From positions 3,712 to 67,711 of the forward strand of contig JAGLYV010000078.1 of NCBI GenBank assembly GCA_023131975.1: a stretch of DNA of 64,000 nucleotides. Reading direction: 5' to 3'. The notes below the pieces were generated by a model. That model did no database searches. It was given only the letters and a program-made list of their open reading frames with translations, and was not told where the DNA came from. How positions within the stretch are numbered: the stretch's first letter is position 1; every line of letters begins with the position of its first letter. Below are positions 1 to 64,000 of this stretch, piece after piece. Made by a program: the position numbers and the translations under genes. This DNA is from Candidatus Krumholzibacteriia bacterium (lineage in GTDB: Bacteria; Krumholzibacteriota; Krumholzibacteriia; Krumholzibacteriales; Krumholzibacteriaceae).

Positions 1-372
1 GAAGGGCATCTCCCGCAAGGAGAGCTACAGCCTCACCATACTCCCTGTGACATGCAGGCCTGCCCCTTCTAATATCGTCGTCATCCAGACAGGGGAGGTC
101 GTCGTGGATCAAAGTATAGGCGTGAAGACATTCAATGGCGCAGCCCGCGGTCATCGCGGCCGCCCGGTGCTTTCCGCCGAGTATCTCATGAGTCCATACA
201 CATAGTATGGCTCTCAGCCTCTTTCCCCCACCCAGGACGGCGTATCGCATGGCTTTATGAAGTGATTCCGGGCGCTCCGCACCATCGGGAAGGATAGTTT
301 CAAGAAGGGTGTTGATCCCTGACTTGACCTGCCCCAGTTCGTAACCAATATCTTTTGCCGGCTCGTTATTCA
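1..372 (-). CDS. ispA: Farnesyl/geranylgeranyl diphosphate synthase (trans-isoprenyl diphosphate synthase), N-terminal part; gene runs off the window start
   Basis: Own minus-strand translation: MNNEPAKDIGYELGQVKSGINTLLETILPDGAERPESLHKAMRYAVLGGGKRLRAILCVWTHEILGGKHRAAAMTAGCAIECLHAYTLIHDDLPCLDDDDIRRGRPACHREYGEAVALLAGDAL. This carries the first Asp-rich FARM motif (DDLPCLDDDD...RRG) of polyprenyl synthases. The ATG overlaps the xseB stop. It is absent from the ORF track because the gene is truncated by the window edge. The classic xseB-ispA linkage supports the call. Confidence 0.75.
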
Positions 373-611
373 TTGACAGCGTCACTTTCGAACTCTTCTG
401 AGAGTTTTTTTATCCTCTCATCGGCCTGCTGCAGGATCACCCTGCATTTCCTGCCGATCTTCATCCCCTCTTCATACAGCTTGATGCTTTCTTCCAGAGG
501 AACGACTTCATCTTCAAGACGCCTTACGATCTCCTCAAGCCTCTCTATGGATTCTTCGAAATTGACTTTTACCGCCATCCCTTTTCCTTTCCTTTTTTCT
601 CGACAAGGCAA
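366..611 (-). CDS. xseB: Exodeoxyribonuclease VII small subunit
   Basis: 81-aa helical protein (FEESIERLEEIVRRLE...) typical of XseB. Its start overlaps the xseA 3' end. Confidence 0.8.
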   Translation of the reverse strand: MPCREKRKGKGMAVKVNFEESIERLEEIVRRLEDEVVPLEESIKLYEEGMKIGRKCRVILQQADERIKKLSEEFESDAVNE

Positions 612-2020
612 GAAGCGTTTCCATCATGGAACATTACTTTTATTCGCTGTCCGGGCGAGACGCCGTCCACAGTCCCAACTACTTCATTTCCGTCTCCGGT
701 CACGCAAAACGTGTAACCTCTTTTGAGGATCCCCAAAGGATAGAGCCCTTCCAGCGTTCTCATAATACCATCAGAACTGCTCTTTTTCATGCGAATACTT
801 CCCGATATTTCAGATCTTATCAGTCCCTGCAACCTTCTGAGAGATTCCTTCCCCACCTTGATATTTCCATCGGGAGCATTCCGCACCAGCTCTTTCGTAG
901 AGTCCGCGAGTCGCCGTTCGGACACTCTGCATTTATTCCCCAGGCTGACGCTCATGGAGTTCGCGGCATCATCTATCCGGGTGAGATGATTCTTTGATAT
1001 TCCGGACCAGAGTTCATCAAGTCTCGCAGTCCTGTCTTCAACTCGCAAAAAGGCATCATCTTTCCTGTGTTCGAAAAGTTTGAAAACGCTTCCCCGCATA
1101 ATGTATTCGACAAGGTTAAGTCTTCTTTCAGAAGACCGGAGCCAGTTTTTCCTGATATTTTCAGCAAAACTGTCGAGCCTGTTCAATATATCCAGACTGG
1201 AAGGAGTAGCAAGTTCAGCGGCGGCTGTGGGAGTCGGTGCCCTCAGGTCGGCTACATGGTCGCATATCGTCGTATCCGTCTCATGTCCAATACCCGTAAT
1301 CACGGGATATCTGCATCCTGATACTGCCCGTGCTACAGGTTCCAGATTGAAAGCCCATAGATCCTCGCTGCTACCCCCACCTCTTGCGAGAATTACCAGG
1401 TCCAGGTCTTCCATAGCCTCGATCAGGGCAAAAGCCCGGACGATAGAATCTTTTGCTTTCTGACCCTGGACCTCCGAATGGATATGTTCCAGAGCTGCTA
1501 CTGGCCATCTCCTTTCAACAGTTTTCCTGATATCTCTTATGACCGCCCCCGTCTTCGATGTTATGACGGCTATCTTCTCTGGATATGCGGGGATGACCCG
1601 TTTGCGGGAAATATCCGTGAGCCCTTCGTTTACAAGCTTTCCCAGGAGTCTCTCGAACTCTATCTCAGCCTGCCCCCTGCCTGCGACCACCATGCCATCC
1701 ATGATCAGCTGTGTTTGACCGCTCCCACCGTAATGCGACATTCGTCCTGATGCGATTACGAACATCCCGTTATCGGGAAGGAAAGTGAGCCCGTAAGTAT
1801 TACGTTTGAACATGACAGCACGCAGGAGATTCTTCTCGTCCCTGAGTGTAAGGTAATAATGCCCGGAAATATGAGCCTTGAAGTTGGCGATCTCACCCGC
1901 GACTCTGATCGAGGGAAACTCGGATTCGAGATTCTGCCTCAGCGCATCGGTGATCTCAGAAACTGTATAGATGTCATCAATGCCGCCCATGGAGTGGTTA
2001 TCGGAATCATGCTGATTCAT
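569..2020 (-). CDS. xseA: Exodeoxyribonuclease VII large subunit
   Basis: 483 aa with an N-terminal OB-fold region (VSEITDALRQNLESEFPSIRVAGEIANFK...) and a C-terminal catalytic region. Overlaps xseB, the standard xseA-xseB pair. Confidence 0.85.
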   Translation of the reverse strand: MNQHDSDNHSMGGIDDIYTVSEITDALRQNLESEFPSIRVAGEIANFKAHISGHYYLTLRDEKNLLRAVMFKRNTYGLTFLPDNGMFVIASGRMSHYGGSGQTQLIMDGMVVAGRGQAEIEFERLLGKLVNEGLTDISRKRVIPAYPEKIAVITSKTGAVIRDIRKTVERRWPVAALEHIHSEVQGQKAKDSIVRAFALIEAMEDLDLVILARGGGSSEDLWAFNLEPVARAVSGCRYPVITGIGHETDTTICDHVADLRAPTPTAAAELATPSSLDILNRLDSFAENIRKNWLRSSERRLNLVEYIMRGSVFKLFEHRKDDAFLRVEDRTARLDELWSGISKNHLTRIDDAANSMSVSLGNKCRVSERRLADSTKELVRNAPDGNIKVGKESLRRLQGLIRSEISGSIRMKKSSSDGIMRTLEGLYPLGILKRGYTFCVTGDGNEVVGTVDGVSPGQRIKVMFHDGNASCLVEKKGKEKGWR

Positions 2021-2918
2021 CCGGCATTCCCCTTGCCCATTTTGCAGCCAGAAGAGTGTTTTTCATCAACATCGTGACCGTCATCGGTCCTACGCCTCCT
2101 GGAACAGGTGTGATGAGGGACGCCCGTGGATACACGGAATCGAAATCGATATCTCCCGCCAGACGATATCCCTTTTTCCTCGTTGGATCCTCTACCCTGG
2201 TAGTTCCAACGTCTATGGCTACGACACCTTCTTTTACCATGTCTCCGGTTATCATATAAGGTTGACCTGCCGCGGCGATAAGGATATCAGCATCGATTGT
2301 CGCATCCTTCAGATCTACGGTCCGGGAATGACATATCGTAACAGTGGCATTGCCTGTGTCGGATTGTCCTGAAAGAAGAAGAGCCATCGGTTTTCCTACG
2401 ATAAGACTCCTGCCCACAATAGTCACTTTTTTTCCTTTTGTATCTACACCATATTTCTTTAAGAGAACTGTTATTCCAAGAGGTGTGCAGGAAACGAAGG
2501 TCGGTTTATCGGCAGCCAGCCGTCCGAGGCTGTAAGGATGGAAGCCGTCTACATCCTTTGAGGGAGCGATTGCCTCGATGACTTTTTGCTGATCTATATG
2601 AGAGGGAAGGGGCATCTGCACGAGGATGCCATCGACATCTTCGTCATCGTTAAGTTTTTTTATCCTGTCGAGAAAATAGCCCTCGGATATGTCCGCCGGC
2701 ATTTCTATCAGATCCGATCTGATCCCTATCTTCTCCGCTTTTCTGACCTTCATGCCGACATATGACTGAGAGGCTGGATCTTCCCCGACAATGACGACGG
2801 TGAGTCCCGGCGGTTTTCGAGTCATGGAGAATTCAAGGACTTCTTTCCTGATCTCCTCAGTGATCTCCGCGCCTACTGCCTTGCCATCAATGATTTTTTC
2901 TGACTGTGTATTTTTCAT
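2007..2918 (-). CDS. folD: Bifunctional methylenetetrahydrofolate dehydrogenase / methenyl-THF cyclohydrolase
   Basis: 303 aa. FolD hallmarks are GKAVGAEI..., VGEDPASQSYVGMKVRKAE and a C-terminal Rossmann segment VTIVGRSLIVGKPMA...TVTICHSRT. Confidence 0.9.
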   Translation of the reverse strand: MKNTQSEKIIDGKAVGAEITEEIRKEVLEFSMTRKPPGLTVVIVGEDPASQSYVGMKVRKAEKIGIRSDLIEMPADISEGYFLDRIKKLNDDEDVDGILVQMPLPSHIDQQKVIEAIAPSKDVDGFHPYSLGRLAADKPTFVSCTPLGITVLLKKYGVDTKGKKVTIVGRSLIVGKPMALLLSGQSDTGNATVTICHSRTVDLKDATIDADILIAAAGQPYMITGDMVKEGVVAIDVGTTRVEDPTRKKGYRLAGDIDFDSVYPRASLITPVPGGVGPMTVTMLMKNTLLAAKWARGMPDESA

Positions 2919-3706
2919 GATGATGCCTCATCGACAAACCTGTGGATCCTCTCGACCCTGATGGTTTTCCCATTTTCATCATCAATTTCCGCGAATATTC
3001 CTTCGATACAGGGGTCCTCTCCCCCTGCCTGGAACCGCACATTGACGCCTTTCAAAAACCTTTCTATGACCTGCTTTTTGTCTACCCCGATGACCGACGA
3101 CCAGGGTCCGGTCATACCGATATCCGTCTGATATCCAGTTCCCTGCGGAAGGATCCTCTCATCAGCAGTAGGTATATGAGTGTGGGTGCCCGCCAGCAGG
3201 CTTACCCTCCCATCCAGATAGTTCGCGAGCGCCAGTTTTTCACTTGTCGCTTCAGCGTGAAAATCTATGATGATGATTTTAACATCGGAAGGCATCGAAG
3301 AAAGAATGCTATCAGCTTTTCGAAATGGGCAATCGATATCCGGCATGAAGGTCCTGCCCTGAAGATTGATGACGCAGATGCTACTGCCCCCGGCTTCGGT
3401 GATCGTATACCCGATACCAGGTACACCAGGCGGATAATTCGCGGGACGGAGGAGATCATCGCTGGCATCGAGCAACCGTATCCCTTCCCTCTTATCCCAT
3501 ATGTGATTTCCGCTCGTCATCACATCTACGCCGGCGGCTTTGATCTCCCTTATGACTTTTTCAGTCACTCCAAACATTCCGGCGGCATTTTCTACATTTG
3601 CCGTACAAAGATCTACCTTATACTCACCTTTCAGTGAAGGCAGCCCTGCCTCAAGGGCTTTTCTGCCCACCCTGGACAGAATATCTCCGAGCATGAGCAC
3701 GTTCAT
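2915..3706 (-). CDS. ymdB: YmdB-family metallophosphoesterase (2',3'-cyclic-nucleotide phosphodiesterase-like)
   Basis: 263 aa, near-colinear with remembered B. subtilis YmdB (MNVLMLGDI..GR...NGENAA...GNHIWDK...LRPANYP...INLQGRTFMP...IDFHAEATSEKLA..GTHTH.PTAD.RILP.GT.Y.TD.GMTGP). It sits downstream of rny as in Firmicutes. Confidence 0.8.
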   Translation of the reverse strand: MNVLMLGDILSRVGRKALEAGLPSLKGEYKVDLCTANVENAAGMFGVTEKVIREIKAAGVDVMTSGNHIWDKREGIRLLDASDDLLRPANYPPGVPGIGYTITEAGGSSICVINLQGRTFMPDIDCPFRKADSILSSMPSDVKIIIIDFHAEATSEKLALANYLDGRVSLLAGTHTHIPTADERILPQGTGYQTDIGMTGPWSSVIGVDKKQVIERFLKGVNVRFQAGGEDPCIEGIFAEIDDENGKTIRVERIHRFVDEASS

Positions 3707-3776
3707 ACGAAGTCTCCAGACTTATTGATATGGATCGTGCGGGGAATGCTTTCCCTCAGGCATTTTGTCCACCTGA

Positions 3777-5342
3777 TCATCTCGCAAAATCCACGGACCT
3801 TGTCTCCCGGATCACCACTACCTTGATCTGGCCGGGATACTCCATATCATCCTCGACCTTTCGCGCTATATCCGTTGCAAGCTGGACAGCATGGGCATCG
3901 TCTACCTTCTTGTGGCTGACAAGTATCCTGATCTCCCTCCCTGCCTGAATAGCGTACGATTTCTCGACACCTTCGAAAGCATCGGCAATCTTTTCGAGCT
4001 TTTCAAGTCTTCTTATATAGTTCTCAAGAGTCTCACGTCTTGCTCCAGGCCTTGCGCCAGAAATGGCATCTGCAGCAGAGACTATATGAGCGATCAGAGA
4101 AGTAGCTTCTACATCCTCGTGGTGAGAAGCGATTGAGTTTATAACGATTTCGTTCTCGCCGTAACGTTTCGCGAAATCAGCACCGATTTCAGCGTGAGGG
4201 CCATCGATCTCGTGATCCGCAGCCTTCCCGATGTCATGAAGCAACCCGGCTCTCTTGGCAATGACAGGATCCAGTCCAAGCTCACTTGCAAGCATTGAAG
4301 CCACAAAAGCGACTTCCTTTGAATGCTGAAGCACGTTCTGACCGTACGAAGTCCTGTATTTAAGCCTCCCCAGAAGTTTTGTCATTTCGGGATGCAGTCC
4401 ATGAATATTCAGATCAAGGTAGGTCTGTTCACCGATCTCCCTTATCTCTTCAAGGAGGTCCTTTCTCGTCTTTTCGACGAGTTCCTCGATACGACCGGGG
4501 TGGATCCTGCCGTCCTTGACCAACTTCTCCAGAGACAGTCTTGCGACTTCCCTTCTTATCGGATCGAAGCCGGACAGTATTACAGCTTCCGGGGTGTCAT
4601 CGATGATTACATCGATCCCCGTCGCGCTTTCGAAAGCCCTGATATTCCGGCCTTCCCTTCCTATGATCCTCCCTTTCATCTCATCGTTCGGGAGATCTAC
4701 TACTGACACGGTGGATTCAACGACATGATCCGCGGCACATCGCTCTATAGCGAGGGTGATTATCTCCCTGCTGGCCTTTGTCGCGTTTCTTTCCGCTTCA
4801 TCCTTGATCTCTTTGATTTTCCTTGCGGCCTGCAGTTTTGCTTCACCCTCAAGGTTCGTTATCAGAAGCTTCATCGCAGCCTCTGTGCTCATACCAGCAA
4901 TCTTCTCCAGTTTTTCGTTCTGGCGATGCAGGATTTGAGCAAGCTCTTCATTTTTTTCGGAGACGACACCTATTTTCTTTTCCAGGGTCATTTTCTTGTC
5001 GTTGATCTCCAGCTCGCGCTTTTCGAGGTAGTCCACCTTGCGGTTTATATTCTGTTCCTTCTCCTCGATTCGCCTTTCCAGCTTTTTGAGTTCGACCCTT
5101 TCATCAGCAGTGTCCCTTTCGAACTTCTGCTTCGCCTTATACCAATCATCTTTTGCCTCGAGCATCGACGCTTTTTTCCTTGTCTCAGCCTCTTTCTGTG
5201 CCTCCGCTATAATGTTTCCAGCGAGTTTCTGAGTATGTTTCATCTGGCTCTGAGCTATTTTCCTGCTCGACAGCCATCCAACGAAAAAGCCAAGGAAAAG
5301 AACGAGGATTCCCGCCGAAATATAGAAAAAGATACTATCCAT
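3777..5342 (-). CDS. rny: Ribonuclease Y (N-terminal TM anchor, coiled coil, KH and HD domains)
   Basis: Has a KH motif [15 protein letters not shown] and an HD motif [17 protein letters not shown]...LLHDIGKA. The N-terminal TM helix begins right after [24 protein letters not shown] chose the ATG at 5342 rather than the upstream ATG at 5501, but the true start is uncertain (no strong SD at either). Confidence 0.8.
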
Positions 5343-5429
5343 TTTTATGTGCCCGTATCCTGCCGGGCGGCTCACCTCCTGAAAGTCACAATTCATCACT
5401 GATTGTGAAACGTTTAAATTTTTCTTAAT

Positions 5430-5690
5430 GAGGAGAAACGGGCTGGAAAAAGGAAAATTCCCCACTAGAATGCCGTGAAGGAAGGACCTTTTTAAGCCCA
5501 AAACAACAAGGTGGATATCCCAGCGGCCTTCTCAACCTTCCTGGCAGCGCCAGGCATGGCATCCCAAGCCAGCGTTTGGATCTCCGGGCTCAAAGTGTTG
5601 GCAAAAAATGGTCTTCGCCCACACAAACACAGCAGGGAATTTCTATTCTTCTTTCATCTTTCTCAAATCCCCACTCCAAGTGTCTTTCGA
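5430..5690 (-). ncRNA. Candidate structured ncRNA in the 365-nt zapA-rny intergenic region (possibly 6S/SsrS-like); boundaries approximate
   Basis: No convincing ORF lies between the zapA stop (5708) and the rny start (5342). The minus-strand sequence has complementary distal segments (5'-GAAGAAUAGAAAUUCCC ... GGGGAAUUUUCCUUUUUCC-3') that could form a long irregular closing stem around internal hairpins (CCUGGCGCUGCCAGG). In many bacteria ssrS lies immediately downstream of zapA. This is unverified by folding or a covariance model. Confidence 0.2.
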
Positions 5691-5707
5691 CTCAAGGGGT
5701 CAGAGAA

Positions 5708-6004
5708 TTAACTTCCTGCACCAATCTTGTCTTCAATGAGTTCGCCCAACTGAGCAGCGCGCCTACCGAGTTCCTCTTGAATATTATCGCTGTCTTCCCT
5801 TTCCTGATGTAACTCGTCGGCGATATTTAGAGCAGCTAATATTGCGATTCGTGATTGAGACATTATTCCACTCGAATGGGCTATCTCCCTCATCTTCTGG
5901 TCAACATAGCCGGCGATCATGTGAATATAGTGAGGATCACCGACACCCTTTATTTTATACTCCTGACCAAAAATCTCCACTTTCTCTGTGTTCTTTTCGG
6001 TCAT
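5708..6004 (-). CDS. zapA: Cell division protein ZapA
   Basis: About 98 aa (MTEKNTEKVEIFGQEYKIKG...). Start chosen at the second ATG, which is preceded by GAGAGGTAGGAAG (SD). It is adjacent to a ZapB-like coiled-coil gene. Confidence 0.7.
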   Translation of the reverse strand: MTEKNTEKVEIFGQEYKIKGVGDPHYIHMIAGYVDQKMREIAHSSGIMSQSRIAILAALNIADELHQEREDSDNIQEELGRRAAQLGELIEDKIGAGS

Positions 6005-6080
6005 CTTCCTACCTCTCAAGATCAATACAGTTTATTCCTCCCGACCCCAGCCCGGAAACAACCTCGTCAGAAGTGCATGA

Positions 6081-6365
6081 TCAGATATCCAGACCATCCA
6101 GCTTCATGAGCATCTCCTCGATTTTGTTTCCTATCTCCTCTCTAGTTTTATCGAAATCTTTTCCCTTCTCTTTATCCATCTTAAAGATTTCGAGTTCTTT
6201 AGCCATTTCCTCATTTTTAATATATAACGATTCTATTTTTTCTTTCAATACTTTATTAGCTTCTTCCATTTTCTTTTTTTCATCAGCCAGACGCCCAATG
6301 AGTTCCGCCGCTTTAACTATTTTATTTTCAAGCATTTCCAGACTAGCCAAACCGGTCGAACTCAT
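6081..6365 (-). CDS. zapB: ZapB-like coiled-coil cell-division protein
   Basis: 94-aa all-helical heptad-repeat protein (ASLEMLENKIVKAAELIGRLADEKKKMEEANKVLKEK) resembling ZapB. Lies immediately upstream of zapA. Confidence 0.55.
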   Translation of the reverse strand: MSSTGLASLEMLENKIVKAAELIGRLADEKKKMEEANKVLKEKIESLYIKNEEMAKELEIFKMDKEKGKDFDKTREEIGNKIEEMLMKLDGLDI

Positions 6366-6367
6366 TC

Positions 6368-8788
6368 TTACTCCATCCTTCTTAATGTAACCTGCAATTC
6401 ACGCTGCAGGCTGTTAAGGACCTTTTGAATTACTTTGTCCACAGCGCCATCGTCCAGTGTATTGTCCCGAGACCTGAAACCAAGGCTGAAAGTGTAGCTT
6501 CTCCGACCTTCTCCAAGAGCCTCACCCTGATAGTAATCGAAAAGTCTTATAGATTCAAGGAATTTAGCTCTTTTCTCTATTACTCTTCTTATATCAGCGA
6601 ATGTAACTCGTTCCTGTGCAACAACACAGAGGTCTCTCTTTACCTGCGGGTAGGGACTCAGCCTGGAATACCTGGGTTCTTCGAACCCTGCCCCATGCAT
6701 CACATCCATTATCGCGGTAAAGAAATGGACGGGACTCTCTATCTCGTAGTTTTTCAGGACACTAGAGGGAATGACTCCGGAAATCGCAATTATCTTCCCT
6801 TTTGTCAACCAGTTATAAATATAGGCGGGTTCCTCTTCCTTATTCCGCTGTATCTGTAACTCCGACCTGACAGCGCAACGGTCAAGAAGATATTCCAGTT
6901 CACCCTTCATATCGAAATAATCGACTTCCCTGGATTGATCTATCCACTGGGCTGGAACTGCAGTCCTTGATAACATAGCAGTTAGATGCACCTGTTCGTC
7001 AGGAAGACTCTCTCCGCCATTAACAGGAAGAAACACCTTACCCATCTCGAATATCCTGATACCCTCCTGTTCGGCTGGAGCATTTCTGGAGATCACTCTC
7101 AACATCCCCGGAATCAGTGAAGTCCTCATAGCAGACTGCTGCACTGAAAGCGGATTCTCCAGTCTTATCGGCCTACTCCGGAAATCAGACTCACTCCACC
7201 CCATACGGTCAGGATCTTCCATATTCATAAATGAGGATGTGATTACTTCGGCAAAGCCCCTTGAAGCCAGAAAAGACCTTACCTCCTCATTTCTTTTATC
7301 GACAGTTGATATCTTCGAGAATACGTTCCCCCTCAGATACTCTTCCCTTCCGATATTCTCGTATCCGTATAATCGAGCCACTTCCTCGATTATATCTACC
7401 TCTTCCTTAAGATCTCTCCTGAAGCCGGGGACTATAACGATAACTTCATCTTCCGAGACTTCACAATCAAGTGCCAGCCTCTCCAGAAGACTGGAAAGGT
7501 CATCTCCGTCAAGATGAGTGCCCATGAGCCTGTTTGCCTGAGCAATCCTCAGGGTGATCTTCGTTTTTTCTACTGCTTCAGGTTTTGCTACGAAATCGCG
7601 ACAGGCTGTCTCAGGAATCCCGGCTTTTATCTCCCGGATAAGCCAGCAGGCTCTTTCCAGAGCTTTTACAGTTCCGCTCACATCACTTCCACGCTCGAAC
7701 CTGTATGATGCCTCTGTATCCAGCTTGAGAGATTGACTGGACCGCCTTATCGTCCGGGGACCGAATGCGGCACTTTCCAGAAGGATACGGGTAGTTTTAT
7801 CACTTACCTCCGTATCGGCTCCCCCCATGATCCCGGCGATACCTACGGAGCCATCCTGATCCTTGATCACGAGAACGTCAGGATCGATTTTTCGTTCAGT
7901 CTCGTCCAGAGTTATAATCGTCTCGTTATCATGCCCCCTGCGGACTCCTATCGATTCTCCAGCGAGTCTGTCGCGGTCATACGCGTGAAGCGGCTGACCG
8001 AGTTCCATCAGAACAAAATTAGTCACATCCACTATATTGCTGATCGGCTTTACGCCTGCCGACAAAAGAAGCTTCTGCATCCATTCTGGAGAGGGAACAA
8101 TAGTGACATTATCGATAAAAGCAGCCGAAAATCTCGGGCAGTCCTCCGGATCTTCGATATCGATTCCATAGACCTCTTCCGGTTCAAGGGCAAAGGTCTC
8201 AGGCTCACGAAGTTTTCTTTTATAAAGGGCCGCGATCTCTCTCGCTATTCCCAGATGAGAGAGCTGGTCAGGCCTGTTAGGGGTCACCTCTATATCGAGT
8301 ATTACATCGTCATCGCCCAGTAATCCGGAAAGATCAGCGCCAGCATCCAACTCAAGATCGAGTTCCATTATTCCACCAGAATCGGTTCCGATCCCCAACT
8401 CTGTCTCGGAACAGATCATACCTTCCGATGGTTCGCCACGGAGCTTCGTCTTTTTTATCTTGAATCCGTCCTTTAATACCGCTCCATCGACAGCAACGGC
8501 CACACTCAGACCGACTCTGACATTGGGCGCACCGCAGACGATATCCAAAAGCTTCGCGCCGCCGACATCCACCTTACAGACACTAAGTTTGTCCGCGGCC
8601 GGATGCTTTCCGCATTCCACTACTTTTCCGAAAACGACTCCCGAGTAATCCGCACCCAGATCTTCTACACCTTCAACGTTCAATCCGAACATCGTGAGGT
8701 CAGATGCCAGGGCCTCTGGTGATTCCTCTATGTCCACATACTTTTTCAACCAGTTTATGCTGACTTTCAATCCTGCACCCCCGCCCAC
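6368..8788 (-). CDS. pheT: Phenylalanine--tRNA ligase beta subunit
   Basis: 806 aa with an N-terminal tRNA-binding domain, B3/B4, B5 and FDX-ACB domains. Overlaps the pheS end by 22 nt. Confidence 0.9.
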   Translation of the reverse strand: MGGGAGLKVSINWLKKYVDIEESPEALASDLTMFGLNVEGVEDLGADYSGVVFGKVVECGKHPAADKLSVCKVDVGGAKLLDIVCGAPNVRVGLSVAVAVDGAVLKDGFKIKKTKLRGEPSEGMICSETELGIGTDSGGIMELDLELDAGADLSGLLGDDDVILDIEVTPNRPDQLSHLGIAREIAALYKRKLREPETFALEPEEVYGIDIEDPEDCPRFSAAFIDNVTIVPSPEWMQKLLLSAGVKPISNIVDVTNFVLMELGQPLHAYDRDRLAGESIGVRRGHDNETIITLDETERKIDPDVLVIKDQDGSVGIAGIMGGADTEVSDKTTRILLESAAFGPRTIRRSSQSLKLDTEASYRFERGSDVSGTVKALERACWLIREIKAGIPETACRDFVAKPEAVEKTKITLRIAQANRLMGTHLDGDDLSSLLERLALDCEVSEDEVIVIVPGFRRDLKEEVDIIEEVARLYGYENIGREEYLRGNVFSKISTVDKRNEEVRSFLASRGFAEVITSSFMNMEDPDRMGWSESDFRSRPIRLENPLSVQQSAMRTSLIPGMLRVISRNAPAEQEGIRIFEMGKVFLPVNGGESLPDEQVHLTAMLSRTAVPAQWIDQSREVDYFDMKGELEYLLDRCAVRSELQIQRNKEEEPAYIYNWLTKGKIIAISGVIPSSVLKNYEIESPVHFFTAIMDVMHGAGFEEPRYSRLSPYPQVKRDLCVVAQERVTFADIRRVIEKRAKFLESIRLFDYYQGEALGEGRRSYTFSLGFRSRDNTLDDGAVDKVIQKVLNSLQRELQVTLRRME

Positions 8789-9828
8789 GATCCGGACCAG
8801 AACTGGCCCAGGAATCGGATATCATTGGCAAGAAACCTTCGAATATCATCAATGCCGTATTTAAGCATCGCTATTCTATCGATACCCATACCGAATGCGA
8901 ACCCGGTGACAGAATCAGGGTCATACCCCGCGTATTTGAACACATTCGGATGGACCATTCCCGCCCCCATGATCTCTATCCATCCCGTCTTCTGACATAT
9001 GGAACAGCCTTCTCCCCTGCAACCGAAACACTCCATATCTACTTCCGCGCTGGGTTCAGTAAACGGGAAAAAATGAGGACGGAATCGTACTTTTACGTCT
9101 GGACCAAAAAAGGAATGAATAAAGAAAGTGACATCGTTTCTGAGGTCCGCAAGCGATACATTCCTGTCCACATACAGTCCCTCGATCTGATGGAATTCCG
9201 CAGCATGAGACGGGTCAGGTGTCTCATTCCTGTATACCCTTCCAGGTGATATGATCCTGAGGGGTGGGTCGTTTTTCTCCATATACCTTACCTGCACAGG
9301 AGATGTCTGTGTCCTGAGCAGGATGTCTCTGTTCACATAGAATGTGTCCTGAGAATCCCGGGATGGATGGTCCTCCGGAAAATTCAGAGCTTCAAAATTG
9401 TAGTAATCCAGTTCTACATCGGGTCCTTCAGCCAGGGAATATCCCATCCGGAAGAATATCTCCTTGATGTCTCTCGTGACCCTCGTCAAAACATGAAGAC
9501 CACCCTGCGAGAAAACCCTGCCAGGCAAAGCGTGATCCCCGGGAAAGGGCTCGGGGTCACCGATATTTGCGGATATCTCTTCCAGGCGAGCAGAATATAT
9601 ACCGGACAGTTTCCCCTTGATCTCATTAATCAGGTTTCCCATTGCAGGGCGTTCGCCAGCTGGAAGGCTGCCTATGGATCTAAGTGAAAGAGTCAGACTT
9701 CCCTTTCTCCCAAGATATTTTACGCGCAACTCTTCGATCGCGCCGATATCTGACGCTTCACCTAGTTCCCGTACCGCTGTTTGTTCGAGTTCCTCAAGGG
9801 TCTGTCTGTCGATTCCCTTATTGTTCAT
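8767..9828 (-). CDS. pheS: Phenylalanine--tRNA ligase alpha subunit
   Basis: 353 aa with class II aaRS motifs (..FRPHFFPFTEPSAEVD.., GAGMVHPNV...GFAFGMGIDRIAM). Confidence 0.9.
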   Translation of the reverse strand: MNNKGIDRQTLEELEQTAVRELGEASDIGAIEELRVKYLGRKGSLTLSLRSIGSLPAGERPAMGNLINEIKGKLSGIYSARLEEISANIGDPEPFPGDHALPGRVFSQGGLHVLTRVTRDIKEIFFRMGYSLAEGPDVELDYYNFEALNFPEDHPSRDSQDTFYVNRDILLRTQTSPVQVRYMEKNDPPLRIISPGRVYRNETPDPSHAAEFHQIEGLYVDRNVSLADLRNDVTFFIHSFFGPDVKVRFRPHFFPFTEPSAEVDMECFGCRGEGCSICQKTGWIEIMGAGMVHPNVFKYAGYDPDSVTGFAFGMGIDRIAMLKYGIDDIRRFLANDIRFLGQFWSGSWAGVQD

Positions 9829-10182
9829 CTACTGTGCTTCCTTCGCGATCTCGGCCAGTTTGGCGAAACCGTCAGCGTCATTGATAGCGATTTCCGAAAG
9901 CATCTTCCGATTGATCTCGATATCCGATTTCTTCAGTCCGTTAATAAACCTGCTGTAGCTGAGTCCATTGACTCTCGCAGCAGCGTTTATACGGGCGATC
10001 CATAATCTGCGAAAATCTCTTTTCCTTACGCGCCTGTCCCGGTAAGCATATGAAAGGGCCCTGTTCACGGCTTCCTGGGCACTGCGGAACAGTTTTCCAC
10101 GTCCACCCACAAAGCCCTTGGCCTGTTTCAACACCTTCTTTTTTCTCTTGTGTGAAGCCACACTGTGTTTCGTTCTCGGCAT
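9829..10182 (-). CDS. rplT: 50S ribosomal protein L20
   Basis: 117 aa ([24 protein letters not shown]...[24 protein letters not shown]). Confidence 0.9.
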
Positions 10183-10239
10183 ACTGAAAGCTCCTGTTAC
10201 GTCTCTTCTTATATTCTCAATTAAATGATACAGGCTCCT

Positions 10240-10434
10240 CTAGAGCCCAAGCATTCTCCTGATCCTTCTTGTATCGGATTCAGATGCAATTGTCTGCTTG
10301 CGCAATTTGCGTTTCCTTTTAGTGGATTTTTTCGTCAGAATATGACTCGCATACGCCTTATGTCTCCGGATCTTTCCAGTTCCGGTAAGACGGAATCTTT
10401 TGGCTGCGCCTCTGTTAGTCTTTATTTTCGGCAT
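10240..10434 (-). CDS. rpmI: 50S ribosomal protein L35
   Basis: [27 protein letters not shown]... The start is at the internal ATG of the listed ORF, since the first four residues MQQQ are an upstream extension. Confidence 0.85.
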
Positions 10435-11014
10435 CTGTTGCTGCACCCCCTTTTTTCGTCTTCTTTTCTGAACTCTTATCTGAGCGAGGCCCCATGATAA
10501 GGGACATTATTCTTCCTGTCCTTACCGCTGTTCTTTCCACCGCAGCTATTTCAGAAAACCTCTCAGTTATTTGATTCAATAACTCGTAACCCTTTTCCAG
10601 ATGTTCCATTTCCCTGCCGCGGAAAATGACCGTAAATTTAACTTTATCCTTCTGCTCCAGGAATTTCTCTGCATTCTTCATCTTGAACATAAGATCATGT
10701 TTCTCGATCTTAGGCCGCAGTTTTATTTCCTTGAGATGGGTGACATGCTGTTTCTTTTTTGACTCGCGGGTCTTTTTACTCTGCTCATATTTGTACTTGC
10801 CAAAATCCATTATCTTGCAGACCGGCGGCCTTACGTTCGGAGCGATCTCAACAAGGTCGAGTTCCCTCTCCTCAGCAATTCGTCTGGCTTCATCTGTAGC
10901 CATCACGCCCAACTGTTCACCATTTTCGTCAATGACCCTGATCTCGGGAATCCGAATCATCTCGTTGACCCGGGTTCTCTTTTCTCTTCTCTCTCTGTCA
11001 AATCTACCTTTGAT
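10415..11014 (-). CDS. infC: Translation initiation factor IF-3; probable non-AUG (ATC) start
   Basis: The conserved IF3 N-domain begins ...[36 protein letters not shown] and the C-domain is ...[21 protein letters not shown]. The listed 260-aa ORF has about 60 unrelated upstream residues. A strong SD (AGGAGGTG) sits 5 nt before an in-frame ATC codon at 11014. This is consistent with the well-known autoregulatory rare start codon of infC. Confidence 0.7.
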
Positions 11015-11159
11015 TTGTTCACCTCCTGGTAAACCAAAAAAAAAGGACGCGTAGTTGTTCCACCCGTCCGGCTCTGTCGGCTTTAGATGAAACCCTAACA
11101 GTACAAATAGACCGTAAGGTGAGAGGCTCTCGCCTCTGCTTGCATTATTGCTATATATA

Positions 11160-13094
11160 TTATGCTTTTCGGTCGACTTCGTCAACCAGTTCCGCAATAA
11201 ATTCTTCTATTTTTTTTGTCCCGAGTCTCCCCTCGGCCTTCGTACGGATGTCGAAAGTACCGGCTTCTAACTCCTTGTCCCCACATACAGCCATGTATGG
11301 GATCTTTTGAAGTTCGGCATCGCGGACCTTCAACCCCAGTTTTTCCTCCCTTACATCACACTCCACCCTGAGTCCTGCTTCACGCATTCGCGACGCGGCT
11401 TCCAACGCGTATTCATGGTGAGCGATACCGATGGGAAGGATAACAGCCTGCACAGGAGCGAGCCACAGAGGAAACAATCCCGCGTAATGCTCAGTAAGTG
11501 TCCCTATAAACCTTTCAATCGAGCCAAGAAGGGCTCGATGGATCATATATACATATTCCTTTTTCCCTTCCGAAGACACATACCTCACATCGAACCGCCT
11601 CGGAAGGTTGAAATCGAACTGGATCGTGGTGGCCTGCCAGCCACGACCGAGTGCGTCGATAAGTTTAAGATCTATCTTCGGACCGTAGAACACCGCTTCG
11701 CCGGGCATCTTCTCATAAGGCAACCCCCTCTTCTCGATCGCCTTCAACAACGATGCCTCAGCCATGAACCACTCTTCCTCGGAACCGGCGTATTTTTCCA
11801 TATTCGCCGGGTCGTGAACACTCAATTCGACCTTGTACTTGTCGAAACCGAATGTCGTCAATATATGATGGGCCAGGTCAAAACAGGCGTCGACCTCATC
11901 GTCCAGTTGATCGGGGGTGCAGAATATGTGGGCATCGTCCTGGGTAAACCCCCTGACCCTTAGAAGGCCATGGAGTGTTCCCGACCGTTCATTTCTGTAC
12001 ACTGTGCCGAGTTCGGCATACCTTATGGGAAGGTCGCGATAACTGTGAATGTGGCTCTTGTACACAAGGATATGTCCGGGACAGTTCATGGGCTTCAGAA
12101 CGAATTCCTGGCCCTCATCTGATTTGATGATGAACATGTTCTCCCTGTAATAATCTATGTGTCCCGATGTGTGCCAGAGTTCGCTGCGGGCTATATGCGG
12201 GGTCATGATAAGATCATAGCCACTCTTTCTGTGCTCATCTTTCCAGAAGTCTTCGATCTTTTCACGCAGGATGTATCCCTTGGGGTACCAGAAGACCAGC
12301 CCCCCTCCTGCCTCTTCCTTAATGTCGAAAAGGCCGAGTTGCGGCCCCAGCTTCCGGTGGTCTCGCTTTTTAGCTTCCTCGCGCCGATCGAGTTCGGCCT
12401 TAAGATCTTCATCGGTGAAGAACGCGGTCCCGTATATCCTCTGCAACATCTCTCTCTTCTCGTCTCCACGCCAATAGGCGCCCGCGAGTGAAGTGAGCTT
12501 TACATGCTTGAGCATCTTCGCCCTGGGGATATGAGGCCCTGTGCAAAGATCAGTAAAATTTCCCAGCCGATAGATGGATACTTCCTCCACCTCCAGATCG
12601 TTTATCAGTTCGACCTTGAACTTCTGACCTTCTGCCTCGAAAAGCTCTACTGCTTTGTCCCGGGAAAAGATCTCCCTTTTAAATGACAGGTCGCCACCCT
12701 TGAGCAGCGCGGCCATCTTTTCCTCTATCTTCACGAGATCTTCAGGAACAAGCGTTTTTTCCATAAGGACATCGTAATAGAAACCATCATCTATCGAAGG
12801 GCCGATGGCAAAACTCACGTCTCCGTATAACTCAAGGATCGCCAGAGCCATAAGATGGGACATGCTGTGGCGCAGGATAGGAAGTGATTCATCGTCACTC
12901 ACGGTAAGTACTCTGAACAGCCCTCCCGAAACCAGTGTCTGCTGGAGATCCATCAGCGTGTCATCGATCATTACGGCAACAGCTTTTTTTCTTACGGAAT
13001 TGGGAAGACTCGAAAGAAGCTCTATTACGGGAGTCCCTTCGGCATACTCGCCTCTCGTTCCATCCGGATAAGTTATTTCCAGCATTTTCAGCAC
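11160..13094 (-). CDS. thrS: Threonine--tRNA ligase
   Basis: 644 aa with a TGS domain, a second additional domain, a class II core and an anticodon-binding domain. It begins the thrS-infC-rpmI-rplT-pheST block. Confidence 0.9.
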   Translation of the reverse strand: MLKMLEITYPDGTRGEYAEGTPVIELLSSLPNSVRKKAVAVMIDDTLMDLQQTLVSGGLFRVLTVSDDESLPILRHSMSHLMALAILELYGDVSFAIGPSIDDGFYYDVLMEKTLVPEDLVKIEEKMAALLKGGDLSFKREIFSRDKAVELFEAEGQKFKVELINDLEVEEVSIYRLGNFTDLCTGPHIPRAKMLKHVKLTSLAGAYWRGDEKREMLQRIYGTAFFTDEDLKAELDRREEAKKRDHRKLGPQLGLFDIKEEAGGGLVFWYPKGYILREKIEDFWKDEHRKSGYDLIMTPHIARSELWHTSGHIDYYRENMFIIKSDEGQEFVLKPMNCPGHILVYKSHIHSYRDLPIRYAELGTVYRNERSGTLHGLLRVRGFTQDDAHIFCTPDQLDDEVDACFDLAHHILTTFGFDKYKVELSVHDPANMEKYAGSEEEWFMAEASLLKAIEKRGLPYEKMPGEAVFYGPKIDLKLIDALGRGWQATTIQFDFNLPRRFDVRYVSSEGKKEYVYMIHRALLGSIERFIGTLTEHYAGLFPLWLAPVQAVILPIGIAHHEYALEAASRMREAGLRVECDVREEKLGLKVRDAELQKIPYMAVCGDKELEAGTFDIRTKAEGRLGTKKIEEFIAELVDEVDRKA

Positions 13095-13167
13095 ATCCGC
13101 CTTGTATGGTTAGAATCAACTAGAGTCATGCCGTTTGTGGCGGCTGATCGATTGTGTTCCAGATAAA

Positions 13168-13244
13168 TGGTGGGCGATACTGGAATTGAACCAGTGACCC
13201 CCTGCATGTCAAGCAGGTACTCTAACCATCTGAGCTAATCGCCC
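13168..13244 (-). tRNA. tRNA-Val (anticodon GAC)
   Basis: Hand-folded cloverleaf GGGCGAUUAGCUCAGAUGGUUAGAGUACCUGCUUGACAUGCAGGGGGUCACUGGUUCAAUUCCAGUAUCGCCCACCA. It has a 7-bp acceptor stem, an anticodon loop uuGACau, a T-arm and an encoded CCA. Confidence 0.85.
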
Positions 13245-13310
13245 ACTCAGTTTACCTGCACAATCTAATATATTTATCGACCGCCGGGCAATAGAAAGTT
13301 TCAGCGTTGC

Positions 13311-15233
13311 CTATTTCTTCTCTTCATCGTCAATGACTTCGAATTCAGCATCGACGACCTGATCATCCTCTTTCGCTTCTCCGGCTTTATCCCCGCCATC
13401 CTCGGGCTGTTGCCCCTGCTGGGGCTGCTGATCCGGGGCCGCGTTCTGATACATCGCCTGTGCGGCTTTCTGCCATACAGCGTTATGTGCCTCTGTTGCT
13501 TTTTTGATTCTTTCCACATCATCGGTCTTGGAAGATTCCTTCAGTTCCTCGAGGACTCTCCTCAATTCATCCATATCCTCCGAAGGGATCTTGTCCTTGT
13601 GTTCCTCAATCTGCTTCTCGGTCTGGTAAGCCATCTGGTCCGCCTGATTCTTCAGGTCTATCAATTCACGCTTTTCCTTGTCCTCGCTCGCGTGAGCTTC
13701 TGCTTCTCCGACCATCCTGTCGATATCGTTATCCGACAATCCGCTGGAAGCCTGGATGATGATCTTCTGCTCCTTGTCCGTAGCCTTGTCTTTAGCAGCT
13801 ACATTCAGGATGCCGTTGGCATCGATGTCGAAGGTGACCTCGATCTGGGGGATTCCCCTGGCAGCGGGAGGCAACCCTGCGAGTTGGAAACGGCCGATCG
13901 ACTTATTGCTCGACGCCATCTCTCTCTCCCCCTGAAGAACGTGGATTTCCACTGTGGTCTGGTTGTCCGCGGCTGTAGAGAATATCTCACTCTTTCTCGT
14001 GGGAATCGTAGAGTTCCTCTCTATCAGTCTTGTCATTACTCCGCCCAGAGTCTCAATACCTAGAGAAAGAGGAGTGACATCGAGAAGAAGGACGTCATGC
14101 ACGTCACCCGCGAGTACTCCACCCTGGATAGCAGCGCCCAGAGCGACTACTTCGTCGGGATTGACGCCCTGGTGCGGCTCACGCCCGAATATCTCTTTCA
14201 CCTTTGCGTGTACAGCGGGCATCCTTGTCGTTCCGCCGACAAGAATGACCTCCTGGATATCCGAAGCTGAAAGGCCGGCATCCTTAAGCGCGTTTTTACA
14301 TGGGCCGACAGTCCTCTGTACGAGGTCCTCTGTCAACTGTTCGAATTTCGCCCTCGTAAGCTTGACATTGAGGTGCTTGGGACCAGAGCTGTCAGCGGTA
14401 ATAAATGGCAGGTTGATGTCCGCCTGAGGCACAGTCGAGAGTTCACATTTTGCTTTCTCGGCCGCTTCCTTGAGGCGCTGAAGAGCCATCGGATCCTTCG
14501 ATATGTCTATACCCTGATCCTTCTTGAATTCCGTGACCAGCCAGTCGATGACCCGCTTGTCAAAATCATCTCCACCAAGGTGCGTGTCTCCGTTCGTAGC
14601 CTTGACTTCAAATACAGACTCTCCCAGTTCAAGGACCGATACGTCAAAGGTACCGCCACCGAGATCGAAGACAGCAATAGTCTTTTCGCCTTTTTTGTCA
14701 AGGCCGTAGGCCAACGCAGCTGCGGTAGGCTCGTTGATGATCCTCTCCACTTCAAGTCCCGCAATTTTACCGGCATCCTTGGTCGCCTGCCTCTGACTGT
14801 CATTGAAATAGGCCGGAACAGTGATGACCGCTTTCGTCACCTTTTCGCCAAGATACGTCTCCGCCGCTTCCTTGAGATACTGCAGAGTCATGGCCGAGAT
14901 CTCCGGAGGTGAATATTCCTTTCCATGCGCCACTATTCTCACATCACCGTTCGGCCCTTTTTTCACTTTGTACGGGACTTCTGATATCTCCATCTCCACT
15001 TCAGAAAATTTTCTTCCCATGAATCTCTTGATCGAAAATACGGTATCAGTCGGATTCGTCACGGCCTGACGTTTTGCCAGAGTCCCCACCAGTATATCGT
15101 CCTCCTTGAATCCGGCGATCGAGGGGGTAGTCCTTCCGCCCTCGGGATTGGGGATGATCACAGGCTCTCCGCCTTCGATGACCGCTACACATGAATTCGT
15201 CGTTCCCAGATCGATTCCTATTATCTTGCTCAT
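13311..15233 (-). CDS. dnaK: Chaperone DnaK (Hsp70)
   Basis: Starts [18 protein letters not shown]... and ends with an acidic tail EEVDDEEKK. The listed ORF has a 56-aa spurious upstream extension. No grpE or dnaJ is adjacent. Confidence 0.9.
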
Positions 15234-15444
15234 TGCCACCCTCCAAAAAAAATACGATATTGTTAAACCACAAGATAGCATTATACAAGTAGCATGCCAG
15301 AAAATAATATCAAGCAGCAATGGTATCTCATTTAATAACAATACAATAGAAGGTTGCATGCGGAAGCATGCTAGAGGTTGGCAGCAGGACTGCCACGCCA
15401 CTCGCTGCCATAAGTGCCATAATGGCTCTTATTGGCAGTCTTTG

Positions 15445-15753
15445 TCAGGTACTCGTTTCGTCCTCATTTTTAATAAGACATCGTATGTCGCCATTTTCCA
15501 ATCGAAGCTGGACCTCGTTACATATCTCGAAATTTCTTTTTGCCAGATCTCCGTACTCGTAAAATACACATCTCCCCCTCTTACCGCACCTGCTCTTTGA
15601 ATGACACACCTCAAGCTGCATAAGAAGCCATGAGGAAAGATATTCTCCCTCGTCGACATCCCATCTCTTCATCCCCCTCTCGATGTCATGCTCATGATGA
15701 TAGGGAAAGAGCTGTCTCTGCATCTCCTTTATCAGTTTTTCTATTCTTCTCAT
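15445..15753 (-). CDS. Hypothetical small Cys/His-containing protein (uncertain)
   Basis: 102-aa ORF between cca and dnaK with no recognisable motif. An alternative overlapping frame exists. It may instead be a leader or non-coding region. Confidence 0.25.
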   Translation of the reverse strand: MRRIEKLIKEMQRQLFPYHHEHDIERGMKRWDVDEGEYLSSWLLMQLEVCHSKSRCGKRGRCVFYEYGDLAKRNFEICNEVQLRLENGDIRCLIKNEDETST

Positions 15754-15957
15754 CTCTGTTCTCCCGCATTTAATCTGATCGTATTTATGAAATTCTATAA
15801 ATTCCGCACTTCACTGGTTGACATTATAGGTGTTATCACCTATATTTGTTCTCGGGAGTTCCTGTAATTCCCTCTTTCAATAGGTTCTGCAGGCCTTTAT
15901 GTGACCCGACTATCCTTTCAAGCGGGGTTCACGCCATGCATTGCCCCTGACACCAAG

Positions 15958-17352
15958 TTACAGGAACTCTCTCTTCTTTATATCCTCTCTCATATTTCTG
16001 GCGATCCTCAGAAGATTTTCCCTGGTGTTGTTAGCGGGATCATCCAGGACCTTATCAAGAAGTCTTTCGAGAACAAACCCGACCTCTCTTCCCTCGGTCA
16101 GGCCGATCTCCTTCATCAGATCTTTTCCATTTATATTGAGGTCACTCCTCTTGAATACTGAATCTTTTCTGACGACCTCTTCAATTCGCCGCACAGAGTA
16201 TTTCACTTCATCTTCCGTTTCCTGCCCTGATTCCCCTCTGGCCCTTCCATCCGCCATCCTCAGCTCCATCAGGTCTTCAATATTCTCGACACCGACTCTT
16301 GCCACGAATCTCCGTATTGCTGAATCAGACCACTCCTCCGTAATGAAAAACATGTGATGGAGTATCAGGTGCTCGACTCTGTCTATCAATTCGTTTGAAT
16401 ATTTAAGCCTTCGCATTATTGCCACGGCGGACCTGGCGCTATCCTCTTCATGCCTGTAAAAGACGATCTTACCTCTGTATTCTCTCCTGGTACTTTTCTT
16501 TCCCAGATCATGCAGGAGAGCAGCGAGCCTGAGATGCAATCGAGGCGGAGCCAGATCACACGCCAGAACAGAATGCTTGAAGAGATCGTATTCGTGAAAT
16601 TCGTTCTGTTCCACGCCCCAGGTCTCTTCCAGCTCAGGCAGGATCTTATCCAGGATAGAGTTGTCGTGCATGAAAATAAGACCGGCTGATGGCCTCCCGG
16701 AAAGGAGCAGAAGCTTGTCGAGTTCCATCCTTACGCGTTCAGGCGAGATATCATCCAGCAGACCGGAATGATCCTTCATCATGACAGCGGTGTTTTTTTC
16801 TACTGACAATTCTAATCGAGCCATAAACTGTATCCCGCGGACTATCCTCAGAGGATCCTCGACAAAAGATTCCCTGCGATTGACCCTCAGCAGTCCTGCC
16901 GCAAGATCCGACTTTCCACCAAGCGGATCTATCAGTCTCATACCATTCAGATCCAGAGCCATGGAATTGATAGTGAAATCACGTCTGACGAGGTCTTCTT
17001 CCACCGGCAGAAAAGGATCGTAGCTTACATCAAAATCTCTGTGGTATGGCCCCGTAGATGATTCGCTTCTTGGGAGGGATATGTCAACCGGCTCACAGCC
17101 AGGCTCTCTGAACTTTAGAACACCGAAAGATTTCCCGACAAGGTCGATCTTGCCATGAGGCCTTAGAAGGTCGACCAGCCTCTCCAGGCCTATACCCGTT
17201 ACGAGATAGTCAACATCCACCTTCTCTTCTACTCTGCCGAGAAGAATATCGCGCACAATACCGCCTACAAGGAAAAGACCACCCTCTTCAAGGACCGATC
17301 TCTCCCAGCGGCGGATTTCTCTTTCAAACACAAATTCGGGTATTTCATTCAT
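15958..17352 (-). CDS. cca: CCA-adding tRNA nucleotidyltransferase / poly(A) polymerase family with C-terminal HD domain
   Basis: Has the Pol-beta NTase head (GGIVRDILLGR...DVDYLV), an RNA-binding body and an HD motif (LAALLHDLGK). Confidence 0.8.
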   Translation of the reverse strand: MNEIPEFVFEREIRRWERSVLEEGGLFLVGGIVRDILLGRVEEKVDVDYLVTGIGLERLVDLLRPHGKIDLVGKSFGVLKFREPGCEPVDISLPRSESSTGPYHRDFDVSYDPFLPVEEDLVRRDFTINSMALDLNGMRLIDPLGGKSDLAAGLLRVNRRESFVEDPLRIVRGIQFMARLELSVEKNTAVMMKDHSGLLDDISPERVRMELDKLLLLSGRPSAGLIFMHDNSILDKILPELEETWGVEQNEFHEYDLFKHSVLACDLAPPRLHLRLAALLHDLGKKSTRREYRGKIVFYRHEEDSARSAVAIMRRLKYSNELIDRVEHLILHHMFFITEEWSDSAIRRFVARVGVENIEDLMELRMADGRARGESGQETEDEVKYSVRRIEEVVRKDSVFKRSDLNINGKDLMKEIGLTEGREVGFVLERLLDKVLDDPANNTRENLLRIARNMREDIKKREFL

Positions 17353-17409
17353 ACGACCGAATGTATCGAACGAAAACCCCCGCGGTCAACAGATTAACGG
17401 CGCACCTGA

Positions 17410-18711
17410 TCAATTCCGGCGGGAAATATTTATCCATGTCCGGCGCAACCATCTGAAAATCGGACCAAGCGCTCCTATCGGAAGGATCGAGAATATCTTT
17501 CGTCCGACTTTTGAAGAACAAAACATGAATTGCATTGAGAACAATATTTCAGCTACTTTTCTGCCTGTTTTGATATCTGGACGTGCCTGATTGAACGACG
17601 GGACCTTATATCCCAGATGCCTCCAGGCGCCGATCCTCAGCCAGGATCCATATTTCTTCAGATCAAAAGCATGTGCATGCATGGACAAAACCTCTTTGTG
17701 GCTGATATCTTCAGCTACGATGATCCCGGCTTCGATCGCTCTCCTTACAAGCTTTTCGCCCTCCCCCGTTCTTGCCAGGACTATCGACCATCCACCCTCT
17801 TCCAACCCCTCCTTCGACCAGGCATCACCGACACTTATATCACTCAACTCATTTGTGAGATCCGTGCAGAACAGGCATCTATGATTTATGTAAAAGGGAA
17901 TAGCCTGATTGAAATCCAGCTTGGAGACCTTCAGAGATTCTTCATCCTTATTGACCACTGAAAAATATCCGGGCCAGTCTCCTTCTCGATACGAAAGCTT
18001 TTTCACATCTTCCAGAGACTTGATCCCCATCTTTTTCAGCATCATCCTGGTCGCTTCATAATACAGGTTGTTTCCGCAATATATACCCACACATGGGCCG
18101 ATAGATGAAGCCTTGTCCCACCCCGAATCCTGCAATTTCCTGATTCCATGAATCTGGCACGGAAGACCGCTTACTGCTATCCTCTCACCGTCTCTGAGAT
18201 CCCCCAGTGCCTCGTTCATGGGACTGAGATGATATTTACTCTGAGATGCTTCTGCCACCTCTGTCTTCGACCGGGCGATCACACCTTTCCCAACGAAGGG
18301 CTTTTCTCTATCCATGGTATAAACAAGCGCCCCATCCGATTTATCTATATCGATAAGAAAGTTCAACAACGCAGTAACGATTCCACCACTGGCTCCAGAG
18401 TCCCTGACCTTTTCGTCGACAGCTCGAGCGACCCACGCGCTTTTTACAATACCGGCAAATGGATCTGTCTCCGAATCGCATATAAATCTTTTTTCGAGTC
18501 TTGAAAAATCAACTTCCGCTCCGGGACAGGAAGCGAGACACAGCCCACATGAATCACACCTCTTTCCCACACTGGGAAGACAGTCACCAAGTCGATCGGG
18601 TATGGATATATTTTCGAGATGACAGACTCCGACACAGGTCCCACACCTTGTACACAATCCGGTATCGACGATTTTACTGATCAACGTTTCACACGGCAGC
18701 TGTGCAGACAT
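17410..18711 (-). CDS. Coenzyme F420 hydrogenase/dehydrogenase beta-subunit-like (FrhB/FdhB family) flavo/Fe-S protein
   Basis: N-terminal 2x[4Fe-4S] ferredoxin motifs (CTRCGTCVGVC ... CDSCGLCLASCP) followed by an FrhB N/C-domain-like body. A second copy lies at 58032..59213. Confidence 0.65.
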   Translation of the reverse strand: MSAQLPCETLISKIVDTGLCTRCGTCVGVCHLENISIPDRLGDCLPSVGKRCDSCGLCLASCPGAEVDFSRLEKRFICDSETDPFAGIVKSAWVARAVDEKVRDSGASGGIVTALLNFLIDIDKSDGALVYTMDREKPFVGKGVIARSKTEVAEASQSKYHLSPMNEALGDLRDGERIAVSGLPCQIHGIRKLQDSGWDKASSIGPCVGIYCGNNLYYEATRMMLKKMGIKSLEDVKKLSYREGDWPGYFSVVNKDEESLKVSKLDFNQAIPFYINHRCLFCTDLTNELSDISVGDAWSKEGLEEGGWSIVLARTGEGEKLVRRAIEAGIIVAEDISHKEVLSMHAHAFDLKKYGSWLRIGAWRHLGYKVPSFNQARPDIKTGRKVAEILFSMQFMFCSSKVGRKIFSILPIGALGPIFRWLRRTWINISRRN

Positions 18712-19426
18712 AAAAGCTCCTCATACCGAGCTGACCCAGAAAAGACTTCCCGACCAGATCGGCGATCACACAATCAAATCGTTCTATCCCGGCTCCCCCG
18801 ATCGGGAGAAAGAGAGTTCCTCTGTAATCATCCAGTCGAAATCCGGAATCTCGAAGCATATCGCGGACTTCACGAGGAGCTAGAAACCTGTGTGGCCCCT
18901 CACCATGATGGAATTTCAATATCCCGTTAAGAACGCTTGTCCATTCGGCAAAAGAAGGAGGCAAGCTCATCACGAGTCGTCCTCCATCGACTACCACCCT
19001 CCGCAGCTCTTTCAGGAACAGTAGTGGATCAGGAACATGCTCCAGCGTCTCCAGCGACATTATTCTGTCAAACGAATCATCGAGGAATGGGAGTTCGTGA
19101 AGTGACGTCTGAACATGAGCCTCTTCCGGATTCAGCCTCCTGCTGCCCCTTAACATCTCCAAAGAGAGTTCCGCGTTTACAAGCTTGATTTCCGGACAAT
19201 CCTTTCTCAGCCAGGGGGTACCGTCTCCGATCCTCGACCAGATATTCAGCAGTCTTGTTCCCGGGGCAAGATCGAGTCTCTTCACAGCCTCCCGGAACCT
19301 TTGTGTATGCACGCGATCAAGTTGTTCGTTCGCGTGTTCATATTCATGCTCGGCTATTCCATCCCAGAATACCCGTACTTCATCCATTGTAAAATCGTTG
19401 GCGTATCTACTACTCATCGTTGACAT
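18689..19426 (-). CDS. Class I SAM-dependent methyltransferase
   Basis: 245 aa with a Rossmann methyltransferase core (LNIWSRIGDG..., DDSFDRIMSLETLEHVPDPLLFL..VVDGGRLVMS). Its 3' end overlaps the FrhB-like gene by 23 nt. Confidence 0.7.
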   Translation of the reverse strand: MSTMSSRYANDFTMDEVRVFWDGIAEHEYEHANEQLDRVHTQRFREAVKRLDLAPGTRLLNIWSRIGDGTPWLRKDCPEIKLVNAELSLEMLRGSRRLNPEEAHVQTSLHELPFLDDSFDRIMSLETLEHVPDPLLFLKELRRVVVDGGRLVMSLPPSFAEWTSVLNGILKFHHGEGPHRFLAPREVRDMLRDSGFRLDDYRGTLFLPIGGAGIERFDCVIADLVGKSFLGQLGMRSFYVCTAAV

Positions 19427-20402
19427 CCTCCGTCTTCTTTTCCAGAGGTGCCACCAGCCAGCATACCAGCCCGGTCACTCCCTGTATCAGATAGACAAGA
19501 ATAAAGGAGAGGGAAAAAGTCACTGCCGCTTCCCTCGAAAGCCCCACCCTGCTGAAGACCATTATAAGAACAAGTTCTCTCGTGCCGAGTCCTGACAGGG
19601 AAACTGGTATAAGTGCGGTAAAAATGGCCGCAGAAACACTTACTATCAAAATATGAAATGACGCGCCCGTTCCGACCCCATCGGCCAGAAGGATAAACAC
19701 TCCGAAATGAAGCACCCATGCTATAGCTGATAACAAGATCACCAGAGCCAGGCCGGAATGCCTGAGAGTGGAAAATTCACCTACAGCCTCCCCTATCCCC
19801 TTGTCTATGTTTCCTCTGAGAGACCCTTCCGAAGCGCCGGAGAGAAATTTCCCGGCAATCCGGCTCAAAAGGTCCCTGCGCCAGAAAAGAACCAGGAAGA
19901 CAACCGCGACGGATACCAGCAGGATACCACTTAAAAGAATCTGGTTATTAAAGATACCGGGGAATGAGACAAGACTGGCGAACCCTATCAGGACAAGAAA
20001 CCCCAGATCAAACAATCTGTCAGCCACTGAGCTGTATACAGCTTTGCCGGCCGACATCCCGCCCCGCATCAGATAGATGCTCTTGATAAAATCACCCAGG
20101 CGACCGGGGGTAAGAAATCCCAGATATAGAGCAGATGAATATATCGCGAACGCGCGCACAAGAGATATTTCTCCGCCCTGCATTTTTACAATGGTTCTCC
20201 ATCTCATGGCTTTGACCAGCGTAAAGGACAGGAGGATCAGAACGGTACCGGACATGTGCAGAAAACTTAAACCGGAAAACGAATCTCTCACAGACCGAAG
20301 GTCCACTCTTGACAGGATCACAACGAACAGGGCTATCCCCGCGATCTGAAATGCCGTTCTCAGGATTTTCTTTTGTGAAAATTCCATCTCAGTAACCCGC
20401 AT
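19410..20402 (-). CDS. Polytopic membrane protein, flippase-like / LPG-synthase-TM-like (UPF0104) family
   Basis: 330 aa with about 8 TM segments and no soluble domain. It has the characteristic pairing with an adjacent GT2 polyprenyl-phosphate glycosyltransferase. Confidence 0.55.
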   Translation of the reverse strand: MRVTEMEFSQKKILRTAFQIAGIALFVVILSRVDLRSVRDSFSGLSFLHMSGTVLILLSFTLVKAMRWRTIVKMQGGEISLVRAFAIYSSALYLGFLTPGRLGDFIKSIYLMRGGMSAGKAVYSSVADRLFDLGFLVLIGFASLVSFPGIFNNQILLSGILLVSVAVVFLVLFWRRDLLSRIAGKFLSGASEGSLRGNIDKGIGEAVGEFSTLRHSGLALVILLSAIAWVLHFGVFILLADGVGTGASFHILIVSVSAAIFTALIPVSLSGLGTRELVLIMVFSRVGLSREAAVTFSLSFILVYLIQGVTGLVCWLVAPLEKKTEDVNDE

Positions 20403-20404
20403 GG

Positions 20405-21265
20405 TCAGTCAAGCTTTCTCTCTCTTCTCAATGCGGAGATCTGGTCTGCCATTATGCCCATGAAAAACAGAAGTACACTGGTCAGGATGGTCAGAACTCC
20501 GATATTCGGCGCTCGTCCGAACCGCAGAATACCGTAAATCGTAAACAGGATACCGACCCCCATCATCACTATGGATACTGGCACAAAGACCTTAAGCGGA
20601 TTAAAAAGGACGATGACCCTTATGATGAGAAGAAATGTCTTGTAACCATCTTTGAAGAAACTCACATTGCTCGCTCGTCCGACTCTTGCTTCGGCGGGTA
20701 TCGGCAGATACTTCACGCTGTACGCCGATCTCAGATAGGCAAGCGTGATCGTAGTAGTGAAAGAAAAGCCATTCGGGCAAATATGAAGGAACTGGAATAT
20801 CGTCTCTTTCCTGAAAGCCCGGAATCCCGAGTTCAAATCAGGAATATTCATACCACTAAGGTAATTCGCGACCAGCGACAGAACTTTTTTGCCTGGGGCC
20901 CGCATACCTTTCGACTGGCCTCTGGCACCCACGACCATGTCGTACTCGCCGATCTGGCCTATGAGCTTTTCTATATCAGCAGGATCATGCTGTCCGTCAC
21001 TGTCCATCATGACCACGGTATCTCCATTAGCATTCCTGATACCTGTCTTAAGGGATGCCCCATACCCCTTGTTATAAGGATGTCTGCACACTCGCGCTCC
21101 CGATTCGGCTGCTATTTCGGCGGTCCTGTCAGAGGACCCATCGTCTATGACGATCACTTCCCAGTTCTTTTCACCGGCAAGCCTCATCAGGTCATTGAGG
21201 AATTTCGCGAGCCCCGTCTCCTCATTGTATGCGGGAATGATAATTGTCACATCATATCCGTTCAT
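20405..21265 (-). CDS. GT2 polyprenyl-phosphate sugar synthase (DPM1/GtrB/ArnC-like) with two C-terminal TM helices
   Basis: Motifs IIIPAYNEE, VIVIDDGSSDRT, MDSDGQHDP, and C-terminal helices (VLFNPLKVFVPVSIVMMGVGILF, VLTILTSVLLFFMGIMADQI) as in ArnC/GtrB. Confidence 0.8.
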   Translation of the reverse strand: MNGYDVTIIIPAYNEETGLAKFLNDLMRLAGEKNWEVIVIDDGSSDRTAEIAAESGARVCRHPYNKGYGASLKTGIRNANGDTVVMMDSDGQHDPADIEKLIGQIGEYDMVVGARGQSKGMRAPGKKVLSLVANYLSGMNIPDLNSGFRAFRKETIFQFLHICPNGFSFTTTITLAYLRSAYSVKYLPIPAEARVGRASNVSFFKDGYKTFLLIIRVIVLFNPLKVFVPVSIVMMGVGILFTIYGILRFGRAPNIGVLTILTSVLLFFMGIMADQISALRRERKLD

Positions 21266-21358
21266 ATCGACTCCATCATTCTTTCTGGTCTAAAATCCAG
21301 AAGACACCTTGCTCAGCATTCGTTCAATTCAGCGACCCTGACCTGCAGACATATTGCC

Positions 21359-21446
21359 TGGTGCCGAGGGAGGGACTTGAACCCTCACAGTGCTAAGCAC
21401 CAGCGGATTTTAAGTCCGCTGCGTCTACCAGTTCCGCCACCCCGGC
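21359..21446 (-). tRNA. tRNA-Leu (anticodon UAA), type II with long variable arm
   Basis: GCCGGGGUGGCGGAACUGGUAGACGCAGCGGACUUAAAAUCCGCUGGUGCUUAGCACUGUGAGGGUUCAAGUCCCUCCCUCGGCACCA, hand-folded, with anticodon loop cuUAAaa. Confidence 0.85.
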
Positions 21447-21526
21447 ACTTGACAATTAATAGCCTAATACCCCTGTAACATCAAGTGAAAAGCCGCAATC
21501 TGCAGATGATTAGCATTGGATCAGAA

Positions 21527-21553
21527 AAGAAAACCGGATCCAGGCCGGTTTGG
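21527..21553 (-). terminator. Putative intrinsic terminator downstream of tRNA-Cys
   Basis: On the minus strand, AAACCGGCC-UGGAU-CCGGUUU forms a hairpin followed by UCUUUUCUG. Confidence 0.4.
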
Positions 21554-21558
21554 TTACC

Positions 21559-21633
21559 TGGAGGCGGCGACCGGATTCGAACCGGTGATAACGATTTTGC
21601 AGACCGTCGCCTTAGCCACTTGGCTACGCCGCC
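21559..21633 (-). tRNA. tRNA-Cys (anticodon GCA)
   Basis: GGCGGCGUAGCCAAGUGGCUAAGGCGACGGUCUGCAAAAUCGUUAUCACCGGUUCGAAUCCGGUCGCCGCCUCCA, with a 7-bp acceptor stem and anticodon loop cuGCAaa. Confidence 0.8.
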
Positions 21634-21644
21634 TCATAAAAAAC

Positions 21645-21720
21645 TGGAGCGGGAAACGGGGTTCGAACCCGCGACCTCAACCTTGGCAAGGTTGCGCTCT
21701 ACCAGCTGAGCTATTCCCGC
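21645..21720 (-). tRNA. tRNA-Gly (anticodon GCC)
   Basis: GCGGGAAUAGCUCAGCUGGUAGAGCGCAACCUUGCCAAGGUUGAGGUCGCGGGUUCGAACCCCGUUUCCCGCUCCA, with anticodon loop uuGCCaa. Confidence 0.85.
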
Positions 21721-21761
21721 TCTCCATCTCGATCTTTTGTGTTGTAAGTATAATTATTGTA

Positions 21762-23267
21762 TTATCTCGTTGTCAACCTCATTCCTATCCTGCCCCGGGC
21801 ACTTTCGTACATTTTTATATATTCACTGGCAGAATTACCCCAGGAATGGTCTTCCTTCATCATCCTGATGCGAGCCTTCTCGACAGCTTTAGAGTTATTG
21901 TAAAACTTCAGGGCTCTTTTTATCGTGTCGGTCAGGGCTTCGGGTGTGTAGTCTTCAAACGTAAATCCGTTACCCTTTCCACCACCGGAAGTCAGCTCAA
22001 AAACGGTGTCCTTAAGCCCACCGGTCGCCCTGACGACAGGTATGGTCCCATAACGCAGGCTATACATCTGATTAAGACCACAGGGCTCATACCTCGACGG
22101 CATCAGGAAGAAATCACTTCCAGCCTCTACGAGATGCGCGGTAGCATTGTTGAACACCAGCTTGACGCCCATTTTCTCCGGATACTTCTTTCGCAATTCT
22201 GTATAGAGATCATGATATTTTTTCTGTCCCGTACCCAGGATAACAAACTTAAGATCGAGATCCATAAGTTCATCGAGCGCCTCGGATAGTATATCGAAAC
22301 CCTTCTGGTCAACAAGCCTTGAGACGATACCCAGCACAGGCTCATCTCCAGCCGGCAGCCCGAAATCCTTGAGAAGCTGATCTTTGTTCTTCTTCTTTCC
22401 GGAAAGATCGGAAGCAGTGAAATTATGAGAAATAAGTTCGTCCTTTTCAGGGTCCCACGCATCCGGGTCGATTCCATTCAGAATACCGACAAGGTCGTCT
22501 TTCCTGTAGGTAAGGACACCCTCAAGCCCGCAACCGAACTCCTCGGACATCGATATCTCTTCGGCATATGTCCTGCTGACAGTATTGATGACCCCGGAGA
22601 ACATGAGGGCCATCTTCATGAGATTCACCCTTCCCCAGAACTCGAACGGACTCATCGGCTGAAACAGCTCGGGATCCAGCCCCGCCTTTTCCAGAAAATC
22701 TGGCTCGAAGATGCCCTGGTAAGCCAGATTGTGTACGCTGAAGACTGTTCCAGCTTCACGAAGATCTGGATTTCCGGATTCCTCTATTGAAAGGTAGACC
22801 GGTATCAGGCCGGCATGAAAATCATTGCAGTGGATGACGTCCGGTTTAAGACCAAGCGCCTTTATCGATTCCATGACCGCCCTGTTGAAGAAGATGATCC
22901 TCTCATCCTCATCTTCGTAGGCGTCTCCGGTCTCCGGCACGGTGTATATCCCGGCTCGTCCGTAAAAATGGTCATTATCGATAAAATAGACCTTTATCCC
23001 CGTACCGGGTTTCAAACAGCTCTGGAGGTTGAATTTATGGATCTTTCCATCGACCTCAGCATCCAGGGTACCGATCTTTGATTCAGGTCTGATCTTGAAT
23101 TTCTCCCTGTCTATCTCTGAATAAAGAGGGGTGAATATCGTCATCTCACAGCCGAGTTTCTCAAGTTCATCGGGGAGAGCTCCCACCACATCGGCAAGGC
23201 CTCCTACTTTGGAAAACGGGACTATCTCCGTCGAAACAAGTGCTACTCCGAGAGTTTTTTCCGCCAT
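21762..23267 (-). CDS. glgA: Glycogen (starch) synthase, ADP-glucose type (GT5)
   Basis: Starts MAEKTLGVALVSTEIVPFSKVGGLADVVGALP..., a canonical GlgA N-terminus with the KVGGL motif. 501 aa. Confidence 0.85.
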   Translation of the reverse strand: MAEKTLGVALVSTEIVPFSKVGGLADVVGALPDELEKLGCEMTIFTPLYSEIDREKFKIRPESKIGTLDAEVDGKIHKFNLQSCLKPGTGIKVYFIDNDHFYGRAGIYTVPETGDAYEDEDERIIFFNRAVMESIKALGLKPDVIHCNDFHAGLIPVYLSIEESGNPDLREAGTVFSVHNLAYQGIFEPDFLEKAGLDPELFQPMSPFEFWGRVNLMKMALMFSGVINTVSRTYAEEISMSEEFGCGLEGVLTYRKDDLVGILNGIDPDAWDPEKDELISHNFTASDLSGKKKNKDQLLKDFGLPAGDEPVLGIVSRLVDQKGFDILSEALDELMDLDLKFVILGTGQKKYHDLYTELRKKYPEKMGVKLVFNNATAHLVEAGSDFFLMPSRYEPCGLNQMYSLRYGTIPVVRATGGLKDTVFELTSGGGKGNGFTFEDYTPEALTDTIKRALKFYNNSKAVEKARIRMMKEDHSWGNSASEYIKMYESARGRIGMRLTTR

Positions 23268-24314
23268 TTATTTTTCCTCTACCTTCTGTTCTTCCTTATT
23301 ATTTGCTGTTACGAGTTCAATGTCGATATCCCTGAGTATACGCGCCGCGTCTTCCGGCGGAGTAGGGTTGATATAAAAACCGCTTCCCCATTCGAATCCG
23401 GCGACCCTGGTCAACTTCGGCATTATTTCGATATGCCAGTGATAATAATCAAGATCCGGCTGATTGCACGGAGAAGTGTGGATTATGAAGTTGAAAGGTG
23501 GTTCGTCGAGGGCAATATCCAGCCTCAGCAGAACGTTTTTCATTATGTCGGCCAGCTGCGGGAACCACTCCGTGGGCGTCTGTTCGAAAGCCGATATATG
23601 CTTCAAAGGCAGGACCCAGGTCTCAAAGGGAAATCGCGCAGCGTAGGGCGCGATGGCGATAAAATGATCGTTCTGGTAGACGATCCTTTTCTCTTCTTTT
23701 ATCTCCTGCATGAGGATATCACAGAAAATACATCGTTCCTTAAGGTCATAATGAAATTTTGCTCCGGTCAGCTCCTCGATCGCCCTCTTCGGGATGATCG
23801 GAGTGGCAATGATCTGAATATGGGAATGCTCCAGGGAAGCTCCAGCTTCTTCCCCCCAGTTCTTGAAAACAAGAATATATCTGAACCTGGAATCCCTCTT
23901 CAGGTCCAGGCAACGTTCCCTCAGGGCCCAGAAGATCGATTCGACATGGCTGTCAGAAAGGTACTGGAGGTTCTTTGAATGATCGGGTGATTCGATGAGG
24001 ACCTCGTGAGCCCCGACTCCCCGCATCATATCATAGATACCGTCACCTCTCTTATCGAGGTCACCTTCGATCTGAAGAGCGGGAAATTTATTGGGAACTA
24101 CCCGAACACTCCAGCCTTCTTTGTCAGGCAGGGACTTCGGGTCTCTATAGGCAAGGACTTCAGGGGGCGTCTTGTCTTCGTTCCCGTTGCAGAAGGGACA
24201 GAACCCGCCTTTTGGAGGCAATTTCTCTCTCTTGAAATCGTCAGGCCTTTTGCCCCTTTCGGTGGAGATAATGACCCACCGTTCCATTATCGGGCTCTTG
24301 CGTAATTCCGGCAT
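23268..24314 (-). CDS. galT: Galactose-1-phosphate uridylyltransferase family (HIT-like hexose-1-P nucleotidyltransferase)
   Basis: 348 aa with a Cys-rich zinc site (CPFCNGNE) and an HxHxQ active-site motif (SLEHSHIQII). Its stop abuts the glgA start, so they are probably co-transcribed. Confidence 0.6.
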   Translation of the reverse strand: MPELRKSPIMERWVIISTERGKRPDDFKREKLPPKGGFCPFCNGNEDKTPPEVLAYRDPKSLPDKEGWSVRVVPNKFPALQIEGDLDKRGDGIYDMMRGVGAHEVLIESPDHSKNLQYLSDSHVESIFWALRERCLDLKRDSRFRYILVFKNWGEEAGASLEHSHIQIIATPIIPKRAIEELTGAKFHYDLKERCIFCDILMQEIKEEKRIVYQNDHFIAIAPYAARFPFETWVLPLKHISAFEQTPTEWFPQLADIMKNVLLRLDIALDEPPFNFIIHTSPCNQPDLDYYHWHIEIMPKLTRVAGFEWGSGFYINPTPPEDAARILRDIDIELVTANNKEEQKVEEK

Positions 24315-24345
24315 TGGTTACTGTCTCCTTCCTGAGACTCCGTTG

Positions 24346-24906
24346 CTATTTTCTGATTGTCGTTTTGACTATCCAGCAGTCAGGATACTCTTCTGCCAGT
24401 CTTACTCTCGCGTCAGATGCACCTTCTCGTCCGGAAAAATCGCCTGCCCGGACCTTATAAAGACCACCTTCGTAGTCTATATACACAGCAAGTCCTGTTC
24501 CCGCCATTAATTTTTTCTTAAACTCTTTTGCCTTCTCCAGGTCTGAAGAAGCGAATACCTGCACCCTGTAACCTTTCGCGAATTTTTCCACCGAAGGCGG
24601 CTCTTCGTTGATATCCTTTACCGAAAATGTGTCCGGAGCTGTTTTCTCAAGTTTATCAAGCAATTCCGTCTCTTCTCCGATATCTTCATCCTCAAGGACC
24701 TCTTCATCAATGTCGTATACCTCTTCCAGTTTCTCGTCCAATGGCACGACTTTGTCTTCCGTTCGCGTGGATTCCAGATCAACCGGTTCCGGGACAGATG
24801 ACACCCTGTTTCCCGTTTCGGTCCTCGTACACCCGGTCTGAACAAAAAGAATCACTAAAATTGCGAATGACAATAAATACAAACGGTTTTCTGCAATTTT
24901 CATCAT
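24346..24906 (-). CDS. SPOR-domain lipoprotein
   Basis: Lipoprotein signal MMKIAENRLYLLSFAILVILFVQTGC, an acidic linker, and a C-terminal SPOR-like repeat (GYRVQVFASSDLEKAKEFKKKL...LYKVRAGDFSGREGA). Confidence 0.55.
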   Translation of the reverse strand: MMKIAENRLYLLSFAILVILFVQTGCTRTETGNRVSSVPEPVDLESTRTEDKVVPLDEKLEEVYDIDEEVLEDEDIGEETELLDKLEKTAPDTFSVKDINEEPPSVEKFAKGYRVQVFASSDLEKAKEFKKKLMAGTGLAVYIDYEGGLYKVRAGDFSGREGASDARVRLAEEYPDCWIVKTTIRK

Positions 24907-25036
24907 GGCCTTCGACCTCCAGATATGGAACTTGTCAGCCCTCTCCGCACCTTGATTATCAGAAAAAGTACTACCTGTCAATTAAATTGGAAAGTCATAT
25001 ATTCGGGCGCCCTGCTATTACCCCCTCAGATCCTCA

Positions 25037-26197
25037 TCACATCCTGTCATCTTCGAGCTGTTTTCCTGCTCCATGGATCAAGTCAAGATAGAATCTTTCC
25101 GTGCGTTCCGCGACTGAGTCCCAATTGTACTCTTCCTCGATCTTCTTTCTTCCGTGACTGCCCATCCACGAGGCCCGGCTGTCATCCAAAACGATCATCT
25201 CCCTCAATCCCCTGCCCAGATCACTTTTGTCCCCTCTTTTGAAAATCGCTCCGACCTTTCCCGCGACTTCAAGGTTTTCCGGAATATCGCTGATCAGCAC
25301 CGGTCTTGAAAAACTCATCGCCTCCATAAGTGAGATCGGAAGACCCTCTACCAGCGAAGGCAAAACGTAGAAGGCACAGTGAGCGTACAATTCATCCAGG
25401 TTTTCCCCGGCGACATATCCCGGGAATATCACCCTGTTGTCAGCGATTCCATGCAGTTTTCGCGCATATTCGACTTCAAACCTCTCGTCACCTACAATGA
25501 CGAGCTTCATGTCCGTATCGATTTCGGACCATGCTTCCAGCAGAGTATCGAATCCTCTTTCGACTATGAACCGGCCTACGGTGAGGATAAATTTCCCACT
25601 TTCGATTCCCAACCCGAGGAGGTCCCTTAGGGGTGGGCTTTCTCTGAGCGTAGCACCATTTGGAATGTAAACGACTTTCGAAGAATATCTCGATGACAGA
25701 TCCTCCGCCATCAGTTTCGATACAGCTATCGTCGCACTGGCAGACCTGACTGCTCGCGCCTCACCCTTGCGTAAAAGGTATTTTACCACCCTTCCCCACT
25801 TGCTCTGCCTGTAATCGAGAGCATGAACGGTTGAGACAGTCAGTTTATTCGCCATCACGGGTATCCCCGCGAACAGCGAAGGGCCTATCCCATGATAGTG
25901 GATGATATCAAAAGGTCCTGACAGAGCTTTCATTGTTGCTATGAAAGAGTGTGTACCCGCATCCAGATTCTTTGTGGGGATAGACGGCAGCAGTCTCACA
26001 TTCATTCCGAGATGCTCTCCGTCAATACTGAAAGGTTTACGGCCGAAAACGGTTATCTCATGCCCCCTGCCCGCAAGGCGTCTCCCTATTTCCTCGACAT
26101 GCCTTTCTATACCTCCGAATAACGCGGGAAGACCTTTCGACCCGATCATCGCTATCTTCAGATTTGAATTGCCATCTTTATTCATGATCAGACTCAT
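25037..26197 (-). CDS. GT4 family glycosyltransferase
   Basis: 386 aa with N- and C-terminal GT-B Rossmann halves (..LMEAMSFSRPVLISD.. in the C-domain). Confidence 0.8.
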   Translation of the reverse strand: MSLIMNKDGNSNLKIAMIGSKGLPALFGGIERHVEEIGRRLAGRGHEITVFGRKPFSIDGEHLGMNVRLLPSIPTKNLDAGTHSFIATMKALSGPFDIIHYHGIGPSLFAGIPVMANKLTVSTVHALDYRQSKWGRVVKYLLRKGEARAVRSASATIAVSKLMAEDLSSRYSSKVVYIPNGATLRESPPLRDLLGLGIESGKFILTVGRFIVERGFDTLLEAWSEIDTDMKLVIVGDERFEVEYARKLHGIADNRVIFPGYVAGENLDELYAHCAFYVLPSLVEGLPISLMEAMSFSRPVLISDIPENLEVAGKVGAIFKRGDKSDLGRGLREMIVLDDSRASWMGSHGRKKIEEEYNWDSVAERTERFYLDLIHGAGKQLEDDRM

Positions 26198-27192
26198 GTG
26201 ACAGAAATATCTCTTCTCAACAATAACAACAACCAGTTTTTAAGTATCCATAAAACAGGCTTTACAGGATTTCTTTTCATAGAGGCTCTGGCAGTGCAGA
26301 TCATCCAGCACGAAAGCGTACATTTATCGACTACTTTGCGGACCTTTTCCGCTTGTTCGCTCTTCCATATCTCTTCAATGGTATTTTTCGTGACATCACC
26401 CATCTCCTGTTCCAGGGTAAGACAGGGGAACACTTTGCCATTCGGATCGATGAACACGGAATCCCGCCCGGCTCTGCATCCAAGCGCCCTCCGCCCCACG
26501 CTGTTGTAATAAAGGACTCCCGAATAAAAATATGCTCTCAGCCATCGCTTCGGGCTGAAGCTCCCGAGCTCTTTCTTCATGACATACTTCAACTCATTCT
26601 CGAGTTCTCCTGGTTCGACCTGCTGATTGTCCTTTGTCGAGAAGTAAAAATCGGAGTTCTGAGCAACTGACGTAGTAAACTGGAACCCAAACTGCCTGGA
26701 CAGGTCATATACGGCTCCCAGATGCCTGACATTCTCCTTCTGCGCGGTAAAAGCAACCCTGACATTTCTGTATCCGAGTTTTTTCAGTTGCGTCAGAGTC
26801 TCGACGATCTTTTTGAATCCATCCTCGACACCTCTGATCTGGTCATGCATTTCTCCGATTCCGTCCAGTGATACTGCTATTCCGATCTTCCTGCTTATCT
26901 TCTTGAGAGAAGGCGCGGCATGGGCGATCCTTCTATTCTGAAAACCATTTGTCGATATCACGATCCGTGGATGCCCACAATGATCATATATACTACGGAC
27001 CATATCCACGATATCGTCTCGCAGGAAAGGCTCGCCCCCGGTTACATTCAGGTCATTCACGGTCGATGGAAGCTTCTTCACATCTTCGATATCGAACTCC
27101 ATTCCCGCCGGCAGCTTCCAGATATTGCACATATTGCACCTGGAATCACATCTGTATGTCACGGCCAGCACCGCGTCGAACGGCAACGCCAT
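26194..27192 (-). CDS. Radical SAM enzyme with C-terminal Cys-rich (SPASM-like) extension
   Basis: CxxxCxxC cluster motif near the N-terminus (YRCDSRCNMCN). A C-terminal Cys cluster (...CLTLEQE...CTLSCWMICTARAS) is also present. Start and stop overlap the flanking GT4 genes. Confidence 0.7.
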   Translation of the reverse strand: MALPFDAVLAVTYRCDSRCNMCNIWKLPAGMEFDIEDVKKLPSTVNDLNVTGGEPFLRDDIVDMVRSIYDHCGHPRIVISTNGFQNRRIAHAAPSLKKISRKIGIAVSLDGIGEMHDQIRGVEDGFKKIVETLTQLKKLGYRNVRVAFTAQKENVRHLGAVYDLSRQFGFQFTTSVAQNSDFYFSTKDNQQVEPGELENELKYVMKKELGSFSPKRWLRAYFYSGVLYYNSVGRRALGCRAGRDSVFIDPNGKVFPCLTLEQEMGDVTKNTIEEIWKSEQAEKVRKVVDKCTLSCWMICTARASMKRNPVKPVLWILKNWLLLLLRRDISVT

Positions 27193-27207
27193 ATCTATCC
27201 ACCCTCT

Positions 27208-28350
27208 CTATCGACCAAGACCTTCCACAAGTTCGGAATAACCCCTGATCATATTCTCCTCCGAATAATCTCTCAACACTCTTTTTCTGGCCATTTTCCC
27301 GATACCTGCCAGGAGAGCCGGATCGGACTTCAACCTGAGCAGCGTATCGGCCATGAGGATCGAATCCCCACTCGGCACCAGCATCCCTTCCTCTCCGTCC
27401 AGGAACATCTCCGCTATCGACCCGACATCAGTCGATACGACCGCAAGCCCCGAAGACATAGCCTCAAGGACAGTGAGAGGAAAGGTCTCGACGACCGGAT
27501 ATGAACAGAGTGTGGCGGCATCGGAAAGAGCGAATATCCTGTCAATATCGTCCCGCACTCCCATAAACCTGATCCTGTCCGGTTTCGCCGTTTTCTTGAC
27601 GATTTCATGCAATTTCCCTGCCTCTACACCATCCCCGGCTATTAAAAATGTGAAGTCATCGTGTGATCTGAGAAGTTTATCAGCGACATCGATAAACATA
27701 TCGTGGTTTTTTTCAGGTCTGAGAGCCGCCACGATCGTCACGACGAAATCATTTTCAGGTATCGAATACTGCCTTCTAAGTTCTTTTTTATGATCAATGG
27801 AAACCGGAGGACTGAATCTGTCCGTATCAATACCATTGGGAACCAGGATTATCTTTTCTGGAGGGATCCTCCCATCCTTTTCCAGAAATCTGGCGTGAGG
27901 AGGAGCCAGCGCGACAAATCGGTCGAACATGCGAAGAACCAGCCTGTCCGTAAAGCTGAAAGTGCCTTTCTTCCCCCATAGTCCGGTCGAATGTACACTG
28001 AGGATCCTGCTTCTTATACCTGCCATCTGTGACGCTGTCGCACCCAGCAATATCGCGTCATGATGATCCAGTACGATAAGGACGGGGTCATCGCCGACAG
28101 AAAATATCCTCTTTAACTTTGCGAAAGAGGATAGATCGAATCTTCCGCGGGCAACGCCTGACCGGAGTGTGACTCCCGCATCGATGAGCTGCTGCCCGAC
28201 ATGCCCCGGCAACCTCAGGCAGATCACTTCAACATCATGTCCATAGCGGGACATGCCTGTCGCCAGGGCCTTTATCACCATCTCGGCCCCACCCGTCACA
28301 AGGGTGGAACAGAGGATAAAGATTTTCCTCCTGCTTCGGCGAGAACCCAT
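27208..28350 (-). CDS. GT4 family glycosyltransferase
   Basis: 380 aa GT-B (ILCSTLVTGGAEMV... N-domain, EGMLVPSGD... C-domain). Confidence 0.8.
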   Translation of the reverse strand: MGSRRSRRKIFILCSTLVTGGAEMVIKALATGMSRYGHDVEVICLRLPGHVGQQLIDAGVTLRSGVARGRFDLSSFAKLKRIFSVGDDPVLIVLDHHDAILLGATASQMAGIRSRILSVHSTGLWGKKGTFSFTDRLVLRMFDRFVALAPPHARFLEKDGRIPPEKIILVPNGIDTDRFSPPVSIDHKKELRRQYSIPENDFVVTIVAALRPEKNHDMFIDVADKLLRSHDDFTFLIAGDGVEAGKLHEIVKKTAKPDRIRFMGVRDDIDRIFALSDAATLCSYPVVETFPLTVLEAMSSGLAVVSTDVGSIAEMFLDGEEGMLVPSGDSILMADTLLRLKSDPALLAGIGKMARKRVLRDYSEENMIRGYSELVEGLGR

Positions 28351-28361
28351 GGTATTCCCTT

Positions 28362-29000
28362 TTATATGTAAGGGGCTTCCCTGCGTCCCTGTTTGCAGCG
28401 CAGATCCTTCAGGTCTTCGTGGACCCTGGCAGGATTGCCATAGGCGAGGACTCCCGGGGGAAGGTCCTTCGTCACAACGGACCCGCTGCCGACAAGCGTA
28501 CCCTCACCGATAGTGACATATGGTACGACCGTAACATTGACACCGATCCTGCATCCCTTTTTAAAGACGGGCCCCCTCATGCAGTCACCAGAGTCGGGAC
28601 ATCCGGGATGAATGTCGTTCGCCACGGTGACTCCAGGCGCCATAAAGACTTCATCCTCGATCACGGTAAACTGGGCTATGTATATATTGCAGTGGATCTT
28701 GACGTTGTGGCCGATAGTACATCCGTAATCGATCACCGAATTATTCCATATATTAAAATGGTCGCCGATAGTGTTTTCTTCCCTGATAATGACATTGTGG
28801 CCCGTCTCGAGCCCCTTGCCTATCTTCGACCCGGCATAGATGACGCTTCCGCTTCGTATCCTCGCGCCCTCGCCGATTTCAAGGAGTTCACTGACATTTC
28901 GCCTTGGTGACAGGTAGCCCACTATGGCTTCCGGGTCGATATCAGCCCCGGCTCCAAGACGCAGTTCACCGAGTTTCCTCGGATTGATTAAAGGATCCAT
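28362..29000 (-). CDS. Left-handed beta-helix (hexapeptide) sugar N/O-acetyltransferase (WbpD/PglD-like)
   Basis: 212 aa with repeated [LIV]-G-x-x-x-x hexapeptide units (IGHNVKIHCNIYIAQFTVIEDEVFMAPGVTV...). Confidence 0.75.
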   Translation of the reverse strand: MDPLINPRKLGELRLGAGADIDPEAIVGYLSPRRNVSELLEIGEGARIRSGSVIYAGSKIGKGLETGHNVIIREENTIGDHFNIWNNSVIDYGCTIGHNVKIHCNIYIAQFTVIEDEVFMAPGVTVANDIHPGCPDSGDCMRGPVFKKGCRIGVNVTVVPYVTIGEGTLVGSGSVVTKDLPPGVLAYGNPARVHEDLKDLRCKQGRREAPYI

Positions 29001-29016
29001 CTGAAACCACCCTGAC

Positions 29017-30042
29017 TTACTTTAAGGCTTTCGGGTATTCTATTTTGATCTCCGTACCGGCAGCAGCCATCGATCTGTCCGCTGCATCAAGCACCAGCAG
29101 TACTTCCAGCCCGTGTTTTCCACTGCTTCGTGACGCTGTTCCGTTTATGCAGTCGATGAAATGCTGGCACTCTATCTTCAGTGGTTCCGCATCCTCGAGC
29201 TTCGGAATCGAGATATCGCCATACCTGTACGCAAGCTGGAACTCTCCGAAGGTGTCATAATGTGGTATGACGTCTACACCCTTGTCATAGATACGGATCT
29301 TTTCGAGACTTGCGATGTCATCATAAACAAGCATCTTCTTACTGCCGACCACGGTTGTCGCGCGGATCTTGTTCGGATTCAGCCAGGATACCTGAAGATT
29401 CGCGAGAATAGAGCCGGGGTACCGGAGCGTCAAAAAGGCTACATCCTGAATGTCGGGTTGTATGTAGGAATGTCCTACGGCAGATACGGCCACAGGCCTG
29501 GATTCGAGGATGTAATTCATGATGGAGACATCATGAGGGGCAAGATCCCAGACCACATTGATGTCCTCCTGGAACAGGCCCAGGTTGACGCGGGATGTGG
29601 ACATATAGTAAATGTCACCAAGGTCGCCTGCCTTGATAAGATCCCTGATCTTGTTTACAGCAGCGGTATATACGAATGTGTGACCTACCATCAGGGTACG
29701 GTCTGCCTTCTCCGCCAGCTCGACCAGCTTGACTCCTTCTTCAACTGTGCGTGTAAGAGGTTTTTCACAGAATACGTGCTTTCCGGCTTCGAGAGCTTCC
29801 GAAGCTATGCCGGCATGAGTAGATACAGGCGTTGCAATGACAACGGCCTCTATCTCGGGGTCGGCAATGATAGTCTTGTAGTCTGTGGTGGTCTCAAGGG
29901 ACGGGTACAACATTTTCATGTGGTTCAGGCGATCTTCAGAAAGATCGCTTGCCGTCTTGACTCTGGCGTCCTTCAGGTTGATGAAGTTCCTGATGAGGTT
30001 TGGACCCCAGTATCCGCATCCGATCACTCCTACAGTCAGCAA
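29017..30042 (-). CDS. Gfo/Idh/MocA-family NAD-dependent sugar oxidoreductase (WbpB-like)
   Basis: N-terminal Rossmann motif VGVIGCGYWGPNLIRNF and EKP motif (CEKPL). Confidence 0.75.
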   Translation of the reverse strand: MLTVGVIGCGYWGPNLIRNFINLKDARVKTASDLSEDRLNHMKMLYPSLETTTDYKTIIADPEIEAVVIATPVSTHAGIASEALEAGKHVFCEKPLTRTVEEGVKLVELAEKADRTLMVGHTFVYTAAVNKIRDLIKAGDLGDIYYMSTSRVNLGLFQEDINVVWDLAPHDVSIMNYILESRPVAVSAVGHSYIQPDIQDVAFLTLRYPGSILANLQVSWLNPNKIRATTVVGSKKMLVYDDIASLEKIRIYDKGVDVIPHYDTFGEFQLAYRYGDISIPKLEDAEPLKIECQHFIDCINGTASRSSGKHGLEVLLVLDAADRSMAAAGTEIKIEYPKALK

Positions 30043-30057
30043 TGTGCCTCCATTCGT

Positions 30058-30795
30058 TTAAAGTCCCCCTGTGCCGGCGAGCATCACAGGTATCGTCCTG
30101 AATATTATCTTCAAGTCCATGGCGAGAGACCAGTTCTCTATGTAATAGAGATCCAGCTTGACCATCTCGTGGAACGGGACGGTACTCCTTCCACTGACCT
30201 GCCAGAGGCCTGTCAATCCAGGCTTTACTTTCAGCCTCAACTTGTGCCATTCATCATACTGCTCATACTCATACCCAAGTGGCGGCCGCGGGCCGACGAT
30301 AGTCATCTCACCCTTGAGTATGTTGATGAACTGCGGCAGTTCATCAAGACTGGTCCGCCTCAAAAACCCGCCAAGGCCGGTTATCCGCGGATCATGGGAT
30401 ATTTTATATAGATTACTTTCCTGGCCGTCAAGTGATGATTGCGACATCTGGCCCTTGATGAAATTCTGGGCAAACTCCCTGTGGATCGAATCGTCATTGT
30501 CGGGACGCATGGTCCGGAACTTGAAAAAGGCAAAAGAACGCCCATTTTCCCCGATTCTCTGTTGCTTAAAGAAGACGGAGCCTCTGGACGTTATCTTGAT
30601 AAGCACAGCAAGGGCGAGAAAAAATGGGAACCCTATCATTAGAACACCCAGTGATACGCCCACATCTATGAAACGTTTGACAAATCTCTGCGCAACGCCC
30701 CGCTCCCGTATGGCGAACGAGACACCACCGTCAAGTCGTTCCTCATGCTGCTCAATCTTGATGTCACTGTCCAGGGCCAGTGATAACTTTCTCAT
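30058..30795 (-). CDS. Small initiating phosphoglycosyl transferase (PglC/WbaP C-domain-like bacterial sugar transferase)
   Basis: A single N-terminal re-entrant helix, then ...KFRTMR...DPRIT..G.FLRRTSLDELPQFINILKGEMTIVGPRP. Confidence 0.8.
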   Translation of the reverse strand: MRKLSLALDSDIKIEQHEERLDGGVSFAIRERGVAQRFVKRFIDVGVSLGVLMIGFPFFLALAVLIKITSRGSVFFKQQRIGENGRSFAFFKFRTMRPDNDDSIHREFAQNFIKGQMSQSSLDGQESNLYKISHDPRITGLGGFLRRTSLDELPQFINILKGEMTIVGPRPPLGYEYEQYDEWHKLRLKVKPGLTGLWQVSGRSTVPFHEMVKLDLYYIENWSLAMDLKIIFRTIPVMLAGTGGL

Positions 30796-30880
30796 AGCTG
30801 AACTGTCCCGTCTCAGTTACCGACTAAACTTATGTCTTTAACCGTTAATCTATATGCCCCCTCCTTGTTAAAGACCTCTC

Positions 30881-31987
30881 TTATGTCTGATCGATAGTTC
30901 TTAACACCTCACAGACACGATCGACTTTATCCAATGCGAGTTCCGGAAACATCGGAAGAGTGATGCTGGTAGTCATCAATTTTTCTGATACCGGAAAATC
31001 TCCACTTGAATAACCCAGGTGCAAAAATGCTGGTTGCAGGTGGATGGGGACCGGATAATGCCGACCCCACCCTATATCTGCGTCAGCAAGTGCCTTACCG
31101 ACAACCTGCTGGTCTTTACACCCCAGCGCGAAAAGATGATAGACTGGCTCGCAATCCTTGCTTTCTGCGGCCATCCAATACCCTGTATCCTTCAGACCCT
31201 CGTGATATCTCTCGGCGAGTGCCCTTCTTTTTTCATTCCATCCGTCCAGGTATGCCAGTTTCACTCCCAGAACTGCCGCCTGGATTGCCTGAAGCCTGTA
31301 ATTATAACCTAGCTCTGTGTGCTCGTTTTTAACGATCTGACCGTGATGCCTGAGCCCCTTCATGCGTCTTACCAGTTCCTTGTCATCGGTAGTGACAGCA
31401 CCACCCTCCCCGAAAGACCCCAGGTTCTTGCTGGGATAAAAGGAGAATGCAGCCGCATGGCCGAGTGATCCGGCTCTTCTTCCTTTATATCTGGCACCAT
31501 GGGCCTGACAGGAATCCTCGATCACCTTGAGCCCATGTTTCTCCGCGATCTCCATAATCGAGTCCATATCGCATGGCTGACCGAAGAGATGCACGGGGAT
31601 TATAGCCTTTGTCTTGTCTGTAATAGCAGCTTCGAGTTTCGATGGGTCCATAAGCGCGGTGTCTTCAAGGACATCGATCAGGACAGGCTTTACGCCGATC
31701 ATTCCGATCGCCTCGACGGTAGCGATAAAAGTGTTCGCAACCGTGATCACCTCATCGCCCGGTCCAATCTTGAATCCAAGAAGAGCAAGTACAAGAGCTG
31801 ATGTACCACTGCTCGTCCCGGCACAGTATTTCGTGCCGCAATAATCCGCAAAATTCGCTTCGAACTCTTCGAGCCCCGGACCAAGCACAAACGCCGTTTT
31901 ATCGATCACTTTCTCGATAGCAGCATCGACTTCGGCCCTTATCGTCTGTGTTTGCTCACTAAGGTTGAAAAACGGTATCTTACCCAT
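30881..31987 (-). CDS. DegT/DnrJ/EryC1/StrS-family PLP-dependent sugar aminotransferase (WbpE-like)
   Basis: 368 aa with DegT-family N-terminus (IPFFNL...) and motifs (..FYPSKNLGSFGEGGAVTT..). Confidence 0.8.
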   Translation of the reverse strand: MGKIPFFNLSEQTQTIRAEVDAAIEKVIDKTAFVLGPGLEEFEANFADYCGTKYCAGTSSGTSALVLALLGFKIGPGDEVITVANTFIATVEAIGMIGVKPVLIDVLEDTALMDPSKLEAAITDKTKAIIPVHLFGQPCDMDSIMEIAEKHGLKVIEDSCQAHGARYKGRRAGSLGHAAAFSFYPSKNLGSFGEGGAVTTDDKELVRRMKGLRHHGQIVKNEHTELGYNYRLQAIQAAVLGVKLAYLDGWNEKRRALAERYHEGLKDTGYWMAAESKDCEPVYHLFALGCKDQQVVGKALADADIGWGRHYPVPIHLQPAFLHLGYSSGDFPVSEKLMTTSITLPMFPELALDKVDRVCEVLRTIDQT

Positions 31988-32443
31988 AGATCACGCCTCT
32001 TCCATCTCAGTTTTAAATACCCCTTACCCAAGTCCCCTGATTATAACATCATTGACAAATTAATACTAGCCCCTAAATTCCGACCTGGATTCAGGGAAAC
32101 AATCCTCCGCATGATAGCAAATAGCACTACGATAGGGAATTTTCCCTCAAAAGCGCCAGCCTTGACTTTGGGCCGGACTTTTGCTTTAATCCCTTTATGA
32201 GAATTCTGCTTGTATCAGAAGAAATCACCGCAAGCCCTTCGGAAGGGCTTCTCGTCTTTATTATGCATATCTGCAGATATCTATCTGCCAGACATCAGCT
32301 TAAGGTGATATACAGAGATGGAAATCCTGAAGCTCACCTGGATGCTCTCCCGCTTCTTTCAGGCCGACTGCATTCGGGGAGAAATCTTCGTAACTATTTT
32401 AAAACAACCAATTTGATCTGATTATCTACATCCCATCTTCTCT

Positions 32444-32473
32444 TGACAGGGGCCGCCAGGAAGGGGTACAGTC
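32444..32473 (+). promoter_or_regulatory. Sigma70-like promoter for the rmlC-rmlD operon
   Basis: TTGACA - 18 nt - TACAGT lies about 45 nt upstream of the SD-containing start of rmlC. Confidence 0.35.
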
Positions 32474-32517
32474 TCTGATACCTGTCACCCATGATTACGC
32501 TCACAAAGGAGCCTGAA

Positions 32518-32973
32518 ATGATAGATGGTGTAAAGATAAAGAAACTGAAGGTGATTTCTGATGAACGAGGCAGGCTCATGGAGATGGTCCGTGCCGATGA
32601 TGAGGATTTCGTCAAGTTCGGCCAAGTCTACATGACTACCTGTTACGAGGGCGTCGTCAAGGGCTGGCATTACCACCATAAACAGTTCGACTACATGACT
32701 GTCATCAGGGGCATGATGAAGATCGTACTTTATGACAACCGTGAAGAGTCATCTACGCATGGAGAGGTCAACGAGTTCTTTGCCGGGGAAAATAATCCGA
32801 TCAGAGTCCAGATCCCTCCTGGTGTGTGTCATGGATTCAAATGTATAAGTCCCGGAGAGGCGATCGTGGTTAACACGGTATCGGAACCGTACGCATACGA
32901 TGACCCCGACGAACACCGTATGGACCCTCATAATAACGATATCCCATACGACTGGAACAGAAAAGACGGATAG
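32518..32973 (+). CDS. rmlC: dTDP-4-dehydrorhamnose 3,5-epimerase-like cupin (RmlC/WxcM family)
   Basis: Cupin fold. Start moved to the second ATG because AAGGAG lies inside the first nine codons of the listed ORF. Confidence 0.6.
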   Translation: MIDGVKIKKLKVISDERGRLMEMVRADDEDFVKFGQVYMTTCYEGVVKGWHYHHKQFDYMTVIRGMMKIVLYDNREESSTHGEVNEFFAGENNPIRVQIPPGVCHGFKCISPGEAIVVNTVSEPYAYDDPDEHRMDPHNNDIPYDWNRKDG

Positions 32974-32989
32974 CAACGGTGGTTCACCG

Positions 32990-33853
32990 ATGAAAAAAGT
33001 ATATGTCACAGGTTCCCGCGGAATGCTCGGCAGGGCACTTGTTCCCATCTTCTCGGAACATTACGAAGTAAGAGGCACAGATCTGCCCGACGCCGATGTC
33101 CGTGTGGCAACCGATATCCACGAGGATATCCTGAGATTCGCTCCCGATATCGTCATCCATCTCGCATCGATGACCGACGTTGACGGATGCGAACTCGATC
33201 CGGAACAGGCTGATATCTCGAACCGGGCCGGTACTGAAAACGTGGCGAAAGCCTGCCTGGAATGCGACGCAGTCATGGGTTATGTCAGCACGGGAATGAT
33301 CTATAACGGTTTAAAACCTTACCCCTATATCGAATATGACAAGCCCGACCCTATTTCGGTCTATGGGAGGACCAAATTCGAAGGTGAACTCGCTATGCGT
33401 TCCATCCTTAAACGATATTACATCTTCAATACGTGCTGGATCTTCGGCGGAGGCGCCGTAGACAAGAAATTCGTTGCCCGAATCATCGACATGGCTCGTA
33501 ACAACCCTTCGATCAGGATTGTAGACGATAAACTTGGATCACCGACCTACACGGTCGACCTTGCTTCCCGTATATTGAGACTCATCGGTGACGGGGTACC
33601 TTTTGGGCGCTATCACTGTGTCAATTCTGGCTGCGTGAGCAGGTATGAAGTCGCTGGTGAGATAATAAAGGCCGCAGGTATCGAAGGCTGTGAAGTACTT
33701 CCCGTCCCTTCGACCGAATTTCCTCTTCCGGCACCGAGACCAGCGATGGAAGGTATGTCAAACTACGCGATGAGTCTACTCGGAATGGAAAGGATGCGTG
33801 ACTGGCGTACGGCCCTGCATGAATACGTCACGTCCGAACTGTCCTCAGACTGA
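32990..33853 (+). CDS. rmlD: dTDP-4-dehydrorhamnose reductase
   Basis: Starts MKKVYVTGSRGMLGRAL. Has an RmlD-like SDR Rossmann fold and the YGRTK motif (VYGRTKFEGE). Confidence 0.75.
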   Translation: MKKVYVTGSRGMLGRALVPIFSEHYEVRGTDLPDADVRVATDIHEDILRFAPDIVIHLASMTDVDGCELDPEQADISNRAGTENVAKACLECDAVMGYVSTGMIYNGLKPYPYIEYDKPDPISVYGRTKFEGELAMRSILKRYYIFNTCWIFGGGAVDKKFVARIIDMARNNPSIRIVDDKLGSPTYTVDLASRILRLIGDGVPFGRYHCVNSGCVSRYEVAGEIIKAAGIEGCEVLPVPSTEFPLPAPRPAMEGMSNYAMSLLGMERMRDWRTALHEYVTSELSSD

Positions 33854-33898
33854 AAAGAGATTTCCCGTTTTTCCGAGCACCCGCCATCCCCGGGATGC

Positions 33899-34627
33899 TC
33901 AGGTGTTGTTGGCTCCGGTCTTCGCAACCAGATTGCCCGCTTTTAAAAGAGATTCGAATGTTCCCGCGTCCGTCCACCAACCGTCGAGGATGTCCCAGGC
34001 AAGCTCTCCCCTGTCGATGTAGGCGTTGTTGACATCGGTGATCTCGAGCTCACCGCGGCCCGAAGGCTTAAGAGTCTTGATAATATCGAAGACCGTGTTG
34101 TCGTACATGTAGATCCCTGTCACGGCGTAACTGGATCCGGGTTTGGCGGGTTTCTCCTCTATCTTGACGACTCTTTCACCTTCAAGCACAGGCACGCCGA
34201 ACCGCTCCGGGTCCGGGACTTCCTTTAGGAGTATTCTGGCTCCAGAATCCTGCTTCCTGAATGCATCGACTGCTGCAGCAATATTCTTCTCTATGATATT
34301 GTCTCCCAGTACTACACAGATGCTTTCGTCACCGGCGAAGTACTCAGCCAGCTTCAATGCCTCGGCGATTCCCCCCTCACCCTCCTGATACGTATAATTG
34401 ATATGCTCCAGCCCGAATTTGCTCCCGTTTCCCAGCAGCCTGAGAAAATCACCAGCGTTATTCCCTCCGGTGACGACGAGGATATCACGTATATCAGCAT
34501 CGATAAGTGTCTGTATAGGATAGTAGATCATCGGTTTGTCGTGTACGGGAAGCAGATGCTTGTTGGTTATTTTTGTCAGGGGCAGAAGCCGGCTGCCGAG
34601 CCCCCCGGCCAATATAATTCCCTTCAT
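33899..34627 (-). CDS. Sugar-phosphate nucleotidyltransferase, short RmlA-like form (glucose-1-phosphate thymidylyltransferase family)
   Basis: MKGIILAGGLGSRLLPLTKITNKHLLPV. The SD AAGGAG lies upstream. Confidence 0.7.
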   Translation of the reverse strand: MKGIILAGGLGSRLLPLTKITNKHLLPVHDKPMIYYPIQTLIDADIRDILVVTGGNNAGDFLRLLGNGSKFGLEHINYTYQEGEGGIAEALKLAEYFAGDESICVVLGDNIIEKNIAAAVDAFRKQDSGARILLKEVPDPERFGVPVLEGERVVKIEEKPAKPGSSYAVTGIYMYDNTVFDIIKTLKPSGRGELEITDVNNAYIDRGELAWDILDGWWTDAGTFESLLKAGNLVAKTGANNT

Positions 34628-34884
34628 CGATCGATTCTCCTTTTTTCATGTTCAAGACCGGGGCAGTATAGCAATACTCCCGGCCAAACTCAAGCTTATA
34701 CCCGCTGATCAGCATATTTATCATTGTACGAAGAATCGATTAACGCTACTATGACTGTTCGTGGAGTGTAATTACCAAGTCCTTATCGCACTGGTCCCCG
34801 ACCGCTGATTCAACCAGGATCTTTGAGGACCAGCGACGATCGATCAGAGAATCAGATTTTCTCGCTCTCAGCAGGAGACAGGTG

Positions 34885-35562
34885 ATGCCAAAAATGACAC
34901 CCAGCCACAAGCCGTTCGAAATCCGGGACTGCGCTCTGGCAGCGGTCGCTACAGGCGTAAAGGCCCAGAACCTGAAAGAATTCTGTGACGCTATCGGGAA
35001 GATCGAACCTGAGAGTATTTACTATCACTTCTGGGGGGGGCTCCTCAAACCGAGGTTCGACGATCCGGAATATCACAACGATTTTGCTGCCTGGGCCAGC
35101 CACGCCCTTCATGACAAGATCCTTGCGGAGAGACTGTCGGTTCTCGACCCATCGGAAATCCCCGATCTCGAAAAAATCCGCGCTGAACTTATTGATATCA
35201 TAGAAGAAAGACTCGACGAAAACGAATATGTGCCTTGGTGCAAACGCGACCAGCAGTTTCATTTCATCACATCACAGATTGTTGTTTTCGATACACGAAA
35301 GACGATTTCAAAAGCCAATGAACTTGTCAAAATCATACCTTCGCTGACTTCCAGCAGCATCTTCTACCATTTTATCGACGCCCGCAGGAGGACATTCGGA
35401 AATATAGACGATTTCAGCAGTTGGCTCTACGGTTTCGCCGACAAGCATTCCGACCTTTGTTGTCTCCTGGCTACGATAGACCCTTTCTTCTCGACGCTCC
35501 CCGAACTGAAGTCTCAGATCGCGGATATAATGAAGGAGTATTTTCAGGGGGGTGAGAAATGA
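34885..35562 (+). CDS. Uncharacterised conserved protein translationally coupled to treT
   Basis: About 225 aa, predicted soluble and helical, with no recognisable catalytic motif. The stop overlaps the treT start (ATGA). The SD AGGAGA lies 7 nt upstream of the ATG at 34885. Confidence 0.5.
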   Translation: MPKMTPSHKPFEIRDCALAAVATGVKAQNLKEFCDAIGKIEPESIYYHFWGGLLKPRFDDPEYHNDFAAWASHALHDKILAERLSVLDPSEIPDLEKIRAELIDIIEERLDENEYVPWCKRDQQFHFITSQIVVFDTRKTISKANELVKIIPSLTSSSIFYHFIDARRRTFGNIDDFSSWLYGFADKHSDLCCLLATIDPFFSTLPELKSQIADIMKEYFQGGEK

Positions 35563-36803
35563 GAACCTCAATACTCGATAAATACGCTGACATAGTCGGG
35601 TGGGACGTGATCGACCAGCTTCATCAGCTTGTGGCTCCCCTCAGGGACATAAAGATAGTACATGTCAACTCCACGCGCAAGGGAGGCGGGGTCGCCGAGA
35701 TCTTGAACAAGCTCGTTCCTCTTAAGAGGGAACTCGGAATGAACGTGTCATGGGAAGTCGTAGAGGGGAACGATGATTTCTTCAAGTGCACCAAAAGTTT
35801 TCATAACGGTCTTCAGGGTGACAAGGTGGAGATCCCCAGATCTCTTCTTGATTCATATGAGCGGGTTAACGAAGAGAACGCCGACAAGCTGAGAGGAAAA
35901 TTGACGGATGCTGATATCGTTGTAATCCATGATCCCCAACCAGCCCCCCTCTTACGTTTCATTCCTGAAAGGAAGGGAAAATGGATATGGCGTTGCCATA
36001 TCGATGCAAGTCATCCCGACAGGTTCGTGTGGAAATACCTTCGCGATTTCATTGTGGAGTACGACGCGAGCATATTCTCTCTTGCGGCGTTTGCACAGCC
36101 TCTTCCCCATACCGAATTCCTGATACCGCCCAGTATTGATCCTCTGAGTGACAAGAACATCGAACTCGACCGAAAAGAGATCGAATCGACCGTCTCGAAC
36201 CTGGGTATAGACACGGAACGTCCGATCATGCTGCAGGTTTCCCGTTTCGACCGTTTCAAGGACCCGGTCGGTGTCATCCAGGCCTACAGGCTTACCAAGA
36301 AATTCGTACCCTCCTTGCAGCTCGTTCTGGCGGGCGGGGAAGCGACCGACGATCCAGAATCACAAGCAGTGCTCGAAGATATCAATATAGCCGCCAACAA
36401 AGATACGGATATTCATATCCTTGTTCTTCCGTCCGACGCGCACAGGACCATAAACGCTCTTCAGAGAGCATCCGATATAGTATTGCAGAAATCCACACGG
36501 GAAGGATTCGGGCTCACCGTGACCGAAGCCATGTGGAAGGGAAAACCTGTCATAGGCGGAGACACCGGCGGTATCAGGATACAGGTAGTAAATCATCGCA
36601 CGGGATTCCTTGTGAACACCCCTGAAGGAGCCGCGCTTCGTGCCCGTTACCTGCTCTTCCACCGAGACAAGCTGATGGAGATGGGATCGACCGCGAAGAA
36701 ATTCGTTAAAGAAAACTTCCTCCTTACAAGGCATCTACGCGAATACCTTACCGTAATGGTCTCCATAATACACGGCGAAAAAGACAGGATCGAGCTTGAT
36801 TAA
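35559..36803 (+). CDS. treT: Trehalose glycosyltransferring synthase (TreT-like GT4; NDP-glucose + glucose -> trehalose)
   Basis: 414 aa, near-colinear with remembered archaeal/Thermotogae TreT (VHVNST..GGGVAEIL..LVPL, WRCHID, PPSIDPLSDKN, QVSRFD, QRASDIVLQKSTREGFGLTVTEAMWKGKPVIG). Confidence 0.7.
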   Translation: MRTSILDKYADIVGWDVIDQLHQLVAPLRDIKIVHVNSTRKGGGVAEILNKLVPLKRELGMNVSWEVVEGNDDFFKCTKSFHNGLQGDKVEIPRSLLDSYERVNEENADKLRGKLTDADIVVIHDPQPAPLLRFIPERKGKWIWRCHIDASHPDRFVWKYLRDFIVEYDASIFSLAAFAQPLPHTEFLIPPSIDPLSDKNIELDRKEIESTVSNLGIDTERPIMLQVSRFDRFKDPVGVIQAYRLTKKFVPSLQLVLAGGEATDDPESQAVLEDINIAANKDTDIHILVLPSDAHRTINALQRASDIVLQKSTREGFGLTVTEAMWKGKPVIGGDTGGIRIQVVNHRTGFLVNTPEGAALRARYLLFHRDKLMEMGSTAKKFVKENFLLTRHLREYLTVMVSIIHGEKDRIELD

Positions 36804-36830
36804 AAGATTTTTACGACACAGGTATCTCTC

Positions 36831-37622
36831 GTGAAGGTGATTAGAGAAGGAGTGGATCTTGAAGCCTTTCTGAGGTCCCTGCGCGCCAGAAAGGAAAGAG
36901 TGCTCCTACTCGACTACGACGGAACACTCGCTCCGTTCAGGGTAAAAAGATCGATGGCCTTTCCATACGAAGGAGTAAGGGATCGTATATCAACTATACT
37001 GAGACTGGAAAGATGCAGGACTGTGATTATCTCGGGCAGGAGCATAAAAGATTTGCCCCCGTTGCTCGGCATTCATCCCCTACCCGAGATATGGGGATGC
37101 CACGGATGGGAAAGGCTTTACCCAGATGGAACCTACGCTGGACCAACACTCGGGAATGAGACTGAAAAAGCGTTCAACCTTATCCGGTCATGGGCCGCAA
37201 GTAAAGATATCGGATCACGGTGCGAATCAAAGCCGGCATCGATTGCCGTACACTGGCGCGGAATCGATGAAAGCAAAGCAGAATCAGAGAGAATATCCCT
37301 CGAGACAGATGTGGTTCCGAATCTGAAAGACGCTGGCATAGCAGTTAGAAGATTTGACGGAGGGCTCGAATTTGTCGCCACTGGAAACGACAAGGGGACT
37401 GCGGTGAAAACAATCCTGCGAGAGAGCGGAGATGACGCAGCCATAGTCTACATGGGCGATGACCTTACCGACGAAAAGGCGTTCGAGGCCCTGAGTAAAA
37501 AAGGGCTCTCCCTCCTTGTAAGACCGGAATTCAGGAAGACCGCCGCCGATGCATGGCTTATCCCTCCAGGTGAGCTCCTCGATTTTCTTGATTACTGGAT
37601 AGAAGGATGTGCACTCACATGA
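36831..37622 (+). CDS. otsB: Trehalose-6-phosphate phosphatase (HAD family)
   Basis: Has the HAD motif I LLLDYDGTLAP, a later GDD motif (YMGDDLTDE), and a probable GTG start. Confidence 0.75.
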   Translation: MKVIREGVDLEAFLRSLRARKERVLLLDYDGTLAPFRVKRSMAFPYEGVRDRISTILRLERCRTVIISGRSIKDLPPLLGIHPLPEIWGCHGWERLYPDGTYAGPTLGNETEKAFNLIRSWAASKDIGSRCESKPASIAVHWRGIDESKAESERISLETDVVPNLKDAGIAVRRFDGGLEFVATGNDKGTAVKTILRESGDDAAIVYMGDDLTDEKAFEALSKKGLSLLVRPEFRKTAADAWLIPPGELLDFLDYWIEGCALT

Positions 37623-39109
37623 ACAGCGAAACTGCGGCTTATAAAAGGCTTGTGATAGTATCCAACCGGCTTCCTTTCGTTCTTGAGAAGTGCGGAGACG
37701 GATGGACTGCGATTCCGGGTTCAGGCGGTCTTGTAACGGCCCTTGCCCCCGTACTCAGAAACCGCGGAGGCATATGGATCGGCTGGCCCGGCATCTCCGA
37801 ATCCGCCGACATATCCGAACTGGTCGAAAAAGCCTCAAAAGATGCGGGGTTTTCGATGACACCCGTAATGCTCAACAAGGATGAGGTTCTGAACTATTAT
37901 GTAGGTTTTTCAAATGAAGTCATCTGGCCGCTCTTTCACGATTTTCAGTCCTACTGCAACTTTGACCCCCGTTACTGGGAAATTTATCAAAAGATAAATT
38001 CGAGGTTTGCTTCTGTAATTGCCGAAAATGCCTCCCCGGAGGATTTTATATGGGTTCATGACTATCACCATATCTGTGTGGCCACCGAACTGAGAAAGCT
38101 GAACGTATCCTCCCGGCTCGGATTCTTTCTGCATATACCATTTCCTCCTCTGGACCTCTTTGTCAAGCTCCCCTGGAGATATGAGCTGCTGCGGGCGATG
38201 CTCGACTACGACCTTATAGGATTCCAAACTCTTCGCGACCGACGGAATTTCACACAGTGTCTTGGGGCCTTTGTAAAAAACATCCGCACGAAGGGGACAG
38301 GACGGCTTCTTTCAGTGGAATTTGAAGGACGGACGAGACTCGTAGGAGCATTCCCTGTCAGCATCGATTACCGGGAATTCTCCCAGATGGCCAGGACACG
38401 CGAAGTGGCTGACAGAGGGTGGTTTATTCATGAAGACATCCCGGACAGAAAGATAGTGCTGGGTGTGGATAGACTTGATTATACCAAGGGCATCATTTAT
38501 CGACTCAAGGCTTTTGCGAGACTGTTGGAAAAACACCCTGAGATACACAGGATGATCACACTAGTACAGGTCGTCGTTCCAAGCAGAAGGAACATTCCCA
38601 TATACGAGAACCTCAAGGTTGAGATCGAAAGACTCGTGGGCGAGATCAACGGGAGGTTCACAAAATCAGGATGGGTGCCTATTCATTATATATTCCGATC
38701 CCTGTCAAGGACCGAACTCCTTGCGTATTACCGATCGTCTGAAATAGCTATAGTCACGCCTCTCAAGGACGGCATGAACCTCGTGGCCAAAGAATATTGT
38801 GCTTCGAGCATCGAACAGACAGGGGCGCTTATACTCAGTGAGTTTGCCGGAAGCGCGCATCAGCTCCAAACCGGGGCTTTTATCGTCAACCCCTATCACA
38901 TCGATGAAGTCGCGGATGCGATATACACGGCCTTCAAAATGAATCAAGAAGAACTCAAGGTTCGAATGAAAAAAATGCAGAAATCCATAACCAGGCAGGA
39001 TATATACTGGTGGGTCGATTCATTCCTGAACGCGGCCATATCAGGAAAACTCAAGGATTTTCCTTTTCTCGAAGAACTCAGCCATGATACCGAACCCAAG
39101 TCGGAGTGA
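37619..39109 (+). CDS. otsA: Alpha,alpha-trehalose-phosphate synthase (UDP/ADP-forming), GT20
   Basis: Starts LVIVSNRLP..., with WIGWPG, VHDYHH and [10 protein letters not shown] motifs typical of OtsA. It overlaps the otsB stop. Confidence 0.85.
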
Positions 39110-39184
39110 CAAGACAATCTCGACGATATTTCCTGTGACAGGGAAGGTTAAGGACCCTCTGGCAACTTCTAACGGAGGCGAAGG

Positions 39185-40015
39185 ATGAAAGTCTGTTTCT
39201 TTTCATCGCCCGCCGCATGATCGAGAACGGGATCAGGGTCTCTTTCATCACCGGTGACCACGGCCAGCCGGATGTGGAGATCTACGATGACATCGCTATA
39301 CCGCCACGGAATCCTCTCAGCAGACGCGATAATCGCCCAGACCGAAAAACAGCGTGGACTCCTTAAAGAAAATCTCGGTGTCGACTCGATTCTCATAAGA
39401 AACGGCATACCGCTGGCAACCGATATCGATCCACCCCTGCCGACTCATCCCTCTGATTTCTCTGGTTCCGGAGCCCGGACCCAACGACCGGGATTCCTCT
39501 GGGTAGGCAGCTTTAGAAGGAGAAAACGCCCCGAACTGTTTTTGGAGCTGGCTCGGAGGATACCTGACGCGTCTTTTACGATAATCGGTGGAGGTGGCGA
39601 CGATCCTGCCTACCACGAGGAGATCGTGAGAGAAATAGCCGCACTTGAGAATGTCGATTATCCGGGATTTATGAAACCGGGCGATATCGACCGTTACTAT
39701 TCAAAAGCGTACGCATACGTCAATACATCCACTCTCGAAGGGTTTCCGAACACCTATCTCCACTCCTGGAGATATGGTGTGCCTGTGCTGACCATCGAGA
39801 TAGATCCTGATTCCCTTATCGAGAATAACGGTATCGGCGCCTGCACCGGCGATCTGGAAGGCCTTGTATCCTCTGCCAGAAGATTGCTCGACGATCCTGA
39901 AGAGAGATCGTCCATGTCGTCAAGATCGATCGATTATGTCCGGAAAAATCACGATATCAGGGATAAGGCAGACCAATATATAACTCTATTCAACGACCTT
40001 CTCGATCGTTCCTGA
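39185..40015 (+). pseudogene. Frameshifted/truncated GT4 glycosyltransferase remnant
   Basis: A good SD (AACGGAGGCGAAGG) and ATG at 39185 give MKVCFFSSPAA, then a stop. Reading continues in two other frames. An intact GT4 C-terminal domain (FLWVGSFRRRKRPELF...TSTLEGFPNTYLHSWRYGVPVL) is preserved from 39254 onward. The N-terminal Rossmann half is only about 70 codons across three frames, against about 180 expected. Confidence 0.45.
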
Positions 40016-41209
40016 TAATTTTGAGATCATAATATCGAGTCGTTCTGGATATGTCTCTCCCGAGATGTGTTGTTCGGCCCACGCGCGTGCATTCTTCCCT
40101 GTAGCTTCCGCGAGTTTATGATCCAGAAGAAGGCTGCATGTCTTTTCAGCAAATTCTGCGGGGGAATCACCCCTGTGATATTCCCTTCCGTCAGTGAGTC
40201 CCATTCCCGATACGCCTTCACCGGTACTGACGACAGGTACTCCCATCGCCGCCGCCTCCAGCATCCTTATCCTGATCCCGCCAGCAAAGCGAAGCGGCAA
40301 TACCATCGCGGAACATTCTCCGAGTTCTTTTCTTATGTCCCTGACATAACCGGCAAAGACCACATTATCATGATCTCGCCCGGAAATATCTTCCGGTATC
40401 CCCTCTCCCACTACGCGCAATACGGTCCCGGGGCTTTTCTCCAATATGATCGGAAAGATATCATCGAGCATATATCTCAACGCGTCTTCATTGAAATCCG
40501 ATGAAAAATGTCCCAGGAACAACAGGGTTCCTCCCGGTCGATCGTGAATAACGGGGCTGAATTCATCCAGATCCATTGACACGGGAAGATCGATGATCGT
40601 CTTCCCGGCCAGATACGGCATCCCCCTCAGCGTATCAGCGTCCTTTTCCGTGACCGTTATTATGGCCGGGTACTCTCTGTACGCCAGTTTTTCTATCGAT
40701 TCTCTCATCCTGAATCCACGGCTCTTTTTTTGATCGGTCTTTCCTCCTCCACGGTTTTCTCGTGACACGAGATGATCCAGATCGTGAGTAAGAAGAGCGA
40801 CCCGGCGTCCAGCCAGCAGACCTGGAAGCCTGAAGAGATACCAGTAGTTCGCGATCACAAGATCCACATCTTCCGCTTCAGCTGTATCGCGTATCAGGCC
40901 GAGGAAAGGTTCGGGAGCAGCATAACTTACTTCCATGGGAATGGAATGAAAGATGGAGCTATATATATTTTTCAGTTTGTAGAATATTCTGTGAAAAAAT
41001 GATCTTCGGTGTGGGGCCACCATCGCCGCTATCTCGACAGACGGACGCCTGATCTCATCCAGCCTTTTAAGATCCTCCGTTGAAAGTGTCATAGTGGACA
41101 ATATGACTTCGTGTCTCGATGAAAGGCCATCGATCAGGTTCATTATCAACCTGCCCGTGCCTCTTTCAACAGGATAGGGGCTGTATGGCAATGCTATAAG
41201 TATCTTCAT
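39986..41209 (-). CDS. GT4 family glycosyltransferase
   Basis: 407 aa GT-B (..FLGHFSSDFNEDAL.., EAAAMGVPVVST). Confidence 0.8.
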   Translation of the reverse strand: MKILIALPYSPYPVERGTGRLIMNLIDGLSSRHEVILSTMTLSTEDLKRLDEIRRPSVEIAAMVAPHRRSFFHRIFYKLKNIYSSIFHSIPMEVSYAAPEPFLGLIRDTAEAEDVDLVIANYWYLFRLPGLLAGRRVALLTHDLDHLVSRENRGGGKTDQKKSRGFRMRESIEKLAYREYPAIITVTEKDADTLRGMPYLAGKTIIDLPVSMDLDEFSPVIHDRPGGTLLFLGHFSSDFNEDALRYMLDDIFPIILEKSPGTVLRVVGEGIPEDISGRDHDNVVFAGYVRDIRKELGECSAMVLPLRFAGGIRIRMLEAAAMGVPVVSTGEGVSGMGLTDGREYHRGDSPAEFAEKTCSLLLDHKLAEATGKNARAWAEQHISGETYPERLDIMISKLSGTIEKVVE

Positions 41210-42351
41210 CTCTTTGCCCCGTATTCCAGAATTTCATCATATACTGCTATTGTATCTGCCACAGATCTTTCAATCCTGAAACGGTCTTCAAATTCAACTC
41301 GTGCGTTGTTCCCCATTCGGGCAAGTAGATCCCTGTCCTCATAAAGTCTGTTTACGGTATCCGCGATCCCCTCTGGACGGGAATGATCGACCAGGAATCC
41401 GGTCCTGCCGTCTCCGACCAGTTCCGGTATCCCGAATATATTTGTGGCGACAACCGGGAGTCCGCCGGCAAAGGCCTCCATGATGACATACGGCGTAGCC
41501 TCCAGCAACGACGATACAACGAGAATATCGGCGGAATCGATGATTCCCGCAATGTCATCTCTGTACCCGGCGAAAATGACCCTGTCACTCAGCCCATACT
41601 CTGTCACCCTCTGTTCAAGCTCTCCCTTCATCTCCCCCTCGCCGATCAGGGCAAGGACTACTTTATCAGGAAGAAGCCTCATGGACTCAATGAGAGTATC
41701 CTGACCCTTTCTGCTTTCTATGGACCCGATCGAGACGAGTCTTAGATAGCCTTCATCGCGGTCGAACCCGTCGAATATATCGGAGGGATCCGGCCTCCCC
41801 GGGTCCGGGATGCCGTTGTAAACTACCCTTATCCTCGATTGTGAGATTTTGTGTTTGTCTGTCAGGTGTTTTATATTATCGGAACTGACCGTTATCACCC
41901 TGTCAATATGCCTGCTCCCGACCCCCTTGAGGATCCTCCCCTTCATAAATGAATCGACCATCGGAAGGTGTTCCGTTGAAACAATAGCCTTTACACCGGC
42001 GGCCCTTGCAACAGGAGCCACAAGGCTGTACCACGAATCAAAGGGGCCCGGAAGGTTCAGATGAAATACTTCCGGGGATATATCTTTAAGTACCTTGTAC
42101 AGAGAACTTGCTCCAACCACGGAAAAAATACTCTCCCACCTTATCCTGAAATGATCGATTCCCGAGTCCTTGAACCATCTACCAAGTCTTCCCTCTCCAC
42201 CACCGCCGCAACTTACCAGGGTAGGAGTATAACCTCTGCCGGCCAGATTTGACGCCAGGAGAAAAAGATACCTTTCAGCTCCCCCGGTGTATGAAGCATC
42301 GGAAAATAATACTACTCTCACTTTGTCAGATGATCCATTCACACTAAGCAT
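41206..42351 (-). CDS. GT4 family glycosyltransferase
   Basis: 381 aa GT-B (VVLFSDASYTGGAERYL N-domain; IMEAFAGGLPVVAT C-domain). Confidence 0.8.
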   Translation of the reverse strand: MLSVNGSSDKVRVVLFSDASYTGGAERYLFLLASNLAGRGYTPTLVSCGGGGEGRLGRWFKDSGIDHFRIRWESIFSVVGASSLYKVLKDISPEVFHLNLPGPFDSWYSLVAPVARAAGVKAIVSTEHLPMVDSFMKGRILKGVGSRHIDRVITVSSDNIKHLTDKHKISQSRIRVVYNGIPDPGRPDPSDIFDGFDRDEGYLRLVSIGSIESRKGQDTLIESMRLLPDKVVLALIGEGEMKGELEQRVTEYGLSDRVIFAGYRDDIAGIIDSADILVVSSLLEATPYVIMEAFAGGLPVVATNIFGIPELVGDGRTGFLVDHSRPEGIADTVNRLYEDRDLLARMGNNARVEFEDRFRIERSVADTIAVYDEILEYGAKR

Positions 42352-42360
42352 CTCCAGTAC

Positions 42361-45009
42361 TTACGAGCCGGGACGGATGAGTACTCTTGTAATTTCATAT
42401 CCATTAGCACTGTCCCTGTTTCGCAGGTAGTCGTGGATCTTTCTGTTGGGCAGATACGAGGCTTCCTTCACTGATATTCTGAAAGTATATACTCCGGGAG
42501 ACATCCCCTCGGGGACATGTATCCGGAATTCCTGCCTGACAGGAGAATCACTCCACTGATCAGGAAATGCCCTTCCCCCCATTAATCTTTCGGATCTTGT
42601 CGTCCTGAAAAACATTCCCTGACGTCTTTCGATAATTCTTCTATATTGCTTGTCATACCATTCCCTGTAGAATGCCCCTTTTGGAAAATCGGTATCCAGC
42701 CGCACCGTCCATTCAAGGGGAAGACCGAAATCAACTCCGTGTACAGCCCTCCAGCAGAAAGAACCTTTCAGTGTGTCTCCAGACACGATCTCTCTCGAAT
42801 CCATCCATATACTTTCAAGCCGGATCCCGGTGTCCGGAAACTCTTTTCCGGAAAGAATACGCAAGCTGGAATCGTATGGAATATCTTCGTCGAGGAATGC
42901 TTCCACATCTTCCCCGCATTCAGACGGTCCGGTCACAGAAGTAATAAGTCCATCTGATATCAGATCCCCCGGGCAATCCACATCGACCGAAAAGAGGAGG
43001 AACCTGCCGTTTCGAGATATCTCGTTCAAAACAGGTCCAGCAGATCGGAATTTCAACAGAATATCGTTTGTCGCATCGACTGGCACGGTGCTGAAAAAAT
43101 CACAGGACACTTCTCGCTCCGTATCCACAACCAGATAACCGACTCCCTCTGTTTTCAGCCACTCCAGGCTTTCCCACATGGGTACTACCGGGCTGAAAAG
43201 ATCCCGGGTATTCTCGATCCTTTCTACCGCATGGGGGTCAGATGGGGAACCGTGTTGCCCCAGGATGACAGTCACAAAATGGTCCGTCACAGCTGAAATC
43301 AGATAACTTGTTTCCGGATCCGAACTGATAACGGAGTTCGAAGGCAGCTCTGAAAGAAGACCCTCTATGTCCGAGATCGCTTCTCCTTCATCAGCCTCCG
43401 GCTGACCGGCGAGACTTCCTGTGACCTTATAAGCATCGATAGCAGCGGTCCTCAAAGGTAACGCGATCAAAGCGATCAGGATGATAGCCAGGGTCCTCAC
43501 CAGCAATCTGTTCCACCACGCCACCTGCCCCGCAGTTTTATTGATTCTTCCACTGACCAGGAGACGTAACGAGCCGACAGTCAAAACGGATAGTACACAT
43601 GCCATCGGAGCAGCATCCAGCAGCCTGTAGTACAGGTATCCACTGAGGGATATCAGGAAAGTCGATGTCAGGGGGTTGAAAACGAGGAGTGCTGGCAGAA
43701 GGAACATAAGTCCCGCAAGAAATCCATATTCCCTTATTCTACCTGATATGAAAATGAACGGTGAGAGAAGAGCAATGAAAAAGAAAGAAAGCCCGGAATA
43801 CGACAACACTTCAGCGGGATCCACAACAGAGAGTGTCCTGCCTATCATCAAAAGACCCTGCGCGTGAGTATGTATTTCGTTAAAATCTCTCCCTGAGATC
43901 AATAGTCGAATGATCAGGGGCAGAACAATCGCCACAAGTATGATCGGAAACGCAAATCCAAGTCGCACCCTCCACTTCGCTCCTCTTCCCGGAAACATAC
44001 TGTACAGGAAAAACGAAACCATTGTGATTCCGAGCAACAGGGGAAAGACAATATGGACCGCGACTCCAGCCAGTGACAGGATCGCTGCATAGACAAGGTT
44101 CCATTTCCCACTGCCTTTGATATACCGGATTATGTATCCAGCCGTAAGCCAGTATAGCGCCATCATCATGTTTTTGCTGTAACCGGCTTTGGTCAGCCAC
44201 ACCAGGCCTTCTCCATGTATGAGGAGAATAAGGAAGACAGATGCAAGGATCGTGAGGGCCAGTGACCTCAGGATCTCTCTCGCAAACACCCAGAAGGCTA
44301 ACAGATAGAAGAAAGCAAGAAATGAGGGAAGCATGCGCCAGAGGATCAGGGGAGAAGTATCAGCCATGAATACCCATAGTGCCACAACAGGATGCCATGC
44401 GCCTTTCCGTGGATCAAAAAGGCCCCCGTCACCACCTTTAAAAAATGAATCAGCAGGAAAGAGGCGACCTGTCTCGATACTTCTGCCTATATAGCTCAAA
44501 TGATCGGGGGCATCTGTCGCGATTCCCGTCTCACCACTCCCGAAATAGAATACAAAGAGGAGAAGAAACATCGCAGAGCCAAAAAACAGGAGTGCTTTTC
44601 GTTCGCGTGGAGCCAACTCATCGCCTGTTCCAAGAATCCCTACGAGGTCCCCTCTTTCGCAGGGATAGGGATACCCGCATCTTACAAAGACAAGTACGGC
44701 CATCCCGGCTGTAGCAACAACCCCCATGACAGCGATTACAGGATAATCCAGTCCAGGAATCAAACCGAGGCTCACAAGCAGGATCGAGTAGATCAGCCCC
44801 GAAGAAAAGACCCGTGATAACCCTTCCACGGTCACGGTCAATTTCCCGAAAAATAGATAGTTGATGTATATCCCCGGCAAGACAAAGATAGACAGAAATG
44901 CCAGTGCGACCCCGACTATCTCCAGCCCCGGAATGACTCTGAAAGCGGTCAGAAGGGAAAGACCCAGTATCGATATAGAAATAACAAGTGCAGTCGTTCT
45001 CTTGTTCAT
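42361..45009 (-). CDS. Large GT-C-fold membrane glycosyltransferase candidate (YfhO/ArnT-like: about 14 TM helices plus a roughly 280-aa C-terminal extracytoplasmic domain)
   Basis: 882 aa with long hydrophobic stretches through about residue 600, then a soluble tail. Located downstream of an ArnE-like 4-TM protein and a soluble GT2 polyprenyl-P sugar synthase. This is the same gene logic as csbB-gtcA-yfhO and arnC-arnE/F-arnT. Confidence 0.4.
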   Translation of the reverse strand: MNKRTTALVISISILGLSLLTAFRVIPGLEIVGVALAFLSIFVLPGIYINYLFFGKLTVTVEGLSRVFSSGLIYSILLVSLGLIPGLDYPVIAVMGVVATAGMAVLVFVRCGYPYPCERGDLVGILGTGDELAPRERKALLFFGSAMFLLLFVFYFGSGETGIATDAPDHLSYIGRSIETGRLFPADSFFKGGDGGLFDPRKGAWHPVVALWVFMADTSPLILWRMLPSFLAFFYLLAFWVFAREILRSLALTILASVFLILLIHGEGLVWLTKAGYSKNMMMALYWLTAGYIIRYIKGSGKWNLVYAAILSLAGVAVHIVFPLLLGITMVSFFLYSMFPGRGAKWRVRLGFAFPIILVAIVLPLIIRLLISGRDFNEIHTHAQGLLMIGRTLSVVDPAEVLSYSGLSFFFIALLSPFIFISGRIREYGFLAGLMFLLPALLVFNPLTSTFLISLSGYLYYRLLDAAPMACVLSVLTVGSLRLLVSGRINKTAGQVAWWNRLLVRTLAIILIALIALPLRTAAIDAYKVTGSLAGQPEADEGEAISDIEGLLSELPSNSVISSDPETSYLISAVTDHFVTVILGQHGSPSDPHAVERIENTRDLFSPVVPMWESLEWLKTEGVGYLVVDTEREVSCDFFSTVPVDATNDILLKFRSAGPVLNEISRNGRFLLFSVDVDCPGDLISDGLITSVTGPSECGEDVEAFLDEDIPYDSSLRILSGKEFPDTGIRLESIWMDSREIVSGDTLKGSFCWRAVHGVDFGLPLEWTVRLDTDFPKGAFYREWYDKQYRRIIERRQGMFFRTTRSERLMGGRAFPDQWSDSPVRQEFRIHVPEGMSPGVYTFRISVKEASYLPNRKIHDYLRNRDSANGYEITRVLIRPGS

Positions 45010-45051
45010 CCGAACTCCTGACCGCGTACCAACCCGAGCTTTTACTTTTGC

Positions 45052-45420
45052 CTAACTGTAAGTCTTGCTTACCAGAAATACACCGGCGCAGATTACAAGA
45101 ATACCCGCGAATCTCTGGACAGAAAACGGTTCGTTAAGCAGTACCGGAGCGAGAAGCGCAGTTATGACATATGAAAGACTGACCATCGGGAAAGCCCAAC
45201 TCAACTCAGCCCTGGAAAGTATCACTATCCAGAGTACGGCACTCACCGCGTATGAACAGAACCCGCCGATAACGAAGCCCGATGTGATGACCTTCATCGT
45301 GGTTCCCGCTATATTACTCAGATCCAGCTTCCCGATCTTGTTTATTCCGGCTTTCATCATAAACTGACCGGCAGTGTTCAGGCAGACAGTGGCAATTATA
45401 AGCAGGAGACTTTTAAACAT
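45052..45420 (-). CDS. Small 4-TM DMT/SMR-like protein, ArnE/ArnF-like lipid-linked sugar flippase subunit
   Basis: 122 aa and ArnE-like (AGQFMMKAG...; AFPMVSLSYVITALLAPVLLNEPFS). Confidence 0.55.
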   Translation of the reverse strand: MFKSLLLIIATVCLNTAGQFMMKAGINKIGKLDLSNIAGTTMKVITSGFVIGGFCSYAVSAVLWIVILSRAELSWAFPMVSLSYVITALLAPVLLNEPFSVQRFAGILVICAGVFLVSKTYS

Positions 45421-45460
45421 CTCTCTTCCTTTCCAGGTCAGAACAAAAAATGTCCGGAAA

Positions 45461-46141
45461 TCACTTCAACGGCTTAAAGCGAAGCTTCACAAGATAGAGA
45501 AGGTTCTCGAACCCGTCCTTCCACTTATCCAGCTTGACTTCCCCGACCCGCGGATGATAATTCACGTGATATTCGTCAAACTTTATCTCGGGATGACGAA
45601 TGGCATTTATCTTTATCTCCTCACTGAGGGGCATACCGTCACTCTCAAGCTGAAGCTTGGGATAGATCTCGCTCCTGTATATCCACATACCCGACTGCGA
45701 GTCGTTTATAGCCCTGAAAAAAAGAAGGAATGTGCCCGCGGTAAGAATCCAGTTCCCGAGCTTATTGGACAGATTCATGGCATCCTGGTTCTTCAGGGGA
45801 AACCTGGAGGCTGAGACGAAATCGAGTTCTTTATCGAGAAGGTGGTCGATGCATTCCTCGATCTGTTCGACAGCGTAAGTGCCGTCACCATCCATCGTGA
45901 CAGTGATGTCACCTGTGACCGATGGCAACCCGGCTTTGTATGCCGCTCCGTATCCTTTGCGCTTTTCAAATACTACTCTGGCTCCCAGCTTTTTCGCAAC
46001 CTCTGACGTCCTGTCTGTGGAATTGTTATCGACTACGACGATCTCATCCACGGATTCAGGCAACGAAGGGATGACCAGGGCCAGTCCCTCTTCTTCATTA
46101 AAACAGGGGATGACTACAGATATCTTTTTCCCACGATACAT
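45461..46141 (-). CDS. GT2 polyprenyl-phosphate sugar synthase (soluble DPM1/GtrB-like)
   Basis: KISVVIPCFNEEEGL, VVVDNNSTDRT and TMDGDGTY motifs. It has no C-terminal TM helices. Confidence 0.75.
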   Translation of the reverse strand: MYRGKKISVVIPCFNEEEGLALVIPSLPESVDEIVVVDNNSTDRTSEVAKKLGARVVFEKRKGYGAAYKAGLPSVTGDITVTMDGDGTYAVEQIEECIDHLLDKELDFVSASRFPLKNQDAMNLSNKLGNWILTAGTFLLFFRAINDSQSGMWIYRSEIYPKLQLESDGMPLSEEIKINAIRHPEIKFDEYHVNYHPRVGEVKLDKWKDGFENLLYLVKLRFKPLK

Positions 46142-46153
46142 AATTAATCCTTA

Positions 46154-47656
46154 TCAGAAAAGGGCTACAATCTTCTCCTTGAAAGGAACAGGGAGACTCA
46201 GTATCAATTCCTTCTCCCTGGGCCCCAAGACCTTCATAAACCGAAATCCGGCGAAAAGCAACACTACCCCGACAACCATCTGAACGGTGAGAGCCGGGAT
46301 CGAATCCCATTTCGACGCCGTTATTGCCAGACAGGCAACAGGAGCCGCCGCCGCGTAACACTTCAAAATAAAGCCGACAGGAGTTCGAATATCCTTCCGG
46401 AACTTCTTGACGGCAACATTAAAGACAACTACTTCCAGGACAAGAACAAGGACAACGGGAATAAAGGCTCCCCAGATGCCGTATCTTGGAATCAAAGCAA
46501 TATCCAGACCTATATTAATAATGGCCATCAAACCGAGTACAATCATGTTAACCCAGCTTTTTTCCATCACATACAGTGCCATACTCAGCGGAGTATAGAG
46601 AAATGAATATGAAAAGACAACGAAAAATAATTGTGTAAACTTTGCTGCTGGAAGCATTTCACTCCCAAAAAGTACTGGAACGAGAGGTCTGGCAAAAGCG
46701 AACCCCATTGCCGCAACCGGTATTACCAGAAGAAAAAGGAGTCTGAAATACAGGTCGATTGCCTCAGGAAGCCTTCCGGAATCCTTTGAATAGACTTCCG
46801 AAGTACCGGCCATAACGATGGGCCATATAGTCAGCGGCACAAATTCCAGGGCCATCTGTGGAATATCGTACGCCAGGCCAAAATATCCCGAAGCCTCCAT
46901 TCCGACCCACTTCCCAAGAAACAGGACTTCGGAATGCCTCCAGACGATCTGATTAAGGAAACCGGTCACTATGAATGGAAGAGAAAACTTCATCATCTGC
47001 GAGAATGCTGGCGGATCGCCCCCGCCCGCCGGACACGACTTTATGAGGCCCACAACCTGAGGAAGGAGTACGGCAGTCATGAGCAGATCGATAATAGCAC
47101 CTGCAAGCAGATAGCCGACAATCCCCATGCCAGCCCTAAGAAGTAACATCATAATAACAAGATAAGCAGCGTTACCAACAGCAATTACAATGCTGAGCAT
47201 CCTGGTCTCATACCAGGCCTGGAGGGTGTTGCTTATCATTGATATCCCGACTTTGAAGATCACTAACCCCACCGCGACCATCAGGTACAGGCTGAAATCA
47301 CCATCCTGAACCTTATATATGGCACTGATCCGGTCCCGGAAGATCCACGTCATCACCAGAACGACACACCACGAAACCATCTGTATTATAAAATATTTTT
47401 TGAGGTTACTTTTGAATCTGCCCATCCCCCCGCTGACCCTTATTCCCGGTAGATACTTGAGTACCGCGTTTCCGCCTCCGACCATTGCGATTATCAGGGC
47501 GAATCCGGCAAGCGTCTTCAGAACACTGAGCATGCCCCAGTTGTAACTCCCCAGAACCCTCACGACTATGACATAACTGATCGGGCCAGCAAGATAGCGC
47601 GCTACCCTGGCGAATATATTCCATGACATCGCTTTTCCCACTTTTTCATATGTCAT
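46154..47656 (-). CDS. wzx: Wzx-like oligosaccharide flippase (MOP/polysaccharide biosynthesis protein family)
   Basis: 500 aa with about 12 to 14 TM helices in a PST-family arrangement. Confidence 0.7.
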   Translation of the reverse strand: MTYEKVGKAMSWNIFARVARYLAGPISYVIVVRVLGSYNWGMLSVLKTLAGFALIIAMVGGGNAVLKYLPGIRVSGGMGRFKSNLKKYFIIQMVSWCVVLVMTWIFRDRISAIYKVQDGDFSLYLMVAVGLVIFKVGISMISNTLQAWYETRMLSIVIAVGNAAYLVIMMLLLRAGMGIVGYLLAGAIIDLLMTAVLLPQVVGLIKSCPAGGGDPPAFSQMMKFSLPFIVTGFLNQIVWRHSEVLFLGKWVGMEASGYFGLAYDIPQMALEFVPLTIWPIVMAGTSEVYSKDSGRLPEAIDLYFRLLFLLVIPVAAMGFAFARPLVPVLFGSEMLPAAKFTQLFFVVFSYSFLYTPLSMALYVMEKSWVNMIVLGLMAIINIGLDIALIPRYGIWGAFIPVVLVLVLEVVVFNVAVKKFRKDIRTPVGFILKCYAAAAPVACLAITASKWDSIPALTVQMVVGVVLLFAGFRFMKVLGPREKELILSLPVPFKEKIVALF

Positions 47657-47658
47657 GT

Positions 47659-48786
47659 TTATCCAACCTGCCCTGAGAAGGTTTTTATGAAAAATGGAGC
47701 TACATCCGTGATCTTCGACCCGCTGAACGCGACATCCCGATTTGTGAAAAGTGCGCTGAACATACTCTCTTCAGCGGGATGGTAACCATGCATCGCCGCG
47801 ACAGGCGTCTTTCCCATATAACTCGGTACAATAATATTACCTGCATCGAGCTGAAAGATTATGTCCCCGAATCGCCCGTCACTGAATTTAATCCCCATCA
47901 TGACGAGTTCGTCTTCTTTTAATATTCTCCCACGATCAGATCGGCAAAGAATCTCTCTTATCTTATCTCCAGCATGGAGGTCGTTGATCCTGAACCTTGC
48001 CATCGTAGAGTCGAAAAAAGGGATATAATCATCGGGGATCCTGAATCCGGCATCTTCTATCTCCGGGACAAGATCTATATGAGCGGTCACATCGCACATC
48101 CCATGGTCTCCCATAACTGCCAGCATCAGACCATTCTGTTTACAGAGCAGTCCTTCGATCCGTTTGCGGTACCACTCCAATTTCTCTTTTGTTTCAGTCG
48201 ATCCTGTTCCTGTCATGTGCATGACCGCGTCCAGGCCGGCCGTGTATAACAGATAAAAACCATTTCCTTCTTCTTTGAGAGCCACATTCAGTTCGTCAAA
48301 GGCTTTATCTTCCGGCGTCTCGTAGTCCCATACCTTTACATTTATCCCTGATTCGATGGCCCTGTCTAAGATCGTACTTCTTCCTCTTACACTTTCAGGC
48401 GCGAACAACCTCTTTCGGGCGGGAAGATCGAGGTACGGAAGTACCGTGCCGGGAACATCGTAAAGGTTATAGTAGGCCGACACTCCATCGAGACGCCTCA
48501 ACTTCCAGTTTACGAGACGCCTGACCCAGAGTCTGGACGTATCCGACATTCCGGGAACAGACCTGATGAATCTGAACGGGCCGTCATCATCCGCAAATGA
48601 ATACATCATCCACAATTCGTGTTCATCCGGATTTATTCCAGTCATGATCGAAGTCAATGCAGACTGACTGAACCCGGGTACCGTCTCAAGCCTGACCGCG
48701 TCCGACAACCCTTCAGGTCTGAAAGCATGCCTGCTGACAAGTTCGAATCCCAGAGCATCGATGATTATCAACACTTTCTTGCTCAT
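47659..48786 (-). CDS. Alkaline-phosphatase-superfamily enzyme (type I phosphodiesterase / nucleotide pyrophosphatase-like)
   Basis: Starts MSKKVLIIIDALGFELVS (metal-site Asp motif) and has a later MGDHGM motif. No signal peptide or TM is evident. Start chosen at the internal ATG, which avoids overlap with the upstream gene. Confidence 0.55.
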   Translation of the reverse strand: MSKKVLIIIDALGFELVSRHAFRPEGLSDAVRLETVPGFSQSALTSIMTGINPDEHELWMMYSFADDDGPFRFIRSVPGMSDTSRLWVRRLVNWKLRRLDGVSAYYNLYDVPGTVLPYLDLPARKRLFAPESVRGRSTILDRAIESGINVKVWDYETPEDKAFDELNVALKEEGNGFYLLYTAGLDAVMHMTGTGSTETKEKLEWYRKRIEGLLCKQNGLMLAVMGDHGMCDVTAHIDLVPEIEDAGFRIPDDYIPFFDSTMARFRINDLHAGDKIREILCRSDRGRILKEDELVMMGIKFSDGRFGDIIFQLDAGNIIVPSYMGKTPVAAMHGYHPAEESMFSALFTNRDVAFSGSKITDVAPFFIKTFSGQVG

Positions 48787-48799
48787 ATGATCACTTTTC

Positions 48800-50065
48800 T
48801 TATCTTCCAAATACAATTCTTGACCACCATCTGTGACACGACTCAGCTCCATCATTCCAATCTCCACCTGAATACGGAAAGCCCCCGGGCGGACTGACAT
48901 CGAGATTCCCTGTCCCATTTCTGGCCAGAACGGCTAGTAAGTGAAGCGACGCTGCTCTGACTATTCCAGCAGGAGTGCTGGAAAATAGCGCCCTCCCCAG
49001 AAATGCCGCGGTCCGAACCATATTCACTCTACCGATCCTGGCAGCAATCGGTTTCCAGGACCTCATCCAGTCTATTATCCCATGCCTGTCGGACCGGAAA
49101 ACGGCAACAGGCTGTAATCCTTTCCATGTCAATGGCACCCTGGCATCCTTGTCTAGAGCTGCCGCGCATTTTCCCCATACCTCGAGAATATCTTCAGCGC
49201 ATTCAAGATACATCTCCCTGAATTCACAATCCTGGACCTCGAGTATATCAAGGGAAGGATTAATCTTGAAGACACTCCATTTTCTCGTTTTCCTGACCAT
49301 AGCTTTCGTAATAAGGTTCCTGCAAGGGATCGAATCACATTTTTCATCGATAGATATCCATCTTTTCTGGTATCCGCTCACATACTCTTTCGAAACTATG
49401 AGTATGCCGGTCAGGATATCGGTATATACCCGCGCGATATTATAGAAAAAACCATAGATCTCATCTTCTCCTTCGGGATTATTCTCCGGCCAGCATGACA
49501 GAAGTGAGGCCATCCTGTTTTCAAGGAGAAGCAATCCCTCACTGACTTCGATATCACCCGTATTGAAAGAAGGCAGCATGTCGAGGATCATTTCTTTCCC
49601 GTATAGAATATGGCCGTGATTCTTCAGTACAAATACTCCGGGAGAAGGAGAAAAAGATCCCAGCTCATCAACATGAACAATGCCGACATCCACCCTTCCA
49701 AGAAAAGTCGCTTCTGGAATCAATCCCTCGCATGCCTCTCCCAGTTCTTTTCTGAGAGCAAGCGATTCAAGAAGCTTCTCCCTAGAATTCAGGACGACAA
49801 GCAGGTCTATATCCGAGAGAAAAATCGGGTTTCCACTCTCAAATGAAATAGTACCCTCTCCAAGGGCGAAACTTCCTCCCAGAATGATCGCCTCTGTATT
49901 ATCAAGTCCGATATTGTCGGAAAGAAGGGATCCGCATTCTCGAAGAAAACCATGAAAATGTTCGAGATACCAGGCAGACGCGGGATTGCCGGAATCTTTC
50001 TCATCCAGCCTGAAAAACCCGCATTCATTATACGGGTCGTTATCGTGATTATCTCTACCTGGCAA
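48800..50065 (-). CDS. Nucleotidyltransferase-fold protein (Pol-beta superfamily; LicD-like phosphotransferase or other NTase) with large C-terminal region
   Basis: ILGGSFALGEGTISFESGNPIFLSDIDLLVVL matches the hG[GS]x(9-13)[DS]hDh NTase signature. A downstream acidic residue lies in VGIVHVDEL. 421 aa. Its start abuts the BY-kinase stop. Confidence 0.45.
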   Translation of the reverse strand: MPGRDNHDNDPYNECGFFRLDEKDSGNPASAWYLEHFHGFLRECGSLLSDNIGLDNTEAIILGGSFALGEGTISFESGNPIFLSDIDLLVVLNSREKLLESLALRKELGEACEGLIPEATFLGRVDVGIVHVDELGSFSPSPGVFVLKNHGHILYGKEMILDMLPSFNTGDIEVSEGLLLLENRMASLLSCWPENNPEGEDEIYGFFYNIARVYTDILTGILIVSKEYVSGYQKRWISIDEKCDSIPCRNLITKAMVRKTRKWSVFKINPSLDILEVQDCEFREMYLECAEDILEVWGKCAAALDKDARVPLTWKGLQPVAVFRSDRHGIIDWMRSWKPIAARIGRVNMVRTAAFLGRALFSSTPAGIVRAASLHLLAVLARNGTGNLDVSPPGGFPYSGGDWNDGAESCHRWWSRIVFGR

Positions 50066-50830
50066 TTATACCCGCCTGTATATGAACTCGGGGATATAGT
50101 ATTTTTTCTTATTCAAAACAGAACCTATGAATTCTCCATCCAGCTTCTCGATCATAGTCATCGCTCTCTTTATTACTTCCCTCTTCGTCCTGCCCGCCTC
50201 GACGACTATAACAATGCCAGTAGAGAGTGCCCCGATGATCGGCGTCTCAGGAGCCTCAAGTATCGCTGATGTATCTATAAGCACATAGTCATAATGCTCC
50301 GCGACAGCATTGATAAAACTTTTCATCCGCTCGGAATTGAATAGCGGTTGGGTAATATCCGCGCTTCTTGTCGTCCCGATCGTGATAATATCCATCACAC
50401 CCTCGTCCAGGACAGTGATCACTTCTGAAAGTTCAGCTTCACCCGACAGCAGATCGAGAATACCTTTCTCATTGCTGACACCGAAGAGGTCATGAAGCTG
50501 CGGGTTGTTGACCGCGCAATCGATTATCAGTACCCTGTCCACTTCTCCCAGGGCCAGCACCCTGGCAAGATATGCGGAGATCATCGTCTTACCTTCACCC
50601 CCGACAGCACTCGTAAACATCACAACTCGCGAATCGCGGTTCTTGATCTCGGAATCGATGGCATTACGGAGGTTCAACAGTGATCTTCGAAAATCTTTGT
50701 CCAGCCCCTTCATGAAGCTGGTCTCACCCCTGCTGGATACACGTTTGGCGGGTTTCGGTCTCAACACTTTTCCCGAACCGGTCTTTTTTGCGGTCTCCGC
50801 TTTTCTCAGGGCATCGAATATCTTACTCAA
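50066..50830 (-). CDS. BY-kinase (CpsD/CapB/Wzc-C-domain-like tyrosine autokinase ATPase)
   Basis: Has Walker A FTSAVGGEGKT, Walker A' VLIIDCAV, Walker B DYVLIDTSAIL and a C-terminal Tyr-rich tail KKKYYIPEFIYRRV. Confidence 0.75.
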   Translation of the reverse strand: MSKIFDALRKAETAKKTGSGKVLRPKPAKRVSSRGETSFMKGLDKDFRRSLLNLRNAIDSEIKNRDSRVVMFTSAVGGEGKTMISAYLARVLALGEVDRVLIIDCAVNNPQLHDLFGVSNEKGILDLLSGEAELSEVITVLDEGVMDIITIGTTRSADITQPLFNSERMKSFINAVAEHYDYVLIDTSAILEAPETPIIGALSTGIVIVVEAGRTKREVIKRAMTMIEKLDGEFIGSVLNKKKYYIPEFIYRRV

Positions 50831-50858
50831 GTGTTTTCCCTTCGCCGTGGAAAGGCCC

Positions 50859-51704
50859 CTACATCGGCCCGTTCCTTCGATCCATCACCGGACTTTCCTT
50901 GCTTTCCAGATCCCGTATTCCCTCTCGTACGATCTTGCCGCTGATAGTCCTTGTGTTGGCCACATACCCAAGAAGAAGCACCCTGTCACACAACACATTG
51001 ATAAGCCTGGGCGTCCCGCCTGAATAATGGTAGATCTCCTCTAGAGCATCATCCGTAAAAACCGGCCCTCCGTTATTAACAGAGGCGATCTCCAGTCTGT
51101 ATTTGATATATTTAATGACGTCCTCTCGACTCAGCATGGGTATCCTGCATACCCCAGGTATCCTTTGACGCAGTTGCCGCAGTTCGTTGAGGTTGAGAAT
51201 ATTTTCGAGTTCCGGTTGACCGACAAGCATAATCTGGATCAACTTCCTATCACGAGTCTCAAGATTTGAAAGCATCCGCAATTCTTCCAGGACTTCGGGA
51301 GAAAGATTCTGTGCCTCATCGATTATCAGTACCGTATTCCTGTTGTTTTCATATTGGGAGATGAGAAAACGGTTCAGGGCCAGAAGCATCTGGGCCTTGT
51401 TCATATTTTCAGCGTCTATTCCAAAATCATTACAGATCAGGTACAGCAGCTGATCGAAAGGGAAAAGGGTGGAAAAAACAAAAGCCACCTCGAGCGAAGG
51501 CTGGAAAAGGTCGATAAACGCGTTCACTACCGTTGTCTTCCCTACGCCGACCTCACCGGTGACAGCGATGAATCCCTTTTTCTGGAATACCCCATAGGTA
51601 ATATACGCAAGCGCGTCCCTGTGGCTCTCGCTCCTGTACAGAAACCTGGGATCAGGAGTGACGTTGAATGGCAGTTCTTTGAATCCGTAATAATTTTCGT
51701 ACAT
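50859..51704 (-). CDS. ExeA/GspA-like AAA ATPase of the type associated with EPS/PEP-CTERM loci
   Basis: Has an N-terminal FxLxxxPF..PDPRFLY box, a Walker A GEVGVGKTT and Walker B LIIDEAQNL. Confidence 0.65.
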   Translation of the reverse strand: MYENYYGFKELPFNVTPDPRFLYRSESHRDALAYITYGVFQKKGFIAVTGEVGVGKTTVVNAFIDLFQPSLEVAFVFSTLFPFDQLLYLICNDFGIDAENMNKAQMLLALNRFLISQYENNRNTVLIIDEAQNLSPEVLEELRMLSNLETRDRKLIQIMLVGQPELENILNLNELRQLRQRIPGVCRIPMLSREDVIKYIKYRLEIASVNNGGPVFTDDALEEIYHYSGGTPRLINVLCDRVLLLGYVANTRTISGKIVREGIRDLESKESPVMDRRNGPM

Positions 51705-51709
51705 AGCTT

Positions 51710-53074
51710 TTATTTACTGTCAAGGTCAGGGAAGCTTGAAAGCACCTGGAACCCCAGCGCATCCTCAGCTTCGTTTACATTCTTTATCGAGTGATCCAGA
51801 TTATCCATGAAAAAAGCGAACCCCAGCGCTATGATAAGGCTGAAAAGAGGTCCGAGTGCCATCCGGACATAATCCCTCGTCTTCTTCTGATAAGCCCTGG
51901 TCGCCGGAGCAAGGATCGTAATCGACCATTCGGGATTACTGGCCATATTGATCCTGGAATTCAGATGCTGTTCCTGGAGCAGATCGAGCCTTTCCTCCAG
52001 AATCTCAAGGGTCTTGTTTATCCGGTGAAGCTCGCCCTCCTTCTCCGGATAGGATATCTTTTCCCCGTCCATGACAGCCATGAGGTTGACCAGGTTCTCT
52101 TCACGGCTGGTCACGATATCGAGTCTCTTTTTCTGAATCTCTACAGAGGCCTGTATTTCAACCTCCATGTAGGAAAGCACGTCCTCTATCTGCCACCTCA
52201 CCGTTTTCATCTCCATATGATCATCGGTATATTTTACGGCGAGTTCCGATTCGCTAATTCTCAATTTGACCAACTGTTCCGTATACTGTTCAAGCTTGGA
52301 CTTTCTGTTCAGATCACCCGTAAGCACGCTGGTGATAGTAGCCATCTGTTCGACTCCGACCGACTCGAACTCCTCCAGATTTTCGATGATCCCCACCAGC
52401 TGTATCTTTTCGTCTCTCACCTCATCCAGATCGCTCCGATAACCTTCCAGCCTGGTCAAAGTGTTTCTCACCTGGGACTGAATGTCAACCAGGCCCCATT
52501 TCTTCTCCATCCTTGTTTTCCTCTCTCTCCAGTATTCGATATCGGTTTTTACCGAATTCATCTCGGAAGAGAAAAAATCCTCCATCTCGGGAGGAGTACG
52601 GACCATCTGATAATATTCCTTGTACGAGTTTATTATCGCATTGACCGAGGCTTCACAGAATACGGGATGAAGTCCCGAATATGAGACCCAGAGAACGTTC
52701 GAGGTAGCAATAACACCGGACTGGACCCTTTCAAAGTCTATTTTTTCTGAACTGGAATAACCCTCTGGGAGAAAATCAACGACAAGCTCCCTCGCACGAT
52801 CGATAACGACCTGGGATTTGACCATCTCGATCTGGGAAGATATCTCCTCTTCCCATGTCAGAGTCCGTACATTATTATTGAACACGCCACTCGCTTCCCC
52901 ACGCCTGACGAGCATTTTCCCTGTCGATTCGAATATGGCCGACTCTCTCAGATTCAGGCCGATGACAAGGGTCGTGGAAACAAGGACAACACCCAGAATA
53001 ATCCATTTTCTTCTGAAAATGACTTCGAGAAAATCCTTTATGGTCGATTCTTTCTGTACAGTTTTTTTTTCCAT
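51710..53074 (-). CDS. Polysaccharide co-polymerase / chain-length determinant (Wzz/GumC/EpsF-like PCP)
   Basis: Has an N-terminal TM (WIILGVVLVSTTLVIGL), a long coiled-coil periplasmic region and a C-terminal TM (LGPLFSLIIALGFAFFM). Confidence 0.75.
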   Translation of the reverse strand: MEKKTVQKESTIKDFLEVIFRRKWIILGVVLVSTTLVIGLNLRESAIFESTGKMLVRRGEASGVFNNNVRTLTWEEEISSQIEMVKSQVVIDRARELVVDFLPEGYSSSEKIDFERVQSGVIATSNVLWVSYSGLHPVFCEASVNAIINSYKEYYQMVRTPPEMEDFFSSEMNSVKTDIEYWRERKTRMEKKWGLVDIQSQVRNTLTRLEGYRSDLDEVRDEKIQLVGIIENLEEFESVGVEQMATITSVLTGDLNRKSKLEQYTEQLVKLRISESELAVKYTDDHMEMKTVRWQIEDVLSYMEVEIQASVEIQKKRLDIVTSREENLVNLMAVMDGEKISYPEKEGELHRINKTLEILEERLDLLQEQHLNSRINMASNPEWSITILAPATRAYQKKTRDYVRMALGPLFSLIIALGFAFFMDNLDHSIKNVNEAEDALGFQVLSSFPDLDSK

Positions 53075-53079
53075 TATCT

Positions 53080-53868
53080 TTATCTCGCCTGTCCAGATGA
53101 CTTATAGAAGTCATAAACGGCCTTTACGTTAGCAACATTCCATCCCTTCAGATAGACATCCATCGGCTTGAGAAGTATAGCTGAGAAACTCTCGATAAAA
53201 TCCTCCGTCGAAGCAAGTCTGGATTTGGGAACCATCACTATATCGAACGGCCTCATGGGTACATCCAGATCGTACCTGTTATCGTCGATTATTCTGTCTA
53301 CATCCACCTCGATACCGACTATGTGGTTCCAGTCCAATCTCCGTACGATAACAACACCATTCCTCTTCGCGCTGTCCCTGAGGCCGCTTCCCATCGCGAG
53401 AGCACTCATCAGAGTCAGTCCCTTCTGATACCTGTAACCTCCCGGATTACCGACTTGTCCCATCACATAGATCATCTGAGGTTCGAATTCACGTATTATA
53501 ACGGTAATTTCAGGGGCACGGAGAATCTCCGAGAACTTCATGGTCAACAGACTATCGACCTGAGAAACAGTCTTTCCAGCGACGACAACATCCCCGATGT
53601 AGGGATATGATATCCTTCCATCGGGCCTGACCTTGACGGCCTCTCTGGAATATTTTTCATTGTAGAAAAAATGCACATCTACTACGTCACCATAGCCGAT
53701 ATAGTACTCATCCATCCATGGTCCGGACGGGAGGCTATCAGCACTAAACGGCAGTTTTTCTACCTCCCCACCCCTGTTTACGACCAGCCGGTTTCCACCA
53801 CCGCACCCCGTACACAGGACAAGCAGAGCGCACAATACGGCACCAAATATAACCGCGGTATAGCGCAT
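53080..53868 (-). CDS. Wza/GumB/EpsE-like polysaccharide export lipoprotein (Poly_export + SLBB)
   Basis: Has a lipobox (AVLCALLVLCTGC), a PES-like motif region (YYIGYGDVVDVHFF) and an SLBB (IYVMGQVGNPGGYRY). Start chosen at the internal ATG that gives the signal peptide. Confidence 0.7.
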   Translation of the reverse strand: MRYTAVIFGAVLCALLVLCTGCGGGNRLVVNRGGEVEKLPFSADSLPSGPWMDEYYIGYGDVVDVHFFYNEKYSREAVKVRPDGRISYPYIGDVVVAGKTVSQVDSLLTMKFSEILRAPEITVIIREFEPQMIYVMGQVGNPGGYRYQKGLTLMSALAMGSGLRDSAKRNGVVIVRRLDWNHIVGIEVDVDRIIDDNRYDLDVPMRPFDIVMVPKSRLASTEDFIESFSAILLKPMDVYLKGWNVANVKAVYDFYKSSGQAR

Positions 53869-53988
53869 TTCACCTCTCATATCTCTAACCATGACACTCG
53901 ACCCTGCTGAATCTGTAAGTCGGCGCAAATCTACCTGTTTAGGTGTAATTTGTCAAACAAGAATTAGGGCAAGATACATGCCAGAACG

Positions 53989-54681
53989 TCAATAAGCCCC
54001 TTTCCTGGCGATTACGGCGGGGATTGTCCTGATGATGATCATCATGTCCGTCATGAGGCTCCGTTTCCTGATGTACTCCAAATCAAGCCGCATCCATTCC
54101 TGAAACCCGATATGGCTTCTACCTGATATCTGCCAGAAACACGTTATCCCTGGAATGACATCAAGCCGTTTCTTCTGCCAGGGCAGATAATGAGCCACTT
54201 CCGAAGGCAGGTTGGGCCGCGGCCCGACAATACTCATATCTCCTTTAATAACATTGAATAATTGGGGCAGCTCGTCGAGGCTTGACCTCCGGAGAAACCT
54301 TCCGACCCTTGTTACGCGCGGATCCTCTTTCAGCTTAAATATGGGGCCGTCGACTCCACTGAGTGGTCTCAGAACCCCGACTACATTCTCGGCGCCTGTG
54401 AACATCGATCGGAACTTGTAAAAATCGAATGATTTGCCATCCTTCCCGACTCTCTTCTGTTTGAAGAGGATATGTCCGGGAGAATCGAGTTTTATCAATA
54501 TTATTATCACGGGTATCACAGGCAGGAAAAAGATCAGGATAGCAATCGCAACAATCACATCGAATATCCTCTTTAAAACCACGAAGCTCAGACGATCATG
54601 AACATCGGGGATATCGACATGTGTGATCAAGGATCCCTCTGCTGTCTGTATTATCTCTTTCACCTCGGGAATTCCACTCAT
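53989..54681 (-). CDS. Initiating phosphoglycosyl transferase (bacterial sugar transferase; EpsL/WbaP C-domain-like)
   Basis: KFRSM...DPRVTRVGRFLRRSSLDELPQLFNVIKGDMSIVGPRP. Start placed at the ATG preceded by GGGAGGAAAA. Confidence 0.8.
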   Translation of the reverse strand: MSGIPEVKEIIQTAEGSLITHVDIPDVHDRLSFVVLKRIFDVIVAIAILIFFLPVIPVIIILIKLDSPGHILFKQKRVGKDGKSFDFYKFRSMFTGAENVVGVLRPLSGVDGPIFKLKEDPRVTRVGRFLRRSSLDELPQLFNVIKGDMSIVGPRPNLPSEVAHYLPWQKKRLDVIPGITCFWQISGRSHIGFQEWMRLDLEYIRKRSLMTDMMIIIRTIPAVIARKGAY

Positions 54682-55030
54682 TTTTCCTCCCAAAAAAACC
54701 CAGGCCACTTCCTTCAGCCCGGGTTTCAAGACACACAAAAACGCCTGCCATAGAAACTCACTTCAAACCATCAGGTTCCAGCACTGAAGTAAATATCTAT
54801 AGCAAACGTTTCCTCGTACACCTCCCTGTACTGAGAGAATACTATCACAAATCGCCTGATACTGTCAACACTTAATAAGAAAACATGATGGCGAGAAACC
54901 GGTTCATAAGCGAGGGCTCGCCCATAACATCTTTGTCTTGTAAACCTTTCTGACAACCGACATAATTACGACTCAAGTACTTTTGTGCCCAATACTTGCA
55001 TCTTTCCGCAGGATCTGAAAGGAACAGGCA

Positions 55031-56200
55031 GTGCCGATGACCGATAGCAACGACAAGATAAGGATCTGCATGATGATGCCGAAATGCCATATCGGCGGAG
55101 CCGAAGTGCAGGTCATGGGTCTTCTGAAGAATATAGATAGATCCAGATTCGCCGTATCCCTCTGCCTCTTTAACCATGGTATCAAGAGCATGGAAATAGA
55201 AGCAGCGAAGCATGCTGCGGACGTTCAATATCTCGGTTTCAGATGGAGATACTTCCCCGTCGTCTTTCTGAAGATGGTGAAATACCTTCGACACGGTAGA
55301 TTCGATGTCGTTCACGCTCATCTCGCCTGGGCTGGTCTTGTCGGAAGGTTAGCGGCCTGGGTTGCCGGCGTTCCAGTCCGTATCACGACCGAACATGGGA
55401 AGGGACTCTGGAAATCACCTTTCCAGGTGTTGATCGAGAAAGCGATGAACAGGATCACTGATATGAGGATATGTGTAAGCAGGGATATCTTCAGAATCCG
55501 AAGAGACCGTGAAGGCACTCCGGAAGAAAAACTGGTCTATATACCCAACGGAGTCGATCCTGAAGCCTTTAGCGCAAGTGGTGCAAAAAAAGGAATTATG
55601 GAGGAATTCGACTGGTCCCCCTCTGCCCCACTGATCCTGTCGATCGGCAGGATCGTAGAGGCAAAGAACTACCCCCTGCTGGTAGAAGCTTTTTCAATAC
55701 TACTTAAGAGCGTTCCGCACGCGAAATGTATCATTGTGGGGGAAGGGCCTTGCCAGCCCGAAGTGGAGGCAGCTATCGAAAGATACAGTGTTGGAGCCAG
55801 TATAAGGCTTGCCGGGACGAGAAGAGATATTCCGGCCTTCTTCGATGCTGCTGACACCTTTGTTCTTTCATCGGTCAGGGAAGGCCTTCCCGTCACTCTC
55901 CTTGAGGCGATGGCCGCAGGAACTCCCATTGTAGCAACCGATGCAGGAGGTATCCCGGAAGCTGTTACGGACGGCGAAAGCGCAATCCTCGTACAGTCTG
56001 GAGATGCGGGATCACTTGCAGAAGCGATGGCTATGGTTCTCGGAGATGATGCGACTGCGGACAGAATCTCTGCCTCGGCTCAAAGTGTAGTAAGGGAAAG
56101 ATTCAGTATCCAAAACACAACCCGCCGCGTAGAAGAGATCTATATTAGCAAACTGGTTTCTAAAAAGATAAAGCCGCCAGACCAGCTGACAAGAAAATAG
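55031..56200 (+). CDS. GT4 family glycosyltransferase
   Basis: 389 aa GT-B (IGGAEVQV N-domain; EAMAAGTPIVATDAGGIPE C-domain). GTG or ATG start (55031 or 55037). Confidence 0.8.
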   Translation: MPMTDSNDKIRICMMMPKCHIGGAEVQVMGLLKNIDRSRFAVSLCLFNHGIKSMEIEAAKHAADVQYLGFRWRYFPVVFLKMVKYLRHGRFDVVHAHLAWAGLVGRLAAWVAGVPVRITTEHGKGLWKSPFQVLIEKAMNRITDMRICVSRDIFRIRRDREGTPEEKLVYIPNGVDPEAFSASGAKKGIMEEFDWSPSAPLILSIGRIVEAKNYPLLVEAFSILLKSVPHAKCIIVGEGPCQPEVEAAIERYSVGASIRLAGTRRDIPAFFDAADTFVLSSVREGLPVTLLEAMAAGTPIVATDAGGIPEAVTDGESAILVQSGDAGSLAEAMAMVLGDDATADRISASAQSVVRERFSIQNTTRRVEEIYISKLVSKKIKPPDQLTRK

Positions 56201-56285
56201 TCGATTTGGATCAATAGCTGTTATAGTATTATGGTCCGTTATAATACTTTGACGATGGATTAATAATAAGAATGGAGATGTCATA

Positions 56286-58007
56286 ATGGTATTGCCTCTT
56301 TCGCCCTCGCTGGTAAGAAATGTCATATATCCCGTGTACAGGGGGTTTAGGGGAGACAGGCTTTTATCGACCCTCAATGAGTTGGAGAAGAACCAGTGGC
56401 TCTCGCTCCCCGAGATCGAGGATATCCAGTGGCGACGAATGAGTTCTTTCCTCAAAGAGATAACAGCCCACGTCCCCTATTACATGGATATTTTCAATGA
56501 ACTGGGGTTGAAGCCCGGGGACATTCAGAATCCGAACGATTTCATGCAATTACCTCTACTGGATAAATACGTAATCCGCCAGGAAGGCAAGCGGATGGTG
56601 ACCAACGATCCCGTGAAAAAGGGATACAAGGCGAGTACGGGAGGATCGACAGGAGAACCGCTCTATTTTTCCAATGACCTTTCCGCAGCTCCTATTCGGA
56701 GAGCGAATACCGCGAGAGGACACAGAATGGCCGGAATCGACATCGGTGATAAGCAGGCCTTTGTCTGGGGCTTTCCATTCGACATTCCACTCAAGGAGCG
56801 GATGGCAAGCACGGTCAGGAACTATTTTGCCAATATCACCTACCTTTCATCTTTCAATCTTTCAGAAAAAGCGATGGCGGATTACGCGGCGAAGCTAAAG
56901 AGGTACAAGCCGGCCCTTGTGATCGGATACCCTTCGGCCGTAACCTTCTTTGCCGAATTCCTCCGTATGAGGAATATTACCGGAATCCGGCCAAAAGCGG
57001 TCATCTCAAGTGGGGAAAAAATGTTCCCGCAGCAGAGAGAAACGCTCGAAGAAGTCTTCGGGTGCAGGGTCTTCGACCGCTATGGCAGTAATGAAGTCGG
57101 GAATGTCGCTCATGAATGCGATCAGCATAAGGGCCTTCATATATTCTCGGATCTTATCTACCTCGAGATACTCAGAGAAAACGGCCGTCCAGCCGAACCG
57201 GGCGAAGTAGGAGAACTTGTTATTACTGACCTGCTCAACCATTACATGCCGTTCGTCAGGTACAGGACCGGCGACATGGCAATCCTCAGCAGCAGGACAT
57301 GCGCATGCGGCAGGGGTCTACCGCTTCTCGAGCGGATAGAGGGCAGAACCTTCGACAATATAATGACTCCCGACGGACGGTCGATTGGCGGATACTTCTG
57401 GACTTATCTCTCAAGAGTGGTTCCAGGAATAAAGCAGTTCCAGGTCGAGCAAAAGCAACGAAGCTCCCTGGTCTTTAGAATTGTCCCGGGACCGGACTGG
57501 AACGACTCGTACAAGGAACGACTCATCAGCGAGATTAGCGAGAACATGGGCGAATCGGTCAAGGTAAAGATCGACAGGGTCGATGAGATTCCGCTCACTC
57601 CGGCGGGTAAGTTCAAATTCATCATCTCGAAGGTCGAGGAAAGACTCGTAGTTAAGTCAAAGATCCACAAGGCTGTCGTGACCAGAGTTGATCCGAACCA
57701 CATCGACTGCGTGATCATAGACGAGGATGTTCTCGAGATGAGCAACATAGCTCCCTGCGAAAGGGTCCTTATTGTCGACAACACCAATGGCGCAAGAGTC
57801 GAAACATTTGTCCTGAAAGGGAAAAAGGGAAGCGGAGAGCTGATATCCTGTGGAGCGGTAAGCAAACAGATCCACGATGGGGACGAGATAATTCTCATGG
57901 CTTTTACCTGGTCGGAAGAGACGCACGACCAGTTCACCAATATTCTTGTCGACGAAAAGAACAGATTCGTCCGTTACCTGACAGAAAAGGCGGGCGACAA
58001 GATCTAG
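56286..58007 (+). CDS. CapK/PaaK-like adenylate-forming enzyme fused to a C-terminal PanD-like (aspartate-1-decarboxylase fold) domain
   Basis: Residues 1 to about 450 are PaaK-like (STGGSTGEPL P-loop, etc.). Residues about 457 to 573 align across the full PanD length (KxH, TNGAR, GSGxLIxCGA, GDEIIL.AF). See the matching finding for the substituted catalytic residues. Confidence 0.6.
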   Translation: MVLPLSPSLVRNVIYPVYRGFRGDRLLSTLNELEKNQWLSLPEIEDIQWRRMSSFLKEITAHVPYYMDIFNELGLKPGDIQNPNDFMQLPLLDKYVIRQEGKRMVTNDPVKKGYKASTGGSTGEPLYFSNDLSAAPIRRANTARGHRMAGIDIGDKQAFVWGFPFDIPLKERMASTVRNYFANITYLSSFNLSEKAMADYAAKLKRYKPALVIGYPSAVTFFAEFLRMRNITGIRPKAVISSGEKMFPQQRETLEEVFGCRVFDRYGSNEVGNVAHECDQHKGLHIFSDLIYLEILRENGRPAEPGEVGELVITDLLNHYMPFVRYRTGDMAILSSRTCACGRGLPLLERIEGRTFDNIMTPDGRSIGGYFWTYLSRVVPGIKQFQVEQKQRSSLVFRIVPGPDWNDSYKERLISEISENMGESVKVKIDRVDEIPLTPAGKFKFIISKVEERLVVKSKIHKAVVTRVDPNHIDCVIIDEDVLEMSNIAPCERVLIVDNTNGARVETFVLKGKKGSGELISCGAVSKQIHDGDEIILMAFTWSEETHDQFTNILVDEKNRFVRYLTEKAGDKI

Positions 58008-58031
58008 CGGTGGAAGGATACCTAAGAAACC

Positions 58032-59213
58032 TCACCAGGGCCTTATGGGTATCTTCGCCAGGATTTTCAGTATCAGTCGAGGAGGAGTCCACAGGTTCAA
58101 AATCTTTTCAAGACAGATCCTGCCCATGTCGTCCATCCGCATCTTAAGATGAGCCAATAAGGTACCTGATTCACACCCGGCACGTATTCGGGTATTTTTG
58201 TTCTTTCTACGCAATCCCGGCCAGTCCACCGACTGTTTTACATCCTCAATGGTGACTGGACGCGATTCGAGGCTGCTGCTGGAAAGGGTCAGAAGTTCCC
58301 TCCCCCTTTCACTGTGTACAATCACGAGAGAAAGACCTCCACCCACTTCACCGGAACGGACTATATTCCACGGATCAGCCACAGTGATATCCGCGCCCGC
58401 CCCCATGGGATTCGGGCAGAGCCTGCAAGCAGGCAGCGTCCAGAGACCTTTCCCGAAGGGAAGAGCCGCAGCATCGGCCCACTCAATCGTACGGTCCTCT
58501 ATCTCGATCTTGCCCGGCCACCCTTTCCCGCGGTACGACACCTTGCCCTCACCCTCACGGTCCAGTCCCATTCGTCCGCGCATAAAGCGCGTAAACCCCT
58601 CGTTTTTTTGCTGCTTGCAAAAAACTCCGATCATGATGAGATCATCGCGTTTTCCCCCGTAGAAATTGTCCAGAGCGATAAGTTGGCAATTAGTGCCCAC
58701 GACAATCAACTTCCCTTCGCGGGGCCGGGAAAACTCGAGGTTCTCCAGTACCGGGACCGGTCGATAGGTCGAGTTTGCAAAGTCTTCCACTCGAAACCCC
58801 CGGGAAACATATCCACCCTTCACCCATGGGAAAAAAGTATCGTCGACAAGGCAGTAAGCCTCATCAACGATACCGGTATTGAGGGCAGATTCGATAAGGG
58901 TACGGATCACTCCACCCGATGATGAGTTACGTCGCCGGTCCGGATCGGTCGAGTGGCTGAGCCATGAGGAAGCGATCGAAGTCCATGACATTTCCTTCCA
59001 GGGATTAGCTGACAGGAGAGGAACGGGACATATCCTGACGCAGAGACCACAGGATATACAGCTCGCTTCATCCCAGATTATCCTGAATCGGCCATCTTCG
59101 ATCCAGTCGCGCGAAAGAGCTCCCGATGCACATCCTGCGAGGCACGCGCCACACTGGCAACAGCGATCGACTTCGAAATGGATCTTATCATCCTTACCGT
59201 ACGAGATCATCAA
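58032..59213 (-). CDS. FrhB/FdhB-like Fe-S flavoprotein (pyruvyl-transferase-associated type)
   Basis: 2x[4Fe-4S] motifs (CCQCGACLAGC; CISCGLCVRICP) followed by an FrhB-like body. Overlaps the upstream pyruvyl transferase by 20 nt. Confidence 0.65.
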   Translation of the reverse strand: MMISYGKDDKIHFEVDRCCQCGACLAGCASGALSRDWIEDGRFRIIWDEASCISCGLCVRICPVPLLSANPWKEMSWTSIASSWLSHSTDPDRRRNSSSGGVIRTLIESALNTGIVDEAYCLVDDTFFPWVKGGYVSRGFRVEDFANSTYRPVPVLENLEFSRPREGKLIVVGTNCQLIALDNFYGGKRDDLIMIGVFCKQQKNEGFTRFMRGRMGLDREGEGKVSYRGKGWPGKIEIEDRTIEWADAAALPFGKGLWTLPACRLCPNPMGAGADITVADPWNIVRSGEVGGGLSLVIVHSERGRELLTLSSSSLESRPVTIEDVKQSVDWPGLRRKNKNTRIRAGCESGTLLAHLKMRMDDMGRICLEKILNLWTPPRLILKILAKIPIRPW

Positions 59214-60477
59214 GACGCTCCATAGACTGACGGACGTGGCTCTTTTTTTCTTCTATTACATTCGACAGGTGGTCTTTCCATCGTTGTCTTTCAAGCCACA
59301 TCCTGTCGAAAGCTCCCAGTGTCCACTCCGCGGTGAACTCCTCGATGTCGACCGAGAACTCCTCGAGCCCCAGTGACCTCATGTATTCGCGCACCTTAAA
59401 AAGGTAATTGACAGATATAGTCGGCACACAGGCGCCCGTTGAAAGGATGCAAGCGTGCATCCTGGTGGTGATGTTAAGGTCGGAGCAGGCTAGCATCCCT
59501 TTCAAAGCTGCTGGTGTAGGGAGCTGCTCTATGACCAGCACTTCCTTAGCAAGCTTCATCCTGCTGCGGATCTCCAGAGAGGTAGCCAAATCGTCCTCCC
59601 TGCAGCCATGGACCGGGTAGTTGGTCGGATAGAGGACAATTCTGACTCCGTATTCCGATATTAACGAATCGGCCAGCAAGGCCATCTCATCCAGATAGGA
59701 CTCGTAGTTGCTGAATTCGGTCTCGATCCTGTTCCGGAAATAACTCCAGCGCATCGCCGAGATTCCGACAATACTGTCGTTTTCATCCGCTCCGATAATC
59801 TGCAGTGCTTCTTCCCGCGGGATCCATTCCTGAAGAACAGCCATGTCGATAGTCTCGACAAGATTGGTGGCATCATCCCCTGTAAGTACGCGGGTCGCTT
59901 TCGTCGACTCTTCATCTCTCGTGTATATAAGGTCGACACTTTTCAGGACAGGCCTGGCAAGCCGCTTCGACCATCCAAAAATGAATGGACCGATCGTCGA
60001 CGGAAATATCACCATCTTTTTCCCCAGTTTCCGTACAAGGGAGAGAGTGTACAAGGAGAATACCACGTTTTTGAAGAACTTGTCGTTTATACGCTCAGCA
60101 CCAACACTTATCACCAGGTCAGCATCTATGAATGCAGCAAGTTTTCTGGCGAAGGGAACCTTTCCCCTGTCGATAGAGGATTGCGGGAGCACCGATACCG
60201 CCGTCATACAGACAGTCATCCAGAAGGATGTCTTTAAAAGCCAAAAAATCTGCTTGAGCCGAGCTTGAAGGAAGGGATATTCGAAGATGTCTTTTATTGT
60301 CTCGATTCCATAAAGGTCATGAAAAACTTTCGGAACATGAGCCATGACCTTTATCGTGCTTCCTGGAAAGCGTTCTCTCAGCAGCTTTATTGCGTTCTCC
60401 ACAAGCGCGCAGGAACCGACATTCGCGTCAGTGTATGCCTCGATAATCAAAATATTCAAAATCTCTTTATTATTCAT
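59194..60477 (-). CDS. Polysaccharide pyruvyl transferase (CsaB/WcaK family)
   Basis: 427 aa. The N-terminus NILIIEAYTDANVGSCALVENAIKLL is typical of PS_pyruv_trans. It is classically paired with an FrhB-like gene. Confidence 0.65.
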   Translation of the reverse strand: MNNKEILNILIIEAYTDANVGSCALVENAIKLLRERFPGSTIKVMAHVPKVFHDLYGIETIKDIFEYPFLQARLKQIFWLLKTSFWMTVCMTAVSVLPQSSIDRGKVPFARKLAAFIDADLVISVGAERINDKFFKNVVFSLYTLSLVRKLGKKMVIFPSTIGPFIFGWSKRLARPVLKSVDLIYTRDEESTKATRVLTGDDATNLVETIDMAVLQEWIPREEALQIIGADENDSIVGISAMRWSYFRNRIETEFSNYESYLDEMALLADSLISEYGVRIVLYPTNYPVHGCREDDLATSLEIRSRMKLAKEVLVIEQLPTPAALKGMLACSDLNITTRMHACILSTGACVPTISVNYLFKVREYMRSLGLEEFSVDIEEFTAEWTLGAFDRMWLERQRWKDHLSNVIEEKKSHVRQSMERLDDLVR

Positions 60478-60489
60478 ATCCCTTTTCTG

Positions 60490-61602
60490 TCACCTGTCCA
60501 TTTTCCCTGCCAAATGTGGTATTTGTTCAAACAGGTCTTCGTAAAGGGGGACGATTGATTCGATCCCAAAACGTTGCTGCGCTTTTTTTGCAATACTGCC
60601 TCTGTCAAACATGAAGTCCCCTGCCTTTTCGATGCTGACAGTCAATGCCTCAATGTCGCCGGAAGGAACAATGTGACCATTCTCGCCTTCCTCGATGAGT
60701 TCGTCGATGCCTCCAGGACATGCAAAGGCGATCACGGGACATCCCAGGGACAACGCTTCAACGAGGACATTGGGAAACCCCTCATATCTGGAACTAAGAA
60801 CGAAGGCAGCGGCGTGGCGAACAAACGGATAGGGGTTCGATACAAAGCCGTGAAATATTATTCTATCGTCAATTCGAAGTTCTCGCGACCGCGCCTCGAG
60901 CGAGCCTTTTAGTCCGCCTTCACCGAGAATATGCAGGTAGATTTCAGGGTCGCGTACCTTTGCCATCGCATCCAGGAGCATGTCGAACCCTTTTTGCGGA
61001 TGGAGGCGTCCCATAGCCACGATGTTTACCTTACCGATAGAGAAGCTTTCAGGACAGTCTCCGGCAGCTTGATCAATGATCCTGCCGGTGTCGGCAGGAT
61101 TGTTTATCGTGACTATCCTTTCCAGAGGAACATGGTATGTTCTGTGGACGTCACCTCTCATGTCATTTGACTGGCAGATGATCCGGTCCAGATACCGATA
61201 AGAAAGCCTATACATCCATGGGGCGTTCCAGAAACTTTTGGCAGTCGAGATCCTCATCGAAGGGATACCGCTTTCTCTGCCATAATAGACAGGATCTGCT
61301 TTCCTTACCATGAGGCGGGAAAATCCGAGTACCATATTCATGTAACATATAGTCCCTATGACAACATCCGGACGCACAGTGTCAATCAGCCCTGGCAGAC
61401 GAAAAAATGCGCCGGCCAGACTGGTCCGCATATCGTAAAGTTCTATATCTTCGGAAAGATCCCGGAGGAATACTCCTTTTTTTCTTAATAGAGCCAGATG
61501 GATCGAGAACCGCCGCCGATCTATGTTGTTCATAATGTGAACAAATACTCTCTCGGCTCCTCCTCCTTCCAATGTCGGGATACAGAAAAGAACTTTTTTC
61601 AT
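60490..61602 (-). CDS. GT4 family glycosyltransferase
   Basis: MKKVLFCIPTLEGGGAERV..., with a C-domain EALSLGCPVIAF. Start at the internal ATG. Confidence 0.8.
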   Translation of the reverse strand: MKKVLFCIPTLEGGGAERVFVHIMNNIDRRRFSIHLALLRKKGVFLRDLSEDIELYDMRTSLAGAFFRLPGLIDTVRPDVVIGTICYMNMVLGFSRLMVRKADPVYYGRESGIPSMRISTAKSFWNAPWMYRLSYRYLDRIICQSNDMRGDVHRTYHVPLERIVTINNPADTGRIIDQAAGDCPESFSIGKVNIVAMGRLHPQKGFDMLLDAMAKVRDPEIYLHILGEGGLKGSLEARSRELRIDDRIIFHGFVSNPYPFVRHAAAFVLSSRYEGFPNVLVEALSLGCPVIAFACPGGIDELIEEGENGHIVPSGDIEALTVSIEKAGDFMFDRGSIAKKAQQRFGIESIVPLYEDLFEQIPHLAGKMDR

Positions 61603-61606
61603 CGTA

Positions 61607-62824
61607 TCAGATCTCACCCCACCCACTTGGCGAAAGGAGGCTAAGAATGACATATTTTAACTTGTATGCCCTCAACTTCCATAATGCCGTTGTTTCTCCG
61701 TTGAAAAGTCTCAATATGTTGAGGAAAAATCCAGGATCGGTCCTGTGGATCAGACGGCCCTTCCAATGCCATGGTGCTCCACACCCCGTCCTGTTAATCT
61801 CTTTCGGGTCCTCACCGTAAAGATTTTTCCTTCCTTCGGCCTGGAAAAGAGAAGTCGTGGCGAGGTATCCCAGCTCCCCGGCCAGGTCGAAAAGTCCCTG
61901 GTTCATCCCGCCTCCAGGCCAGCATAGGTAATCGACCCGCCTCCCGAGTGATTCCTCGAGTATCCTTTTTGAATCTGCCAGTTCGGATCTGACTCGCGCG
62001 GCGAATTCCGCATCCGTCTCGTAGCTGTCCGCCGCACGCGGGCTTTTACCGGCGATCGTCGACAGCTGCTCGCGCCAGTCGTTTCTATTGAAAAAATCGG
62101 CACTGCCGTTTTCGCTTACGTAATCGGCGAGCTTTGAATCTAGACTCTGGTCCTGGAAATATTTTTTCGTGACAAGTGATTTTCCATGTTCATAGACCGG
62201 GGTTCCGTAAGGGATTCTGTCTTCCAGCCGCGCGCTCATGTATTCGTGTTTCCTGTCGGGCATCCTGTTCCACGAGAGCCATGGAGGAGGATTGTAACCA
62301 TCGACTCCGGAAGGCCTGTGAAAATCGATTATCCGGGGGCCGTTGAAATACCATGTATGTGTCGCCGCGTGGCTCTGGATTTCGATCGCCCCGTCCTCCT
62401 CCATCTTTCTCATTTCGCATATGGAGAGAAAACCGCGGTTCTCAAGTTCCTCCACCGACAGGTCTCCGTTCCACACGTCATCGAGGGTAGGGCGCGGAAT
62501 CGGAGAAGGGTCGATGAAATCGGTCGTCATCCAGACAACCGCTTTGTGCCCGTATTTCCTGATGAGAGGAAAGGCGTATGTCCAGTTGTTCAGGTAACCA
62601 TCATCGAATGTCAATATGAAGGGGTTTTCCGGAAGGGAAACATTATCCTTCATGTGGGCATGCAACATATTGAGGGTAATCGCGTTCCAACCACGGTCCC
62701 TGAGTATCCTCATCTGACCCTCGAAAACATCGTGCCGCACGAAGAGGTGCGGCCATAGCCATCCTGGAACGGCGGGACCGACCCCATGATACATAACAAC
62801 AGGTATACCTTTAATTCTCATCAC
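61607..62824 (-). CDS. Polysaccharide deacetylase (CE4/NodB homology) family protein
   Basis: Has the LTFDDGY motif (FILTFDDGYLNNW) plus downstream His motifs. About 405 aa, like the EPS-locus deacetylase subfamily. Confidence 0.7.
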   Translation of the reverse strand: MMRIKGIPVVMYHGVGPAVPGWLWPHLFVRHDVFEGQMRILRDRGWNAITLNMLHAHMKDNVSLPENPFILTFDDGYLNNWTYAFPLIRKYGHKAVVWMTTDFIDPSPIPRPTLDDVWNGDLSVEELENRGFLSICEMRKMEEDGAIEIQSHAATHTWYFNGPRIIDFHRPSGVDGYNPPPWLSWNRMPDRKHEYMSARLEDRIPYGTPVYEHGKSLVTKKYFQDQSLDSKLADYVSENGSADFFNRNDWREQLSTIAGKSPRAADSYETDAEFAARVRSELADSKRILEESLGRRVDYLCWPGGGMNQGLFDLAGELGYLATTSLFQAEGRKNLYGEDPKEINRTGCGAPWHWKGRLIHRTDPGFFLNILRLFNGETTALWKLRAYKLKYVILSLLSPSGWGEI

Positions 62825-63016
62825 GCGGGTCGCTGCTCCAGTTATTGTTCATGACTCCTTATAATCTACAGTACGCAAATTGCCGCAGTAAAATCAAGTA
62901 GATAGTCCAGCCATGCGCCCAACAACCTTCGTTTCAGCTGATGAAAAGAAGGTTTTGAAGACCTGTCCTGAAATAATATGGATCAGAAAACCCGGTAGCA
63001 GTAAAGATAAGTGGTT

Positions 63017-63964
63017 CTATGACATAAGAGCTGAATACAGTATCGGAATAAGGATCTCGTGATGTCCCGTGATAGCGATCGAGCGCCCTCCGAACGATGC
63101 CGGGCGATTCAGGACATTTTCTCCCGGCCTGTAATGCTGAACCATGTCGAGGTTGCAGGTCGTTATCCTCGAGAAGGATGCCCCCTTGTTTCTCGCCACG
63201 CTGAAAGCCTTGAGAAATACCTCAGGAAGGATCACGGCAGATCCGGCATTGATCACTGTTCCTCCCTCAAGGCCCAGACTCTCGACCCGTCCGCAGAATA
63301 TCCTGAAATCCCTGTATGAAAGCCCTCCCCATGCTGAGCCGTCATATGACGGATGCTGGTTTATGATATCCGTGCCGATCGCGATATGGACTGTCACCGG
63401 AATATCATGCTCGTATGCTGACGCAAAAAGGCTCTTGTCGCGATTCGGAGCTTTTTTCCGGCTGATATACCTGCCGATCGCCTCCCCCAGTCCCAGGCCC
63501 TCAACGACACCATCATCAACGGCTTCGGCAAGAAGCGCCGCGGTCTCTTCAGTAAAACCGAATATTCCTTTCTTGAGATTCTCGGCTACATCCTCGGAAG
63601 TCTTCCCGAAAAAGGCGATCTCGATATCATGTATAGCGCAGGCTCCATTTACGGCAAGAGAAGTCATGAGACCATTCTTCATCATCTCGATCAGATATAG
63701 AGGGAGTCCACATTTGATCACGTGAGCTCCGATCATCCAGATGATCTCCTGATTTTCGGAAGAACGTGCTTCTTCCATCGACTTTACGATCTCCTTTATC
63801 CTGCTGCCGGCAAGCTGGTCGGGCAGCGAATCGAACCATTCCCTGAACCCGCTGCTGCCCTTGATCGGTTTTCCATAGTCATTCAGGGATACCTTGCTCG
63901 TCCTCTCAACAAACGGTATTGTCCGAATTCCCGAAAAGTCCGACTCCTTATATTTACCTGTCAT
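63017..63964 (-). CDS. Deoxyhypusine-synthase-like family protein (uncertain)
   Basis: The pattern IIWMIGAHVIKCGL...LMTSLAVNGACAIHDIE and later ...DIPVTV..., ...GTVINAGSAV... resembles the DHS-like fold. The assignment is weak. Confidence 0.35.
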   Translation of the reverse strand: MTGKYKESDFSGIRTIPFVERTSKVSLNDYGKPIKGSSGFREWFDSLPDQLAGSRIKEIVKSMEEARSSENQEIIWMIGAHVIKCGLPLYLIEMMKNGLMTSLAVNGACAIHDIEIAFFGKTSEDVAENLKKGIFGFTEETAALLAEAVDDGVVEGLGLGEAIGRYISRKKAPNRDKSLFASAYEHDIPVTVHIAIGTDIINQHPSYDGSAWGGLSYRDFRIFCGRVESLGLEGGTVINAGSAVILPEVFLKAFSVARNKGASFSRITTCNLDMVQHYRPGENVLNRPASFGGRSIAITGHHEILIPILYSALMS

Positions 63965-64000
63965 GCTCCCCGGCTTTCTCCTCGGCGATCAACCTGATCT

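Follow-up and report, generated by a model that had tools for sequence, protein, structure and literature searches.

A putative three-component periplasmic glycosylation module with a GT-C-fold enzyme of an uncharacterised family in a Wzx-type exopolysaccharide operon

The window (the whole 64-kb stretch of DNA analysed in this study) contains three neighbouring minus-strand genes encoding a GT2 glycosyltransferase (45461..46141; 226 aa, no TM helix), a small 4-TM protein of the DMT/EamA type (45052..45420; 122 aa), and an 882-aa membrane glycosyltransferase with a GT-C fold, whose family is uncharacterised (42361..45009). All three ORFs were found exactly where a preliminary description of this DNA had placed them, and the intergenic gaps within the triad are 40 and 42 nt. 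The gene for a 500-aa Wzx-type (MOP superfamily) flippase with approximately 11 TM segments (46154..47656, minus strand; Pfam Polysacc_synt_3, 7.8e-15, and Polysacc_synt, 7.5e-12) lies directly upstream, 12 nt from the GT2 gene. Directly downstream, 9 nt from the 882-aa gene, is an stp2-like GT4 glycosyltransferase gene (41206..42351, minus strand; Pfam Glycos_transf_1, 3.7e-38), whose product also matches the PEP-CTERM/XrtA glycosyltransferase model TIGR03088 of NCBIfam (2.6e-46, under the cutoff). It overlaps by 4 nt with an stp1-like GT4 gene (39986..41209, minus strand; Pfam Glyco_trans_1_4, 3.1e-21; NCBIfam TIGR03087, 3.4e-32, under the cutoff), which is the last gene of the operon. The triad had been described as lying between GT4 genes and the Wzx flippase, and the coordinates agree, with Wzx upstream and the two GT4 genes downstream. 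The triad and its neighbours are real genes with numerous homologues.

The operon part upstream of the Wzx gene (47659..54738, minus strand) was assigned using Pfam and NCBIfam. It begins with the first gene of the operon, encoding an initiating phosphoglycosyl transferase (53989..54738), followed on the same strand by genes for a Wza-like exporter (53080..53928), a PCP/chain-length protein (51710..53074), an XrtA/PEP-CTERM-type ATPase (50859..51704), a BY-kinase-like ATPase (50066..50830), a conserved 421-aa protein with no assigned function (48800..50065), and a Phosphodiest-family protein (47659..48918). The NCBIfam TIGR03015 match in this part scored 321 bits (cutoff 324.5). A promoter-like site (54839..54868) was found upstream of the first gene, and all related loci with complete flanks share the gene order of this upstream part. 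The triad thus lies within a Wzx/Wza/PCP/BY-kinase exopolysaccharide (EPS) operon of the Wzx type, XrtA/PEP-CTERM-like, of a Krumholzibacteriota-type bacterium.

The 882-aa protein showed no match at E ≤ 0.1 in Pfam, no match in NCBIfam, and no sequence match in PDB. Its AlphaFold (AF2) model was confident (pLDDT 91.9, pTM 0.93), and in a Foldseek search with this model all of the top 21 matches were GT-C enzymes; the nearest solved structures were AglB/STT3, AftA, DPY19, and ArnT. According to the model, the protein has the GT-C fold in its polytopic membrane domain, as had been proposed. The predicted layout of approximately 14 TM helices and a C-terminal domain was borne out in its second part, a soluble C-terminal part of approximately 350 aa after the membrane helices, but not in its first: hydropathy gave 12–13 hydrophobic segments, and the model has approximately 16 membrane helices, consisting of four N-terminal and approximately 12 core helices.

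The suggestion that the protein fits YfhO best did not hold, since the YfhO HMM (PF09586) was silent at E ≤ 0.1 on both the protein and 53 relatives. YfhO, PMT_2, and Wzy_C were not among the 12 families matched by these relatives (E ≤ 0.1). Membership in the ArnT/PMT families (GT83/GT39; PF13231, PF02366) was rejected because no HMM matched at E ≤ 0.1, and a Wzy/WaaL identity (PF04932, Wzy_C) was rejected because neither an HMM match nor a Wzy/WaaL-type fold was found, the fold being GT-C instead. The STT3/PglB/AglB oligosaccharyltransferase family was also rejected, as the protein has no STT3 HMM match and no WWDYG motif; the conserved motif that follows its last TM helix is SDPxTSY. STT3-type oligosaccharyltransferases are still the nearest solved structures. 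DUF6541 (PF20176) did not match the 882-aa protein itself but was matched by 9 of the 53 relatives (best E, 1.9e-13); in the three relatives inspected, the match covered residues ~50–600 with 18.8–26.5 bits, under the gathering score of 29 bits. Judged by these matches, the family appears to be a divergent neighbour of DUF6541, itself uncharacterised. The family of the 882-aa protein is large (at least 528 cluster representatives) and uncharacterised, and is kin to oligosaccharyltransferases, ArnT, AftA, and DPY19 at the fold level only.

In the model, the GT-C core is preceded by a four-helix membrane bundle (aa 1–110; 44680..45009, minus strand; helices 4–22, 30–54, 61–83, and 89–110) and a disordered cytoplasmic linker (aa 111–133; pLDDT <50 at 116–130). 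Weak matches to DUF1616 in relatives map to this bundle, and many distant relatives align only from profile position ~130–165 onward. The first external loop of the core (aa 155–219; 44353..44547, minus strand) is flanked by TM helices 134–154 and 220–247 and contains short helices at 167–180 and 205–216. The protein thus shows, in an external loop, the pair of short juxtamembrane helices and the conserved acidic residue that are typical of GT-C enzymes. The loop carries the motifs D166-x-x-D169-H170 and D199-P-R201-K202-G-x-x-H206. Among 89 sequences (19–78% identity), D199 and R201 were invariant, and D166, D169, H170, K202, and H206 were at least 90% conserved. The distribution of K and R in the sequence places the loop in the periplasm. 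Conserved acidic residues had been expected in the first periplasmic loop; they are indeed conserved, but as the GT-C core comes after four additional helices, they lie behind the fifth helix and not in the literal first loop. Based on conservation and the model, we propose that this loop is the catalytic and donor-phosphate site. The C-terminal periplasmic region (aa 535–882; 42364..43407, minus strand) is composed of an alpha/beta domain, with the conserved motifs SDPxTSY and QHxxPxD, and a beta-sandwich (aa ~714–882; 42364..42870, minus strand) that resembles carbohydrate-binding modules and, in structure comparison, the carbohydrate-binding domains of Wzt.

The GT2 (Pfam Glycos_transf_2, 6.4e-25) gave as best NCBIfam matches AglJ (3.9e-35), Dol-P-hexose transferase (1.1e-29), PpgS (8.4e-18), and also ArnC, all under their cutoffs. 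The best PDB sequence match was Dol-P-Man synthase 5mlz (3.9e-12, residues 2–218), followed by ArnC. Its AF2 model (pLDDT 88.7) matched ArnC, DPMS, and GpgS at TM scores of 0.7–0.77, and also GtrB; ArnC and DPMS scored 0.73–0.77, and soluble glucosyl-3-phosphoglycerate synthases (GpgS) scored about equally. The motifs NEE15–17, D38, D84xD86, and D147xxSG151 were conserved, with D84xD86 invariant. The protein thus combines a GT-A fold with DxD and has its top NCBIfam and PDB sequence matches in the polyprenyl-phosphate GT2 subgroup, in agreement with the earlier suggestion that this soluble GT2 resembles polyprenyl-phosphate sugar synthases. No hydrophobic segment and no C-terminal TM anchor were found in the GT2; the chain ends after an amphipathic helix (207–221). 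Such an anchor is present in GtrB, ArnC, and archaeal DPMS and is absent in PpgS. From its sequence relationships, we propose that the GT2 is a polyprenyl-phosphate sugar synthase making an undecaprenyl phosphate (Und-P)-sugar donor.

The small protein has four hydrophobic segments, and this number and its size fit the ArnE/ArnF subunits (about 110–130 aa). It matched Pfam EamA (9.8e-07; 29.6 bits, cutoff 28.2), NCBIfam ArnF over its full length (1.6e-17; 64.1 bits, cutoff 99), and NCBIfam ArnE (8e-07; 29.3 bits, cutoff 92). An SMR drug-efflux identity was rejected, as the best SMR model, BcrC, reached only 5.8e-4 (20 bits, cutoff 225), 14 orders of magnitude behind ArnF. GtrA (PF04138) was likewise rejected, with no match at E ≤ 0.1; of the earlier label "ArnE/GtrA-like", the matches favour the first half and not the second. 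These matches indicate that ArnE/ArnF is the nearest family of the small protein, which is not an orthologue. Because both the small protein and the GT2 score under the curated NCBIfam cutoffs, neither has an established orthologue among characterised enzymes. We propose that the small protein is an ArnE/ArnF-like Und-P-sugar flippase and, since it is encoded by a single gene, probably a homodimer.

The view of the triad as a unit in which a synthase, a flippase candidate, and a GT-C enzyme are co-encoded gained support from strict synteny. In each of the 31 related loci that offer at least 1150 nt of sequence ahead of the GT-C gene, the GT2 and small-protein genes come immediately before it, and Wzx precedes GT2 in all 26 related loci with enough flank. 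The median identity of the GT2 across related loci is 76%. In three distant loci (L045, L048, and L049), the GT-C protein is only 26–28% identical, and a GT2 of 62–72% identity is still directly upstream; L049 keeps this pairing in a non-EPS context without repeat-unit machinery. The small protein is absent from these three loci and is therefore not a partner that all family members require. In an Eisenbacteria locus (L046), the gene order is GT2, DUF2304, EamA-type small protein, and GT-C, and the small protein there is a 36% identical homologue at the position matching that in the window. Some family members (L039, L044, and L047) occur alone or next to a MOP flippase, with no GT2.

Taken together, we consider it fairly probable that the triad is a three-component extracytoplasmic (periplasmic) glycosylation module acting on EPS. 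The GT2, which has no TM helix, would work on the cytoplasmic face and load undecaprenyl phosphate with one sugar taken from a nucleotide sugar, as its family resemblance suggests, and the ArnE/ArnF-like protein would carry the Und-P-sugar to the periplasmic leaflet. The GT-C enzyme would then pass the sugar to EPS in the periplasm. Its loop residues D166/D169/H170 and D199/R201/K202 would bind the Und-P-sugar, and its C-terminal periplasmic domains would hold the glycan acceptor, which may be the Wzx-exported repeat unit, the polymer during its growth, or the completed polymer. What points to extracytoplasmic use of a polyprenyl-linked donor by the GT-C protein is the adjacent DPMS-like GT2. 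Counted against the module were the GT2 and small-protein matches under curated cutoffs, the similarity of the GT2 model to GpgS, the lack of the small protein in three distant loci, the position of oligosaccharyltransferases, whose donors are PP-linked and not P-linked, as nearest structures, the family members that stand alone or have no GT2 nearby, and the missing Wzy.

The three genes could also be mere neighbours, with the GT2 a cytoplasmic Leloir transferase acting on the Und-PP-repeat unit, the small protein a DMT/SMR transporter of other cargo, and the GT-C donor coming from elsewhere. The family matches under curated cutoffs, a GT2 without the TM anchor seen in GtrB, ArnC, and DPMS and with a model that also fits soluble GpgS, and the GT2/GT-C loci without the small protein would be in line with this. 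However, the GT2 stays conserved and adjacent where the GT-C protein has diverged, including in the non-EPS locus L049, and ArnF far outscores SMR as a model for the small protein. TM-less polyprenyl-phosphate synthases also exist, PpgS being one, and GacI has the small membrane protein GacJ as its partner (10.1101/180810). We regard this explanation as quite unlikely. Even more improbable, in our view, is that the GT-C protein is oligosaccharyltransferase- or ligase-like and transfers a Wzx-flipped Und-PP-oligosaccharide en bloc to protein or lipid, the GT2 and the small protein serving another step.

As the preliminary description had also suggested, the GT-C protein may instead build the chain of the EPS in place of a missing Wzy, either by processively extending a Wzx-exported Und-PP-primer with single sugars from the GT2-made Und-P-sugar or by joining Und-PP-linked repeat units en bloc. 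Emb/Aft enzymes extend mycobacterial arabinan processively from single-sugar donors. Consistent with the preliminary description, no Wzy-type polymerase was found in the window, whose polytopic proteins are limited to those of the pair at 19410..21265, the two membrane proteins of the triad, and Wzx; nor was one found in the ±10 kb flanks of any related locus. A chain-extending role is for this reason kept as a minority possibility, and we consider it unlikely for both variants together. A Wzy_C-like protein is encoded elsewhere in a sister genome (L047), so the polymerase need not lie in the operon.

The pair at 19410..21265 consists of a GT2 with C-terminal TM helices and an LPG_synthase_TM/"flippase-like domain" protein, and had been taken to mean that two separate donors are made. 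A second polyprenyl-phosphate-sugar synthase is plausible, and this GT2 (20405..21265) has a C-terminal TM anchor, but its partner has an MprF-type flippase-like domain and is not ArnE-like. With such a partner and no second GT-C gene in the window, two donors are unproven.

Several known systems share the logic proposed for the triad. GacI/GacJ/GacK/GacL of Streptococcus pyogenes, which add the GlcNAc side chain of the group A carbohydrate (10.1101/180810), likewise combine a short GT2 making an Und-P-sugar, an adjoining small membrane protein gene, a Wzx-family protein, and GT-C transfer to a polysaccharide outside the cytoplasm. The Eisenbacteria locus reproduces the GacI/GacJ/flippase/GacL arrangement, with DUF2304 as the GacJ-type protein between the GT2 and the EamA-type gene (10.1101/180810). 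In contrast, the window has no DUF2304 gene and its small protein is EamA/ArnF-like; its host is diderm and its glycan an exported EPS, whereas the Gac glycan is a wall-anchored rhamnan; and its GT-C protein has no detectable sequence family in common with any characterised enzyme. ArnC/ArnE-ArnF/ArnT, which place L-Ara4N from Und-P-L-Ara4N on lipid A, also pair a GT2 polyprenyl-phosphate synthase with a 4-TM DMT-type flippase and a GT-C transferase; no model fits the small protein better than ArnF, and the best structural matches include ArnC and ArnT. The window differs from this system in having a single flippase gene where the Arn system has the ArnE/ArnF pair, a GT2 without the ArnC TM helices, and presumably a polysaccharide acceptor. 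Its GT-C protein is 330 aa longer than ArnT, with four extra N-terminal helices, a two-domain periplasmic tail, and no PMT_2/PMT match.

In Citrobacter youngae O antigens, the GT-C enzyme of the three-component GT136 pentofuranose system adds a side chain post-export, and its C-terminal CBM binds the polysaccharide acceptor (PMC11127046). Like the 882-aa protein, it is encoded within a glycan locus and has a GT-C fold; its sequence family was unknown before it was assayed, and the C-terminal beta-sandwich of the 882-aa protein is comparable to its beta-rich CBM. The GT136 donor, however, comes from a polyprenyl-phosphoribose synthase and not a GT2, its flippase is MATE-type, and its enzyme combines 11 TM helices with only one CBM. 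In the PpgS (Rv3631)/Rv3632/Rv3779 system of Mycobacterium tuberculosis, which places GalN on arabinogalactan, a TM-less GT2 of ~226 aa makes the polyprenyl-phosphate-sugar, a small membrane protein is co-transcribed, and a GT-C enzyme delivers the sugar (summarised in 10.1101/180810). Rv3632 is a DUF2304/GacJ-like activator and not EamA-like, and the GT2 of the window is not a PpgS orthologue (64.6 bits, cutoff 370). CsbB/GtcA/YfhO follow the same three steps, and their GT-C enzyme likewise has a large extracytoplasmic portion, but they differ in the YfhO family of that enzyme and in their GtrA/GtcA-like small protein. The scheme of loading, flipping, and attaching a sugar is well known, but the putative attaching enzyme comes from a large, uncharacterised family.

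The three open reading frames reported for the triad in the preliminary description are all present on the minus strand: a GT2 gene (45461..46141, 226 aa), the gene of a small protein (45052..45420, 122 aa), and the gene of the 882-aa protein (42361..45009). As described there, they lie between a Wzx-type gene upstream (46154..47656, minus strand) and two GT4 genes downstream (41206..42351 and 39986..41209, minus strand). The packing is tight: the successive intergenic gaps from Wzx to the first GT4 gene measure 12, 40, 42, and 9 nt, with a 4-nt overlap between the two GT4s. Therefore, the triad, Wzx, and GT4 genes are likely co-transcribed. Upstream of Wzx on the same strand, in order, are genes for a Phosphodiest-family protein, a conserved 421-aa protein of unknown function, a BY-kinase-like ATPase, an XrtA/PEP-CTERM-like ATPase, a PCP/chain-length protein, a Wza-like exporter, and a small initiating phosphoglycosyl transferase; a promoter-like site precedes the first operon gene. 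On the XrtA/PEP-CTERM-associated ATPase model, whose cutoff is 324.5 bits, the second of these ATPases reached 321; among PEP-CTERM glycosyltransferase models, the GT4 pair was nearest to "stp1" and "stp2". Because of these matches, the operon is classified by sequence as a Wzx-type exopolysaccharide (EPS) export operon of XrtA/PEP-CTERM flavour. The window is most closely related to MAGs from Candidatus Krumholzibacteriota and from candidate phyla neighbouring it.

The 421-aa protein shows faint similarity to nucleotidyltransferases. It and the Phosphodiest-family (alkaline-phosphatase-like) protein (both within 47659..50065) are always encoded before Wzx, including in the distant loci L046 and L048, and the two might supply a phospho-substituent to the EPS. 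Their ORFs overlap by 119 nt as listed; the true start of the Phosphodiest gene probably lies later, since its orthologue in the sister locus L001 (78% identical) has a called length of 379 aa.

The triad GT2 belongs to an abundant and very uniform subfamily in which the NEE, DxD, and DxxSG motifs are invariant, and no TM segment was found in it. Its best NCBIfam models were AglJ, the haloarchaeal Dol-P-hexose transferase, PpgS, and ArnC, all scoring far under their cutoffs. The nearest solved relative by sequence was the Dol-P-Man synthase of Pyrococcus (residues 2-218), followed by ArnC. The structural model of GT2 (pLDDT 88.7) had its best superpositions with ArnC and DPMS (TM 0.73-0.77), and GtrB was a further match. 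Since soluble glucosyl-3-phosphoglycerate synthases scored about equally, the fold alone does not settle the acceptor. The small protein has four hydrophobic segments and scored above the EamA cutoff. It matched ArnF end to end (1.6e-17) and ArnE (8e-7), while GtrA gave no match and the SMR efflux models did no better than 6e-4. These values bear out the proposal that it is ArnE-like and not a drug-efflux SMR protein, and the efflux pump was rejected as a candidate. Because the ArnF score is under the cutoff of that model, the small protein is probably ArnE/F-like rather than an orthologue. The presence of a single ArnE/F-type gene suggests that it acts as a homodimer.

The 882-aa protein had no Pfam or NCBIfam match at E<=0.1, and PDB sequence searches with family profiles of 5 and 89 sequences gave chance matches only. 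A word-indexed homologue search found only 4 relatives, and few more came from repeating it with a 53-sequence profile. When 1.84 billion cluster representatives were searched exhaustively with a profile, 528 relatives, each representing a cluster at 50% identity, were recovered at E<=1e-3 (214 at E<=1e-30). Nearly all are about 850 aa long and align end to end. By these sequence comparisons, the 882-aa protein is a member of a sizeable family that has no Pfam or NCBIfam model of its own. When 53 members were scanned, DUF6541 was matched by nine and DUF1616 by five, and none matched YfhO, PMT_2, or Wzy_C. The DUF6541 matches inspected cover the membrane region and score under the gathering cutoff. 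Literature searches on DUF6541, DUF1616, and Krumholzibacteriota exopolysaccharide yielded nothing useful. The preliminary assignment to YfhO is thus not upheld, with no PF09586 match in the protein or these 53 relatives. A Wzy or ligase identity was likewise rejected, as Wzy_C matched neither the protein (E<=0.1) nor any of the 53. A link to the membrane domain of ArnT/PMT through GT39 was discarded since the sole GT39 match to the family profile covers only the C-terminal beta-sandwich. The source label of the distant member P0051, "glucosyltransferase domain-containing protein", was also set aside; neither Pfam nor NCBIfam reproduced such a match.

The AlphaFold model of the 882-aa protein, built on an alignment of 89 family sequences, had a pLDDT of 91.9 and a pTM of 0.93. 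In a Foldseek search of the PDB, the top 21 matches were GT-C enzymes only (STT3, AglB, DPY19, AftA, PglB, and ArnT), in agreement with the GT-C fold proposed earlier. In the model, the GT-C core comes after four helices (aa 4-110) and a linker (aa 111-133) that is disordered and K/R-rich. Helix 134-154 is followed by a 65-residue loop holding short helices 167-180 and 205-216, an arrangement typical of the first external loop in GT-C enzymes. The N-terminus and linker are predicted to be cytoplasmic and the loop periplasmic because of the positive-inside pattern. In this loop, D199 and R201 are invariant among 89 sequences with identities as low as 19%, and D166, D169, H170, K202, and H206 are conserved in 90% or more of them. 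Conserved acidic residues had been expected in the first periplasmic loop; they are there, but the loop in question is the first one in the GT-C core rather than in the entire protein. Q384 is conserved in the long external loop that follows, joined within the close clade by H380 and H382, and D564, P565, Q585, H586, and D591 are conserved directly past the last TM helix. The last 350 residues form two domains, modelled as an OST-like domain and a CBM-like beta-sandwich that together make a periplasmic tail. The beta-sandwich (aa ~714-882; 42364..42870) is a mobile module with a conserved "PDxW...G.Y" pattern and lacks a Pfam model; a 974-aa GT39/PMT_2 protein of Candidatus Promineofilum terminates in it as well (hhalign 95%). 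The GT136 enzyme binds its polysaccharide acceptor through a C-terminal module comparable to this one (PMC11127046).

Synteny is the strongest argument for functional coupling of the triad. We collected 37 related loci: 34 from GTDB species representatives, recovered with a 21-sequence alignment that reached the close clade only, and three from the first searches. GT2 and then the small gene precede the GT-C gene in all 31 loci with at least 1150 nt upstream, and Wzx is also present in all 26 with at least 2700 nt. The GT2 proteins had a median identity of 76%, against 66% for the small proteins and 38% for the GT-C proteins. In L003, which encodes a 38%-identical relative, 383 nt of apparently non-coding DNA stands in place of GT2 and the small gene. 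Three more distant loci encode GT-C relatives of 26-28% identity with GT2 directly upstream and no small gene: L048 has the entire operon and a GT2 of 72% identity, and L045 and L049 have GT2s of 62-64% identity, the L049 pair in a context that is not EPS. As the family member in L039 stands alone and those in L044 and L047 lie beside a MOP flippase with MurA/MurB, GT2 partnership is frequent in the family, not universal. The latter two, from Krumholzibacteria sister genomes (L044, 3691..6294; L047, 7232..9832), represent a second GT-C paralogue of about 26-29% identity whose neighbours also include a GT4 and no GT2; these loci may serve a separate envelope glycan pathway.

Three-component glycosylation modules are established in ArnC/ArnE-F/ArnT, GtrB/GtrA/GtrC, CsbB/GtcA/YfhO, PpgS/Rv3632/Rv3779, GacI/J/K/L, and GT136, and specialists expect them to be widespread. 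With the fold, residue conservation, topology pattern, and gene coupling observed here, we consider it fairly probable that the triad is a periplasmic module adding a sugar from an Und-P donor to EPS, where we infer the donor, flipping, acceptor, and sugar identity. GT2 would make an Und-P-monosaccharide on the cytoplasmic face, the ArnE/F-like protein would flip it, and the GT-C enzyme would transfer the sugar to EPS in the periplasm. The Asp/His/Arg/Lys cluster of the first external loop may bind the donor phosphate and activate the acceptor, and the C-terminal domains may hold the glycan. The three-component logic of the preliminary description is retained without YfhO. The triad differs from the known systems in that its GT-C protein belongs to an unclassified family and has four additional N-terminal helices plus a periplasmic tail of two domains, its GT2 lacks TM segments, it includes only one ArnF-like gene, and it is fixed in a phylum-wide XrtA-type EPS operon without Wzy. 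L046, from an Eisenbacteria MAG, is another locus with a distant GT-C relative (26-28% identity). It runs from Phosphodiest and Wzx through three sugar-modifying genes to GT2, then DUF2304, the gene of an EamA-type small protein with 36% identity to that of the window, GT-C, and GT4, an order that reproduces the GacI/GacJ/flippase/GacL logic demonstrated by experiment in Streptococcus pyogenes. In that species, GacI makes GlcNAc-P-Und, stimulated by the DUF2304 protein GacJ, and the GT-C enzyme GacL moves the sugar onto the polysaccharide (10.1101/180810).

No Wzy was found in the operon. A hydropathy scan of the 64 kb gave Wzx, the 122-aa and 882-aa proteins, and an unrelated pair (19410..21265) as the only polytopic proteins, confirming that no Wzy is recognisable in the window. 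Besides Wzx and GT-C, the related loci also encode no protein with at least five TM segments, even those loci whose ±10 kb flanks are complete. The GT-C protein could hence be a polymerising enzyme that replaces Wzy, using lipid-linked donors to build or join the exported glycan in the periplasm; GT-C enzymes of the AftA and Emb types do make polymers from polyprenyl-P donors. We regard this as unlikely, however, given that Wzy genes frequently lie apart from their clusters, that the sister genome carrying L047 encodes a 490-aa Wzy_C-like protein elsewhere (2.6e-6, below cutoff; 6 kb from the GT-C paralogue), and that GT2 and GT-C are also found as a bare pair outside EPS loci. The nearest structures suggest an OST- or ligase-like enzyme, but the 882-aa protein has no WWDYG motif and the coupling to GT2 would be left unexplained, making this very improbable. 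That the triad genes are mere neighbours is hard to reconcile with a GT2 that is still adjacent, and still >60% identical, where GT-C has diverged to 26-28%, and we give this explanation little credence. Sugar addition by the three components remains our preferred reading.

The pair at 19410..21265 (minus strand) had been described as a second GT2 and flippase-like protein. Its 286-aa GT2, with 2-3 C-terminal TM helices, is indeed of GtrB/ArnC-type build (AglJ 1e-38, PpgS 1.7e-24, ArnC 5.4e-19), but the partner is a 330-aa LPG_synthase_TM / TIGR00374 "flippase-like domain" protein and not ArnE-like. The 64-kb window contains no second GT-C gene. A second glycan gene set (25037..31987, same strand) comprises genes for GT4s, a radical SAM/SPASM protein, a hexapeptide acyltransferase, a GFO/IDH/MocA oxidoreductase, an initiating transferase (30058..30795; the second Bac_transf protein), and a DegT aminotransferase. 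The distant operon L048 has a comparable set after its GT4s. Compared with L001, a four-gene block of DUF5752, TreT-like, trehalose phosphatase, and trehalose-6-P synthase genes (34882..39109, plus strand; region 34882..40015) sits between an NTP-transferase gene and a divergent GT4 (39254..40015). This GT4 has 253 aa in the window versus 384 aa in L001 and appears to have lost most of its N-terminal domain. Adjoining the EPS operon, a 573-aa protein (56286..58007, plus strand) has a weak AMP-binding region (residues 199-313) fused, unusually, to an aspartate-decarboxylase (PanD-type) domain at its C-terminus. There are genes for two FrhB/FdhB-like iron-sulfur proteins, one at 17410..18711 and the other in the segment 58032..60477, where it precedes a polysaccharide pyruvyl transferase gene (CsaB/WcaK-like; 59194..60477). 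Such pairing is common in glycan loci, and we know of no established role for the iron-sulfur partner there. A full-length 6S RNA (5455..5641, minus strand; Rfam RF00013, 75.8 bits) identifies the window as bacterial.

The absence of Wzy from an otherwise complete Wzx/Wza/PCP operon raises a testable question of polymer assembly; if the GT-C protein polymerises, this would be a Wzx-dependent, Wzy-independent route to an exported bacterial polysaccharide. If the triad works as proposed, it would provide the first function for a family of at least 528 cluster representatives of about 850 aa each, and a new GT-C family of unusual build, with four added N-terminal helices, an OST-like domain, and a CBM-like beta-sandwich. 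The triad would mark the EPS of Krumholzibacteriota and neighbouring candidate phyla as modified outside the cytoplasm, which bears on the prediction of glycan structures from metagenomes.

Follow-up and report, generated by a model that had tools for sequence, protein, structure and literature searches.

A nucleotidyltransferase-fold protein paired with a cytoplasmic NPP-type phosphodiesterase in the core of exopolysaccharide loci

An exopolysaccharide (EPS) operon of a Candidatus Krumholzibacteriia bacterium encodes, side by side, a nucleotidyltransferase-fold protein (the NTase) and a phosphodiesterase of the alkaline phosphatase superfamily (the AP-like protein). Both come from well-known superfamilies, but the NTase family is undescribed, as is the fact that its genes almost always accompany one for a cytoplasmic NPP-type phosphodiesterase; neither the family nor the pairing has an entry in Pfam, NCBIfam, PADLOC or the literature searched. 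That literature also held nothing relevant on PEP-CTERM/exosortase systems together with alkaline phosphatase or nucleotidyltransferase, on EPS in Krumholzibacteriota, or on BY-kinases together with AMPylation. Our tentative reading, held with well under even confidence, is that the pair serves as cytoplasmic writer and eraser in nucleotidyl-phosphodiester chemistry. In the clade to which the window belongs (the window being the whole 64,000-nucleotide stretch analyzed), the acceptor would most likely be tyrosine 251 in the tail of a BY-kinase-like protein.

The gene pair and its products

The pair shares an operon with an upstream export core (50859..53928 in full, minus strand, assigned by HMM scores and synteny) and with a set of downstream genes (39986..47656 in full, minus strand). 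The features are as follows.

53928..53080, minus strand: Poly_export/SLBB protein, export core
53074..51710, minus strand: PCP/Wzz-like chain-length protein, export core
51704..50859, minus strand: ExeA-like XrtA/PEP-CTERM-associated ATPase (TIGR03015, 321 bits; cutoff 324.5)
50066..50830, minus strand: divergent BY-kinase-like P-loop protein, 254 aa, directly upstream of the NTase
48800..50065, minus strand: NTase-fold protein, 421 aa, cytoplasmic, Pol-beta/MNT-like domain plus helical region
49805..49876, minus strand: NTase catalytic motif G64-S65 ... E70 ... S84-D85-I-D87, pattern hG[GS]x(n)[DE]h[DE]h
49876..49871, minus strand: G64-S65 of the NTase
49813..49811, minus strand: D85 of the NTase
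49807..49805, minus strand: D87 of the NTase
49690..49688, minus strand: D126 of the NTase, third carboxylate, on the strand after D85/D87
47659..48786, minus strand: AP-like protein, NPP-type (PF01663) binuclear-metal phosphodiesterase, 375 aa, cytoplasmic
47656..46154, minus strand: Wzx-like flippase
46141..45461, minus strand: polyprenyl-phosphate-hexose-synthase-like GT2
45420..45052, minus strand: ArnE/F-like protein, 122 aa
45009..42361, minus strand: polytopic membrane protein, 882 aa
42351..41206 and 41209..39986, minus strand: two GT4 genes

Both genes of the pair are real and, as a preliminary description of this DNA had reported, the gene ends are separated by 0 to 13 nt. The NTase starts at a TTG (50065), the sole in-frame start codon, which directly abuts the TAA stop of the BY-kinase-like gene (0-nt gap) and is preceded by a Shine-Dalgarno-like AGGCGGG; this start is supported because homologues conserve the N-terminal 35 residues. 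The longest open reading frame of the AP-like protein begins at 48918, and since homologues begin at MSKK.., corresponding to the ATG at 48786, the gene is taken as 48786..47659. It thus lies 13 nt past the NTase stop and ends 2 nt before the Wzx-like gene. The tight packing around the pair is retained in homologous loci. The export protein, kinase and PCP of the window match XrtA-system models, all below cutoff, and the ORFs scanned in the window include no exosortase; a distant NTase homologue in another locus (L014) adjoins EpsH/EpsI exosortase genes.

The NTase signature noted earlier is real and is conserved among 144 family representatives: G64 in 99%, S65 in 87%, E70 in 99%, D85 in 100%, an acidic residue at position 87 in 100% and at position 126 in 69%, the last being missing in some members. 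Judged from the alignment, such conservation far exceeds that of a chance motif, and it argues for an active enzyme rather than a scaffold. The catalytic domain, about residues 40-170, models as a Pol-beta fold; it carries the mark of the Pol-beta NTase superfamily, an hG[GS] element with [DE]h[DE]h on the strand after it, and structure comparison places it in the alpha/beta NTase fold. D126 stands at the start of a predicted beta-strand (125-131), and a 19-residue beta-hairpin is inserted between GS and DxD. Residues 174-421 form an all-helical region with the family-invariant residues N183, R184, Y208, D216, Y228, Y232, R235, K267, W297, W337 and P365. Existing models do not capture the family, because the NTase scores below the curated Pfam cutoffs (PF01909, 15.8 bits against 21; PF18765, 14.3 against 26.9); existing HMMs reach E<0.05 for just 4 of 43 distant members, and the family profile retrieved from PDB sequences only one spurious designed-helix match.

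The nearest folds are the aminoglycoside adenylyltransferases ANT(3'')(9)/AAD(9)/ANT(4'), MNT antitoxins, DrrA, HalB, LinB and GlnE, all of which move a nucleotidyl group onto a hydroxyl. Like the NTase, ANT(3'')(9)/AadA, AAD(9) (PDB 7uy4, 6sxj), ANT(4')/KNTase and LinB have an N-terminal Pol-beta domain followed by a helical substrate- or nucleotide-binding domain, and the ANT-type enzymes share the GS...SDIDLLV motif and the third carboxylate on the next strand. Identity is only 12-15%, however, and the window protein has about 170 extra C-terminal helical residues besides its hairpin and lies in an EPS operon, whereas the ANT-type enzymes are resistance genes. An approximate AadA sequence aligned to the family by hhalign at a probability of 6.9% over SDIDLLV alone, which is no evidence of membership. 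The MNT antitoxins of HEPN-MNT systems (PDB 5yep, 8xeh, 7ae2) have the same NTP_transf_2-like core, GSxxRGE...SDxDL, but the NTase is three to four times larger, falls below the corresponding Pfam threshold and is found outside toxin-antitoxin and defense contexts.

The preliminary description had favored a LicD/fukutin-type enzyme that transfers P-choline, glycerol-P or ribitol-P from a CDP donor onto a glycan, with the AP-family enzyme editing the substituent. LicD, fukutin and FKRP do share the NTase-type fold and its acidic metal ligands, they act on glycans, and the genes here lie within a glycan locus. Yet PF04991 matches neither the window protein (at E 0.1) nor the 43 distant members (at E 0.05), the top lists of structural neighbors include no member of that family, and the motif type, GSxxxGE...SDxD[LF], is that of MNT/ANT nucleotidyltransferases. 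Nor was a LicC/TarD/TarI-like gene for CDP-alcohol synthesis found in the operon, the only nucleotidylyltransferase near the pair being an ordinary sugar-1-P NTP_transferase (33899..34627). We regard this proposal as very improbable, the least probable of those considered here.

The soluble NPP-like metalloenzyme of the preliminary description was borne out. The AP-like protein scores 50.1 bits against PF01663 (gathering threshold 23), covering positions 2-341 of the 342 in the profile, and has neither a signal peptide nor a transmembrane segment. Its metal ligands D10, D186, H190, D227, H228 and H333 do not vary among the 22-25 homologues aligned, nor do the motifs IIIDALGF (with D10) and MGDHGM (with D227 and H228). 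Within the alkaline phosphatase superfamily its fold is closest to NPPs; an iPGM/apgM identity was rejected, since neither HMM nor fold is closest to iPGM. A search of the PDB with the single sequence found nothing, and a profile was needed for the match to the Xanthomonas (Xac) NPP, in which nucleophile S40, likewise invariant in the family, aligns with T90. With the NPP family (Xanthomonas NPP, ENPP4/6/7; PhnA) the protein thus shares the Pfam match, the six metal ligands and a serine at the position of the threonine nucleophile. It differs in being cytoplasmic, in that serine, in the invariant motifs LWMMY (58-62) and DSTMARF (259-265) of its own family, in its near-obligate NTase neighbor, and in having Met61 and Gln41, both invariant in the close family, in place of Asn111 and Phe91, which we take to be the phosphoryl-contact residue and the base-stacking aromatic beside the nucleophile.

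A housekeeping role was weighed on this evidence: the NPP-type enzyme might act as a pyrophosphatase on nucleotide sugars or polyprenyl diphosphates, keeping intermediates in check or recycling them much as the Nudix enzyme WcaH/Gmm does in colanic-acid loci, with the NTase-like protein as its regulatory or scaffold subunit. Pyrophosphatase activity on nucleotides is characteristic of NPP enzymes, the AP-like protein is cytoplasmic and shows good conservation, and a separate AP-like subfamily exists without any NTase partner. The NTase, for its part, is poorly conserved overall and, at 33-36% identity, evolves faster than any other protein of the operon (43-84%). Its catalytic residues are nonetheless 87-100% conserved, position 126 apart, as expected of an active enzyme and not a scaffold, and the AP-like protein has other residues at the positions where canonical NPPs bind the nucleotide. 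A housekeeping role is accordingly improbable.

Conservation and arrangement of the pair

The NTase family is large, with about 2,000 clusters at 50% identity (2,025 by exhaustive profile search); word-indexed homologue searches, which returned 11 and 19 matches, badly under-count it. Metagenome loci were gathered with the AP-like protein as anchor, and the NTase lies directly upstream of the AP-like gene in 52 of the 63 informative loci and nearby in 5 more. Conversely, of 11 independent contexts in which distant NTase homologues occur, 8 have an AP-like gene adjacent or one gene away. Every pair found is in a polysaccharide locus and none in a defense island; a defense or toxin-antitoxin module was rejected on that ground and because neither window protein has a PADLOC match. 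A scan of genome contigs yielded just 6 Krumholzibacteriota loci, and the plasmid collection held homologues of neither protein. An orphan, unpaired NTase homologue is found outside glycan loci, in a transposase-rich region (L015/L016).

Such an orphan would fit generic chemistry, for instance synthesis by the NTase of a nucleotide product, either an oligonucleotide (linear or cyclic) or a nucleotidylated metabolite, by which export is tuned and which the NPP-type enzyme degrades; synthase/hydrolase gene pairs are a frequent layout in signaling. Against this stand the lack of an evident receptor or effector domain, the absence of PADLOC and SMODS/CD-NTase-type matches, the weak likeness to HalB (TM 0.25-0.44), and a strict embedding among structural EPS genes that is unusual for a signaling pair. 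Signal turnover therefore seems to us a poor candidate.

Two arrangements of the pair can be told apart. In class A, the clade of the window, the order BY-kinase-like protein, NTase, phosphodiesterase persists even where NTase identity has fallen to 14–24%. A tail of the form P.F[ILV]Y[RK][RY]x-stop terminates the gene just upstream of the NTase in 37 of 61 NTase loci, and the NTases downstream of such genes form one deep clade (median identity 24%, minimum 14%). Since class A is monophyletic, these 37 loci represent one ancient arrangement and not 37 independent events. The pair accompanies an export core (PolyExport-PCP-BYK-like) that stays the same from locus to locus as the glycosyltransferases change, and is followed by Wzx or a polyprenyl-P-hexose-synthase-like GT2. 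In class B (L011, L020, L090/L093, L008, L009, L040, L053, L095 and others) the pair lies among glycosyltransferases, often remote from any kinase and in the order AP-GT4-NTase, so bracketing a GT4 amid GT2, Wzy, deacetylase and FemAB-like genes. The best explanation is that the pair belongs to the conserved export and control core rather than to the variable glycosyltransferase set, and the earlier statement that it lies outside the standard Wzx/Wzy toolkit is supported.

The upstream neighbor had been called a BY-kinase. It is indeed a BY-kinase-like P-loop protein, but a divergent one, scoring 121.2 bits against TIGR03018 (cutoff 230.65) and 99.8 against TIGR01007 (cutoff 108.05). In BY-kinases a catalytic DxD (Walker A') follows about 20 residues past Walker A, and in CapB the substitution K55M abolishes activity (PMC2422856). 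The window protein retains K81 in its Walker A (GGEGKT), whereas its DxD is degenerate (D104-C105-A106). The Walker A lysine is replaced by T, S, V or A in about 25 of 39 orthologues adjoining an NTase, and DxD is lost in essentially all class-A proteins, with L047 (VDADID) as the exception. The protein ends in the conserved tail IPEFIYRRV. Three tyrosines are present in the tail KKYYIPEFIYRRV, of which only Y251 (50080..50078) is conserved, and this is the sole family-invariant tyrosine; many orthologues have a single tyrosine, in the invariant motif IPxF[IL]Y[RK]R, and other tyrosines vary. Neither the ORFs scanned in the window nor the gene tables of homologous loci showed an LMW-PTP or PHP phosphatase.

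Candidate acceptors

In the preferred reading the NTase, with two Mg2+ ions bound by D85, D87 and D126, would transfer an NMP from an NTP to a hydroxyl, and the phosphodiesterase, with S40 as nucleophile and two metal ions, would hydrolyze the nucleotidyl phosphodiester again. Activity, donor nucleotide, acceptor and the direction in which the phosphodiesterase works are all inferred. NPP enzymes split 5'-nucleotidyl phosphodiesters, and venom NPP takes AMP off Tyr-adenylylated glutamine synthetase; MNT antitoxins AMPylate a tyrosine of their HEPN partner, a precedent for nucleotidylylation of protein tyrosine by an NTase fold.

For the window's clade, the most likely acceptor would be the invariant Y251. 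The fuller proposal, possible but doubtful, is that the BY-kinase-like protein is a PCP subunit without autokinase chemistry whose tail tyrosine the NTase reversibly nucleotidylylates (e.g. AMPylates), the phosphodiesterase reversing this. Such a switch would replace or supplement the cycle of autophosphorylation and Wzb dephosphorylation that drives PCP/BY-kinase function. The locus resembles the BY-kinase/Wzb (CapB/CapC) systems in that a separate CapB-like P-loop protein, its C-terminal tail bearing tyrosine, comes after a PCP, and in that two enzymes able to add and remove a phospho-ester occupy the operon position of the kinase and phosphatase genes. It differs in a P-loop protein without catalytic DxD and, in most relatives, without the Walker A lysine, in having among its tail tyrosines only one that is invariant, set in a fixed motif, where BY-kinases carry a variable tyrosine cluster, and in having no recognizable LMW-PTP/PHP, the putative writer and eraser being the NTase and the NPP-type phosphodiesterase. 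The preliminary description had offered, as its second suggestion, a regulatory module that would nucleotidylate the kinase/PCP machinery; the gene order and the degenerate kinase motifs lend it support but do not prove it.

Several observations count against the tyrosine switch. Class-B pairs often sit away from kinases, and the kinase of L011 is canonical, retaining DxD and a tyrosine cluster. The best structural matches of the NTase are sugar-hydroxyl (aminoglycoside) nucleotidyltransferases rather than protein AMPylators, its fast evolution is odd for an enzyme that recognizes an invariant peptide, and the phosphodiesterase lacks the canonical NPP Asn and base-stacking Phe. The class-A loci, moreover, count as a single ancient arrangement. 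Finally, the conserved residues of the NTase helical domain are identical in classes A and B, which, as far as residue conservation can tell, argues for a common acceptor and not a class-specific tail; a search for class-specific residues found only 5 weak class-A-specific positions.

The same observations bear on modification of the glycan or lipid-linked repeat unit, which ranks just below the tyrosine switch and is nearly as likely, though doubtful in itself. Here the NTase would nucleotidylylate a sugar hydroxyl on the Und-PP-linked unit or a precursor, by ANT-like chemistry, and the NPP-type enzyme would resolve the diester. One way would be a 'cover/uncover' route in which the nucleoside is taken off and the phosphate stays on the sugar; alternatively the phospho-sugar could be passed to another hydroxyl, or NMP removed as proof-reading. 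The restriction of pairs to polysaccharide loci favors this, as do the class-B pairs around a GT4, the Wzx or GT2 that follows the pair in class A, the substrate-domain residues common to both classes, and the rapid evolution of the NTase, a trait of glycan-specific enzymes. The tie of class-A pairs to an invariant export core while glycosyltransferases vary speaks against it, as do the far stronger conservation of the phosphodiesterase than of the NTase and the orphan family member outside any glycan locus. We know of no nucleotidylylated or NTase-dependent phosphorylated bacterial polysaccharide.

Implications for polysaccharide export

Widespread environmental exopolysaccharide loci, exosortase-type ones among them, carry the pair in their conserved core. 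This points to a step missing from models of Wzx/Wzy/PCP-dependent assembly, perhaps a nucleotide-tagging step, so far undescribed, in building the polysaccharide or in controlling it. Were a glycan the target, the pair would be a way not seen before of adding phosphodiester or phosphate substituents. Were it the tail tyrosine, this would explain how such export systems function without kinase motifs or a phosphatase, and tyrosine nucleotidylylation would join phosphorylation as a control on polymer export. Such a switch would do with nucleotidyl groups what the Wzc/Wzb cycle does with phosphate on tyrosine, and would be a previously unrecognized post-translational control of export in a large and mostly uncultured group of bacteria.

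Gene content of the EPS operon and its surroundings

All genes of the EPS region lie on the minus strand and form a single tightly packed operon, composed as follows:

54738..53989 (-), priming sugar transferase
53928..53080 (-), Poly_export/SLBB protein
53074..51710 (-), PCP/Wzz-like protein
51704..50859 (-), ExeA-like ATPase (TIGR03015, 321 bits against a cutoff of 324.5)
50830..50066 (-), BY-kinase-like P-loop protein
50065..48800 (-), 421-aa nucleotidyltransferase-fold protein (NTase)
48786..47659 (-), AP-like phosphodiesterase
47656..46154 (-), Wzx-like flippase
46141..45461 (-), GT2 resembling polyprenyl-/dolichyl-phosphate hexose synthases
45420..45052 (-), ArnE/F-like 122-aa membrane protein
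45009..42361 (-), 882-aa polytopic membrane protein without a Pfam or NCBIfam match
42351..41206 and 41209..39986 (-), pair of GT4 genes

The NTase begins at TTG 50065, its sole in-frame start, which abuts the TAA of the BY-kinase-like gene, and its N-terminal residues are kept in homologues. An identical protein in public databases bears the name of a Candidatus Krumholzibacteria MAG. The AP-like protein begins at ATG 48786, 13 nt past the NTase stop; the longer reading frame that opens at 48918 is discounted, since homologues start from the Met of 48786. The motifs that the preliminary description quoted for both proteins were found in the sequence exactly as given. Neither protein contains a hydrophobic segment or signal peptide, which argues that both are cytoplasmic.

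Several other features of the region were recorded. The GT2, ArnE/F-like and 882-aa genes (46141..42361, minus strand) resemble a three-component periplasmic glycosylation module, with a layout likened to a lipid-P-sugar synthase, a flippase and a GT-C-type transferase. This set is syntenic in four of the homologous loci compared (L001, L004, L007 and L018), and the 882-aa protein, at 35-41% identity, is evolving nearly as fast as the NTase. Adjoining the operon divergently is a 573-aa fusion of unusual domain combination (56286-58007, plus strand), in which a PaaK/F390-synthetase-like adenylate-forming ligase is joined to a C-terminal PanD-type aspartate 1-decarboxylase domain (PF02261, E 2.8e-25; TIGR00223, 72 bits). 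Two FrhB/FdhB-like (F420 hydrogenase beta-like, 4Fe-4S) proteins are encoded at 58032-60477 and 17410-18711 (-), one of them directly coupled to a polysaccharide pyruvyl transferase (59194..60477), a recurrent and poorly understood pairing in EPS loci. A GSU2086-family protein (NF052581, 388 bits; weak ArgZ-like Rossmann match) at 63017-63964 (-) recurs at the edges of EPS loci L012 (1506-2480) and L019 (2249-3229), in both of which it lies beside a DUF3108 protein. A second glycan-biosynthesis region (17410-33853) contains a second Bac_transf priming enzyme (30795..30058), a DegT aminotransferase, a GFO/IDH oxidoreductase, a hexapeptide acyltransferase, a radical-SAM/SPASM enzyme, an LPG_synthase_TM protein and RmlC/RmlD-like genes, so the window has at least two polysaccharide pathways. 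The two glycan regions are separated by a trehalose cluster (34882-39109, plus strand) headed by a DUF5752 protein (E 7.6e-82) and comprising a TreT-like synthase, a trehalose-phosphatase and a GT20 trehalose-6-P synthase. No exosortase was found among the window ORFs scanned.

The nucleotidyltransferase and the phosphodiesterase

The NTase matched Pfam only below threshold (NTP_transf_2, E 0.019; Polbeta, E 0.046) and had zero matches in NCBIfam and PADLOC; every curated family threshold was missed, and no relative of known structure was detectable by sequence. An exhaustive search of 1.84 billion representatives with a profile of 11 close homologues recovered 2,025 clusters at E<1e-3 (999 at E<1e-10), almost all of them about 400 aa long, and distant members (10 searched singly, 43 aligned) gave only weak NTP_transf_2, DUF294 or Polbeta matches. 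By these profile searches, the NTase belongs to a large family without a curated model. Across 144 aligned representatives the catalytic residues are G64 (99%), S65 (87%), E70 (99%), D85 (100%), D/E87 (100%) and D/E126 (69%), and N183, R184, Y208, D216, Y228, Y232, R235, K267, W297, W337 and P365 of the helical domain are kept at 85-99%.

All structure-based statements rest on AlphaFold2 models. That of the NTase is confident (pLDDT 79.9, pTM 0.83) and places ten helices after an alpha/beta NTase core that spans about residues 57-156. Its closest structural neighbour was ANT(3'')(9) (score 12.8 over 210 aligned residues), followed by AAD(9) (10.7), ANT(4') (9.1), MNT antitoxins (9.0 and 8.5), KNTase (8.8), the DrrA AMPylation domain (8.1), HalB (8.0), LinB (7.4) and GlnE (6.5), and parts of the helical region matched HEPN domains at about 6. 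The top Foldseek matches were HalB and an NTase-like structural-genomics protein. In sequence, alignment with AadA is confined to the SDIDLLV motif. The modeled protein is thus an O-nucleotidyltransferase of the MNT/ANT type that looks active and carries additional helices as a C-terminal extension. It had previously been proposed to be a LicD/fukutin-type enzyme; LicD, FKRP and fukutin are absent from both structural-neighbour lists and PF04991 never matches. It is therefore not a LicD-type phosphotransferase, and LicD-type transfer of a phospho-alcohol is very unlikely.

The AP-like protein matched PF01663 over its full length (E 3.9e-13), and its family profile matched the Xanthomonas NPP in the PDB (E 5.5e-9). 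Its structural neighbours were ENPP4 (29.0), ENPP6 (28.9), ENPP7 (28.3), Xac NPP (27.4), PhnA (26.0), PafA/PhoK (21), and sulfatases and pEtN-transferases (17 or less). The central-metabolism enzyme iPGM scored 16 against 28.3-29.0 for the ENPPs and is clearly ruled out as its identity. All six metal ligands (D10, D186, H190, D227, H228 and H333) are invariant, and S40 occupies the alignment position of the NPP Thr nucleophile. Unlike canonical NPPs, the protein is predicted to be cytoplasmic, has invariant motifs of its own (LWMMY and DSTMARF), and carries Met61 and Gln41 in place of Asn111 and Phe91, the phosphoryl-contact and base-stacking residues of NPPs, respectively. Venom NPP can be used to de-adenylylate Tyr-AMP.

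With good confidence, the operon codes for two cytoplasmic enzymes, an O-nucleotidyltransferase that looks catalytically competent and an NPP-type phosphodiesterase. Common to the two folds is chemistry that forms and cleaves a nucleotidyl phosphodiester on a hydroxyl group. A pair that synthesizes and hydrolyzes a nucleotide signal is an unlikely interpretation of these enzymes, and housekeeping of a precursor or carrier is equally unlikely.

Conservation of the pair and its BY-kinase-like neighbour

A 13-gene order identical to that of the window was found in the complete genome CP070727.1 (L001), in which the NTase homologue is 34% identical, and six genome loci from Krumholzibacteriota-type MAGs share the gene order. 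No protein of the operon diverges more than the NTase (33-36% identity versus 43-84% for the others). Most of the loci compared are metagenome contigs, and no homologue of either protein was found in the plasmid collection. Among 11 independent distant NTase homologues (about 95-160 bits), the AP-like gene is immediately downstream in six (L008, L009, L012, L013, L018 and L019), and two have the order AP-GT4-NTase (L011 and L020). Two more lie in glycan loci whose available contig contains no AP-like gene, one adjoining exosortase EpsH/EpsI (L014) and one flanked by GT4 genes (L017). The remaining one (L015/L016) stands alone in a region rich in transposases and devoid of glycan genes, so the family is not exclusively EPS-associated. 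This 418-aa member (P0283, 10001-11257) adjoins RNase H, an S15 peptidase and LexA, and both glycan genes and an AP-like partner are absent beside it in this chromosomal region.

Reciprocally, 80 metagenome loci were anchored on AP-like homologues of 30-50% identity, a sample that is biased toward relatives of the window protein and holds near-duplicate contigs (for example L028/L030 and L090/L093). Sufficient flank was available in 63, of which 52 have an NTase directly upstream on the same strand, three have one within one gene downstream and two about 5 kb downstream. The six without an NTase (L054, L057, L061, L071, L076 and L082) form a distinct cytoplasmic AP-like subfamily with GYSSTCDP or GFTNTC in the nucleophile region and retained DSTMARF and MHGYHP motifs, and their neighbours are STAS-domain proteins, response regulators and GT4 genes. 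We conclude with good confidence that the NTase and AP-like genes are co-inherited as a pair within the conserved export and control core of EPS loci of a widespread class.

Most often the genes are arranged as PolyExport-PCP-(ATPase)-BY-kinase-like-NTase-AP-(Wzx)-GT2. NTases from loci with the kinase-like, NTase, AP order (class A) form one deep clade in which gene order is kept at a median pairwise identity of 24% (minimum 14%); the conservation is strong, but because they form one clade it represents one evolutionary event and not many. The gene preceding the NTase ends in P.F[ILV]Y[RK][RY]x-stop in 37 of the 61 loci with upstream sequence. Across aligned orthologues the BY-kinase-like tail, IPxF[IL]Y[RK]R[VIL], is invariant and bears the single conserved Tyr, which is Y251 of the C-terminal peptide ...KKYYIPEFIYRRV in the window; other tyrosines, including those of the window KKYY, are not conserved.

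CapB depends catalytically on its Walker A Lys (the K55M form is inactive), uses the DxD aspartates to organise its Mg site, and forms a complete system with a Tyr cluster and a cognate phosphatase (PMC2422856). The Walker A Lys is kept in the clade of the window protein (GGEGKT) and replaced by T, S, V or A in about 25 of 39 BY-kinase-like proteins, and the DxD motif is degenerate in essentially all aligned members (D-C-A in the window). The sole canonical kinase in the sample, in L011 (GPGEGKT, VDADLRRP, tail RYYQYYTA), is not adjacent to the NTase and AP-like genes. No LMW-PTP or PHP-type phosphatase was found among the scanned window ORFs or in the locus gene tables. By these motifs, the BY-kinase-like proteins of this locus type (the window and L001-L100) are a distinct subfamily, which may be one of pseudokinases and merits its own family model.

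Candidate acceptors and significance

We tentatively favour, as a possibility and no stronger, the conserved tail Tyr of the degenerate BY-kinase-like protein as the predicted acceptor. This would explain why gene order is fixed, why the kinase motifs were lost while one Tyr was retained and why no phosphatase is seen, as well as the occurrence of Tyr-AMPylators among the structures that resemble the NTase. Almost as likely, and also doubtful, is a sugar hydroxyl on a lipid-linked repeat unit or precursor. Consistent with a glycan acceptor, the best structural match of the NTase is to sugar-modifying ANTs, the pair is set among glycosyltransferases in loci where it lies away from the kinase-like gene (class B), the conserved residues of the substrate domain are the same in both classes, and the NTase is fast-evolving.

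Each part can be assigned to an established superfamily, the NTase to MNT/ANT-type Pol-beta NTases and the phosphodiesterase to NPP/PF01663 enzymes. No description of the NTase-NPP pairing was found in the literature or other resources searched, nor did the resources searched describe the invariant FIYRR tail or the triad that the pair forms with a BY-kinase-like protein devoid of DxD. Control of polysaccharide export by Tyr nucleotidylylation is a credible but unproven route and, if true, would be the more novel outcome.

Follow-up and report, generated by a model that had tools for sequence, protein, structure and literature searches.

The gene at 56286..58007 on the forward strand of the window, the 64,000-nt stretch of a Candidatus Krumholzibacteriia contig analyzed here, is a single open frame of 573 amino acids plus stop (MCK4538584.1). 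Its product is matched exactly by P0001, which carries the NCBI name "aspartate 1-decarboxylase" and the JGI name "phenylacetate-CoA ligase"; as a practical point, both names are misleading. The protein joins an adenylate-forming ligase module (aa 1-450, 56286..57635, forward strand) to a PanD-fold, double-psi beta-barrel domain (aa 454-565, 57645..57980, forward strand) that is predicted to be non-catalytic alone. This ~573-aa architecture is common to 117 near-full-length homologue clusters (90% identity clustering) drawn from NCBI, JGI, ENA, and Logan, down to 48% identity, and the identical protein is encoded in an independent Logan assembly of SRR13892599 (L086). The fusion of a ligase with a PanD-like domain proposed in the first-pass annotation is thus borne out by 573 open codons and by homologues from separate assemblies, and the protein is, judging from its sequence, a genuine two-module enzyme rather than an assembly artefact. 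An exhaustive HMMER search with the PanD-like domain identified, among its best matches, no second architecture containing a degenerate domain of this kind, and in the same search the fusion family collapsed to ~3 representatives at 50% clustering.

The surrounding genes include GT4 glycosyltransferases, Bac_transf and Poly_export families, a tyrosine kinase, an XrtA/PEP-CTERM-type ATPase, a flippase, a pyruvyl transferase, and a CE4 deacetylase, a neighborhood that confirms the earlier assignment of the fusion to a polysaccharide locus. Markers of the XrtA type scored, relative to their cut-offs, 321 vs 324.5 for the ATPase (TIGR03015), 121 vs 231 for the kinase (TIGR03018), and 118 vs 180 for the export protein (TIGR03027). 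On the forward strand, 85 nt 5' of the fusion, a stp2-like (TIGR03088-like) GT4 glycosyltransferase (55031..56200) is of the type found in a conserved cassette and shares 66% identity with the GT4 part of a paralogous cassette in the same metagenome-assembled genome (MAG). Further downstream and on the reverse strand, a 405-aa CE4 polysaccharide deacetylase (61607..62824), 53% identical to the deacetylase of that paralogous cassette, overlaps the gene of a second GT4 glycosyltransferase (60490..61653, reverse strand). In most relatives, a deacetylase of the same family lies directly upstream of the fusion, and the recurrent gene order is GT4, CE4 deacetylase, fusion, and PanD', a standalone PanD paralogue described below. 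A single protein combines GT4 and CE4 in the paralogous locus of the window MAG, and the closest ligase-only relatives listed (36-41% identity) also adjoin a CE4 deacetylase. GT4 and CE4 neighbors are absent from several pairs of fusion and PanD' genes (L169, L171, L172, and L174).

A CapK/PaaK-type ligase module

Fold, motifs, and homologue conservation all assign aa 1-450 to the adenylate-forming ligases. The AF2 model (pLDDT 86) shows a PaaK-like two-domain fold, for which Foldseek retrieved PaaK1 (2y27, E 4e-28) and BT_0428 (4rvn), as well as HCL, ClxA, and NatL2 (entries 6hdx, 9s45, and 6tm4). Recognizable motifs comprise the P-loop T118-GGSTGEP, Y266-GSNE, T328-GD, the hinge G353-R, and the catalytic Lys442 of motif A10; these core motifs are invariant or nearly so across the fusion alignment and are conserved in 139 ligase-only relatives. 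A Cys3His cluster (Cys278, His285, Cys339, and Cys341) is likewise conserved in the 139 ligase-only relatives. Precomputed Pfam matches place CapK_C (PF27533) in P0001 and in nearly all homologues, which together with the PaaK1 match upholds the original call of a CapK/PaaK-family ligase.

Scores against NCBIfam equivalogs fall well under their cut-offs for both TIGR02155 PaaK (92.9 vs 646.3) and NF041878 (110 vs 700), so that the JGI name "phenylacetate-CoA ligase" is unsupported, and the DVU_1553 family AMP-dependent ligase model NF045666 is also below threshold (156.7 vs cut-off 300). Overall, the module is predicted to be a catalytically intact ligase of the CapK/PaaK type.

A PanD fold without the pyruvoyl-forming residues

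The C-terminal domain is clearly homologous to aspartate 1-decarboxylase. Over positions 4-114 of its 115-position profile, Pfam Asp_decarbox (PF02261) matches aa 454-561 at 88.9 bits against a gathering score of 25 (E 2.8e-25), whereas the NCBIfam panD equivalog TIGR00223 scores only 72.4 bits for the full protein and 77.0 for the isolated domain, below its cut-off of 106. A phmmer search against the PDB returned Mycobacterium tuberculosis PanD (2c45, E 2.4e-17) with an ungapped alignment of 94 residues. The earlier statement that the domain aligns without gaps over the full length of PanD therefore holds for approximately these first 94 residues, the C-terminal part showing small gaps relative to Thermus thermophilus PanD. 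The AlphaFold model of the domain alone (pLDDT 89.6) superimposes on unprocessed PanD (1pqf, 2c45, and 1ppy) with TM 0.80-0.88 and rmsd ~1.9 A in Foldseek, in agreement with the predicted PanD fold.

Within the 2c45 alignment, HYVGSV reads NHIDCV and TYAI reads TFVL, i.e., the Gly24-Ser25 self-cleavage and pyruvoyl site is replaced by Asp474-Cys475 (codons at 57705..57710, forward strand) and Tyr58 by Phe508. The codons of K459-I460-H461, which include PanD Lys9 and His11 (57660..57668), and those of R504 (Arg54), T507 (Thr57), and F508 (57795..57809) lie on the same strand. These substitutions and retentions are as first read from the window, and they extend to the family: Lys9, His11, and Arg54 are kept in 117/117 fusion homologues and Thr57 in 107/117, while position 24 is Asp in 114, Glu in 3, and Gly in none. 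Tyr58 is the proton donor of PanD; this position is Phe in 102 of the 117 and Tyr in 3, and positions 22 and 72 vary. Hence no homologue combines the canonical Gly-Ser with Tyr, and the earlier view that the domain is not by itself a canonical pyruvoyl decarboxylase is reinforced. Position 25 is Cys in 82 homologues, Gly in 20, and Ser in 15. A conserved nucleophile at this position had been suggested by an alignment of 26 sequences with Cys or Ser only, but was dropped after the 20 Gly residues appeared in the full tally.

Comparison with characterized PanD gives this pattern a structural reading. PanD is a stable homotetramer with its active site at the dimer interface, where Lys9 is provided by the adjacent subunit (PMC3314653), as is Arg54 (PMC6969166), these two being the residues covered by the literature assignment to the adjacent subunit. 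The first subunit provides Pyr25, Thr57, Tyr58, and the Ala74/75 backbone (PMC3314653; PMC6969166), Thr57 is required for PanD activation (PMC3975893), and PMC4537548 contains nothing on Lys9 or His11. PDB entry titles describe H11A PanD as unprocessed (1PT1), and S25C Escherichia coli PanD (1PYU) and N72A (3TM7) as processed. The residues retained across homologues suggest that the fused domain, although most probably unable to make or use a pyruvoyl cofactor itself, is not randomly degenerate, and that it keeps the residues that PanD lends in trans to a neighboring subunit.

A co-encoded PanD paralogue with complementary residues

Downstream of the fusion, 16 of the 19 evaluable fusion loci encode PanD'. 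Across 20 distinct loci, the PanD' gene lies 55-167 nt 3' of the fusion in 15 (1 nt in L096) and 3.7 kb away in one more; of the remaining four, one runs into a contig end and three have no PanD', none being within reach at the window, L007, or L089. Conversely, when three PanD' clusters were located in six places, the fusion was directly upstream in five, and in the sixth that position was taken by an unannotated gene of 347 aa that the contig end truncates. The linkage is with the fusion specifically in the loci surveyed: among the 160 loci listed from GTDB genomes and JGI metagenomes, most are ligase-only relatives and ~17 are fusions, and near ligase-only genes we found no tblastn match to PanD in L012-L084 and no PanD-domain match in any of 145 loci listed. 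These ligase-only loci serve as a negative control for PanD linkage.

Residue content in PanD' is the mirror image of that in the fused domain. Throughout 120 PanD' clusters, position 9 is M, V, or I and never K, and position 11 is L, M, V, F, or I and never H, while Gly24, Arg54, Thr57, Tyr58, and Asn72 are present in all 120 and Tyr22 and Ser25 in 119 each. Asp occupies position 86, which is Ile86 in PanD, in 120/120. By comparison, 110 of the 150 best PanD cluster representatives have the exact 13-position signature KH-Y-GS-R-TY-NGAA-I. Most of the evaluable fusion loci co-encode a catalytically dead paralogue with an active-type paralogue.

PanD' of relatives scores 111 against the NCBIfam panD cut-off of 106, above threshold. 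This score and the presence of Arg54 in PanD' speak against a heteromer, and the protein might work alone, as a homotetramer with weaker or altered catalysis.

At the window itself, tblastn with three PanD' sequences matched only the fused domain, and no PanD' was found in the 10 kb further downstream on the parent contig (L085). The same MAG does encode PanD' (MCK4538312.1) beside a fusion paralogue 80% identical to the window protein, in a locus with consecutive accessions MCK4538310 to MCK4538313, compared with MCK4538584 for the window protein. Since no PanD' lies beside it, the window copy would have to borrow PanD' in trans.

A candidate split aspartate decarboxylase

The reading we prefer, at about even odds, is that the fused domain represents the non-catalytic partner in a heteromeric aspartate decarboxylase, which would supply the ligase with beta-alanine to be attached to a glycan as an amide. 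In such a system, PanD' would dock on the PanD-like domain of the ligase in a mixed oligomer and contribute the Gly24-Ser25 precursor of the pyruvoyl group together with Tyr22, Thr57, Tyr58, and Asn72-Gly-Ala-Ala, with complete active sites forming only at interfaces between PanD' (cis) and the fusion domain (trans). Maturation of PanD' may also depend on His11 of its partner. Conversion of L-aspartate to beta-alanine would then take place on the ligase itself, and the ligase would spend ATP to couple this beta-alanine, as an amide, to a glycan or glycoside that the neighboring GT4 assembles.

Two chemistries can be envisaged for this last step. The one we favor is N-acylation of a sugar amine that the neighboring CE4 deacetylase would expose; in the alternative, the ligase would adenylate a uronic acid and the amine of beta-alanine would attack it, the route inferred for VpsH. 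The first-pass annotation had suggested ATP-dependent amidation of a sugar carboxylate, or of an amino acid onto the polymer. An amino acid-sugar amide is still the best functional guess, with VpsH as precedent (PMC13463779), but the sugar-carboxylate direction is no likelier than N-acylation: given the frequent CE4 deacetylase and GT4 neighbors, N-acylation is at least as likely. A UDP-sugar 6-dehydrogenase, which would support the uronic-acid model, was absent from the scanned window ORFs (15958 onward). The VpsH precedent, for its part, points to activation of a sugar carboxylate by the ligase.

A stricter form of the proposal, which we advance only tentatively, is an obligate split in which PanD' would gain activity, and perhaps undergo processing, only on docking to the ligase-fused pseudo-subunit acting in trans. 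Synthesis of beta-alanine would in that case be confined to the ligase, and the end product would be a beta-alanyl glycoconjugate not known before. At the window locus this product could be a decoration of the exopolysaccharide (EPS), while for stand-alone cassettes of GT4, CE4, ligase, and PanD' it could be a small beta-alanyl-aminosugar glycoside following a bacillithiol-like logic.

The carrier or plain ligand-binding module originally suggested for the domain fits these loci less well than half of a split enzyme, because the domain keeps the trans residues Lys9 and Arg54 and the co-encoded PanD' has lost Lys9 and His11. In a rival reading, which we judge unlikely, the two parts would be independent: PanD' would be a self-sufficient homotetrameric decarboxylase in which K9M, H11L, and I86D are tolerated or tune specificity, and the fused domain would be only an aspartate/beta-alanine pocket serving the ligase, with Lys9, His11, Arg54, and Thr57 holding carboxylates and Asp474 replacing the pyruvoyl as partner of the amino group. 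The amino acid would pass from this pocket to the ligase with no contact to PanD'. This reading would be consistent with the conservation of the ligand contacts K9, R54, and T57, with a nearly invariant Asp24, with the PanD' score above the equivalog cut-off, and with the three fusion loci that have no PanD' nearby. However, the PanD pocket is formed between two subunits (PMC3314653; PMC6969166), so that a lone domain would be without half of it unless it self-associates, and this explanation does not account for the loss from PanD', in 120/120 clusters, of residues that the fused domain keeps, nor for the tight gene pairing.

Many dead enzyme domains become scaffolds, and the PanD-like domain could merely oligomerize the ligase through the PanD tetramer interface, or anchor it to another protein. 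The stability of the PanD tetramer (PMC3314653) would suit this role, but purifying selection on K9, H11, and R54 (117/117), which a pure scaffold would not need, makes it improbable.

Still less probable, in our estimation, is a cryptic decarboxylase in which the domain cleaves Asp474-Cys475 by an N-to-S acyl shift and so generates its own pyruvoyl. The processing of S25C E. coli PanD (PDB 1PYU title), the retention in 107/117 of Thr57, which is required for processing, and the presence of Cys or Ser at position 25 in 97/117 would be compatible with this route. Against it, position 25 is Gly in 20/117, every homologue has Asp or Glu in place of Gly24, Phe replaces the proton donor Tyr58 in 102/117, Tyr22 and Asn72 are not conserved, and the best Foldseek matches to the domain-only model are uncleaved zymogens. 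Processing through Cys, as raised in the first reading of the window, is consequently unlikely as a family property, the nucleophile not being conserved. Finally, the idea that a ligase gene and a panD gene were joined through faulty assembly or a frameshift can be set aside on the breadth of homologues, with four independent sources contributing 117 clusters of the same architecture at identities as low as 48%, an identical protein in an independent assembly, and a separate canonical-looking panD-type gene 3' of the fusion in most loci.

If the fused domain is indeed half of a heteromeric decarboxylase, the two PanD half-sites would now reside on separate proteins, one of which also contains the downstream enzyme. 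This would amount to subfunctionalization at a shared interface and would illustrate gating and channeling of a metabolite by a pseudoenzyme domain. Literature searches returned no heteromeric PanD, and no publication on the fusion, on CapK plus PanD, on a PanD pseudoenzyme, or on beta-alanyl polysaccharides. The system also offers a way into the glycan-tailoring ligases of the CapK/VpsH class, which are poorly understood, and leads to the prediction that glycans of two uncultured phyla, Krumholzibacteriota and Latescibacterota, bear a new modification in the form of a beta-alanine amide.

Comparison with known systems

The best structural matches to aa 1-450 are PaaK (2Y27 and 2Y4O), NatL2, AjiA1, and ClxA, with which the ligase module has its adenylation motifs in common. 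Identity to these PaaK-family ligases is only 19-23%, the fusion adds a Cys3His cluster and a C-terminal PanD-like domain, and, unlike the setting of PaaK, no aromatic-acid catabolic genes were found near it.

A small-molecule parallel is offered by bacillithiol and mycothiol biosynthesis, in which a GT4 glycosyltransferase (BshA/MshA), an LmbE-type deacetylase (BshB/MshB), and an ATP-dependent ligase (BshC/MshC) that adds cysteine act together. The cassette resembles these pathways in its GT4, its N-deacetylase, and an ATP-dependent ligase possibly acylating the freed amine, and its GT4 matches BshA (115 vs cut-off 273.7) and MshA (84 vs 462) weakly, below both thresholds. The likeness is one of analogy only, as the cassette deacetylase is a CE4 enzyme with a PgaB-like N-terminal domain, the ligase is CapK-like, and the acyl group would be beta-alanine rather than cysteine.

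VpsH and the CapK of Staphylococcus aureus are also PaaK-like ANL ligases in polysaccharide loci, and the fusion carries CapK_C. Genetic evidence from Vibrio cholerae shows that the CapK/PaaK-like VpsH is needed for the glycine amide found on lipid-linked GulNAcA, a uronic acid, of the polysaccharide VPS (PMC13463779). Neither a PanD-like domain nor a PanD partner is reported for VpsH or CapK.

Regulation by a dead paralogue has a precedent in Trypanosoma brucei, where, according to one report, the pyruvoyl decarboxylase AdoMetDC is activated by its dead paralogue prozyme, which relieves autoinhibition (PMC5201418). As in that pair, a pyruvoyl decarboxylase would here be accompanied by an inactive paralogue proposed to be needed for activity. 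The fold is different, however, and in the putative PanD heteromer the dead copy would supply active-site residues in trans while sharing a polypeptide with the enzyme that acts next in the pathway.

The nearest relative of the domain itself is canonical PanD (2C45; E. coli 1PPY), with the same double-psi beta-barrel, clear sequence homology (E 1e-26), and Lys9, His11, Arg54, and Thr57 in common. The fused domain differs in being without Gly24-Ser25, Tyr58, Tyr22, and Asn72, in its position on the C-terminus of a 450-aa ligase, and in being paired with another PanD paralogue whose residues complement its own.

A genuine fusion of a CapK-like ligase to a PanD homologue

The frame at 56286..58007 (+) of the window is open over 573 codons, and residues 454–561 of its product align with positions 4–114 of the 115-position Pfam profile Asp_decarbox (PF02261) at 88.9 bits (gathering score 25). 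The best match among solved structures was the M. tuberculosis aspartate decarboxylase PanD (2c45, E 2.4e-17; 94-residue ungapped alignment), which bears out the PanD-like C-terminal domain proposed in the first-pass annotation. In this alignment HYVGSV is replaced by NHIDCV and TYAI by TFVL, turning Gly24-Ser25 into Asp474-Cys475 and Tyr58 into Phe508, while Lys9 (K459), His11 (H461), Arg54 (R504) and Thr57 (T507) are retained, reproducing the substitutions and retentions listed in that annotation. The agreement extends to the fold: a domain-only AlphaFold model (pLDDT 89.6, 24-sequence alignment as input) superposes on the uncleaved PanD zymogens 1pqf, 2c45 and 1ppy with TM 0.80–0.88 and an rmsd of about 1.9 Å. 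Since the full protein reaches 72.4 bits on the NCBIfam panD equivalog model and the domain alone 77.0 bits, against a cut-off of 106, the domain is, judged by its sequence, a PanD homologue and not a PanD equivalent.

The fusion is not an artefact, because 117 of 120 homologue clusters (90% identity) are near full length and share its architecture across NCBI, JGI, ENA and Logan assemblies, and an identical protein is encoded in an independent Logan assembly (locus L086). Homologues are usually exactly 573 aa long, with identity down to 48%, and the named sources are Candidatus Krumholzibacteria/-ota and Latescibacterota. Neither database name, 'aspartate 1-decarboxylase' at NCBI or 'phenylacetate-CoA ligase' at JGI, fits the protein.

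In the full-length AlphaFold model (pLDDT 86), residues 1–450 adopt a PaaK-like fold, with PaaK1 (2y27, E 4e-28) as first Foldseek match, followed by BT_0428, 2-hydroxyisobutyryl-CoA ligase, ClxA, NatL2 and AjiA1. Precomputed Pfam annotation assigns PF27533 'CapK_C', and specific NCBIfam models all score far below cut-off (DVU_1553 family, 157 vs 300; PaaK, 93 vs 646). The ligase belongs to the PaaK/CapK branch of the ANL enzymes and is not a phenylacetate-CoA ligase. It looks catalytically competent from its adenylation motifs: T118-GGSTGEP, YGSNE, TGD, the hinge GR and the motif-A10 lysine K442 show little or no variation in the fusion family, and are likewise conserved across 139 CapK-like relatives lacking the PanD-like domain (ligase-only relatives). 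Cys278, His285, Cys339 and Cys341 (AHEC...GLH and C-x-C-G; aa 278–285 and 339–342, window 57117–57140 and 57300–57311) are also invariant in the fusion family and present in 135–138 of the 139 ligase-only relatives, from many phyla; they look like a putative Cys3His metal site typical of the CapK-like branch.

Mirror-image residue losses in the fused domain and a standalone partner

The active site of PanD sits where two subunits of the tetramer meet: one contributes the pyruvoyl group, Thr57, Tyr58 and the Ala74/Ala75 backbone (the 'cis' set), and the adjacent one Lys9*, which forms an ion pair with the substrate alpha-carboxylate, and Arg54*, which binds the other carboxylate (the 'trans' set) (PMC3314653; PMC6969166). 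Across the 117 near-full-length fusion homologues the 'cis' set is lost and the 'trans' set kept. Position 24 is Asp (114) or Glu (3) and never Gly, position 25 is Cys (82), Gly (20) or Ser (15), position 58 is Phe in 102 and Tyr in only 3, and positions 22 and 72 are variable; Lys9, His11 and Arg54 are each kept in 117/117, and Thr57 in 107/117. As four defining PanD features are lacking, the fused domain would not act as an aspartate decarboxylase by itself. A first alignment of 26 sequences, with solely Cys or Ser at position 25, had suggested a conserved nucleophile, which the 20 Gly-bearing homologues rule out; these also weaken the earlier suggestion that the domain might process through Cys. 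An E. coli PanD S25C mutant is known to process, according to the title of PDB entry 1PYU. A subclade of 565-aa fusions (loci L002, L094 and L096; clusters P0108–P0119) has a less degenerate domain, with Asn72-Gly-Ala kept, Ser25 often and Tyr58 occasionally present, and Asp24 still in place, and may be an evolutionary intermediate.

In the fetched homologue loci, a small standalone Asp_decarbox gene (PanD') lies just 3' of the fusion gene, and its residue pattern is the mirror image of that of the fused domain. Among 120 PanD' clusters, position 9 is Met (115), Val (3), Ile (1) or a gap (1) and never Lys, and position 11 is Leu (79), Met (34) or Val/Phe/Ile (7) and never His; the 'cis' set is kept, with Gly24, Thr57, Tyr58 and Asn72 each present in 120/120 and Tyr22, Ser25, Gly73 and Ala74 each in 119/120. 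Arg54 is also present in 120/120. Position 86, Ile in canonical PanD, is Asp in all 120. More distant PanD' copies from the fetched loci carry Ala9/Phe11 (L002) or retain His11 (L004 and L093). Most of the best 150 PanD representatives from a 1.84-billion-protein library have the canonical residue set (110 with the exact 13-position signature K9-H11-Y22-G24-S25-R54-T57-Y58-N72-G-A-A-I86), and among these 150 the only standalone exceptions at positions 9/11 with an otherwise intact site are the PanD' group.

The two genes are also tightly linked. PanD' is immediately downstream in 15 of 20 distinct fusion loci, at a gap of 55–167 nt, or 1 nt past the fusion stop codon in L096; it lies 3.7 kb downstream in L002, L005 is truncated where its contig ends, and PanD' is absent from three loci (the window, L007 and L089). 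Conversely, three PanD' clusters on long contigs led to six places, five with the fusion gene directly 5' of PanD'; at the remaining one (L170), the gene preceding PanD' carries no annotation and runs off the contig. Ligase-only loci gave no PanD match by tblastn (L012–L084) and no PanD-domain match in any of 145 loci. Two metagenomic PanD' copies contain in-frame stop codons (L003, 8082–8282; L096, 2226–2582) that are either sequencing errors or signs of decay; the near-identical copy in L004 is intact. At least 11 fusion loci carry a site-2 protease gene (Peptidase_M50, usually with CBS domains) 3' of PanD' (e.g., L001 12217–13344, L087 5804–6949, L173 6396–7517), with the same aldo-keto reductase and S9 peptidase genes often coming next. 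This linkage could reflect function or merely conserved synteny, and no such protease adjoins the window copy.

For losses that are reciprocal and strictly conserved, in two genes so closely linked, the simplest account, to which we give about even or slightly better chances, is that the fused domain and PanD' form a mixed oligomer. Complete sites would then arise solely where the cis face of PanD' meets the trans face of the fusion domain. Maturation of PanD' may also depend on its partner, as PanD' lacks His11, the E. coli H11A crystal form is unprocessed (title of 1PT1), and Thr57 is needed for PanD activation (PMC3975893). The first-pass description of a catalytically degenerate domain is correct as far as it goes; more informative is the reading, which we moderately favour, that a glycan-tailoring ligase carries one half of a split aspartate decarboxylase. 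The residue and linkage evidence is unusually clean; the heteromer and the chemistry are inferences.

A second fusion copy in an exopolysaccharide locus

A tblastn search found no PanD' in the window, and the 10 kb of parent contig that follow the window (L085) also lack it. The window protein (MCK4538584.1) has an 80% identical paralogue (P0004, MCK4538311.1) flanked by MCK4538310.1 (GT4::CE4), MCK4538312.1 (PanD', 121 aa) and MCK4538313.1 (site-2 protease). Their close accession numbers point to a single MAG submission, and the genome thus holds one full cassette plus a second fusion copy; PanD' alone was left out of the duplication. The arrangement is consistent with a small, diffusible partner shared by two ligases, and is equally a weak point of the heteromer hypothesis for the window gene.

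The window copy lies within an XrtA/PEP-CTERM-like EPS locus (ATPase TIGR03015, 321 against a cut-off of 324.5) with a tyrosine kinase, export protein, priming transferase and flippase. An stp2-like GT4 gene (55031..56200) ends 85 nt upstream, and CE4 deacetylase and GT4 genes (60490..62824) lie on the opposite strand. Of two FrhB/FdhB-like genes, the one at 58032–60477 has 4Fe-4S Fer4 domains, and a gene for a polysaccharide pyruvyl transferase overlaps it, making pyruvylation of the EPS probable; the other (17410–18711) has FrhB matches only. Genes for a hexapeptide acetyltransferase, GFO/IDH/MocA oxidoreductase, second Bac_transf priming transferase and DegT aminotransferase (28362–31987) together look like a diamino-sugar set of the WbpB/E/D kind, and a trehalose set (TreT-like GT, trehalose phosphatase, GT20 trehalose-6-P synthase) occupies 34882–39109 beside a DUF5752 gene. 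Three large minus-strand ORFs within the EPS locus have no Pfam match: 42361–45009 (882 aa), 48800–50065 (421 aa) and 51710–53074 (454 aa), the last with only weak chain-length-determinant likeness (EpsF, 49 bits). Beside the deacetylase is a GSU2086 family gene (63017–63964, minus strand; NF052581, 388 bits against a cut-off of 250), adjoined just past the window end by a DUF3108 gene (L085).

Predicted product and ligase chemistry

The invariance of Arg54 in both partners makes free L-aspartate the most likely substrate of the pair, and beta-alanine its product. With the pseudo-subunit fused to the ligase, beta-alanine would be made on the very enzyme that consumes it. We lean slightly towards a ligase that N-acylates a freed amino sugar with beta-alanine: a HexNAc would be added, its acetyl group removed and the free amine acylated. 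This is suggested by the recurrent order GT4 (stp2/TIGR03088-like), CE4 deacetylase (400 aa, PgaB-N-like), fusion and PanD', by the fusion of GT4 and CE4 as one 779/797-aa protein in the paralogous locus of the window MAG, and by the same CE4 deacetylase adjoining the closest ligase-only relatives; fusion and PanD' pairs also occur without GT4/CE4 neighbours (L169, L171, L172 and L174). The other candidate, by analogy, is that the sugar carboxylate of a uronic acid would be adenylated, with beta-alanine as the amine. VpsH, the sole CapK/PaaK-like polysaccharide enzyme with functional data, is needed, on genetic evidence, for lipid-linked GulNAcA to carry a glycine amide at its carboxylate (PMC13463779). 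The window ORFs that were scanned included no UDP-sugar 6-dehydrogenase.

In L091 (10206–12771), the fusion and PanD' are directly followed by another CapK-like gene, of the ligase-only kind (34% identity), and another CE4 deacetylase gene (40%), which make up a tandem ligase/deacetylase unit with no PanD part. A FemAB-like Acetyltransf_6 (PF13480) gene 3' of the fusion gene in the EPS-embedded locus L002 (11900–13003) hints that amino acids are attached to this polysaccharide class.

Relation to known systems

Full-text literature searches turned up no paper describing the fusion, a heteromeric PanD or the PanD' variant. Bacillithiol and mycothiol synthesis follow the same logic as the proposed deacetylation and beta-alanine acylation, with unrelated deacetylase and ligase families. 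In the trypanosome AdoMetDC/prozyme system, as described in PMC5201418, a pyruvoyl decarboxylase relies on a catalytically dead paralogue, as proposed here. The fold differs, the mechanism proposed here would be trans-complementation of active-site residues, and the dead copy is here also fused to the next enzyme.
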